From Gemmatimonadota bacterium (lineage in GTDB: Bacteria > Gemmatimonadota > Gemmatimonadetes > Gemmatimonadales > GWC2-71-9), in contig JBGPVE010000003.1 of NCBI GenBank assembly GCA_041491545.1, positions 1 to 32,508 on the forward strand: 32,508 nt of DNA, in the 5' to 3' direction. Within the stretch, counting starts at the first letter, position 1; each line of letters opens with the position of its first letter. Positions 1-32,508 of this stretch are shown here, piece after piece. The notes under the pieces are model-generated. The model searched no databases. It had not been told where the DNA came from and was given only the letters and a program-made list of their open reading frames with translations. The position numbers and the translations under genes were made by a program.

Positions 1-213
1 CGGCGCCATACCTTCGCGGCCTCGTGAAGACGCGCCTCCGCCGTATCGAAGGCTCCTGCTCGCAGGCCTCCAGTTGGCCAGGGAATGGAAGAGCGTCCGA
101 TTCTTGATGATCGCGACGTCGTCGTAGGCGAAATCGTACCCGGCGGTACGGGCGTAGACGGCGCAGGCGACGACAAAGACGCCGAGCGCCGCGAGCGCGC
201 TAGACCGCTTCAC
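1..213 (-). CDS. N-terminus of a TMTC-like/GT-C membrane protein (TPR-containing family); runs off the window and may be disrupted
   Basis: GTG at 213 overlaps the end of the response regulator by 14 nt. Manual translation gives [48 protein letters not shown], a TM helix followed by the FxYDDxxxIxxN motif typical of TMTC-like proteins. This ORF is not in the supplied track. Confidence 0.6.
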   Translation of the reverse strand, partial: MKRSSALAALGVFVVACAVYARTAGYDFAYDDVAIIKNRTLFHSLANWRPASRSLRYGGGASSRGREGMAP

Positions 214-1570
214 CTTCGTAGCGTGACAGTTTCCGATAGAGGGTGGAGGGATCGATGCCGAGCACCTCGGCGGCCCTCGTCTTGTTGCCGCCTTCGGCTT
301 GGAGGACGTACATGATGTACGCGCGCTCGATCACCTCGAGCGTGGGGTTGCGGTAGGATCGCTCGGCGACGAGCGGCTCCTTTCGTCGTTTGGTGATCCG
401 CTCGGGAAGCTCCGCCGCCTCGATCAGATTGCCGCGGGTCAGCACGTTGGCGTGCTCCAGCGCGTTCTCCAATTCGCGCACGTTGCCGGGCCACTCGTAG
501 ACCATCACCGCGTCGAGGGCATCGGAGGCGAGCGCTTTGATCTCGCCGCCCGATTCCGTCGCGAGGTTCTGCAGAAACGATTCGATGAGCAGCAAAAGAT
601 CGTCGCGCCGCTCTCGCAGCGGCGGAAGGTTGACCGCGATGACGTTCAGACGGTAGAAGAGATCGGAGCGGAAGTTGCCACGCCGGATCTCCTCCTCGAG
701 ATCGCGATTGGTGGCGGCGATGATGCGCACGTCGACCGGAATCGCCTCCGTGGCCCCGACGGGGATCGCCTCCCGCTCCTGCAGTACGCGGAGCAGCTTG
801 ACCTGCAGCGAGGGCGGCATCTCGCCGACTTCGTCCAAGAAGAAGCTTCCGCCCCGCGCGGCCGCGAACAGACCCTGCTTGTCGCGCACCGCGCCGGTGA
901 AGGAGCCTTTGACGTGGCCGAACAGCTCGCTCTCAAGCAAATTCTCCGGCAGCGCGCCGCAGTTGATGGAGAGGAACGGCCCCTCGGTTCGATTGGAGAG
1001 ATTATGCAGGTACCGGGCGATCACCTCTTTGCCGGTGCCGCTCTCGCCTTGGATGAGTACCGTCGAGTCGGTCGGCGCGACGTGCTCCGCCAACCGCAGG
1101 ACGTCGAGAAACCGCTTCGACTTGCCGATCGGCCGGCTCACCGTGCCGCGCTCGCGACGGCGGAACTCCTGCTTGAGCTGCTTGTTCTCCACCCGGATCG
1201 CGCGGAACTCGCAGGCGCGCCGGAGAATGGCGATCAGCTCGTCGTTGGAGAACGGCTTCTGGATGTAGTAGAACGCGCCGGAGTTCACGGCGGCGATGGC
1301 GGTCTGGAGCGAGGCCTGCGCGGTCATGAGGATGACCGGTGTCATGGGATCCTGCTCGCGGGCCGCAGCGAGGATGTCGAGTCCCGAGACTTGGGGCATC
1401 CGGACATCGGACAGGATGATGTCGTGGGTCCCGGAGCGGATCTGCTCGAGACCGGCCTTGCCGCCCTGGGCGGTCGTAACCTCGAAGCCCTCGTTGCGGA
1501 GCAGGATTCGGAGCGTGTCCAGGATTCCGGATTCGTCGTCCACTACGAGTACGGACGGCTTCTGGCTCAT
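200..1570 (-). CDS. Sigma54-dependent response regulator (REC-AAA+-Fis HTH; PilR/AtoC/NtrC family)
   Basis: REC domain (VVDDE, SDVRMP), Walker [40 protein letters not shown], and a C-terminal [27 protein letters not shown] at 1570 forms an ATGA overlap with the kinase stop. Confidence 0.95.
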
Positions 1571-3264
1571 GCGACCTCCTCGGGCATCCATTTAGCGGGC
1601 AACAGAATCGTAAACGCGGTACCGGCGCCGGGCGCCGACTCGACCAACACCAGACCGCGGTGGGCTTCCACCGCGCGCTGCACGATCGGTAGTCCGAGCC
1701 CGGTGCCGCCGGGTCGGCCCGAAACGAACGGCTGGAACAGACGCTCGCGAATCTCCTCCGGGATCCCCGGGCCGTCGTCTCGCACCGAGAGGCGGACGGC
1801 GTGCTCCAGGTAGGTGCCGTGGGGCAGCTCGCTGCCCTCCGCGAGGCCGACGGTCACCGTCACGTGCACCGGTCCGCGGGCCGCCTGCACGGCGTTGAGC
1901 ACCAAGTTCGCCACCACGCGGTGGAGGAGATCGGCGTCTCCCTCGAGCATCGTCCGCGGCCCGTCGACCGTGATGACGGCCTCCGCCGGGCAATCGGGAT
2001 GCTCCCGCACCAGTCGGGCGACCGCGACCGCCACCTCACGCAGGTCGACAGGAACGAACTCCGTCGCCCGCACCCGCGAGAAATCGAGGAACTCGTTCAG
2101 CAAGCGACTGAGCCGATCGCTCTCCCGGACGATGAGATCGGCGAGAAACCGCTCGTCGTCCGTGGCGTACCGGGAGCGCGCGAGCTGCTCCACGGAGCTT
2201 CGGATCGACGCCAGCGGATTCCGGATCTCGTGCGCCAGCGAGGCGCTCAGCGCCGCGACCGCCTCCAGCCGCTCGGCCCGCAGGTGCAGCTCCTGGAGCT
2301 GCTTCAGGTCCGAGATATCGGTGAAGATCGCCGTCACCGACGGCGCCTCCTGCGCCTCCTGCTTGAACACCGTCGTGCTGAGACCGATCGGAAAGAGCTT
2401 GCCCTCCTCGTGGAGAACCATGCCCTCGCCACGGCTGATCTTCCGTCCGTTCCGAATGCCGGTGGCGATAGCAGCCCATAGCTCGGACGAGCGGATCTTG
2501 AGCTGATCGAGCACCGGGTGGCCGGTGAGCGCCTCGCCGTCGAGATGGAGCAGCCGCTCCGCCGTCGGATTGATGAACGCCAGCCGACCCCGCCCGTCCA
2601 CCGTGAGGACGCCGGAGCGGATGTTCCGCAGGATGTCATCCGCTTCCAGCCGCACGCGCTCGAGCTCGGTCTCGAGCGTCGCCTGGCCTTCCCCGGCCTC
2701 CCGGAGGCGGTGGCTCAAGATCGCGACCAGGAGGAATACCACGTTGAACACGGCGTACTGCGCCCAAAACGCGGTGTTCATGTCGATCAGTTGTCCCCAC
2801 AGCGCATCGGCCAGAAACATAGCCGACGCCGCCACCGCCGTGGCTACACCCCACCCGAGCGGCAGGAGCAGCGCGTACGCGGCGACGACGAGCACGTAGA
2901 GCGCCGGAAACGCCGACTGCGGCTGGCCGGACACATGCACCAGCGCGGTGACGAGCCCTAGATCCACCAGCGCCTGTAGCTGGAGGAAGGCGTGACTCGG
3001 CACGATGCCGCGGACGAACACCGCCCACGCGCCGTACCCGGTGAAGGTCAGCGCAAAGACGACGGCAATGCTGCTGATGAAAGAAACATCGGGACGCTTG
3101 GTCCACACCAGGGAGGCGCCCAGAAGGGTGGCCAGCGCGAGAACCAGGCGACCGACGAAGAGCCAGGAAAGGAGGGTGTGTTGAGTGGGGAGCGAGGCCC
3201 GCCCGACCCGGCGCTTAGGCGCGCCATCGGCCGCGTCGGCCCGCCCCGCCGCGGATGATACCAT
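1567..3264 (-). CDS. Membrane sensor histidine kinase with PAS domain (PilS-like)
   Basis: About 5-6 N-terminal TM helices, a PAS domain, H-box AHEIRNPL, N-box NLVLNAVQA, DDGPGI and GTGLGL. Translationally coupled to the regulator. Confidence 0.92.
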   Translation of the reverse strand: MVSSAAGRADAADGAPKRRVGRASLPTQHTLLSWLFVGRLVLALATLLGASLVWTKRPDVSFISSIAVVFALTFTGYGAWAVFVRGIVPSHAFLQLQALVDLGLVTALVHVSGQPQSAFPALYVLVVAAYALLLPLGWGVATAVAASAMFLADALWGQLIDMNTAFWAQYAVFNVVFLLVAILSHRLREAGEGQATLETELERVRLEADDILRNIRSGVLTVDGRGRLAFINPTAERLLHLDGEALTGHPVLDQLKIRSSELWAAIATGIRNGRKISRGEGMVLHEEGKLFPIGLSTTVFKQEAQEAPSVTAIFTDISDLKQLQELHLRAERLEAVAALSASLAHEIRNPLASIRSSVEQLARSRYATDDERFLADLIVRESDRLSRLLNEFLDFSRVRATEFVPVDLREVAVAVARLVREHPDCPAEAVITVDGPRTMLEGDADLLHRVVANLVLNAVQAARGPVHVTVTVGLAEGSELPHGTYLEHAVRLSVRDDGPGIPEEIRERLFQPFVSGRPGGTGLGLPIVQRAVEAHRGLVLVESAPGAGTAFTILLPAKWMPEEVA

Positions 3265-3367
3265 CGTACCTCAAGGCCAACGAATGGCGTGGGGTCGGAG
3301 TGACCCGGCAAGATAGGGACGTGGCGAACCCGATGGTAGTGCCGAAACGCGAGACTCCGCCCCGCCG

Positions 3368-3958
3368 CTATCCCCCGCCGACCGGGCGCCGGCGTTCGAT
3401 TCCGGCATAGGCCACGACGAGTTGCCGCCGCCGTTCCACGCCGCTGTAGGGGAGACCGCCGCGTCCACCGCGATTGAGCGACGCCGGCAGCTCGGAGAGC
3501 GAGCTCGGCGCATTCACGTGAGCGCCGTCATCGACGCCCACGCCCAGCCGCGCCACCAACTCGCCCCCGAGCCAGCCGGTGACCAGCGCGATCGCCGCTC
3601 CCGCGATGCCGGCCACGACCGCATCGGTCCGCGGCACCGCTGGGCCGTTGCGCCGCAAGAACCAGCTCAACCCGAAGAACAGGAGCACGGCCATGTTACC
3701 CAGCCCGTGCAGCAGCCCAATCCGCTTCGCGCGGCTGCCATCCGGTATGGTGAGCCAGTCGATCCAGCCGAACAGCGCCGCCGCCAGTCCACCGATCAAT
3801 CCGGCGCTGATCAGATAGTAGGCGACTTGGTACCATCGCGTGTCGGTCGAGATGAGCCCGATGATATCGAAGATCACCGCCGTCACCAGAAGCCCAAGCG
3901 GAAAGACGATCAGCATCGGGTGCACGCGGTGCCCAAGAAACTTGGTCCTACGCTCCAT
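3368..3958 (-). CDS. DUF2231-family membrane protein
   Basis: GHRVHPMLIVFPLG, G..DW, H..GN and GWLGGELV..LGVGV motifs, four TM segments, and a GAGGA SD upstream. Confidence 0.85.
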   Translation of the reverse strand: MERRTKFLGHRVHPMLIVFPLGLLVTAVIFDIIGLISTDTRWYQVAYYLISAGLIGGLAAALFGWIDWLTIPDGSRAKRIGLLHGLGNMAVLLFFGLSWFLRRNGPAVPRTDAVVAGIAGAAIALVTGWLGGELVARLGVGVDDGAHVNAPSSLSELPASLNRGGRGGLPYSGVERRRQLVVAYAGIERRRPVGGG

Positions 3959-4001
3959 AGGCTGATGTCCTCATTACAGGGTGGCGACGCCTGCCGGCCG
4001 A

Positions 4002-7000
4002 TCACTCCAGCGCGCGCGCACGCCGGTCCAGGGTCTCCCGAACTTTCCGGCCCAGGCTGTCGGGTGAAAACGGCTTCGGCAGAAAGGGGACACCGGCCTC
4101 CCGCACATCGGCGCGCAGGCGCTCCGGCTCCATGTAGCCGGACATGACCGCGACGCCGATGCCCGGTCGGATAGCCCCGAGCGCTTCGATCAGCTCCAAG
4201 CCGCCCATCTCAGGCATCACGACGTCAGTGAGCATCAGGTCGATTGCGCCGGGATAGTCGCGCGCGATCTGCAGCGCCTCGCGCCCGTTGGCAGCCTCCA
4301 GCACGCTGTAGCCGAGACCGGCCAGGACCCGTCCGGCGAGCCCCAGCACCGCCTGCTCGTCTTCGACGAGGAGGAGACATTCCGACCCGCCAAGCGTGGG
4401 GACGATATCGCGCATGCCGCCGTGCCTAGCGGCGACGGGCTCGACGCGGGGCAAGCAGATCTTGAACGCCGCGCCCTCGCGCGGCTCGCTGTCGACCCAG
4501 ACGTAGCCGCCGGTCTGCTTGACGATGCTGTACACCGTGGCCAGCCCGAGACCGGTGTTGTTGGACGACGGCTTCGTGGTGAAGAACGGCTCGAACAATC
4601 GCGCCTTGACCTCGGCGCTCATTCCTTGGCCCGTGTCACTCACGATCAGCATGACGTAGGGACCGGCGGGGATATCGATACCCACGTGGCGGTAGGCGTA
4701 GCCCTCGGGCAGATCGACGTCGATCGTCTCGATGCTCAGCTCGCCACCGTTTGGCATCGCGTCGCGCCCGTTGAGCGCGAGATTCATGACGACCTGCTCC
4801 AACTGGCCGCGATCGGCCGCGACGCCCCCGAGGCCACCCGAGAGGCGCAGGACGATCCTGATATCCTCCCGCAGTAAGGGCCGCAGCATCGGATCGAGAT
4901 CGCGAATGATGTCGTTGAGGTCGACGGTTTGGCGCTTGAGGATGCTCGGATGGCCCAACGAGAGGAGCTGGCGGGTCAGACTCGCCGCGCGATCCGCCGC
5001 CTTGCGAATCTCGACGGCGTCGCCGCGGCGCGCGTCGTCCGACTCGATGGCACCCAACAGGAAATCGCTGAATCCCAGGATAATCATGAGCAGATTGTTC
5101 AGGTCGTGCGCCAGGCCCCCCGCCAGCCGGCCGACGGCGTCCATCTTCTGCGCCTGCCGCAACTGCTCTTCCGCCCGCTGCCGCTCGGTCAGGTCCTGCG
5201 TCGTGGCCGCGTAGCACTGAATCCGGCCGGCCGCGTCCTTGATCGCGGCGATGTCGATCAGGACCGGGAAGACCGTGCCATCCTTGCGGATCTGCTCCGA
5301 CTCCCAAATGTGATGGCCCTGAGCCTGCAGCAATCTGAATTCACGGCGCAGCTCGGCTCGGCGCCGCCGTGGAAACAACTCGGACACCGGGCACCCGGTG
5401 ATTTCCTCGGGCGTGTACCCGTGCATCCGAGCGAAGGCGGGATTGGCCGCCTCGATGCGGCGTCCGTCGGCGCTGCCGATCGCCACTCCCCACTCGGCCT
5501 GCTCGAAGATGAACGCCCAGCGACTGGCTCGCGATTCGGCCTCGGCACGCCGCTGAATCTCGATCTGCGCGGCGCGAAAGAGCCGGGCGTTGTCGACGGC
5601 GAGCGCGGCGCGACTCGCCAGGTCCTCGGCGAGCGCCACGTCGGCCGGTGAATGCCGCCGGCCGGAATCCGCGAAACCGAGCGTCAGGCTCCCGATCGTG
5701 TATCCGTGCGTCCTGAGCGGCGCCACGATCAGCGAACGGGGTTTGAGCTCGCGGAGGAACGCCGCGTGGCGCTCGCCGCGAGCCATGGCGGTGAGGGTTT
5801 CGTCGGTCAGCTTGGGATACAGCACCGGCGCGCCGGTGGCGAGCGCCTGGACGATCGGATCCCTCGCCGCCCGCGGGTCTGGCGGCAGGCGGAGCGCCTC
5901 CGCGCGCAGGCGGGCCTCGGTGGTCGGGTCGACGTGCGCGAGCTGCGTCCGCTCGATCGCGCCATCCTCCGCGATCAACTCCATCAAGCAAAAATCGGCC
6001 AGCACGGGCAGCGCCATTCGAGCGATGGTCTCGAGGGTGCGGTCCATGTCCAGCGACGTGCCGAGCAGCCGACTTGCCTCGGCGAGCAGGTGCTGATGCT
6101 CCTCCCGACGCCTTCGCTCGGTGATGTCGAGGAACGCGCCGACCGCCCCACGGACCTTGCCGGCTTCGTCGAAGAGCGGCGCGGCGTAGCTCAGCAGGCT
6201 GTGGGATGACCCGTCGTGCCGGACGATCTCGTTCACCACGTCCGACACCGGGTAGCCGGTTCGGGCGGCGACCTGGATGGGGAGAGCGTCCGCCGCCAGT
6301 TCCACGCCGTCGTGGAAAACCCGGAAGGGGAGAGCAACGGCGTTTGGGCCCGTGAGCGAGGCGTTGCTACTCGGGGAAACCCCGAGCAACTGGGCGAAGG
6401 TCCGGTTGACGGTGATGGTCCGGCACTCCGTGTCCCGCGCGATCCCGATGCAGATCGGGATCACGTCGAGCAGCGCCTGAAGCTCGCCCACCCGCCGCTC
6501 GAGATCAGCGTTCAGGCGCTCGATCTCGCGTTCGCTGGCGAATCGCTGAGTCATATCGCGATCGAGGCCGACCACGCCGATCACCTCCCCATCGGCATCT
6601 CGCAGCGGAGAGAGCGAGGTCTGCATATGCCGATTGCCACGGGGACGAATCAGATCCCACTCGTAGACGACCGTCTCCCCTGCAAGCGCCCGGACGTTCG
6701 CTTCGTCGTGAATCGTCGCCGCACCGGGACCCAGGATCTCGCGGGTGGTGCGGCCGAGGAACATGTCGGGCGTGTAGCCCTCCCGCTCGAGCCAGCGACC
6801 GAAGATGTCGACGCACCGCTGATCTCGATCGAGCCGGAACACGACGTCGTCGATCGACTGCACCAGAAGACGGAACCGCTGTTCGCTCTCGCCGAGGAGG
6901 CGCACCGTGCTGTTCGCCACACCTTCGCGCCCTCGAGTGACATCGCGGATAAGTACGGAGACGCCGCCTTCGCTAGGAAAGATCCGAGTCTCGAGCAACC

Positions 7001-7292
7001 GTTGAAATGGGGCATCGTACTCTTGGTAGGTCACGACCTCGAGATCCGCCTGGGCCAGGCGCAACGAACGCTCCAGCGCCGTTCCGAGCACGGCGGGGAG
7101 TTTGTCCCAAAGGATCTGTCCGACGGGCGAGTCGTGGAGGGCGCCGTAACGCTCGCGCAGGAGTCGCTCGGCGGCGCGGTTGAGGCAGGTGCATCGCCCG
7201 GCGTCGTCGAGCGCGAAGAACGCATCGCTCAGCCGCTCGAGCACAACATCGAGCTGGCCGGGAAGTGTCGTACCAGTAGTGCTATGAGTCAT
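4002..7292 (-). CDS. Cytoplasmic hybrid sensor kinase (PAS-PAS-PAS-GAF-PAS-HisKA-HATPase-REC; CckA-like output module)
   Basis: Repeated PAS/PAC ends (RDVT, RDMT, LDITE, QDLTE), a GAF domain, AQKMDAVGRLAGGLAHDLNNLL, DTGQGM, FEPFFTTK, and REC LLVED...TDVVMP. No TM helices. ATG at 7292, alternative TTG at 7295. Confidence 0.93.
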   Translation of the reverse strand: MTHSTTGTTLPGQLDVVLERLSDAFFALDDAGRCTCLNRAAERLLRERYGALHDSPVGQILWDKLPAVLGTALERSLRLAQADLEVVTYQEYDAPFQRLLETRIFPSEGGVSVLIRDVTRGREGVANSTVRLLGESEQRFRLLVQSIDDVVFRLDRDQRCVDIFGRWLEREGYTPDMFLGRTTREILGPGAATIHDEANVRALAGETVVYEWDLIRPRGNRHMQTSLSPLRDADGEVIGVVGLDRDMTQRFASEREIERLNADLERRVGELQALLDVIPICIGIARDTECRTITVNRTFAQLLGVSPSSNASLTGPNAVALPFRVFHDGVELAADALPIQVAARTGYPVSDVVNEIVRHDGSSHSLLSYAAPLFDEAGKVRGAVGAFLDITERRRREEHQHLLAEASRLLGTSLDMDRTLETIARMALPVLADFCLMELIAEDGAIERTQLAHVDPTTEARLRAEALRLPPDPRAARDPIVQALATGAPVLYPKLTDETLTAMARGERHAAFLRELKPRSLIVAPLRTHGYTIGSLTLGFADSGRRHSPADVALAEDLASRAALAVDNARLFRAAQIEIQRRAEAESRASRWAFIFEQAEWGVAIGSADGRRIEAANPAFARMHGYTPEEITGCPVSELFPRRRRAELRREFRLLQAQGHHIWESEQIRKDGTVFPVLIDIAAIKDAAGRIQCYAATTQDLTERQRAEEQLRQAQKMDAVGRLAGGLAHDLNNLLMIILGFSDFLLGAIESDDARRGDAVEIRKAADRAASLTRQLLSLGHPSILKRQTVDLNDIIRDLDPMLRPLLREDIRIVLRLSGGLGGVAADRGQLEQVVMNLALNGRDAMPNGGELSIETIDVDLPEGYAYRHVGIDIPAGPYVMLIVSDTGQGMSAEVKARLFEPFFTTKPSSNNTGLGLATVYSIVKQTGGYVWVDSEPREGAAFKICLPRVEPVAARHGGMRDIVPTLGGSECLLLVEDEQAVLGLAGRVLAGLGYSVLEAANGREALQIARDYPGAIDLMLTDVVMPEMGGLELIEALGAIRPGIGVAVMSGYMEPERLRADVREAGVPFLPKPFSPDSLGRKVRETLDRRARALE

Positions 7293-7353
7293 CAACGCCC
7301 GGGGCGCTGTGCGCGATCCGCGGTTGGGATAGCTGGACTAACGATGTCCTAAC

Positions 7354-9660
7354 TTAAGAACGCGGCTCGGACGACGCCATCCAGGCATAGAGCCCACGAT
7401 ACAGATCGCGACTCCGCAGGATCAACCGCACGTAGTCTCGGGTCTCGATGAACGGAATGCGCTCGACGAAGATCTCGGCATCGGCCACGCCTTCCCGGCT
7501 CATCCAGCGATCGACCCGAGACACCCCGGCGTTGTAGGCTGCGAGGGTTCGCGCGGGATCGTCGTAACGGTGCACCAGCTCGGCCAGGTGCCTGGTGCCG
7601 AGCTCGAGACTCACGTCGGGCTGATAGAGTAGCGCCGGATCCCAGGCCGGAAAGCTGAGCGCCTTGGCCAGGATCCGGCCCAGGTCGGGCATCACCTGCA
7701 TCAGCCCGCGCGCGCCCACGCTCGAGGTCGCACCGGGATTGAACATCGATTCCTGGCGGATCAACGCCGCCACGAAGCTCGGATCGAGGCGCTGCACGGT
7801 GGCCTGGGCCAGGATGGCGTCGGGCCGTACGATCGGATATAGGAGTCGGTAGGTCCGGGCATCGCCGGCGGCGCCCCGGGCGATCGCGCGCCGCGCCAGG
7901 CGAATCGCCGGTGAGCCCAGATCTCGTTCTCGGAAGGCGTTGGCCGTCGCCAGCAGGCGATCCACCGACTGATCCGCCTGGCGGGCGATGTCCTCGTGCT
8001 CCCAAGCCGCCTCCTGACTCAGGCCGATCCGCACCAGGAGATCGGCCCGAGCCATCGCGCTATCGACTTCCGGGACCGGCACGAACGAGTCGGCGGCGGC
8101 GGGCGGGAGCCAGCGGCTAAGTCCGAGCCGCTCCTCGCTCAACCCGGCGTAGTACGACGTCGGATCGCGCGCCGCGAGCGTGGACCAGCGCCCGCGGGCG
8201 CGGGCGCTGTCGCCGGTCTGGGCCCAGGCGCGACCGCTCCAATACATCGCCGCCGGCACCTCGTCGCCGGCGTTGCGACTGGCCGCCAGCGCGTCGAACT
8301 CCTTTGCGGCCGTCTCGGCCCCACCCTCAAGGAGGGCGATCAACGCGGCTTGGAAGCGCGCCGACGGCGCGAACCGGCTCTTGGGAAACTGCGCCGCCAA
8401 TCGCGCGAGCAGCTTGCGAGCGTCGGCATCATGGCGGGCATCGATGGCGAGATCGGCGAGGAGGAGGAGCGCCGGCGTCGCCGCCGCCGTGTCCTGGGGA
8501 AACCGGCGCAGGACCAACCGGAGCGCCTTGCTCGCGGGCTCCTCCTGGCCGTCTCTCAGGAGCGCGCGGCCCCGCTGATACGCGGCCGCGCCACCCTGCC
8601 GATGTCCCGGCGGCACCCGCTCGAACTCCTTGGCGGATTCGCGATATCGTCCGACTCGGCCCAGAGCGGTGGCAAACTCGAACCGATCCTCGGCGTCGCC
8701 GATGCCGGCCGCCAACGCCCGGGTGAAGCCGGCGACCGCGCGGGGCGGCAAACCCGCGGCGGCCGCGGCGCGCGCGACGATCAGCTCATCGCCGGGGCCG
8801 AGCCCGGTGAAGGCGTTGTCCAGGATGGCGATGGCTCGCTGCGCATCGCCCACCGATGGCCGCGCGTCGACGAAGGCGACCAGCTCCCGGCGCATAGAGT
8901 CACGGCCGGCGCTGTCGTTGGCCGCGGCCAGCCGAAGACGGAGCGCCGTGGTGCGCGCGCCGAGCAGGTCGTATCGCTGGGCGGCACCGAGGTAGTCACC
9001 GATGTGCTCTCGGATCACCGCCTCGGTGAATGGAATCCGGACTCGGGTGGCGGGGCGGCGGAGCGCCGCATAGGCCGTTGCCCGACCCGCGCTGTCCGTA
9101 GTGACGCCGGCCGCCCGGAGCCAAAGCCAGTCGGCGACGCCGGGGAGCAGCTCCGCCGCCCGGGCGTAGCTCTTCGCAGCGCTGTCCCGCGAGCCAAGAC
9201 GCTCCAGGACTTCGGCGAGATAAACGAACGCGGTGCCGCGCCGCTCCGAATCATCCAGCAGCGCGATGGCGCGACCGGCGTTGGCGGCGGCGAGCGAGTC
9301 CTGCCGACGCTCCAGCGCCGCGCGGGCCAGCAGGAGGCGACCCTCCCCGCCGAACGCAGAATCGGCCCAGCTCTCGGGGGAAAGGAGCCGTTGAACCTCC
9401 TCCCATCCCCCCCAACGACTCGCCGCCGTGGCGGCGAGCAGCACGGCCTCGGAGGTGCGCCGAGTCGAGTCGCTCAGCACGGGCGCGAGCAGCAGGGTCG
9501 CTCGCCATGGCAGACCCCGGGCGAGCGCGTTGGTCGCGGCGCTTACCGCTGAATCGGCGGGAACGGATGGAGGCGATGCTGGGCCCGAGTCAACCGGCGG
9601 CGAGCTCGGCGCCTGCGCGACCTGGGCCGCCAGGAGGCCGATATAAAGGATGTGAATCAC
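7354..9660 (-). CDS. slt: Soluble lytic murein transglycosylase (Slt70-like, TPR superhelix plus SLT domain)
   Basis: IRQES.FNP.A.S.VGARGLMQVMP, AAYNAG and ETRDYV motifs. Signal-peptide-like N-terminus and helical repeats. Confidence 0.88.
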   Translation of the reverse strand: MIHILYIGLLAAQVAQAPSSPPVDSGPASPPSVPADSAVSAATNALARGLPWRATLLLAPVLSDSTRRTSEAVLLAATAASRWGGWEEVQRLLSPESWADSAFGGEGRLLLARAALERRQDSLAAANAGRAIALLDDSERRGTAFVYLAEVLERLGSRDSAAKSYARAAELLPGVADWLWLRAAGVTTDSAGRATAYAALRRPATRVRIPFTEAVIREHIGDYLGAAQRYDLLGARTTALRLRLAAANDSAGRDSMRRELVAFVDARPSVGDAQRAIAILDNAFTGLGPGDELIVARAAAAAGLPPRAVAGFTRALAAGIGDAEDRFEFATALGRVGRYRESAKEFERVPPGHRQGGAAAYQRGRALLRDGQEEPASKALRLVLRRFPQDTAAATPALLLLADLAIDARHDADARKLLARLAAQFPKSRFAPSARFQAALIALLEGGAETAAKEFDALAASRNAGDEVPAAMYWSGRAWAQTGDSARARGRWSTLAARDPTSYYAGLSEERLGLSRWLPPAAADSFVPVPEVDSAMARADLLVRIGLSQEAAWEHEDIARQADQSVDRLLATANAFRERDLGSPAIRLARRAIARGAAGDARTYRLLYPIVRPDAILAQATVQRLDPSFVAALIRQESMFNPGATSSVGARGLMQVMPDLGRILAKALSFPAWDPALLYQPDVSLELGTRHLAELVHRYDDPARTLAAYNAGVSRVDRWMSREGVADAEIFVERIPFIETRDYVRLILRSRDLYRGLYAWMASSEPRS

Positions 9661-9737
9661 AGTGGCGGAATCTCGTCAGGCGGGGGCCGGTTGCACCAGC
9701 GGTACCGGAGGGTTGGCATCGGGCCCGGTGGGCCCAC

Positions 9738-9765
9738 TTGACCAATGGCGCTGCAACGGTACAAC
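9738..9765 (+). promoter_or_regulatory. Possible sigma70 promoter for hslR
   Basis: TTGACC-N16-TACAAC in the slt/hslR divergent gap. Confidence 0.35.
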
Positions 9766-9830
9766 GTGCTCCGGCAGCCAACCTTGCTTCCTCAACGAAG
9801 GCTCCCGTGACCACTGACGCGGACCACCGG

Positions 9831-10235
9831 ATGACCGGCGGCGAGAGCGAGCATCGCGTTCGCCTCGACAAGTGGCTCTGGGCGGCGCGATTCTTCAAGA
9901 CCCGCGCACTGGCCGTCGAGGCGATCGAGGGCGGCAAGGTGCAGGTGAACGGCGGACGCGCCAAGCGAGCCAAGATGCTGCGGGTGGGTGACGAGGTGCG
10001 AGTGCGACAGGGACCCTTCGAGTTTCATCTCGTGGTGCGGCAACTCTCGGAGCGGCGCGGCCCCGCGAGCGTCGCGGCCGGCCTCTACGACGAGCGCGCG
10101 GAGGGCCGCGAGGCGCGGGAGCGCCTGGCGTTGCAGCTCAAGCTCGCGCCGCCCGCCTTCGCCTACGAAGAAAAAGGCCGGCCCACCAAGCGGGACCGGC
10201 GCACGTTGGAGCGTTTTCGGGACCGGGACGACTGA
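9831..10235 (+). CDS. hslR: Ribosome-associated heat shock protein Hsp15 (S4 domain)
   Basis: VRLDKWLWAARFFKTRALA, RRGPASVA..LY.E and GRPTKRDRR. Start is ATG 9831 or GTG 9807; the 5' extension in the ORF track is not credible. Confidence 0.93.
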   Translation: MTGGESEHRVRLDKWLWAARFFKTRALAVEAIEGGKVQVNGGRAKRAKMLRVGDEVRVRQGPFEFHLVVRQLSERRGPASVAAGLYDERAEGREARERLALQLKLAPPAFAYEEKGRPTKRDRRTLERFRDRDD

Positions 10236-10241
10236 GGCGGG

Positions 10242-11498
10242 CTACATATTCTCGACCATGGCCCGCGCAAACCCGCTGGTCGATACAAGGGTGGCGCCGG
10301 TCATCAGCCGCTCGAAATCGTACGTGACCTTGCGCTGGGCGATGGTCCGATCGAGCGACGCGATGATCAGATCCGCCGCCTCGGGCCAGCCCATGTACCG
10401 AAACATCATCTCCCCCGACAGGATGAGCGACCCCGGATTCACCTTGTCCTGGCCCGCGTAACGCGGCGCCGTCCCGTGGGTGGCCTCGAACACGGCGTGC
10501 CCGGTCAGGTAGTTGATGTTGGCGCCCGGCGCGATCCCGATCCCGCCCACCTGCGCCGCGAGCGCGTCCGAGATGTAATCGCCGTTGAGGTTGAGCGTGG
10601 CGATGACGCCGTACTCCCGCGGGCGCGTGAGGATCTGCTGCAGGAACGCATCGGCGATGACGTCCTTGATGACGATGCCGTTGGGCAGCTTGCACCACGG
10701 CCCACCGTCCACCTCGGTGGCTCCGTATTCGTCCTTGGCCACCTGGTAGCCCCAATCGCGGAAGGCGCCCTCGGTGAACTTCATGATGTTCCCTTTATGG
10801 ACCAGCGTCACGCTCTGATATCCCTGCGCCACCGCGTAGTCGATCGCCGAGCGGATCAAGCGCTTGCTGCCGTCCTCCGACACCGGCTTGATTCCGATGG
10901 CGCTCGACTCCGGAAAGCGGATCGACTGCGCACCGAGCTCCCGCTGCAGGAAGTCGATCAGCCTCCGCGCCTCCGGGGACCGCGCCTTGTACTCGATTCC
11001 GGCGTAGATGTCTTCGGTGTTCTCCCGGAAGATCACCATATTGACGTCTTGCGGCGCCTTGACAGGCGAGGGCACCCCCTCGAAATACCGCACCGGGCGC
11101 ACGCAGGCGTAGAGATCGAGCTTCTGTCGCAGTGCCACGTTGAGCGACCGGAAGCCGCCGCCCACCGGCGTGGTCAGCGGGCCTTTGACCGCCACGAGAT
11201 GGTGATCGATCGCCATCAACGTGTCGTCGGGCAGCCAACTGTTGACCTGGTTCTTCGCTTTTTCGCCGGCGAGCACCTCGAACCATACGATGCGGCGGTC
11301 GGCGCCGTATGCCTCACGAACGGCGGCGTCGAAGACAAGCTTGGCGGCGCGCCAGATATCCGGGCCGGTGCCGTCGCCCTCGATGAACGGAATGATCGGA
11401 TAGCTCGGCACCTGCAACCGCCCATCGCGCATCGTGATCGATTCGCCTTCGGCGGGTGCCCGGAGCGCTTTGTAGACGGGTGCGGAAACGGAAGCCAT
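10242..11498 (-). CDS. icd: NADP-dependent isocitrate dehydrogenase (E. coli-type dimeric)
   Basis: [32 protein letters not shown] (contains the AceK-target Ser), [22 protein letters not shown] and FEATHGTAP. Confidence 0.97.
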
Positions 11499-11551
11499 GG
11501 GAGCCGTGATGGTTGGAGAATGAGCGACCGCTCTAAAATAGCCGAGCGCCG

Positions 11552-13273
11552 ATGAACGGCAACGGTCGGGCCGAGCGTGCGGCGGCGATGATCATGGCCG
11601 AGTTCCAAGGCTATGGCGCCGCTTTCTCGGCGATCACCTGCCGCGCCAAACATCGCTTCGAGACCCGCGACTGGCGCGGAACCCAGAGCGACGCGGCCGC
11701 CCGGCTCGCGCTCTACCGCCGCCACGTCGACGAGCTGGTCATCGATCTCGGTCAACTCCTCGGCTCCGCCCTGCCCGACCGAGCGACTTGGGCGCGGATC
11801 CGCTCCATCTACGCCGGGCTGTTCGAAGGCCGGCACGACGCCGAGCTAGCCGAGACGTTCTTCAATTCCACCAGCCGGCGGGTCCTCGGCACGGTCGGCG
11901 CCGACCCACTCGTCGAGTTTCTCGGCTTTCCCGCGAGCGGCCCGCTCGAGCGCACCGGGCCCATGATCTTCGACACCTATCGCGACGACGGGACCATCCA
12001 CCGGCTCATCCAGCGGTTGCTCGCCGGCTGCGCCTGGAGCGTGAGCTACGAGGACCTCGAGCGCGACGCGGCGCTGGTGGCTGAGGCGGTGGACGCCAGG
12101 CTCCGCGAGATGGACTGGGCCGACGGGCCGGTCGAGATCGATCTGCTTCGGGCGCCGTTCTATCGAAACAAAGGCGCGTATCTCGTGGGCCGGATCCACT
12201 GCGGCCTCGAGCCGATCCCGCTGGTGCTGCCTTTGATCCACGGGGAGCACGGTGTCGTCGTCGACGCCGTCTTGCTCACCCAGGACGAAGCGAGCGTCGT
12301 CTTCGGCTTCAGCTGGTCGTACTTCTTCGTCGACGCGCCCCATCCCCGCGGGCTCATCACGTTCCTCAATTCCATCATGCCCAACAAGCGGGTCGACGAA
12401 TTGTACACGTCGATCGGGCACAGCAAGCACGGCAAGACCGAGCTCTACCGCAGTCTCATGCGTCATCTGGAGGGGCCGGATGCCAGATTCGCCTTCGCCG
12501 AAGGCGACGAAGGCATGGTGATGGGGGTCTTCACCCTGCCCTCGTTCAACGTGGTCTTCAAGATCATCAAGGACACGTTCATCGCGCCGAAGAACACCAC
12601 GCGGAAGGCGGTGATGGACAAGTACCACTTCGTCTTCCAGCACGATCGGGTGGGCCGGCTGGCCGACGCCCAGGAGTTCGAGCAGTTGGAGTTTCGCCGC
12701 CGCTGCTTTCCCGACGACTTACTCGCCTACCTGCTCCGCGTCACGGGCGGCAGCGTGCAGGTGGACGGCGAACGGATCGTGGTGCGCCACCTCTACACCG
12801 AACGGCGCGTCACGCCGCTCAATCTCTTCCTGGAGCAGGCCGACGATGCCGCGGCGCGGGACGCGATCTTGGACTATGGAAACGCGATCAAGGATCTGGC
12901 GGGGGCGGACATATTCACCGGGGACATGTTGCTCAAGAACTTCGGCGTGACGCGTAACGGACGGGTGATCTGCTACGACTACGACGAGCTCTGCCTGCTC
13001 CAGGAGTGCAGCTTCCGCCGAATCCCGCCGCCGCGCGACTTCGATGACGAGTTCGCCGCCGAGCCGTGGTTTCACGTCGGCGAGCACGACATCTTTCCGG
13101 AGGAGTTCAGCGCCTTTCTCGTGCCGGCCGGGAGGCTGCGGGAGACCTTTCTCGCGGCCCACGGCGACCTGCTGACGGTGGATCTCTGGAGGAGCGTGCA
13201 GCAGCGGCTGGGCACCGGGGAGATCTTCGACTTTTTCCCTTATAAGCAGAACCGCCGCCTGCACCGGCCGTAG
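11552..13273 (+). CDS. aceK: Bifunctional isocitrate dehydrogenase kinase/phosphatase
   Basis: [64 protein letters not shown] and YDYDE. Confidence 0.96.
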
Positions 13274-13280
13274 ATCGTGG

Positions 13281-14843
13281 CTACCGGAACAGCCGAAAGA
13301 AGAGCGCGAACACCTTGCGCACCTTGGGCGTGAGCTTTCCGCGCCGCCAGGTGTCCGCCGCTTTCCGGAACACCTCGGCCTGGGTCGGGTAGGGATGGAT
13401 CGTGCGTCCGATCCCGGATAGGCCGACGCCGTTCACCATCGCGACTCCGATCTCGCTGATCATGTCGCCCGCGTGCTCGGCTACCAGCGTGGCGCCCAGA
13501 ATCTGATCGGTCCCGCGCTTGAGGTGGACCCGTAGAAAGCCATCGGTCTCCCCGTCGAGCACCGCGCGATCGACCTCCTCGAGCGGCAGCGTCACCGTAT
13601 CCACCGCATGGCCGGCCGCGACAGCGTCCTTCTCGTACATGCCCACGTGCGCGATCTCGGGGCTCGTATAGGTGCACCACGGCATCACCAGCCGACTGGC
13701 CCGCGCGCGGCCGAAAAAGAGCGAGTTCTGAATGGCGATCCGCGCCAGGAAGTCGGCGGCATGGGTGAACTGGTACTCGGAGGCGATGTCCCCGACCGCG
13801 TAGATCCGCCGGTTGGACGTCCTGAGTCGATCGTCGACCGCGACGCCCGCCTTGCTGTACGCCACGCCGGCCGCCTCCAGGCCGAGCCCCTCGACATTCG
13901 GTGCCCGGCCGACCGCCACGAGGATCTGGTCGGCCGGGATCCGCTCTTCCCGCCCATCCCGCTGCACGTACACCATCGTCTCATCGCCCTGCCGCTCCAC
14001 ACGTACAACTCGGCTCCCGTGCAGGAACGTCACGCCGTCATGCCGCATCACCCGCTCGACGATGGCCGCCGCCTCGGCGTCCTCCCGCGGCAGCACGTGC
14101 GGCGCGTTGCTCACCACGGTCACGGCGCTTCCAAAGCGCGCGAACGCCTGCGCCATCTCACAACCGATGGGCCCGGCTCCGATCACGACCATTCGAGCCG
14201 GCAGCTCGGTCAACGAGAAGATGGTCTCATTGGTGAGATATCCCACTTCCGCAAGCCCGGGAATGGGCGCAGCCGCCGCACGGGCTCCCGTCGCGATGAT
14301 GGCCCGGCGGAAGCGCAGCGACTTGCCGTCCACCTCGACCCGGTCGGGAGCCACGAAGCGGCCCTGGCCGAGGAATACATCCACTCCCAGATCCCGAAAG
14401 CGCGGCGCACCGTCGATCGGGCTGAGCCCGGCGCGAAGCCGCCGCATGCGCTCCATCGCCGCGCCGAAGTCCCCGTCGCGCGCCGCGGAAGGTCCGCCGA
14501 ACACTTGACGCGCGGTCGCCGCTTCCTGCCAGGCCCGCGCCGCACGGATGATTCCCTTCGAGGGGACGCACCCCACGTTGAGGCAGTCGCCGCCCATGAA
14601 GTGACGCTCGATGAGCGCCACCTTCGCCCCGAGACCGGCGGCCCCCGCCGCGCTCACGAGCCCGCCCGTGCCGGCGCCGATTACGACCAGGTGATAGCGA
14701 TCCTTGGGGGTGGGATTGACCCACCGGGGCGGATGGACATTCTCGAGGAGCTTGCGGTTGTGCTCGTCGAAGGGCTCGATCCGGAGGTTCCCCCCGGCGG
14801 GTTCCACCGCGTCCGGCCTACGAACGGGAGTGCTCAGGCTCAC
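13281..14843 (-). CDS. Class I pyridine nucleotide-disulfide oxidoreductase (LpdA/MerA-like family, not a true MerA)
   Basis: GAGTGG FAD motif, redox-active GGDCLNVGCVPSK, GAGPIG and HPYPTQAE. No NmerA domain and no C-terminal Cys-Cys. Confidence 0.88.
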   Translation of the reverse strand: MSLSTPVRRPDAVEPAGGNLRIEPFDEHNRKLLENVHPPRWVNPTPKDRYHLVVIGAGTGGLVSAAGAAGLGAKVALIERHFMGGDCLNVGCVPSKGIIRAARAWQEAATARQVFGGPSAARDGDFGAAMERMRRLRAGLSPIDGAPRFRDLGVDVFLGQGRFVAPDRVEVDGKSLRFRRAIIATGARAAAAPIPGLAEVGYLTNETIFSLTELPARMVVIGAGPIGCEMAQAFARFGSAVTVVSNAPHVLPREDAEAAAIVERVMRHDGVTFLHGSRVVRVERQGDETMVYVQRDGREERIPADQILVAVGRAPNVEGLGLEAAGVAYSKAGVAVDDRLRTSNRRIYAVGDIASEYQFTHAADFLARIAIQNSLFFGRARASRLVMPWCTYTSPEIAHVGMYEKDAVAAGHAVDTVTLPLEEVDRAVLDGETDGFLRVHLKRGTDQILGATLVAEHAGDMISEIGVAMVNGVGLSGIGRTIHPYPTQAEVFRKAADTWRRGKLTPKVRKVFALFFRLFR

Positions 14844-15603
14844 CGGTCACCTCCTGCAGGGCGCGGCGCGCCGTACGGGTCACGACTGTGGTGACGACGA
14901 CCGTCGCCAGGAGTCCGAGCCCCAAGACCGCGTAGTATCCCGCACCGCGGGCCGGCGCCGCGCCGCTGGCCAACGCGGCCACGTCGCCCGCCAGCTTGCC
15001 GGTATAGACGTAGAGGATCGTGCCGGGGAGAATTCCGAACATCGCCAGGGCGTAGTCGGTGAAGCGCACCCGGGTGAGGCCCAGCGCATAGTTCGACAGA
15101 CTGAACGGAAAGACAGGCGAGAGCCGAACCAGGGTGACGATCTTCCGTCCCTCCCGCGCGATGGCCCGGTCGATGGCGGCGAATCGCTGGTTGCCGGCCA
15201 GCTTTCGCTCGATTGCGCCGCGAGCCGCGTAGCGGGCGATGAGAAACGCCGCGGAGGCTCCGAGCGACGCGCCCACGAACACATAGAGCACGCCGCGCGC
15301 CAAGCCGAAAATCGCGCCGGCCGCCAATGTGAGCAGCGAGCCCGGGATGAACGCGACGCATGCGACGATATATCCGCCGATGAATGCGATGGGACCCCAT
15401 GCGCCCAAGCTGTTGACCCACCCGGCGAACTGCGGCACGTAAACTCCCACCCGGCGGCCTAACAGTACAAATCCTACCACGACCGCAAGCGTCACCAGCA
15501 CACGAATGACAGTCGCTCGACGCCCTGAAGGCGTTGCCGATGTGGCGCTCATCGCCAGAGTCGCTGATGTCGTACGCTCATCGGCCATGTGATATGCTCT
15601 CAT
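14818..15603 (-). CDS. DedA/TVP38/TMEM64 (SNARE-associated) membrane protein
   Basis: PGSLLTLAAGAIFG, GASAAFLIARY, RLSPVFPF..NYALG and GILPGT motifs. Overlaps the oxidoreductase start by 26 nt. Start could be 15588. Confidence 0.9.
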   Translation of the reverse strand: MRAYHMADERTTSATLAMSATSATPSGRRATVIRVLVTLAVVVGFVLLGRRVGVYVPQFAGWVNSLGAWGPIAFIGGYIVACVAFIPGSLLTLAAGAIFGLARGVLYVFVGASLGASAAFLIARYAARGAIERKLAGNQRFAAIDRAIAREGRKIVTLVRLSPVFPFSLSNYALGLTRVRFTDYALAMFGILPGTILYVYTGKLAGDVAALASGAAPARGAGYYAVLGLGLLATVVVTTVVTRTARRALQEVTGEPEHSRS

Positions 15604-15612
15604 GCCGGCCCG

Positions 15613-15638
15613 AATGCCGGTCGGAATCAGAAGGTTCC
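15613..15638 (-). promoter_or_regulatory. Possible ECF-sigma promoter for the dedA operon
   Basis: Minus strand reads GGAAC-N16-GCATT, resembling ECF (EcfG-type) promoters. Confidence 0.3.
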
Positions 15639-15651
15639 CGCCGGCGTGAAT

Positions 15652-16176
15652 CTACGGGCTTGGCGGCCCCGGGCTAGCGGGGGCGCGGCGCGGAGTGTCG
15701 GCATCCAGACCCGAGCGCCACCTTCGCGCCATCGACGCCGGCACGAGCACGACCTGAACCGTGCCAGACGGCTGGAACACAATTTCGCCGAACGGGACCA
15801 GGTGATGGCGCGCGGAATCGCCCGGGCTGGCACACCAAAAGCTCATCTCCCCGTGACCGGCCACCGAATCGCCCCAGGCCAGGGCACAGTGCCCCACCCG
15901 CCGGGCGACGGCGGAATCTCCCAAGGTCACTTGAAGCCGGACGCCGCTCACCTTACGCGGCTCCTTCCGCAGCAGCTCGAGCCGATTCACCTTCCCGACC
16001 GATTGGCCATCCAACTGGAACGGCAGAGTCGTCGCCAGCGGAATCGAGATCGGATCGGCGGAGCGGACGAGCTGGCGCACGCCATTGATACCATTGCGAG
16101 CCAATGAGATAAGAATCATCCCCCCGGCGAAGATCGCCAGGGCACGGAGCCCGATTCGAAGCCAGTATCGCTGCAT
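15652..16176 (-). CDS. Membrane-anchored exported protein with an MCE/MlaD-like segment
   Basis: GAGGTG SD before ATG 16176 and one N-terminal TM helix. FQLDGQSVGKVNRLEL...GVRLQVTL resembles the MCE-domain pattern V.l.Gv.VG.V..i.l. Confidence 0.6.
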   Translation of the reverse strand: MQRYWLRIGLRALAIFAGGMILISLARNGINGVRQLVRSADPISIPLATTLPFQLDGQSVGKVNRLELLRKEPRKVSGVRLQVTLGDSAVARRVGHCALAWGDSVAGHGEMSFWCASPGDSARHHLVPFGEIVFQPSGTVQVVLVPASMARRWRSGLDADTPRRAPASPGPPSP

Positions 16177-16226
16177 GGGGCACCTCGGGGATCGCGGGAA
16201 ACGGTACATCGCCTGTTTCAGTAAGA

Positions 16227-16253
16227 AACGAGCCGACGAGCCGCTTTGTTTCA
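16227..16253 (-). promoter_or_regulatory. Possible ECF-sigma promoter for the MCE-like gene
   Basis: Minus strand reads TGAAAC-N17-CGTT. Confidence 0.35.
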
Positions 16254-16281
16254 CTTCCGCCGACGTGCTTGATTTGATCCC

Positions 16282-17058
16282 GTGCCCCACACCGCCCCTC
16301 CCAGCATCGACCTGAACGCCGATCTCGGCGAAGGATTCGGGGTCTGGCCCGCCTCGGCCGATCGGGAGTTATTGTCGCTCGTGACGTCCGCCAGCATCGC
16401 CTGCGGCTTTCACGCCGGGGACCCCGTGCTCATGCGGAGCACCGTGGCGGAGGCAGCCCGCCTGGGCGTCGTCATCGGCGCACACCCCGGCTATCCGGAT
16501 CTCCAGGGTTTCGGCCGGCGCGACCTCGCCGCCTCGCCCCGGGAAGTCGGCGCGTACGTGATCTACCAGGTCGGCGCGCTGGCTGCCTGCGCGGCCGCCG
16601 CCGGATCGCGGGTGCGCTACGTGAAGCCGCACGGCGCGCTCTATAATCGTGCGGCGCGCGATCTCGAGATCGCCCGAGCCATCGCCGAAGCGGTACGCCT
16701 GGTGGATCGCTCGCTCGCATTGCTGGGCTTGGCGGGCAGCGAGATGATACGCGCGGCGGAGGAGGCCGGGCTCGAAGCCGTGCCGGAAGCGTTCATCGAT
16801 CGCGGCTATCTCTCGGACGGCTCGCTGGTACCGCGCGGCGCTCCGAACGCGCTGATCGAGGATCCCGCGGCCGCGGCGAATCGCGCGCTACAACTGGTGC
16901 GGGACCGGCGGGTGCAGGCCGTCGACGGGACGGTGGTCCTCATCGCCGCGCGGTCGCTCTGCGTACACGGCGACGGCCCGAGTGCAGTGACTCTCCTTCG
17001 CGCGGTACGTGGGCGCCTCGAGGCCGAAGGGGTCACGCTCGCGCCATTCGCGCCGTGA
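16282..17058 (+). CDS. pxpA: 5-oxoprolinase subunit A (LamB/YcsF family)
   Basis: IDLNADLGEGFG, IACGFHAGDP, GAHPGYPD..GFGRR, VKPHGALYN and CVHGD. Confidence 0.95.
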   Translation: MPHTAPPSIDLNADLGEGFGVWPASADRELLSLVTSASIACGFHAGDPVLMRSTVAEAARLGVVIGAHPGYPDLQGFGRRDLAASPREVGAYVIYQVGALAACAAAAGSRVRYVKPHGALYNRAARDLEIARAIAEAVRLVDRSLALLGLAGSEMIRAAEEAGLEAVPEAFIDRGYLSDGSLVPRGAPNALIEDPAAAANRALQLVRDRRVQAVDGTVVLIAARSLCVHGDGPSAVTLLRAVRGRLEAEGVTLAPFAP

Positions 17059-17711
17059 GCGACCCGCCGCACTTTGCCCCGCTCGGCGATTCGGCGCTCA
17101 CCATCCGGTTTGGCCGAGGCATCGATCCCCGCCTCAACGCACGGGTCACCGCGGCGGCGTACGGAATCCGGGAGCTCGCCCTCCCGGGCGTCCTCGACGT
17201 GGTGCCCGCCTACGACTCCTTAGCGGTCTTCTTCGATCCACTCGCGCTCGATCCACGGCTGCTCGAGGAGCGCCTGCGCGGCGCGATCGGGCAGGGAAAC
17301 AGCGCGGCGCCCGGCGTCGGCACCGGCCGAACCCACCTCGTGCCGGTGCGCTACGATGGCCCGGACCTCGAGTGGGTCGCCGCGCAAGTCGGGCTCTCGC
17401 GGGACGAGGTCATTCGTCGCCATGCGGAGCCGACGTACCAGGTGTACTTCCTCGGGTTCGTGCCCGGCTTTGGCTATCTCGGTCCCCTCGATCCCAGTCT
17501 GGTCCTTCCCCGTCGCTCCGAGCCGCGCCGGCGGGTGCCTCCAGGCAGCGTCGCCATCGCGGGTGCGCAGACCGGCATCTACCCGCTCGAGACGCCGGGC
17601 GGATGGCATCTTCTCGGGCGGACCGATCTCGTGCTCTTCGACGCGCAACGCGAGCCACCCAGTCTTTTCGCGCCGGGCGACCACGTGCACTTCGTGCCGG
17701 TGGCGTCGTGA
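17055..17711 (+). CDS. pxpB: 5-oxoprolinase subunit B (KipI/allophanate hydrolase 1)
   Basis: PLGDSAL, VVPAYDS, GFVPGFGYL, GSVAIAG.QTGIYP.ETPGGW. GTGA overlap with pxpA. Confidence 0.95.
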   Translation: MSDPPHFAPLGDSALTIRFGRGIDPRLNARVTAAAYGIRELALPGVLDVVPAYDSLAVFFDPLALDPRLLEERLRGAIGQGNSAAPGVGTGRTHLVPVRYDGPDLEWVAAQVGLSRDEVIRRHAEPTYQVYFLGFVPGFGYLGPLDPSLVLPRRSEPRRRVPPGSVAIAGAQTGIYPLETPGGWHLLGRTDLVLFDAQREPPSLFAPGDHVHFVPVAS

Positions 17712-18661
17712 TCACAGTCATCAAGGCCCCGCCGTTCGCCACGGTACAGGATCTGGGACGCAGCGGGCACAGGAGCGTGGCGGTTCCTCCGGCGGGCGCG
17801 CTCGATCGTCGCGCTATCCAGATCGGCAATCTGCTGGTCGGCAACGAGACCGGTGCCGCCGCGGTCGAATGGGCCATCGGCGCCGGAGAGATTCGCTTCG
17901 ACTGCCGCACGACCGTGGCACTCACCGGCGCCTCCGCCGACGTCGAGCTGGCCGGCCGGGTGGCATTGCCCCATGCGGCGCTCAATGTGGTACCGGGAGA
18001 CACGCTGCGCGTCAATCGATTGGTCCAGGGGAGTTGGCTCTACATCTGTGTCGCCGGCGGGATCGAGGTGCCGCCCGTGCTCGGGAGCCGATCGACCTAT
18101 CTGCCGGGATCTTTCGGCGGCGTGGCCGGACGCACCCTTCGCGCGGGGGACCGGCTCCCGATCGGAACGCCCGCTCGCCCAAGACTCGCGGGCGCCGGTG
18201 AGAGTGAGCGCGCCGGCGAGATCACCGATTGGGGTACCCCGCATTCCGCGGCGCCTCTCGCAGTCCTGGCAGGCCCAGACCGCCGGTTTCTGCCGGACGC
18301 CGAGTGGGCACGGTTCCTCGATACCGAGTTTCGGGTCTCCAACGCCGTGAATCGATCGGGATACCGACTCCACGGACCGGCGTTTCACCCCGACGCGCCC
18401 GCCGATCTCCCTTCGGTGCCCACGTGCGCGGGCGCCATTCAGATTCCGGTCGATGGCAACCCGATCGTGCTCATGCCCGATGGACCGACGGTGGGTGGCT
18501 ACCCGATCGTCGCGGTCATCATCTCGACTGAAATCGGCCGGCTGGCGCAGCGGCGCCCGGGAGAGGGAGTTCGCTTTCACCAGGTCGAGCTTGCCGCCGC
18601 GCGCGATGCATTGCGTCGAGACGCGGCCGCTCTCGAGCGGCTCGCGCGCGCCAGCTCATGA
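17708..18661 (+). CDS. pxpC: 5-oxoprolinase subunit C (KipA/allophanate hydrolase 2)
   Basis: TVQDLGR.G, GALD, LGSRSTY, R.GYRL.G, GAIQIP.DGNPIVL..DGPTVGGYP. GTG 17708 forms a GTGA overlap with the pxpB stop. Confidence 0.93.
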   Translation: MITVIKAPPFATVQDLGRSGHRSVAVPPAGALDRRAIQIGNLLVGNETGAAAVEWAIGAGEIRFDCRTTVALTGASADVELAGRVALPHAALNVVPGDTLRVNRLVQGSWLYICVAGGIEVPPVLGSRSTYLPGSFGGVAGRTLRAGDRLPIGTPARPRLAGAGESERAGEITDWGTPHSAAPLAVLAGPDRRFLPDAEWARFLDTEFRVSNAVNRSGYRLHGPAFHPDAPADLPSVPTCAGAIQIPVDGNPIVLMPDGPTVGGYPIVAVIISTEIGRLAQRRPGEGVRFHQVELAAARDALRRDAAALERLARASS

Positions 18662-18788
18662 TCAGCGCCCCCGCCCCGTGACTCCGATCACACCCGGCTT
18701 CGGTCAAAAACGATAGCTTCGATCGCCGCGAGTGGCGCAGCCGAGTCCATCGGCCGGCGCTCGGCTCGCCCCGCCGAAGGAGCATGGT

Positions 18789-19052
18789 ATGTCGGTTCTG
18801 GCCTGGATCATTCTCGGTTTGATTGCGGGTTTCATCGGAAGTAAGATCGTCAACAAGACGGGTGAGGGGATCGTGCTGGACATCGTGCTCGGCATCATTG
18901 GCGCCGTCGTTGGCGGATGGCTGTTCAACCGCTTCGGCGAGCCGGGGGTGACCGGCCTGAATATCTGGAGCCTGCTGGTGGCCGTGATCGGGGCCATCGT
19001 CGTGCTGGTGATCTACCACGCTATCGTCGGAAGCTCGCGGCGACGGGTCTAA
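18789..19052 (+). CDS. GlsB/YeaQ/YmgE-family stress-response membrane protein
   Basis: WIILGLIAGFIG, IVLGIIGAVVGGWL and SLLVAVIGAIVVL. AAGGAG SD upstream of ATG 18789. Confidence 0.92.
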   Translation: MSVLAWIILGLIAGFIGSKIVNKTGEGIVLDIVLGIIGAVVGGWLFNRFGEPGVTGLNIWSLLVAVIGAIVVLVIYHAIVGSSRRRV

Positions 19053-20851
19053 GGTCGGGGCACTCCGTTCGCCTCGAGAATGCGGACGGCCTCCTCGCCG
19101 GGGATTGTCTCGCGATCCAGCAGCGCCTGGGCGAGCGCGTCGAGTGCCGGCCGATGCGCCTCGACGAGGAAGCGGGCTTTGGCATAGAGCCCTTCGACGA
19201 TCTCTCTTACGTCACGATCCATCGCGGCATGCGCTTCGGCGCTGGTCGGACCGTTGGCGTCCAGCGTAACCAGGCCGGTCGAATGCCCCATGCCGAGATT
19301 GTAGACCATATCCTTGGCGATGCGCGTCGTATGCTGTAGATCGCTGCGGGCGCCGCTCGTGATCAGGTCCGGCCCGAACACGATCTCTTCGGCGGCGCGG
19401 CCGGCGAGTCCCTTGAGAATCTGGCTCTCGAGGTAGCGCCGCGAGTGGAGATGTTGATCGCTCGAGGGTGAGAAGAAGGCGACGCCCATCGCTTGCCCGC
19501 GAGGCTGGATGGTGACCTTGTGCAGCCCGTCCTCGGGACAGGCGACCACACCCGCCAGCGCGTGTCCGGCCTCGTGCACGGCCACCACCAACCATTCGTT
19601 GTCCGACGCGTGGAATCCGGTGCGCTCCTTCCCCAGGAGCAGTCGATCGCGCGCCGTTTCGATGTCGGGCCACGCCACCGCATCAGCGCCGTGGCGCGCC
19701 GCCGCGATCGCCGCCTCGTTGACCAGGTTGGCCAGGTCGGCTCCGCTGGTCTGCGGCATGAGGCGGGCCAGCCGACCCAGATCCACGTCGCTCGCGACGG
19801 GAACGGCACGCTCGGTGACGTGGAGGCGAAGAATGGCCTCCCGCTCGTCGGCCGTCGGAAGACCGACCGCGACCGTGCGATCGAATCGGCCCGGCCGCCG
19901 CAGCGCGACGTCCAGATCATCGGGCCGGTTCGTCGCCCCGATGACCAGCACGCCTTCACGCTGAGAGAAGCCGTCCATTTCGACCAGCAGTTGGTTGAGT
20001 GTCCGGTCGTCCTCGTTGTGATTCTGATTGGAGCCACGTCGAGCGCCGATCGCGTCGATCTCATCGATGAAGATCACCCCTCCGCGCTTGCGGGCCCGCT
20101 TGAACAATCCCTTGATCCGGGCCACGCCCAGGCCGATGAGAAAGCCGGTGACTTCCGAGCCCGAGATGGCGAAGAACGGGACACCCGCCTCGCCCGCCAC
20201 CGCCCGCGCCATGAGGGTCTTGCCGGTGCCGGGCGGACCGTACATCAGGACGCCCTTGGGCACCCGGGCCCCGACCTTATCGAACTTCTCCGCATGCTTC
20301 AGGAATTCGACGGTCTCCTTGAGCTCGGCGATCGTGCCCTCGTTGCCGGCGACGTTAGCGAAGGTCGTCGTCGAGATCGCCTCCTCGCCGAGGGGTCCGG
20401 CGCCGCCCTGATTGCCGGCCGAGCGATAGAGCAGGACACCGAGCGCGCCAAAGCCGGCGAGCACCACCAGCAGATTGAGCGCGGCCATCCGGTCGTGGCT
20501 CGTCCGCTCCGCAAAAGCGACGGTGACGCCGGCCCGGTCGGCTCGGCGCAGCAGGTCGTCGAACGCCGCCGAGGTGTAAACGGCCCGAAAGGCGCCGCCA
20601 TGCCCACCCGGCGCGCGCCACCGACCGCGGACCTCGACGCCCGGGTCGATCTCGAGCGAGGCGACCCGGCCCAGGCCGAGATCGGCGACGAGGGCGGAGT
20701 AGCTGACGACCTGAGGGAGGGTGGTCTGTTGGGCGCGGCGAACGGCGATCCCGCCGACGGCGAGGAGCAGTGGGACGGCGAGGGCCGCCCAAGTGGCGCG
20801 GTGGGACAGGAATGCCCGCCAACGAGAGTCGGTGCCTTTAGGAGCCGGCAT
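19049..20851 (-). CDS. ftsH: FtsH-family ATP-dependent zinc metalloprotease (divergent paralog)
   Basis: Two TM helices, GPPGTGKT, IFIDEIDA, TLNQLLVEMDGF, ATNRPD.LD.AL.RPGRFDR, HEAGH, and TSGARSD (third Zn ligand). Confidence 0.92.
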   Translation of the reverse strand: MPAPKGTDSRWRAFLSHRATWAALAVPLLLAVGGIAVRRAQQTTLPQVVSYSALVADLGLGRVASLEIDPGVEVRGRWRAPGGHGGAFRAVYTSAAFDDLLRRADRAGVTVAFAERTSHDRMAALNLLVVLAGFGALGVLLYRSAGNQGGAGPLGEEAISTTTFANVAGNEGTIAELKETVEFLKHAEKFDKVGARVPKGVLMYGPPGTGKTLMARAVAGEAGVPFFAISGSEVTGFLIGLGVARIKGLFKRARKRGGVIFIDEIDAIGARRGSNQNHNEDDRTLNQLLVEMDGFSQREGVLVIGATNRPDDLDVALRRPGRFDRTVAVGLPTADEREAILRLHVTERAVPVASDVDLGRLARLMPQTSGADLANLVNEAAIAAARHGADAVAWPDIETARDRLLLGKERTGFHASDNEWLVVAVHEAGHALAGVVACPEDGLHKVTIQPRGQAMGVAFFSPSSDQHLHSRRYLESQILKGLAGRAAEEIVFGPDLITSGARSDLQHTTRIAKDMVYNLGMGHSTGLVTLDANGPTSAEAHAAMDRDVREIVEGLYAKARFLVEAHRPALDALAQALLDRETIPGEEAVRILEANGVPRP

Positions 20852-20920
20852 GAGCTGCTACCGTGTTTCTGTTGAGAAAAGCGCGAGGGGAAACCACCCG
20901 CGGACGTGGCGACCACGGAG

Positions 20921-20937
20921 AGCAACATGCGAGCCAA
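20921..20937 (-). promoter_or_regulatory. Sigma54 (-24/-12) promoter upstream of the ftsH paralog
   Basis: Minus strand reads TTGGCTCGCATGTTGCT, which has GG-N10-GC spacing and one mismatch to TGGCACGNNNNTTGCW. Confidence 0.7.
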
Positions 20938-21027
20938 CAAGATCAGCCGCATACCGCCATGGAAAAGGCAGTTCCGCTCTGTGACTTTGCCAAAAAGCTG
21001 ACCTTCTGCACGGCCGCGCCATCCCAA

Positions 21028-21043
21028 GGGCACGAAGGTTGCC
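21028..21043 (+). promoter_or_regulatory. Sigma54 (-24/-12) promoter upstream of the PHP phosphatase
   Basis: GGGCACGAAGGTTGCC has the GGCACG-N4-TTGC core with exact spacing, about 15 nt before ATG 21059. Confidence 0.6.
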
Positions 21044-21058
21044 GAGAGACAGACCACC

Positions 21059-21898
21059 ATGCACCCGTCGAAACCCGATTTTCCCGTGATCGATCTGCAC
21101 AGCCACCTGGTTCCCGCCGTGGACGACGGCGCCGCCACCGTCGAAGAAGCCCTCGACTCGCTTCGCTCGCTCCACTCAGAGGGTGTCACCGCACTGGTCA
21201 CCACCCCGCACCTCATGCTCCCACGGCTGGACACCGCCGCGGCCATCGACCGCGAGCTGGAGCGGCACCGCCGGGCGTTCGAGCGGTTGCTCACGGCGGC
21301 CGACCAGGAAGAGGGCCTGCCTGAGCTGGAGTTGGGTCAGGAGATCTGGGCTTCGGACGCGGCTATGATCGAACGGGTGCTCCGCCGAACGGACGTGGGC
21401 CTGGCCGAGACGCGGTATTTGCTGGTGGAGTTCGGCTTTGTCCTGCTGGGGACCCACACCGACGTGATCGAGGCGGTGCTGGCGGCCGGGCGGCAGATCG
21501 TCATCGCGCACGCCGAGCGGTATCAGTATCCGCTGGCCGTCGATCCGATCGAGACGGCGCACGCCTGGCGGGAGCTAGGCGCGCTGCTCCAGATCAACGC
21601 GGGGAGCCTCACCGGGCACTACCGCGAGTCCAATCCGCAGTCGCAGACGCTTGCCTGGCGCCTCATCGATGAGGGATTGGCGGATCTGATCGCGACCGAC
21701 CACCACGGGTCGCGGCGGGTTGGCGTGTCGCCACTCGAGGCATGGCAGGCGCTCGAGGCGGCGGGACGAGCCGGCCAAGCGGAGATGCTGCTGCGTGAAA
21801 TTCCGGAACGAATCTGGCGCGATGAGCCGGTGATAGCCGCCGGAGCGGCCACCCGCGCCGCGCTCAGTACCAGCCGATCGGCTTCTCGTCGAGATTGA
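21059..21898 (+). CDS. PHP-family protein-tyrosine phosphatase (CpsB/CapC/YwqE-like)
   Basis: IDLHSHLVP.VDDGA, TTPH, GQE, YLLVEF, IAHAERY, LQINAGSL.G and ATDHH. Confidence 0.9.
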   Translation: MHPSKPDFPVIDLHSHLVPAVDDGAATVEEALDSLRSLHSEGVTALVTTPHLMLPRLDTAAAIDRELERHRRAFERLLTAADQEEGLPELELGQEIWASDAAMIERVLRRTDVGLAETRYLLVEFGFVLLGTHTDVIEAVLAAGRQIVIAHAERYQYPLAVDPIETAHAWRELGALLQINAGSLTGHYRESNPQSQTLAWRLIDEGLADLIATDHHGSRRVGVSPLEAWQALEAAGRAGQAEMLLREIPERIWRDEPVIAAGAATRAALSTSRSASRRD

Positions 21899-23366
21899 TG
21901 TAGACCTGCTTGGTCTCGAGGTACTCGTCGACTCCCCAGTGCCCCAACTCACGACCGAACCCGGAAGACTTGTAGCCGCCCCAGGGTGCTTCGACGAACG
22001 TCGGCTGCATGTGATTCACCCACACGATTCCAGCCTCCAACGCCTTCACCACCCGGAATGCCTTGAAGATGTCGCGGGTCCAGACGGCGGCCGCCAAGCC
22101 GTACGGCGTCGCGTTGGCGATCCGGATCGCGTCCGCCTCGTCCTTGAAGGGGATCACGCTCATCACCGGACCGAAGATCTCCTCCTGCGCGATGCGCGCG
22201 GAGTTGTCCACGTCGTAGAAAATCGTCGGCTCGACGTACCAGCCCTTGGCGTGCTCCTTCGGCACCCCGCCACCTAGCGCGACCTTCGCTTCCCGCCGGC
22301 CGATCTTCTGGTACTCGACGACCCGATCGCGCTGTGCCGCGCTCACCAGCGGCCCCATCTTGCTGGCGCGGTCGAGTCCGCTCCCGACTTTGATGGTCTT
22401 TGCCTTGGCGACCGCCGCGTCGAGAAACTTCTTGTAGATGTCCTTCTGCACCAGCACGCGGCTGCCGGCGGAGCACACCTCGCCTTGGTTGATGAAGACG
22501 CCGAAGAGCGCGCCATCCACGGCGTTCTCGAAGTCGGCGTCGCTGAAGAAGATGTTGGGCGATTTGCCCCCCAGCTCGAGTGAGACGCGCTTGAGCTGAT
22601 CGGCGGCGCTCCGCATGATGAGCTTGCCCACCTCGGCGCTGCCGGTGAACGCGATCTTGCGTGCGTCGGGATGGGCGACCAGCGGAGCCCCAGCGCCGGG
22701 CCCGTCCCCGGTGACGACGTTCACCACGCCGGGCGGCAGTCCGACCGACTCGAAGTCCTCCGCCAGCTTGAGAATCGAGAGCGGGGTCTGCTCCGCCGGC
22801 TTCAGAACGACGGTGCAGCCGGCCGCGAGCGCGGGCGCGATCTTCCACGCCGCCATCATCAGCGGGTAGTTCCAGGGAATGATCTGACCGGCCACGCCCA
22901 TCGGCTCCCGCATCGCGAACGCCACCGCGTCCGCCGGCACGGGCAATACCTCCCCATTGATCTTCGTGGCGAGGCCGCCGTAATACTCGAAACAGGTGGC
23001 GGTATCGTCCATGTCGAACTCGGACTCGGCGATCGGCTTGCCCGAGTTGAGGGTCTCGAGCTCCGCCAGCTCGGCGCGGCGGACGCGAATCCGTTCGGCG
23101 AGTCGAAAGAGCACCCGGCCTCGTTCCTGGGCCGTCACCGCCTTCCAGCCGCCGTAGAAGGCCCGCTTGGCAGCCTTCACGGCACGGTCGACGTCCTCCG
23201 ATCCGGCGGCCGGGCAGGTCGCGATCACCCCCTCGGTCGCGGGGTCGTACACCTCGAAAGTCTTGCCGCTCTTTGCTTCTACGAACCTGCCGTCGATGTA
23301 CATCCGGTAGGCGGTCACCGCGCGTCGCGCGGCGGGCCGCTTTGGGGCCTTCGCTGCAGTCGTCAT
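21864..23366 (-). CDS. Aldehyde dehydrogenase, betaine/aminoaldehyde dehydrogenase-like
   Basis: IIPWNYPL, KPAEQTP, FTGS, LELGGKSP, catalytic NQGEVCSAG, EEIFGPV and PWGGYKSSGFGRELG. Aminoaldehyde specificity is inferred from these motifs and the gene context. Confidence 0.9.
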   Translation of the reverse strand: MTTAAKAPKRPAARRAVTAYRMYIDGRFVEAKSGKTFEVYDPATEGVIATCPAAGSEDVDRAVKAAKRAFYGGWKAVTAQERGRVLFRLAERIRVRRAELAELETLNSGKPIAESEFDMDDTATCFEYYGGLATKINGEVLPVPADAVAFAMREPMGVAGQIIPWNYPLMMAAWKIAPALAAGCTVVLKPAEQTPLSILKLAEDFESVGLPPGVVNVVTGDGPGAGAPLVAHPDARKIAFTGSAEVGKLIMRSAADQLKRVSLELGGKSPNIFFSDADFENAVDGALFGVFINQGEVCSAGSRVLVQKDIYKKFLDAAVAKAKTIKVGSGLDRASKMGPLVSAAQRDRVVEYQKIGRREAKVALGGGVPKEHAKGWYVEPTIFYDVDNSARIAQEEIFGPVMSVIPFKDEADAIRIANATPYGLAAAVWTRDIFKAFRVVKALEAGIVWVNHMQPTFVEAPWGGYKSSGFGRELGHWGVDEYLETKQVYINLDEKPIGWY

Positions 23367-23398
23367 CGTTCGATTCCTCTAGACCCGATCAATCCCCG

Positions 23399-24637
23399 TC
23401 AAGCGGCAGGCACGAGAAAGGGTACGGTCGTCTCCTGGGGCAGATCCCGCATCGACATGGTGTCGTCGCGGATATACCATGGCATCCCCGCCGAGCCCAG
23501 CCGGTCCAAGAACGGATCGGGGTCCAGCTGTTCCGGCGATATGACGCCGATGCCGGACCAGATGCCCTCAGCGATGAGCCCGGCCGCGATGACGGGCGGG
23601 ATCCCCGTCTGATACGCGGTGGCCTGAACGCCAAGCTCGGCGTAGACCCGCTCGTGATCGCAGATGTTGTAGATGTAATACGCGCGTGGCTTCCCGTCCT
23701 TGAACCCGCGGGCCAGCGTGCCGACGCAGGTCTTCCCGCGGAGGCGGCCGGCAAGGTCGTTGGGCTCGGGCATCAGCGACACGACCACGTCCCGCGGTCG
23801 CACTTCCACGTCGCCGACTTCGACGAGATCCTTGCGGGAGAGGCCGAGGCGCCACATGACCCGCAGGGTTTCGACCGTGACGTCGTCCATGCAGAGCTTG
23901 AAGTCGACGGTCCGGGTCCGCGGGAAGAACCGCGGCAGGGTCTTCGACTCCTCGTGATCGACGTAGAAGCAGTTGAGCGTGCCCAGCTCGGGAAACACGA
24001 ACGGCTCGAGTCCGCTGAGCGGCTCTTCCAAGTGGTAGCGACCGTCCCGCCAGGAGACGGCCTTGCAGAGACATTCATCGATGAAGACCCATGGGCTGAA
24101 CGCGGCGATGAAGCCGTTGTGGCCCTGGCATACCGAATTGTCGCCGTCGCGGATGCGCAGCTCGGTCACCTCATCCAGGAGGTGCTTCGCCGCATACGCG
24201 GCATAGACGTTGGAGGTACCCGGGTCGGCTCCCATACCGAGGAGCGCGAGTCGGCCGGCCGCCTTGAACTCGGCGTCCAGCGCGAACTGATCTTCCAGCT
24301 TGGGGATTCCGTCGGCATCGGTGCCGCCGCTGGCCATGTCGATATAGTCGCACCCGGCGTCGAGACAGGCGCGCATGACGACCAGATTGGTGACGGGCAG
24401 TGCCGCGTTCAACAGAACGGTGGTACCGGTGTCGCGGAGGACGCGGGCGAGATCGGTACGGCTCGCCGCATCGAGGGTAACGGCCCGGACCCTTGGGTCA
24501 TCAAGCCGGTCCGCGAGTAGGGCTGCGCGGGCGGACACCGCGTCGGCGACGACGAGTTGCTCGACGTTCGCCTCCTGCACGAATTTGAGAGCGGACACGG
24601 TCCCCACCGCGCCGGCCCCGAGGACCAGGACTTTCAC
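23399..24637 (-). CDS. Saccharopine dehydrogenase-family enzyme, carboxy(nor)spermidine dehydrogenase-like
   Basis: Rossmann VLVLGAGAVG, NAALP, YID.A, GMGADPG, AYAAKHLLDEV, HEE and QATAYQTGIP resemble CASDH/CANSDH. GAGGAG SD lies 3 nt before the GTG. Confidence 0.8.
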   Translation of the reverse strand: MKVLVLGAGAVGTVSALKFVQEANVEQLVVADAVSARAALLADRLDDPRVRAVTLDAASRTDLARVLRDTGTTVLLNAALPVTNLVVMRACLDAGCDYIDMASGGTDADGIPKLEDQFALDAEFKAAGRLALLGMGADPGTSNVYAAYAAKHLLDEVTELRIRDGDNSVCQGHNGFIAAFSPWVFIDECLCKAVSWRDGRYHLEEPLSGLEPFVFPELGTLNCFYVDHEESKTLPRFFPRTRTVDFKLCMDDVTVETLRVMWRLGLSRKDLVEVGDVEVRPRDVVVSLMPEPNDLAGRLRGKTCVGTLARGFKDGKPRAYYIYNICDHERVYAELGVQATAYQTGIPPVIAAGLIAEGIWSGIGVISPEQLDPDPFLDRLGSAGMPWYIRDDTMSMRDLPQETTVPFLVPAA

Positions 24638-24800
24638 AAACTCCTCTTTTCATTGTTGGCGCGGCACCGGTCCGGGAGACGAGCTCCCTCGCCCCCGCCG
24701 CAGATGGGGGCTCGCAGCTCAAGGAGAAAGTCAGCTGCGAGAGTGGACCCTCCGCTTGGTCGGAGGATGCAAACACGCCCTGCCGGGAGGCAGGCCGCAT
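24638..24800 (-). ncRNA. Candidate structured cis-regulatory 5' leader (riboswitch-like)
   Basis: Five consecutive hairpins plus closing helices lie between an extended -10 and the SD. One loop carries CUCCUU, complementary to the SD. It matches no riboswitch class I recognise. Confidence 0.5.
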
Positions 24801-24804
24801 AGCC

Positions 24805-24835
24805 ACTCTACCACCGACCCCCCACCCCTTGTCCA
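24805..24835 (-). promoter_or_regulatory. Putative sigma70 extended -10 promoter of the dehydrogenase-ALDH operon
   Basis: Minus strand reads TGGACA-N19-TAGAGT with a TGn extension. The spacer is long. Confidence 0.4.
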
Positions 24836-24933
24836 GCCCCCCCGAAAGCACCCAGAAGGGACAAAGTTGTGCCTGGCTCTCCGGCCGTTTGGTGCAACGT
24901 CTTGCAGGGAAGCGCCTTACAGAGGCCGGCTCC

Positions 24934-25037
24934 GCGGATCGGTGGCCGGCGGAGCGCGCTGCGGTTCGCGAGCAGGGGGGTGGGTTGTAACAGAAGCGGC
25001 TGCTCACCGACGCGCGCTCCGCCAGCCACCGATCCGC
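24934..25037. repeat. 26-bp inverted repeat forming a long hairpin
   Basis: GCGGATCGGTGGCCGGCGGAGCGCGC (24934-24959) pairs with 25012-25037 at 25 of 26 positions. Inner pairings are CGGT/ACCG and GAGCAG/CTGCTC. Confidence 0.9.
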
Positions 25038-25162
25038 TGCGCCCGAAGGGCGGGCACGCCAATGCGGGCATTTTGATCGACCGGATTCGCTGCACGTACA
25101 TGGACGGGGCGCATGGCGGGCGGTTGGGGGCGATGGCATCTTTGCTCATCCACGAGGATGCG

Positions 25163-27133
25163 ATGCACGACTCCGACGACAAGCGATTGGGGATGGACCG
25201 CGCGATTCCACGTCGAGACTTTCTCAACGGCGTGGCGCTCGCCGTGGGGGGAGCACTGCTCTCGCACGGGACGTCGATGTCGCCCGGTGCGCTCCTCGCG
25301 CTTCAGGGCGACGACTTCGCGCCGGAGCGCGCGCGGGGTTATTACCCGCCGGCGCTCACGGGACTTCGCGGGAGCCACCCGGGGTCGTACGAGGTCGCGC
25401 ACCGGCTGCGTGACGGCGGACTCGATGCGATGATGCGGAGCGCGCGTCCCAGCCGCGAAACGTACGATCTGATCGTCGTGGGCGGCGGCATCAGCGGCCT
25501 CGCCGCCGCGCACTTCTACCACCAGTCTGCGGGGCACGGCGCGCGGGTCCTCGTCCTCGACAATCACGACGATTTCGGCGGCCATGCCAAGCGGAACGAG
25601 TTCCGCTGCGACGGGCGGCTCCTGATCGGCTACGGGGGAACCCAATCGATCGACGCACCCTCGCGCTACAGCGCCGAGGCGCGCGGACTCCTGACGGAGT
25701 TGGGGATCGACGTGCGGAAGTTCCATCAGGCCTTCGATCAGACGTTCTACAGCTCCCGCCATCTCAAGCCCTCGGTGTTTCTCGGCCGCGAGACGTTCGG
25801 CGCCGATGGGCTGATCGTGGGTTTCGGCCGGCGGCAGGCCTCCGACGCGACTCGTGCCCAGTTGCTGAAGGGTGCTCCGCTCTCCGACGCGGCGCGGGCC
25901 GGCATCGAGCGCGTGTTGTCGGACAAGACCGACCACCTCCCCGGTCTCACATCCGACGCCAAGAAGGCTCGCCTCGCGCGCACGAGCTACCGCGACTATC
26001 TGCTGCAGGTGCTGCGGGTCCATCCGGACACGATCCCGTTCTTCCAGACATGGACCCACGATCTGTACGGCGTGGGCATCGACGCCGTGCCGGCGCTCGA
26101 CTGCTGGGGTCTCGACTTTCCCGGATTCGAGGGGCTCAATCTGGCGCCGGGCGCAGCACCCGGCATCTCGCGCACCGCCGAGCCGCACGAGGAAGAGCCG
26201 TACATCTTCCACTTCCCCGACGGGAACGCGTCGGTCGCGCGGCTGCTGGTGCGGCGTCTCGTGCCCGGCGCGGCACCGGGTCACACGATGGAGGACATCG
26301 TGACGGCGCGGGTGGACTACGCCCGGCTCGACCTGCCGGGCTCATCGACCCGAATCCGGCTCAACAGCACGGCCATTCGGGTGCGGCACGTCGGCGACCC
26401 GTCCAATGCGCACGAGGTGGAGGTGACGTACGCACGCGGAGGGAGAGTGCGCACGGTGCGGGCGGGCGGGTGCGTGCTGGCCTGCTGGAACGGGATGATT
26501 CCCTACCTCTGCCCCGAGCTGCCGGCGCCGCAGAAAGAGGCGCTCGCATACGGGGTGAAGGTGCCGCTGGTCTACACCAACGTGGCGCTCCGCAACTGGC
26601 GTGCGTTCGCGAAGCTCGGCATATCCTCGATCACCGCGCCGGGGAGCTACTACTCAGCCGCGAGCCTCGATTTTCCGGTGAGTCTGGGCCAGTATCACTT
26701 CTCGCGCTCGCCGGACGAGCCGATCGTGCTGCACGTCCTGCGGACGCCGTGCAGCCCGGGGCTCCCCGCGCGGCAGCAACACCGGATCGGCCATGCGGAG
26801 CTGCTGACGACGTCGTTCCAGACCTTCGAGCGACACCTTCGGGACCAGCTCGGCCGGATGCTGGTGGGGGGCGGGTTCGATCCGGCGCGGGACATCGCCG
26901 GGATCACCGTGAACCGTTGGCCGCACGGCTACGCGTACGAGTACAACTCGCTGTGGGATCCGCTGTGGCCGGCGGATCAGCAGCCCTGCGTGATCGGCCG
27001 CAAGCCGTTCGGGCGGATCACGATCGCGAACTCCGACGCCGGCGCGTACGCCTACACCAACTGCGCCATCGACCAGGCGCATCGCGCGGTTGGCGAGGTC
27101 GTCGCGGCCGTTGGAGTCGCGCACCGAAGCTGA
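25163..27133 (+). CDS. spdH: Spermidine dehydrogenase SpdH-like flavoprotein with Tat signal
   Basis: PRRDFLNG Tat motif, YYPPALTGLRGSHPGSYEVAH, VVGGGISGLAAA, LDNHDDFGGHAKRNEF, GYGGTQSI, FPDGNAS, NRWPHGYAY and IANSDAGA, all characteristic of the P. aeruginosa SpdH family. GAGGA SD before ATG 25163. Confidence 0.85.
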   Translation: MHDSDDKRLGMDRAIPRRDFLNGVALAVGGALLSHGTSMSPGALLALQGDDFAPERARGYYPPALTGLRGSHPGSYEVAHRLRDGGLDAMMRSARPSRETYDLIVVGGGISGLAAAHFYHQSAGHGARVLVLDNHDDFGGHAKRNEFRCDGRLLIGYGGTQSIDAPSRYSAEARGLLTELGIDVRKFHQAFDQTFYSSRHLKPSVFLGRETFGADGLIVGFGRRQASDATRAQLLKGAPLSDAARAGIERVLSDKTDHLPGLTSDAKKARLARTSYRDYLLQVLRVHPDTIPFFQTWTHDLYGVGIDAVPALDCWGLDFPGFEGLNLAPGAAPGISRTAEPHEEEPYIFHFPDGNASVARLLVRRLVPGAAPGHTMEDIVTARVDYARLDLPGSSTRIRLNSTAIRVRHVGDPSNAHEVEVTYARGGRVRTVRAGGCVLACWNGMIPYLCPELPAPQKEALAYGVKVPLVYTNVALRNWRAFAKLGISSITAPGSYYSAASLDFPVSLGQYHFSRSPDEPIVLHVLRTPCSPGLPARQQHRIGHAELLTTSFQTFERHLRDQLGRMLVGGGFDPARDIAGITVNRWPHGYAYEYNSLWDPLWPADQQPCVIGRKPFGRITIANSDAGAYAYTNCAIDQAHRAVGEVVAAVGVAHRS

Positions 27134-28525
27134 TCAGGGCGGATCGTTCCAGTTCCGCGCCGGCCCGGGGCCCGAGATGTTCGGGTTGGTGTTCCGCTCG
27201 CTGAGCGGGTAGGTCAGTCGGCGCGGGATCACACCGCCGGGAGCGGGCTGCAGGTTGGGGATGTTGGTCCGCTTCCAGTCCTGCCATGTCTCGACGTTCT
27301 GAAAGAGCTGCACGTACTTCTCCGTCATGATCGCGACGAGCAGTGGATCGCTGGGTCCGGGCGTGCCGGGTGCCGGCACGGCCGTGCCGACGCCCGCCTC
27401 CGTCCAGACGGCCTGAAGCGCGCCGCGGGCCTGGTTGGACGCGTCCGTCGGATCGACCTGATACGAGGCCTCGGCCAGGTTGAGCTGGTTCTCCGCCCAG
27501 GTGACGAGCGGCTGAGCGAACGCGCCGTCCAGCCGGGTGGCGCTGAGCGTAGAGACGTCGCTCGGCGAGACCGACACGCCGGGAGCGGCCCCGGCGAACG
27601 TCGTGCCCGATGGATCGCTCCCGATCGGCGCGAAGTACAGCGGGAGCCGCGGATCCTGCGGCGTGCCGTTCAACGTATTCACCATGAACGCGCCGCCCAC
27701 CACGAACCCCGGGAAGATGCCCTGGAAGACGCTCCAGAGATTGGAGGAGGTGGCGGCCTGGCCGCTCAATCCCAGCGCGTAGTCTTCTCCCAGTTGAATG
27801 CCGCTCAGCGCGGCGGTGACCGCCTTGGCGTATGCCGTCGGGTCGCGCCGAGCGGTGTGGACGTAGTAGCGCGCCTTGAGCGTGTTCGCGAGTCTGGTCC
27901 ACTTGGCGGCGTCGCCGCCGTAGATCAGATCGTTGCCGCCGGGTCCCTTGTTGCGGGGGCCCGACGCCGCCAGGAACGTGATGGCGCTATCGAGCTTGGC
28001 TTGCAGCGCGGCATAGACGTTCTGCTGCGGGTCCGGCTTGGGCGCGGGCTTGGCCGAGTTCGCCGCCTCGGAGTACGGCACGTCGCCCCAGAGATCGGCG
28101 GCGGTGCCGACGGCGTATGTCTCGAGAACCGAGGCCGTGCCCCAAAACACCGAGTCGCCGGCCTCGAGCGCGCGCCTCTGAATGGTTCGGAGATCGAGCA
28201 GGCCCGCGCCACCGTAAAACGACGACCAGTTGACGTAGTAGTCGTCCTCGGCGACCGAGTAGGTGCCGAGGGAGAGATACTGCGATTGGCCGGCGCAGCC
28301 CTGCATCCAGATGCAGATGGTGCGCGCCAGCCGGCTCTCGAGCTGCGCGCCGATGTTGACCTGCGAGGCGGTGAAGAGCGCCTGGTTCGAGGCGGAGGTC
28401 GGGTTGTTCGGGTCGTCCTGCAGCTTCGGCCCGGTGAGGAAGTCGCTGCAGCCCGCCAGGCTGACCGCCAGGCCGGCCGCGAAGACCGCCGAGAGCGAAG
28501 TGCGCACGGGTGTCGTCCCAGTCAT
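27134..28525 (-). CDS. SusD/RagB-family outer-membrane lipoprotein
   Basis: Lipobox LAG-C, DPNNP, DLWGDVPYSEA, DLIYGGD..KW...ANTLKAR, EKY, W.DW.RT and IPRRL.YP.SE...NPN. Confidence 0.93.
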   Translation of the reverse strand: MTGTTPVRTSLSAVFAAGLAVSLAGCSDFLTGPKLQDDPNNPTSASNQALFTASQVNIGAQLESRLARTICIWMQGCAGQSQYLSLGTYSVAEDDYYVNWSSFYGGAGLLDLRTIQRRALEAGDSVFWGTASVLETYAVGTAADLWGDVPYSEAANSAKPAPKPDPQQNVYAALQAKLDSAITFLAASGPRNKGPGGNDLIYGGDAAKWTRLANTLKARYYVHTARRDPTAYAKAVTAALSGIQLGEDYALGLSGQAATSSNLWSVFQGIFPGFVVGGAFMVNTLNGTPQDPRLPLYFAPIGSDPSGTTFAGAAPGVSVSPSDVSTLSATRLDGAFAQPLVTWAENQLNLAEASYQVDPTDASNQARGALQAVWTEAGVGTAVPAPGTPGPSDPLLVAIMTEKYVQLFQNVETWQDWKRTNIPNLQPAPGGVIPRRLTYPLSERNTNPNISGPGPARNWNDPP

Positions 28526-28538
28526 GGTCGGGGCTCCC

Positions 28539-31500
28539 TCAGCGGGTCAGTTGAACGGTGAACACGAACGACCGGGTCTGCGGATTGTTGAAGAAATCGA
28601 TCCCGCGAGCACCCGTCTCCGCCCCGACCAGATTCGTCTCGGGGTCCGCGCCGGAGTAGTTGGTCCAGGTCGCCAGGTTGCGGCCGGCGGCGCGCAGCTC
28701 GACGCCGCTCAACCCGAGCGTCTTGCTGACGAAGCTTCCGTGCAGCGCGTAGCCCACAGAGATCTCCCGCAGCTTGACGAAACTTCCGCTCTCGTAGAAC
28801 GGCTGCCCGATGGTGCTGCTGAAGGACCATCCGTAGTAGTTGGCGAAGAAATTCTGATCCAGCGTCGCGGCGGTGCCCGCGCCCGGGCCGGCGACGGCGC
28901 CCGGGAAGAAGCTGGTGCCGAAGACCACCGACTCGCCCCGCCGCGCGCTCTCCTGGGACGTGCCCACCGCATTGAGCGCGGCGCGGGTGCCGTTCCAGAC
29001 GGCGCCGCCGTGGCGCACGTCGAGCAATCCGGAGAACGAGAAGTTGCCGATCCGGACACCGCTCCGAATGGACCCGGTCCAGCGCGGGTTCGGGTCCGCG
29101 ATCACCCGCTGGGCGGGATCGAGCAACGGGAAACCCGGCCCCGCGCTCGGAATGCCGGCGCTGTTGGCGTAGTTGCCGTCGTCGATGAAGAGCGCGTTGC
29201 TCTGCTTCTGCGCCGCGCTGCAGTTGGCGTCGACGTTGTACGCGCTGCCGTCGTTGACGTTGGTCAGCACGACCCCGCGGCCGCAGCGTACGTAGTCGTA
29301 GTCGCGGAAGACGCCGATCTGCTCACCCACCTGGGCCACGACGGACGGACCGCCCTGGATGCCGGTGCCGTTCGCGCCACCGTAGCTCACGAAGTCGGCT
29401 CCGCGGAGATCCTGCACTCGATTCCGGTTCAAGCCGAAGACGAGACCGACATCCCAGGTGACGTTGCGCCGGGTGATCGGCCGGACGTTGAGTGAAAGCT
29501 CGACGCCGGAATTGCGGATCCGCGCCGCGTTGGCGCCCTCGACCGTGAAGCCGCTCGACGCCGCCACGGGAATCAGCAGGATCACATCCACCGACGTGCG
29601 CTTGTACCAGGTGAAGCTGAGGTCCGCCGCGTCCTTGAGGAAGCCGATGTCGACGCCGGCCTCCAGCTCGCGGGTGCGCTCGGGCTTGAGGTTCGTCGCG
29701 GGCTTGGTGTTGGGCGTGAAGAGACCGCCGAAACCGTTCTGACCGGAGAAGGTGCCGAAGGCGTCGAAGTCGTTGAAGATGCCCTGCTGGTAGATGGTGG
29801 CGCCGAGATACGGCGACGGCTCGGTGCCGACCTCGCCGTACGCCATGCGAGCCTTCCCGTAGGAGAGCAGCCCGCCCAGGTTGCCGATCGCCTTGGTGAA
29901 CTGCCACGCGGCGCTCGCGCTGGGAAACCAGGCCCACTGGTTCTCGGTGGAGAAGGTCGAGTGCCCGTCGTAGCGGAGCCCGCCTTTCACGTAGAGCTGA
30001 TCCCAGAGATCCGCGGTCGCCTGGCCGAAGAATCCCGCCGTGCGCACCTTGGTCTCGAAGTCCTGCGGCGGCGGCTGCGAGGCGGTGTTGGTGAGGCTGA
30101 ACGGCTGGTCGGCGATCATGCCATTCCCGACTTGGCCCTGCTGCCGGAAGCTCCGCGTGTTCAGGTTCTGCCCGAGGGTAAAGGTGCCTTTGTACTTGGG
30201 ACTCACCGTGTAGCTCGCGGTGGCGGTGAGGTTGTGGTCCCACTGCGTGTTGATCAGGGTCTGCTTGATCACCTGTCCCCGCGGATCGGGGGTGTTCGAG
30301 CTGGAGGGCGGCTGCCCCTGCAGCCGGCTGTCCTGGCCGTCGTCCACGCCGAGGGTATAGTTGACCGCGAGCCAGGAGCGGGGCGCCCAGTCGGCGGAGA
30401 TGTTGCCGATCGTGCGGCCGACGGTCGAGGAGCTGACCGCGTTGAGCGCCGACCAGAGCGGGTTGTCGTACCCTCGGGTCGAGTCCTCGTTGGCGAACGA
30501 CGGATTCGGAAAGCGGAACGAGCGCTGCACGTGATCCTCGGTGGAGGTCACGTAGGCGAGGTCGTTGAATTCGGGCGGTGTCCGCCAGCCGCCCCAGGTG
30601 ATGCCGCTGAAGTTGAAGCCCTTCTGGATGGCGAACTGGCGCGAGTTGGTGTACATCACGTTGCCGCCGAGCTTCAGGTTGTCGAAGACCCGGTGGTCAC
30701 CCTTGAGCCGGAACGACTTGCGACCGAAGTTGTCGTTGTCGCCCGGCACGGTGCCGTTCTGGTCGAGCAGCGCGCCGGACACGTAGAACGTCGTGCGGTC
30801 GTTGCCGCCCGAGATGGTCAGCGTGTGATCGAGGCCGACCCCGGTCTCGTACAGCTCGCGGGCGTGGTCGTACGTCGGCGTTCCCGCCGCGAGCGCCGGC
30901 CCCCAGCTATCCTCGGTGGCGTAGCAGTCCAGGGCCGGCGTGGCGGTGCTGGAGGACGCGGCGCAGGGGTCCGCCTGGGGAACGCCGAATTCGTCGGCGT
31001 CGCCCTGGCCGAACTTGCGCTGCAGCGACGGGAAGCGGTTGATGGTGGTGAACGAGAGCGAGCTGCGCAGCGAGTACTGGGTCTGGCCGCGGCCGCGCTT
31101 GGTGGTGATCAGCACCACGCCCTGCCCCGCCCTGGCGCCGTAGATCGCGCCGGCCGCGGCGCCCTTCAGGATCTCGATCGACTCGATGTCGGCGGGGTTG
31201 ATGTCGGCCGCCCGGTTGGGGGACGACACGCCGCCCTGCGGGCCGCCGGTCTGGGGGTCGAGCGACGCCGTGGTGGCGGTGGAGTTGTCGATCGGCATGC
31301 CGTCCACCACGAAGAGCGGCTGGCCCTCGCCCCCCAGCGTGTTGGTGCCGCGGATCCGGATCGCGGCTGACGCCCCCGGATCGCCCGAAGCGGAGACGAC
31401 CTCGACATTCGGCGCCTTGGCGGCGATGGCGTTCACCACGCTCGCCTCGTTGGCGCGGGAGATGGCGGTCGAATCGACGTTGTTGCGCACGCTGCCGATC

Positions 31501-31904
31501 TTCTCGACCTCGGAGGAGGTGCCGGCGCCGGTCACCACCAGCTCGCCGAGCTGGAGCGGATTCGACGCCAGCACGAAGTCGTGGGTCTGCTCGGCCGCGA
31601 TGAGGGTCAGCTCGACCGACTCGGGCTTGTAGCCGATGGCGCGGGCGGTCACCGTGACCGGCTGCCCGGTGATCCTGCCGGCGGGCAGCGCGACGGTGTA
31701 GCTGCCGTCGGTGCGGGTCACGCCGCCGACGCCGAGCGACGGGATGGCCACGCTGGCGCCGGCGAGGGGATTGCCGTCCTCGTTGGTCACTCGGCCGATG
31801 AGCGCGCCCGGCACCTGCGCGCGGAGGGTGGCCGCCGGGACCGCGGCGAGCGCGAGCACGGCAATCCCGGCGGCGAACAATGTCGCACAACGCTTGGAAT
31901 TCAC
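28539..31904 (-). CDS. SusC/RagA-family TonB-dependent outer-membrane transporter
   Basis: Signal peptide, N-terminal extension domain, LGELVVTG, PLFVVDG.PI, DINPADIESIEILKGAAAGAIYGARA..GVVLITTKRG, LKPE, N.GVE.SL, FVKLREIS and Y.G.DPE. Start is likely GTG 31904; the track uses ATG 31946. Confidence 0.95.
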   Translation of the reverse strand: MNSKRCATLFAAGIAVLALAAVPAATLRAQVPGALIGRVTNEDGNPLAGASVAIPSLGVGGVTRTDGSYTVALPAGRITGQPVTVTARAIGYKPESVELTLIAAEQTHDFVLASNPLQLGELVVTGAGTSSEVEKIGSVRNNVDSTAISRANEASVVNAIAAKAPNVEVVSASGDPGASAAIRIRGTNTLGGEGQPLFVVDGMPIDNSTATTASLDPQTGGPQGGVSSPNRAADINPADIESIEILKGAAAGAIYGARAGQGVVLITTKRGRGQTQYSLRSSLSFTTINRFPSLQRKFGQGDADEFGVPQADPCAASSSTATPALDCYATEDSWGPALAAGTPTYDHARELYETGVGLDHTLTISGGNDRTTFYVSGALLDQNGTVPGDNDNFGRKSFRLKGDHRVFDNLKLGGNVMYTNSRQFAIQKGFNFSGITWGGWRTPPEFNDLAYVTSTEDHVQRSFRFPNPSFANEDSTRGYDNPLWSALNAVSSSTVGRTIGNISADWAPRSWLAVNYTLGVDDGQDSRLQGQPPSSSNTPDPRGQVIKQTLINTQWDHNLTATASYTVSPKYKGTFTLGQNLNTRSFRQQGQVGNGMIADQPFSLTNTASQPPPQDFETKVRTAGFFGQATADLWDQLYVKGGLRYDGHSTFSTENQWAWFPSASAAWQFTKAIGNLGGLLSYGKARMAYGEVGTEPSPYLGATIYQQGIFNDFDAFGTFSGQNGFGGLFTPNTKPATNLKPERTRELEAGVDIGFLKDAADLSFTWYKRTSVDVILLIPVAASSGFTVEGANAARIRNSGVELSLNVRPITRRNVTWDVGLVFGLNRNRVQDLRGADFVSYGGANGTGIQGGPSVVAQVGEQIGVFRDYDYVRCGRGVVLTNVNDGSAYNVDANCSAAQKQSNALFIDDGNYANSAGIPSAGPGFPLLDPAQRVIADPNPRWTGSIRSGVRIGNFSFSGLLDVRHGGAVWNGTRAALNAVGTSQESARRGESVVFGTSFFPGAVAGPGAGTAATLDQNFFANYYGWSFSSTIGQPFYESGSFVKLREISVGYALHGSFVSKTLGLSGVELRAAGRNLATWTNYSGADPETNLVGAETGARGIDFFNNPQTRSFVFTVQLTR

Positions 31905-31997
31905 GGCTCTTCCTTGGCCAAAGAAGACAGCAACGGCGAGACGCATCGCATCGGAGGAAACGATTGTGTCGCTTGGAAGAACTTGGGGGTTTCGGCG

Positions 31998-32026
31998 AAG
32001 GTACGGGCCGTTCGGAGGGCTGTCAA
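31998..32026 (-). promoter_or_regulatory. Sigma70 promoter of the susCD operon
   Basis: Minus strand has a perfect TTGACA, a 17-nt spacer, then TACCTT. Confidence 0.65.
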
Positions 32027-32054
32027 TAACGCTCGCGGCGCGCGTGCGACGGGT

Positions 32055-32060
32055 TACAAT
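32055..32060 (+). promoter_or_regulatory. Possible -10 element for gabT
   Basis: TACAAT 63 nt upstream of ATG 32124, with no good -35. Confidence 0.3.
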
Positions 32061-32123
32061 CCAAGCACCATCCGCCCACGGCCTTTACGCGGCATGAGCG
32101 GCATTCATTCCGTGGAGTTTCGT

Positions 32124-32508
32124 ATGGGACGCACGATCAAGCTGGTCACGCCGATTCCCGGACCGGAGAGCCAGGCGCTCCTGGCGCGGCGCGCGGCGGC
32201 AGTGCCCAGGGGGGTGCCGGCGGTGACGCCGATCGCGGTAGTGCACGCGGAGAACGCGGTGCTCACCGACGCGGACGGCAACCGGCTGATCGATTTCGGC
32301 GGCGGCATCGGCGTGGTCAACGTGGGGCATCGGCATCCGGCGGTGGTGGAGGCGATTCGGGCGCAGCTCGACCGGTTCATCCACGTCTGCTTTCCGGTGT
32401 CGAGCTACGAGCCGTACGTCGCGCTGGCCGAGCGGATGAACGCGGTGACGCCGGGCGCGCACGCCAAGCGGACCTTCTTCGTGAACAGCGGGGCGGAGGC
32501 GGTGGAGA
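32124..32508 (+). CDS. gabT: 4-aminobutyrate aminotransferase (class III PLP), 5' partial
   Basis: Manual translation gives MGRTIKLVTPIPGPESQALLARRAAAVPRGV...D.DGNRLIDFGGGIGVVNVGH...YEPYVALAE...FVNSGAEAVE. GGAG SD upstream. The ORF runs off the window end and is absent from the track. Confidence 0.9.
   Translation, partial: MGRTIKLVTPIPGPESQALLARRAAAVPRGVPAVTPIAVVHAENAVLTDADGNRLIDFGGGIGVVNVGHRHPAVVEAIRAQLDRFIHVCFPVSSYEPYVALAERMNAVTPGAHAKRTFFVNSGAEAVE

Follow-up and report, generated by a model that had tools for sequence, protein, structure and literature searches.

A SusCD transporter lineage of Gemmatimonadota located among polyamine-breakdown genes, a candidate outer-membrane uptake system for polyamines

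The SusCD/RagAB pairs described in Bacteroidota include the starch Sus system, the levan and dextran utilisomes, RagAB, the BT2261-2264 peptide importers, the BfUbb importer and 'PusCD' (phospholipids); in the published text available, their cargo was glycan, protein or phospholipid. The accessible parts of the literature searched linked no SusCD or TonB transporter to polyamines, in agreement with the preliminary description of the DNA analysed here, which knew of no SusCD system with such a role. Spermidine is degraded in P. aeruginosa by a dehydrogenase pathway comprising SpdH, KauB and GabT/GabD (PMC9397018), and the available excerpts of the literature on this pathway showed no transporter linked to SpdH.

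The window, i.e. the whole 32,508-nucleotide stretch of DNA that was analysed, is one contig (G000:C3) of a Gemmatimonadota metagenome-assembled genome (MAG), and its right-hand end cuts an aminotransferase gene (gabT), leaving no sequence to the right of gabT on it. The genome, G000, is 92.5% complete and comprises 283 contigs. The phylum Gemmatimonadota comprises bacteria of soil and sediment. Profile matches and homology confirmed all six genes of the arrangement first described, in which susC-susD is flanked by a Tat-signal SpdH, a CASDH-like gene, an ALDH and gabT (Table 1). The window pair resembles the Bacteroidota systems in passing the SusC models, in having a SusD fold and lipobox, in the placing of susD after susC and in belonging to a catabolic locus. 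It differs in its host phylum, which is Gemmatimonadota and not Bacteroidota, and in having polyamine/GABA enzymes rather than CAZymes as neighbours; the window also encodes neither SusE/F/G-like surface proteins nor a regulator of the hybrid two-component or ECF/anti-sigma type. A profile scan of the window ORFs revealed no glycoside hydrolase, sulfatase or secreted peptidase among the locus genes, as had been claimed, and GH, PL, CE and sulfatase families were absent from these genes and from the orthologous loci scanned. Designation as a polysaccharide utilization locus (PUL) in the strict sense was rejected, as susCD is present without carbohydrate-active enzymes.

Table 1. Features of the polyamine-type SusCD locus and the matches that identify them
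Feature	Position	Strand	Evidence
ALDH, betaine-/amino-aldehyde type, NAD(P)-dependent (predicted)	21864..23366	-	Pfam Aldedh 607.6 bits
Saccharopine-dehydrogenase-family enzyme	23399..24637	-	Sacchrp_dh_NADP + Sacchrp_dh_C
Divergent intergenic region, 525 bases, saccharopine-dehydrogenase-like gene to spdH	24638..25162	.	Sequence inspection
SpdH, FAD + heme b, predicted periplasmic	25163..27133	+	PDB 7d9f E 2.9e-165; Tat signal
SusD-like outer-membrane lipoprotein, SusCD lid	27134..28525	-	PF12771 156.4 bits; PF12741 89.2 bits
SusC/RagA-type TonB-dependent transporter	28539..31946	-	TIGR04056 527 vs cut-off 368.25
Class-III aminotransferase 5' part, GABA-transaminase-like	from about 32095 (start codon as read from sequence) to 32508	+	Aminotran_3; contig-end truncated

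The susC-susD genes converge on spdH, with the stop codons abutting, and gabT is divergent from susC; as its genes lie on different strands, the window locus is not one operon. The 525-base intergenic region had no Rfam match and no promoter or terminator signals above those of shuffled sequences, and no common operator was seen in the regions upstream of susC and spdH. Inspection by eye identified a sigma-70-like TTGACA-N17-TAnnTT element at susC in 5 of 11 loci.

The window SusC also scored above the cut-off of the SusC signature model (TIGR04057; 53.8 vs 46.2), and its domains were an N-terminal CarboxypepD_reg (50-124), a Plug (151-277) and a barrel of the 22-strand type, TonB_dep_Rec_b-barrel (471-874). 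By both family and signature models it is a SusC/RagA TonB-dependent transporter, with a predicted role in import. Directly downstream, after a 13-base gap, susD encodes a protein for which both Pfam matches clear their cut-off of 27. Its N-terminus, read from the sequence as ...AVSLAGCSDF, contains the lipobox LAGC, the cysteine of which (Cys26) was invariant in all nine orthologs (9/9). An AF2 model of SusD (pLDDT 79.5, pTM 0.85) was matched by Foldseek to solved SusD homologs (5j5u, 4q69, 5fq6 and others) at TM 0.69-0.74, confirming the all-helical TPR-based SusD fold of the model, which was about equally close to SusDs associated with glycans, chitin and peptides (17-24% identity). The SusD and SusC proteins of the polyamine-locus clade were no more acidic than their paralogs, and only two SusD positions were clade-specific, neither of them acidic or a notable gained aromatic. 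The suggestion that modelling of SusD might disclose an acidic/aromatic polyamine pocket was thus not borne out: no polyamine-binding signature was found in the SusD or SusC sequences or in the SusD model. The proposal of a polyamine-capture locus consequently stands on the conserved linkage to polyamine genes and finds nothing in the charge, residues or fold of SusD.

Residues 15-645 of the window SpdH aligned with residues 3-618 of the solved P. aeruginosa enzyme (7d9f). The heme b ligands of that enzyme, His54 and His562 (PMC12564564, in the portion available), are both kept, with EVAH aligned to the former and NRWPHGY to the latter, and the FAD dinucleotide motif VVGGGISG is present. Full-length homology, ligands and FAD motif together identify the product as the spermidine/spermine dehydrogenase SpdH (EC 1.5.99.6), with cleavage activity predicted. 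The accessible text of the published studies describes the cleavage chemistry (PMC7576179, PMC9397018, PMC12564564), gives free spermidine and spermine as the substrates (PMC9397018, PMC7576179) and states that the substrates of SpdH homologs below 50% identity are unknown (PMC12564564). The window protein carries the Tat motif RRDFLNG, and the motif GMDRAIPRRDFLNG is common to the orthologs. As the Tat motif is conserved, including in both paralogs of a second family, the substrate of SpdH must reach the periplasm. Like the P. aeruginosa pathway, the window combines a full-length SpdH ortholog with an ALDH of the aminoaldehyde type and the 5' part of a GABA-transaminase-like gene; it differs in that spdH is here fixed beside SusCD and, in relatives, beside a Pot-type ABC importer.

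The best NCBIfam rows for the ALDH were BADH (602.8; cut-off 668.6) and the aminobutyraldehyde dehydrogenase subfamily (505.5; cut-off 615), and its closest solved chains were betaine-aldehyde and aminoaldehyde dehydrogenases; orthologs in related loci had 80-89% identity. The aminotransferase has about 136 N-terminal residues on the contig, for which the top rows were 4-aminobutyrate-2-oxoglutarate transaminases, below cut-off owing to the truncation, and this fragment shared 75-79% identity with the complete gene in a congener (G004). The gene between ALDH and spdH had been described as a CASDH-like dehydrogenase. Homology to that family held, with E values of 1e-75 to PDB 4ina and 1e-72 to carboxyspermidine dehydrogenase 8deb, and the protein belongs to the CASDH/CANSDH fold family. 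The identity as carboxy(nor)spermidine dehydrogenase was rejected: the protein scored 214 bits on NF043000 ('carboxynorspermidine synthase'; cut-off 800), and the NspC decarboxylase (TIGR01047) was not found in the 92.5% of G000 recovered. In contrast to CASDH/CANSDH, the gene has a catabolic setting with no NspC partner in G000, and it was present only in same-genus loci (L024-L026). From these comparisons it is best regarded as a distant, accessory relative of that enzyme with an uncertain role.

A comparison of gene neighbourhoods of the closest SusC/SusD homologs, which the preliminary description had proposed, upheld the linkage. The tree rows were gathered via SusD, with no use of SpdH, and the careful tree (32 rows) placed the window SusC in a 13-row clade (UFBoot 98, SH-aLRT 97); the same clade was recovered in quick trees of 23, 41 and 52 rows (SH-aLRT 98, 97 and 96, respectively). 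Polyamine/GABA genes adjoined 13/13 rows and SpdH adjoined 11/13, one member (L177) having no SpdH within 2.9 kb downstream; no SusC without polyamine/GABA neighbours fell inside the clade in these trees. Besides other MAGs and metagenome contigs, the clade includes at least five named genera belonging to two families, with SusC identity of ~50% across the families. Three main gene orders keep the SusCD linkage, with unrelated outer flanks: susC>susD><spdH (genera g1, g24, g73 and g75); <susD<susC, SSADH-like ALDH, <spdH, DAO, <second spdH, <ALDH, <pot genes (g69 and three further MAGs); and pot, ALDH, <SSADH, susC>susD> (a metagenome contig). In the second family the loci also encode a DAO-type oxidase, a flavin amine oxidase and the second SpdH. 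The flanks vary even within the genus of the window, being CpsB/FtsH in the window and AsnB or Rho in relatives. Among the four genomes of this genus in the genome sample, a SusD ortholog and SpdH were both present in G000, G009 and G015, and neither was found in G002 (97% complete). The SusCD-adjacent SpdHs formed their own clade (10 rows, SH-aLRT 98) with the same two-group split as the SusC tree. The linkage of SusCD with polyamine genes has a single evolutionary origin, and the 13 rows are accordingly kin and not independent trials. Most SpdH orthologs elsewhere have no SusCD partner: among the 60 SpdH loci retrieved, of which 54 encode an SpdH ≥39% identical to that of the window, SusCD of this clade lay near SpdH in only 6, so SpdH does not need SusCD.

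Two congeners, G004 and G009, encode PotD/PotA/PotB/PotC-like genes between gabT and susC, on the susC strand and ending 245 bases before susC. PotA of the relatives' loci scored 378 on TIGR01187 (cut-off 355.6), and the remaining genes encode an SBP_bac_8 binding protein and two BPD_transp_1-type permeases. The nearest solved relatives of the binding protein included PotD, PotF and SpuD/E (E 1e-20 to 1e-25), with no equivalog passed. By sequence, these congeners and the second family carry a putative PotABCD-type polyamine ABC importer, which shares its composition with PotABCD/PotFGHI and differs in its distant binding protein. The window itself has no pot genes; in G000 a different contig, G000:C231, carries a potD-potA pair next to a second gabT-like gene.

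As this SusCD lineage is always found among polyamine-breakdown genes, its probable function is the import of polyamines or of compounds that contain them. On balance we favour the reading that susC-susD provides the outer-membrane uptake step for a polyamine-degrading module of some Gemmatimonadales, its cargo being read from gene context alone. Gene identities, conserved linkage and predicted compartments are established, and from these we infer the SusCD cargo and every flux of the route. The SusD lid and the TonB-powered SusC barrel would carry the polyamine (spermidine, spermine or a longer or conjugated one) into the periplasm. There the Tat-exported flavo-heme SpdH would cleave it, spermidine giving 1,3-diaminopropane and 4-aminobutanal and spermine giving spermidine and 3-aminopropanal, and would pass electrons to an envelope acceptor. 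The products or the uncut polyamine would then cross the inner membrane, in relatives by the same-locus PotD/PotA/PotB/PotC-like ABC importer. In the cytoplasm the ALDH would oxidise 4-aminobutanal or 3-aminopropanal to GABA or beta-alanine, the class-III aminotransferase would yield succinate semialdehyde and, in the second family, the SSADH-like ALDH adjoining susC would take the route on to its end at succinate.

Porins could in principle pass molecules as small as free spermidine and spermine, which counts against a need for SusCD. An unlikely alternative is that the pair imports a larger nitrogen-rich compound other than a simple polyamine, the breakdown products of which are processed by the polyamine/GABA enzymes; candidates are conjugated, gamma-glutamyl or acyl polyamines, polyamine-based siderophores and peptide-like molecules. 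SusCD systems are known to take up cargo that does not fit through porins. The DAO-type oxidase, flavin amine oxidase and second SpdH of the second family would suit such a complex substrate. The sister SusC clade also favours it, as its members adjoin an Xaa-Pro dipeptidase (NF051886, 502 vs cut-off 500), an S9 peptidase, a GbcA-like Rieske oxygenase and an MTOX-like oxidase, and this diversity suggests that the SusCD radiation handles varied nitrogen compounds. However, amidase, esterase, peptidase and siderophore-handling genes were not conserved in the polyamine-type loci, and SpdH, their sole constant periplasmic enzyme, acts on the free polyamines according to the published text available.

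It is less likely still that the adjacency reflects gene order passed on by descent, or common regulation under nitrogen limitation, with an unrelated SusCD cargo such as peptides. A linkage that arose once could be conserved partly through descent; the window has susCD, spdH and gabT in distinct transcription units, susC carries a sigma-70-like element of its own in some loci, and the peptide-associated SusD BT2263 was among the structural matches of the SusD model. Against this, the module has stayed intact across two families and several rearrangements while its flanks changed within a genus, polyamine/GABA neighbours accompany every clade member, and pot genes were inserted immediately upstream of susC, on its strand, in two genomes. 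That the arrangement arose by misassembly of a fragmented MAG, as the many contigs and the absence from the window of the congeners' pot genes might suggest, is very improbable, since contigs of other public runs, one of which may be the window's own source sample, bridged both the spdH/susD (X1, X3, X4) and susC/gabT (X1, X2, X3, X4) junctions and the order susC-susD-spdH-saccharopine dehydrogenase-ALDH recurred in four other genomes of the genus.

Returning to polyamine uptake, a more specific form of this reading is offered tentatively: the SusC/SusD clade may be a dedicated TonB-energised importer of trace free spermidine/spermine or of long-chain polyamines, feeding a periplasmic, respiration-linked SpdH, and may represent one branch of a Gemmatimonadota SusCD radiation on small nitrogen compounds rather than glycans, to which the sister clade with its Rieske, MTOX-like and Xaa-Pro dipeptidase neighbours would also belong. 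If true, it would be the first active outer-membrane polyamine transporter, and polyamine import would be a role not yet described for the SusCD type of transporter.

The window is the whole of contig C3 of genome G000, a 2.72 Mb assembly of 283 contigs that is 92.5% complete, and has a GC content of 65-72%. Analysis of positions 21864-32508 bore out the gene content given in the preliminary description: an aldehyde dehydrogenase (ALDH), a saccharopine-dehydrogenase-like (SDH-like) protein, a spermidine/spermine dehydrogenase (SpdH), a SusD-like lipoprotein, SusC and the start of an aminotransferase (see table). As had also been described, none of the six locus genes encoded a glycoside hydrolase, sulfatase or peptidase. 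The framing of the pair in terms of Bacteroidota was wrong, as the host belongs to the Gemmatimonadota and the closest loci were found in Gemmatimonadota/Gemmatimonadales MAGs. The rest of the window encoded a sigma-54 two-component system, a hybrid histidine kinase, a lytic transglycosylase, a disulfide oxidoreductase, isocitrate dehydrogenase with AceK, 5-oxoprolinase parts, FtsH and a CpsB-like phosphatase.

Features of the window and of related loci (G, genome; C, contig; L, fetched locus; X, public sequencing run)
Sequence	Feature	Position	Strand	Remark
Window	Isocitrate dehydrogenase adjoining AceK kinase/phosphatase	10242-13273		Divergent; a glyoxylate-bypass switch in a Gemmatimonadota MAG
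Window	LamB/YcsF (PxpA-like) gene, then carboxyltransferase CT_A_B genes	16282-18661		Likely a 5-oxoprolinase set; ORF caller chose a spurious opposite-strand ORF
Window	ALDH	21864-23366	minus	Closest models betaine-aldehyde and aminobutyraldehyde dehydrogenase, below both cut-offs
Window	SDH-like protein (saccharopine-dehydrogenase family)	23399-24637	minus	
Window	Divergent intergenic region, SDH-like gene/spdH	24638-25162		525 bases, unusually long; C-rich tracts common to ortholog regions
Window	SpdH	25163-27133	plus	
Window	spdH/susD junction	27133/27134		Bridged by records in X1, X3, X4
Window	SusD-like lipoprotein	27134-28525	minus	
Window	SusC	28539-31946	minus	Both SusC/RagA models passed
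Window	susC/gabT junction	31946 to ~32100		Bridged by records in X1, X2, X3, X4
Window	Sigma-70-like element upstream of susC	31960-32060		
Window	Class-III aminotransferase			First ~136 residues, cut by contig end; best rows GABA transaminases
L028 (G000:C48)	Sister-clade SusCD locus	1-15596		
L041 (G063)	CrtO-like flavoprotein homolog	14212-15801		76% identity; beside gabT in a polyamine-type locus
L044	Two SpdH paralogs	8981-14618		From different clades, DAO-type oxidase between
L047	Two SpdH paralogs	4618-10718		From different clades, DAO-type oxidase between
L158 (metagenome contig)	More distant SusCD (44-46% identity)	2-8404		Next genes: two class-III aminotransferases, X-Pro dipeptidyl-peptidase

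The nearest solved chains to the ALDH were betaine-aldehyde and aminoaldehyde dehydrogenases. The SDH-like gene, which was restricted to the window's genus, had been described as CASDH-like; its relationship to the solved carboxyspermidine dehydrogenase stood (E 1e-72), but it scored only 214 bits against the carboxynorspermidine synthase model (cut-off 800) and its expected decarboxylase partner, NspC, was not found in the 92.5% complete genome. It may cleave a secondary amine oxidatively, or it may handle 1,3-diaminopropane.

Alignment of the window SpdH to the solved structure of the P. aeruginosa enzyme spanned the whole protein (E 2.9e-165). In this alignment His54 and His562, given as the heme b ligands of PaSpDH in PMC12564564, were kept as EVAH and NRWPHGY, and the FAD motif VVGGGISG was also present. 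The N-terminus contained a twin-arginine motif, GMDRAIPRRDFLNG. All SpdH orthologs inspected had it, among them solitary ones and the two paralogs of the second family (the carriers of g69-type loci, g69 being a genus), and action in the periplasm is predicted from it. Two reports (PMC7576179, PMC9397018) describe SpdH as converting spermidine to 1,3-diaminopropane and 4-aminobutanal, and spermine to spermidine and 3-aminopropanal. Pairs of SpdH paralogs, drawn from different SpdH clades and separated by a DAO-type oxidase, were seen at L044, L047, L108, L109 and L116; a Tat motif was present in each of the paralogs whose N-termini were read, those of L044 and L047. That one family has two periplasmic SpdH paralogs as well as other amine oxidases fits a stepwise cutting of larger polyamines.

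SusD and SusC relatives were gathered in three ways, all independent of SpdH: from 41 relatives' genomes, from 401 genomes sampled across the phylum, and from pattern scans of genome contigs (20 loci) and metagenome contigs (80 loci kept). SusD was present at E <= 1e-80 in 27 of the 401 phylum genomes, all from families f1 and f2. For SusD, the pattern scan covered 185,579 species genomes and its 20 loci were all from Gemmatimonadota, the scan reaching only fairly close relatives. Flanks were fetched to ~10 kb and screened by tblastn with the proteins of the window and relatives' loci; Pfam/NCBIfam scans were run on ORFs from a simple GC3-based caller, which misses some genes. All SusC trees used LG+G4 with no mixture model, and more than 85% query coverage without stops was required. 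The SusCs of G015, G017 and G357 were left out because they were partial; their loci had the same neighbours.

The window SusC fell inside one clade in every tree, with SH-aLRT of 98, 97 and 96 in quick trees of 23, 41 and 52 rows, and ultrafast bootstrap 98 and SH-aLRT 97 in a careful tree of 32 rows. This polyamine-type clade contained 13 rows: the window, genomes G004, G009, G063, G143, G113 and G366, MAGs L109, L116 and L117, and metagenome contigs L155, L162 and L177. The SpdH of L155 was identical to that of G133, so the two are the same organism. The comparison of neighbourhoods proposed in the preliminary description revealed SpdH to adjoin 11 of the 13, and no member was in an unrelated context. 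At L162 an SSADH-like ALDH adjoined SusC and the contig ended ~400 bases past susD. L177 had PotA, PotB, an ALDH and an SSADH-like ALDH as neighbours; downstream was a Sel1-repeat gene, and the 2.9 kb there contained no SpdH. Among the rows of the trees, the clade thus contained no SusC without polyamine-type neighbours.

Convergence of susC-susD on spdH was the arrangement in genera g1, g24, g73 and g75. The pair was inverted in g69 and three MAGs, with susC divergent from an SSADH-like ALDH (TIGR01780, 612.7, cut-off 646), followed by spdH, a DAO-type oxidase, a second spdH, an ALDH that was 80-89% conserved and a Pot-type ABC operon, after which one locus encoded a flavin amine oxidase. G063 additionally encoded a putrescine-aminotransferase-like gene (571.8, cut-off 612), two further class-III aminotransferases and a DAO oxidase. 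Outer flanks varied even within the window's genus, being CpsB/FtsH in the window, asparagine synthase in G004 and Rho in G009 and G015. Such a picture, in which the core persists while gene order and flanks vary, is the one expected of a functional unit.

The pot genes were absent from the window. In G004 and G009 the ~4 kb between gabT and susC encoded a PotD-like binding protein, PotA (TIGR01187, 378 vs 355.6) and two permeases, on the strand of susC and with a 245-base gap before it. PotD, PotF and SpuD/E were among the solved proteins nearest to the binding protein, at only E 1e-20 to 1e-25. Another G000 contig, C231 (4.8 kb; L120, L122), encoded a potD and potA 69% and 65% identical to those of G004, divergent from a second gabT-like gene (65%). 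This layout mirrors the divergent gabT and potD that adjoin susC in the two congeners.

Upstream of susC, a sigma-70-like TTGACA-N17-TAnnTT was found by eye in five of 11 loci (the window, L117, L155, L162 and L177), and the surrounding bases were alike in the window, L117 and L155 (ATTGACAc/gCC ... GGTACnTTCGC). Comparison by eye of the regions upstream of susC and spdH (11 and 10 sequences) revealed no shared operator. Promoter and terminator scan counts were no higher than in shuffles, and an Rfam search of the whole window, including the long intergenic region, gave no matches.

SpdH (E <= 1e-30) was present in 91 of the 401 phylum genomes. Most fetched SpdH loci lacked polyamine-type SusCD, which was near SpdH in six of 60; a further five had only distant SusC-like matches (24-35% identity) and the rest had none. 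SpdH is therefore independent of SusCD, and four close but SusCD-unlinked SpdHs were in unrelated gene contexts. In a quick tree of 67 SpdH rows, the SusCD-adjacent SpdHs formed their own clade (10 rows, SH-aLRT 98), which split in two to match the split of the SusC tree; the second copy of g69-type loci fell in another clade. The linkage thus had a single origin and was then co-inherited; the rows are related by descent and do not count as independent trials. The phylum sample included four genomes of the window's genus: both SusD and SpdH were present in G000, G009 and G015, and neither a SusD ortholog nor SpdH was found in G002 (97% complete).

A sister SusCD clade, likewise non-glycan, shared 59% (SusC) and 48-51% (SusD) identity with the window's pair and was represented by L028, L030, L031, L033, L034, L110-L112, L114, L115 and L130. 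On contigs that were long enough, its neighbours were a CrtO-like/Amino_oxidase flavoprotein, GbcA-like Rieske oxygenases, an amino-acid permease and an N-methyltryptophan/sarcosine-oxidase-like DAO (NF008425, 305.7 vs a cut-off of 257); an Xaa-Pro dipeptidase (502 vs a cut-off of 500) and an S9 peptidase were also encoded. These loci may serve N-methylated amines or proline-rich peptides. A homolog of the CrtO-like flavoprotein also occurs in polyamine-type L041, so that both locus types share an accessory enzyme. L158 likewise places SusCD among genes suggestive of amines or peptides.

Net charge and aromatic content (22 SusDs, 23 SusCs) did not set the polyamine-type clade apart from its paralogs, nor was it more acidic. 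Two clade-invariant positions of SusD (F51, G431) and eight of SusC were absent from the sister clade, with no gained acidic residue among them. Four of the eight were in plug segment 229-238, with L, P, Q and G in the polyamine-type clade vs F, G, T and Q in the sister clade. These residues hint at a different cargo between the clades, not at polyamines specifically. An AF2 model of SusD had the SusD fold (pLDDT 79.5, pTM 0.85), and a Foldseek search of the PDB gave TM-scores of 0.69-0.74 whether the SusD matched was associated with chitin, glucan or peptides (17-24% identity), a generic fold with no substrate-specific structural neighbour. The transporter proteins themselves say very little, so we infer the cargo from gene context only.

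From this context, the SusCD pair is probably, in our cautious judgement, the outer-membrane arm of a polyamine module, carrying either a free polyamine or a longer or conjugated one. It is unlikely, though worth keeping in mind, that a larger nitrogen compound is imported and its breakdown products feed the polyamine pathway; more doubtful still is that conservation of the neighbourhood, or joint regulation, explains the linkage with no substrate in common. An assembly artefact is highly improbable, as both junctions were spanned by contigs of other public sediment-metagenome runs (X1-X4, one of which may be the source sample) that reach over 31 bases to either side, and the same susC-susD-spdH-SDH-ALDH order was found in four other genomes of the genus at 69-89% protein identity.

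Polyamines are abundant N- and C-rich compounds of soils and sediments, and their passage across the outer membrane of Gram-negatives is usually ascribed to porins. Gemmatimonadota are a common but poorly understood soil phylum. In the literature searched (full text) no SusCD or TonB-dependent polyamine transporter was reported, in agreement with the preliminary description. One study reports that no P. aeruginosa TBDT reporter was induced by spermidine (10.1101/2024.10.14.618150). Non-glycan SusCD-like pairs are already known, among them peptide-, ubiquitin-homologue- and phospholipid-related systems; what appears to be new here, on the support of comparative genomics, is a SusCD pair tied to a polyamine module. 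If the pair does import polyamines, the cargo range of SusCD would be widened to small polycations, and SusCD outside Bacteroidota would have been recruited for nitrogen scavenging. It would then be unwise to read each susCD pair in a metagenome survey as a sign of glycan use, and the Gemmatimonadota would gain a concrete nutritional niche.

Follow-up and report, generated by a model that had tools for sequence, protein, structure and literature searches.

Does the stretch preceding the CASDH-like dehydrogenase gene in the window, the whole 32,508 nt of Gemmatimonadota DNA analyzed here, encode a folded regulatory RNA, or are its hairpins what any G+C-rich sequence would form? A sequence-only reading had described a riboswitch-like, multi-hairpin leader of a CASDH-like/ALDH operon on the minus strand, had cautioned that high G+C makes chance hairpins common, and had suggested a comparison with Rfam and with orthologous leaders. 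In the mRNA sense, the leader spans 24635-24804 (-); all RNA features below are given on this strand. Every hairpin that had been named was found in place: CCUGCC/GGCAGG (24794-24789 with 24784-24779), AUCCUCCG/CGGAGGGU (24768-24761 with 24754-24747), CUCGCAGCU/AGCUGCGAG (24741-24733 with 24719-24711) enclosing the loop GACUUUCUCCUUG (24732-24720), GCCCCC/GGGGGC (24711-24706 with 24696-24691) and GGGAG/CUCCC (24688-24684 with 24678-24674). The long-range complementarity GGUCC/GGACC (24749-24745 with 24673-24669) is also present. The MFE of the 181 nt stretch was -77.4 kcal/mol versus -72.95 ± 4.78 kcal/mol for 200 dinucleotide shuffles, 36 of which folded as well as the native leader or better. 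This z-score of only -0.93, together with the G+C of 0.68 in the leader region, justifies the caution, and it is what speaks for regarding the hairpins as functionless accidents of intergenic sequence at 68% G+C. Because the single-sequence fold lies within chance, the question needed a comparison with relatives.

Close orthologues of the CASDH-like protein (70-80% identity) were found by protein search in seven genomes besides the window's own, among 61 related genomes. In the six of these whose contigs extend far enough 5′, the gene is preceded by a leader of striking conservation. From seven orthologous leaders we built a covariance model (R1); when 151 genomes of the family were searched, it matched exactly once in each of 17, which belong to 8 of 78 genera. 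In a phylum-wide sample, R1 matched 17 of the 71 genomes of the leader's family; on 79 genomes of 11 other families it gave only one match of 23 bits and 67 nt, which is taken as chance. Two genomes flagged as unpublished (G008 and G031) are counted in the 61-genome orthologue tally and possibly also within the 151-genome, phylum-wide and speE tallies; none of the claims depends on these two. One genome from each of 185,579 species was scanned with a degenerate pattern, which yielded at least 119 stretches, and 80 loci were retrieved. Among the matches listed, all of these are titled Gemmatimonadales, Gemmatimonadota or Gemmatimonadaceae except one MAG labelled NC10. R1 fits 98 of the 98 collected loci with 108.8-211.4 bits, 97 at full length and one truncated by a contig end; as with all distribution figures here, these numbers come from samples, and the related sequences are not independent. 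The only non-Gemmatimonad-titled carrier among the matches listed, the candidate division NC10 MAG (L082; 187 bits, protein branch 0.74), is probably a mis-binned or error-rich contig.

The 98 leaders were aligned in 88 distinct rows. Mean pairwise identity is 0.894 in the leader core and 0.43 in the interiors of two of its helices, P1 and P5. In the first 150 nt of the CDS, identity is 0.80 at the first, 0.87 at the second and 0.65 at the third codon position, so that the core is conserved above every codon position of its CDS (0.894 versus a maximum of 0.87). The P5 region varies from 15 to 80 nt in relatives, and since the length differences in P1 and P5 are not multiples of 3, the leader is under no coding constraint.

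The helices of the model (P1, Pc, P2, P3, P4 and P5) and a pseudoknot are paired in 97.6% of 3394 cells, as compared with 39.8-51.0% when the partners were slid by 1-3 columns, in an alignment that was fitted to the model and favours the modelled helices, the pseudoknot being exempt. Compensatory changes were found in 15 of 39 pairs, and the observed values were reached by none of 500 shuffles. G-U pairs are frequent (77 rows have U-G at one pair and 84 at another) and fit the mRNA strand only. Conservation and covariation, the two properties for which the sequence-only reading had proposed that orthologous leaders be compared, are thus both present among the 98 homologues (88 distinct).

The individual helices vary in different ways. 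P1 (24774-24799), a sequence-variable hairpin with the strands UGCGGCCUGCC and GGCAGGGCGUG, has changed on both sides in all four modelled pairs (e.g., C-G 64/U-A 22 and G-C 55/A-U 22/C-G 3); its interior is unalignable across genera, yet it forms a hairpin in every case. The P2 hairpin AUCCUCCG-ACCAAG-CGGAGGGU (24747-24768) is paired in 99.7% of cells and shows compensatory changes in four of eight pairs. It is followed by the conserved unpaired J2/3 (24742-24746), where 55 of 85 rows have CCACU and 14 have CCGAU. The 9 bp hairpin P3 (24711-24741), paired in 99.9% of cells, carries the conserved 13 nt loop GAC..YMYCCUUG (24720-24732), and four of its nine pairs have changed in a compensatory manner, including G-C 54/A-U 31, A-U 64/G-C 15 and G-C 70/A-U 17. 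P4 (24692-24710; CCCCC/GGGGG with the loop AUCUGCGGC) is near-invariant: 99.8% of its cells are paired, four pairs never change and the fifth is C-G in 62 and U-G in 25 rows. J4/5 (24687-24691) is CGAGG in 84 of 85 rows. P5 (24674-24688), here GGGAG-CUCGU-CUCCC, is a hairpin of variable length with compensatory changes in two of its four base pairs. Of the five stems proposed from the single sequence, those in P1, P2, P3 and P5 have gained the support of compensatory changes, and that in P4 is kept in the relatives, where it varies only from C-G to U-G.

A helix that would enclose P2 to P5 was predicted by RNAalifold between GUUUG (24770-24774) and a 3′ strand that reads CGGAC in the window (24670-24674) and CAGAC in most relatives. 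In the pair counts, 98.3% of the cells of this helix, Pc, are paired. Its changes are one-sided only (U-A 80/U-G 7 and U-G 84/U-A 2), a G-C pair is mismatched in four rows, and the helix is largely broken in one lineage (L042/L049). GUUUG/C(A/G)GAC is probably a long-range helix closing a multi-helix junction, an assignment that is consistent with the counts and unproven by compensation. As an alternative to Pc, pairing of CAGAC with a second GUUUG at the start codon was considered and rejected because the start-region variants GUGUG and GUCUG are uncompensated. One further locus (L047; G175:C167, 1501-1678; 43.9 bits) keeps the 3′ half of the leader with P5, the tail and the SD, and has C/G-rich sequence as its P1-P3 part; the copy has either degenerated or been misassembled, a contig end being close by.

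Absent from the sequence-only reading is a pseudoknot between the 3′ part of the P4 loop, GCGGC (24697-24701), and GCCGC in the 3′ tail (24661-24665), with the consensus GCGG[C/G] in the loop and [G/C]CCGC in the tail. At one of its column pairs (134-272), 58 of 87 rows have C-G, 29 have G-C and none is unpaired. On a tree of 84 distinct downstream proteins, this state has switched at least four times, with no mismatched intermediate. As the search model did not contain the pseudoknot, the alignment is not biased towards this pairing. P3 and P4 abut without a linker, so that coaxial stacking with the pseudoknot is possible, and P3, P4 and the pseudoknot may form one coaxial stack. The reading of the hairpins as products of base composition is already refuted and retains a vanishingly small likelihood: the leader is conserved above its CDS, 15 pairs are compensatory, the pseudoknot covaries through at least four independent switches, and the element occurs in all 98 homologous loci. 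What had been flagged is thus a genuine folded RNA under strong conservation, a leader that precedes a polyamine-type dehydrogenase gene in one family of soil Gemmatimonadales. On this comparative evidence, the leader is a conserved complex RNA domain of ~165 nt comprising P1, then a junction of P2, P3, P4 and P5 that is probably closed by Pc, and an H-type pseudoknot.

The three long-range pairings that had been proposed earlier show compensatory change in none of 15 pairs, and the 81.0% of their cells that are paired equals the shuffled mean. GGUCC/GGACC, which had been suggested to close a multiway junction, does not covary, and no more than 7 of 85 rows have its fifth pair; GGACC is peculiar to the window's lineage, and most relatives have CAGACC. 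The helix proposed to close the whole domain, 5′-GCGGC with GCCGC, is paired in 67.6% of cells with no covariation. Its 5′ strand GCGGC covaries inside P1, and GCCGC pairs with the P4 loop instead.

The third of these pairings underlies the proposal that CUCCUU in the P3 loop pairs with the SD GAGGAG, forming a ligand-controlled loop-SD pseudoknot that blocks translation. The 6 bp complementarity does exist in the window and in 67 of 87 rows, its CCUU:GAGG core is invariant on both sides, and duplex energies rank the P3 loop first among SD partners in 26 of 85 sequences; the fixed linker of 12-14 nt upstream of the SD could let the SD reach the loop. In the other 20 of 87 rows, however, CUCCUU has become CACCCUU or UACCCUU (loops CACCCUUG and UACCCUUG), breaking two of the six pairs, while the SD is unchanged throughout, and not a single compensatory change was found. 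In addition, the CCUUG of the P3 loop is complementary to CGAGG of J4/5, both sides being invariant, and the loop may have this internal partner instead. We consider a loop-SD switch quite improbable.

The ribosome-binding module (24627-24646) contains the SD GAGGAG (24641-24646) and the GTG start codon (24635-24637), and GAAAAGAGGAGUUUGUG within it is nearly invariant across relatives. The A/C-rich linker between the pseudoknot and the SD (24647-24660) is 12-14 nt long in 83 of 85 rows and variable in sequence in its 5′ half. In the window, the pseudoknot ends 24 nt 5′ of the start codon and 14 nt 5′ of the SD; at 24 nt from the start codon, it lies outside the stretch needed for direct masking of the SD. 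A weak hairpin of SD and start codon, AGGAgUUU-GUG-AAAgUCCU (-5.1 kcal/mol), is predicted in most variants and lost in the GUCAUG variants. We searched 85 sequences for a conserved anti-SD partner by duplex energies and found none; the partners are heterogeneous, the strongest lying in the P3 loop in 26, in P2 in ~15 and in variable regions in the remaining sequences. The search of the leader for a conserved alternative (switching) structure gave none, and a promoter/terminator scan of the leader region called no intrinsic terminator. Leader positions were also compared by mutual information with the 60 nt that open the CDS; the top pairs correspond to an Ala/Ser codon difference between two clades and are read as reflecting shared descent, not pairing.

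Upstream of the leader, the -35-like hexamer TGGACA (24830-24835), within a conserved G-rich block, is kept upstream of TAnnnT, represented in the window by the -10-like hexamer TAGAGT (24805-24810), which is fixed directly 5′ of the start of the RNA model. TGGACA or a near variant together with TAnnnT was found in 76 of 89 distinct upstream sequences, with a spacer of 19 nt in 74 rows and 18 nt in two. In these 76 rows, 12 different -10-like hexamers occur, all of which keep T1, A2 and T6; the other 13 rows mostly have CAGACT. A strict sigma-70 scan allowing spacers of 16-18 nt called no promoter, as expected from the 19 nt spacer. TGGACA-N19-TAnnnT is therefore best described as a promoter-like element with an unusual spacer. 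The TSS would lie at ~24797-24799, 6-8 nt downstream of the -10-like hexamer; this predicted position agrees with the earlier guess of a TSS near 24798, the conserved element ending at 24805. Conserved G-runs (GGGGGCTGGACAGGGGGTGGGGGG...; 24811-24848) lie in and around the promoter-like element at the same place in 89 homologous upstream sequences, with three to four runs of at least four G on the non-template strand, and could form a G-quadruplex or a regulator-binding site.

Contigs of a soil metatranscriptome run (share of words 0.05) were compared with positions 23900-25100: short contigs, mostly those of relatives, fall on 24592-24768 and none on 24802-25100, it being understood that such contigs show no start, end, strand or level and that the libraries may contain DNA.

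Between the promoter-like element and a divergent FAD-oxidoreductase ORF lies an inverted repeat (24928-25043) with 38 nt arms that are 87% complementary and 40 nt apart. It has hardly any counterpart in the genome, where a single 23 nt stretch also matches, and it gives weak matches to plant miRNA models (36 bits versus a gathering score of 168). Just 3′ of the CASDH-like gene in two relatives (L113, 2891-2993; L055, 2846-2933), long hairpins match miRNA precursor models on both strands at 28-35 bits, below gathering; these long palindromes appear to be of one kind with the repeat upstream in the window. In the divergent ORF (24869-27133, +), the FAD/NAD-binding Rossmann motif begins only at residue 200 and the GC3 signal starts from 25040-25100; therefore, its true start is probably well inside the listed frame. 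This gene is conserved beside the leader only in the window's own genus.

The best explanation of 24635-24804 (-) is that it is the complete 5′ untranslated leader of the CASDH-like dehydrogenase gene. This gene (23399-24637, minus strand) encodes a 412 aa CASDH-like enzyme of the saccharopine dehydrogenase family, with the Pfam domains Sacchrp_dh_NADP and Sacchrp_dh_C. Its best PDB matches are 4INA (1e-75) and 8DEB, the Bacteroides carboxyspermidine dehydrogenase (1e-72); against the NCBIfam carboxynorspermidine synthase model NF043000, it scores 214 bits, under the equivalog cut-off of 800. The same CASDH-like gene lies directly downstream of the leader in 79 of the 80 loci retrieved, and the sole miss is truncated by a contig end. 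The next gene in the window (21864-23366, minus strand) encodes a 500 aa aldehyde dehydrogenase (Pfam Aldedh) of the BADH or aminobutyraldehyde dehydrogenase type, whose best NCBIfam match, BADH, reaches 602.8 bits, under the cut-off of 668.6; its aminobutyraldehyde dehydrogenase match is also below cut-off. This ALDH follows the CASDH-like gene in g1, g37 and g79 and is absent from the g3, g8, g13 and g16 loci. In g8, g13 and g16, PAP2, small ORFs, MgtE and Yip1 come after the CASDH-like gene, and in g3 the single downstream family found is a glyoxalase-fold protein. Neither a constant partner gene nor a conserved adjacent regulator gene was found among the genera compared, in which the neighbours vary; hence the leader is tied to the dehydrogenase alone. 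The operon assignment of the sequence-only reading is accordingly sound for the CASDH-like gene and does not extend to the ALDH gene, which is no constant partner and is missing in several genera.

The gene and leader form a module of patchy distribution: within the window's genus, just four of the 17 other genomes have close orthologues. The module occurs in two neighbourhoods, one with ALDH and the other with PAP2, MgtE and Yip1. The patchy presence and the two neighbourhoods suggest that gene plus leader is an accessory module moving within the family.

Could the leader respond to a general physical signal, such as Mg2+, the total polycation level or temperature, rather than to a specific metabolite? 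The gene for the Mg2+ transporter MgtE lies 1.5-2.8 kb downstream in three genera, and G/C-rich pseudoknotted folds are sensitive to cations. Other genes, sometimes on the opposite strand, nevertheless stand between the leader and MgtE, which is absent from the ALDH-type contexts, and the leader is tied to one enzyme gene only. We regard this possibility as very improbable.

The genomic context of polyamine synthesis was also considered. The usual partner of such an enzyme is the carboxy(nor)spermidine decarboxylase nspC (TIGR01047). The genome of the window, 92.5% complete, has no match to it, and five other leader-bearing genomes gave only 24-34 bits versus a cut-off of 409. Canonical speE (spermidine synthase, TIGR00417) is above cut-off in none of 61 genomes (G000 and 60 relatives); in these, speE-like matches occur only within long open frames, mostly of ~500-1500 aa. 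Polyamine synthesis in this group seems to be non-canonical, judging from these gene searches. As a contrast between genomes with and without the leader, nspC and speE gave no usable difference and were set aside. It is a reasonable guess, and no more, that the CASDH-like enzyme acts as an NAD(P)-dependent amine-cleaving (catabolic) enzyme alongside an aminoaldehyde dehydrogenase.

What, then, does the leader do? The complexity of its fold, the invariant junction nucleotides, the promoter-adjacent position and the exclusive gene link are the usual marks of a riboswitch aptamer. We favour, with a probability of roughly 55%, a candidate ligand-sensing, riboswitch-type cis-regulator acting on translation. 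A small molecule or ion tied to the chemistry of the enzyme would bind the leader, a polyamine-type amine being our first guess; binding would stabilize the pseudoknotted junction, and the stabilized junction would alter the availability of the SD and start codon for translation initiation. Several results count against this reading: no conserved switching structure and no terminator were found, Pc varies on one side only, the pseudoknot lies too far 5′ to mask the SD directly, and nspC is missing from the genomes searched. The comparison shows the RNA family with its helices and pseudoknot, its exclusive, single-copy association with this gene and its place immediately behind a conserved promoter-like element; ligand sensing itself, the identity of the ligand, the on or off direction of the response and translational rather than transcriptional control are all points that we infer. 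The earlier description, that of a structured and riboswitch-like leader 5′ of the CASDH-like gene, has been borne out by the compensatory changes and the gene link.

A protein could take the place of the metabolite: the leader may bind a translational repressor, or the enzyme itself in autoregulation, and not a metabolite directly. The evidence for a conserved structured leader fits such binding equally well, a conserved switching helix was not found, and the invariant ribosome-binding module and fixed linker length could mark a protein footprint. Against this stand the variable neighbours, among which no regulator gene is conserved beside the leader, and the RNA itself, since five helices and a pseudoknot with many invariant junction nucleotides over ~165 nt would be unusually complex for a protein-binding leader, most of which are probably simpler. 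We judge a protein ligand somewhat unlikely.

The ligand-sensing reading can be sharpened into a larger claim, namely that the leader represents a riboswitch class not described before, restricted to one Gemmatimonadales family, whose distinct fold would be a five-helix junction locked by the P4-loop/3′-tail pseudoknot. Its ligand would be a polyamine-type amine, or some other compound that a stand-alone CASDH-like dehydrogenase consumes or produces, and its target the translation of that enzyme. In this complete form the claim is decidedly unlikely. If true, it would bring the natural riboswitch classes that respond to polyamines to two, would be the first class described specifically from the Gemmatimonadota, soil bacteria that are for the most part uncultured, and would point to an uncharacterized NAD(P)-dependent amine pathway. 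The enzyme belongs to the carboxyspermidine dehydrogenase family and lacks the usual decarboxylase partner, and the ligand would help to assign its pathway. Rare, narrowly distributed classes now drive riboswitch discovery, each revealing a new RNA fold and a metabolite that cells have to monitor. With ~100 representatives, many compensatory pairs, a covarying pseudoknot and an exclusive gene, the motif reaches the usual comparative bar for nomination as a candidate.

We compared the leader with known RNA families. None of the 4227 models of Rfam 15 gave a match anywhere in the window at the gathering score, no match at E ≤ 10 overlaps 24635-24810, and at E ≤ 1 no match lies inside the motif at 15 homologous loci. 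The Rfam comparison suggested by the sequence-only reading thus leaves the leader unexplained by any family, in the window and at the 15 homologous loci alike; nearby, the only matches are to miRNA models of plants and viruses, on long hairpins unrelated to the motif. In the literature covered, with subscription journals largely outside its scope, we found no description of the motif and none of any Gemmatimonadota riboswitch class. The leader is, from these searches, a new orphan riboswitch candidate absent from the catalogued RNA families. Orphan riboswitch catalogues of the Breaker/Weinberg type are largely contained in Rfam. Like the candidates in them, the leader has a conserved, covarying 5′ UTR structure and a narrow gene association; unlike the catalogued motifs, it has no match among the 4227 families.

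The closest functional parallel concerns polyamines. According to Salvail et al., 2023 (PMC10853860), the spermidine riboswitch is a rare SAM-I variant with a four-way junction, represented by 13 examples from Gram-positive genera and metagenomic DNA, which acts by transcription termination. It resembles the leader in being a structured 5′ leader before polyamine-pathway genes, with a multi-helix junction and a pseudoknot, and the leader would likewise sense an amine. Unlike this SAM-I variant acting by termination, the leader has neither a SAM-family Rfam match nor a terminator and resides in a Gemmatimonadales host; the folds of the two are unrelated. With respect to the SAM-I four-way junction consensus (RF00162-like), no SAM-family match was obtained in the window or its 15 homologues.

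The lysine riboswitch (L-box, RF00168) combines a five-helix junction, a long-range loop contact and a link to lysine/saccharopine-type metabolism, and by this description the leader would be similar in all three respects. It differs in that RF00168 matches neither the window (E ≤ 10) nor the 15 homologues (E ≤ 1), and its junction sequences and loop-to-tail pseudoknot are different. The preQ1-II and SAM-II riboswitches are small RNAs with H-type pseudoknots that act on translation, the SD lying inside the pseudoknot. As in these, a hairpin loop of the leader pairs with a 3′ tail near the ribosome-binding site; unlike them, the leader embeds its pseudoknot in a domain of ~165 nt and ends it 14 nt before the SD.
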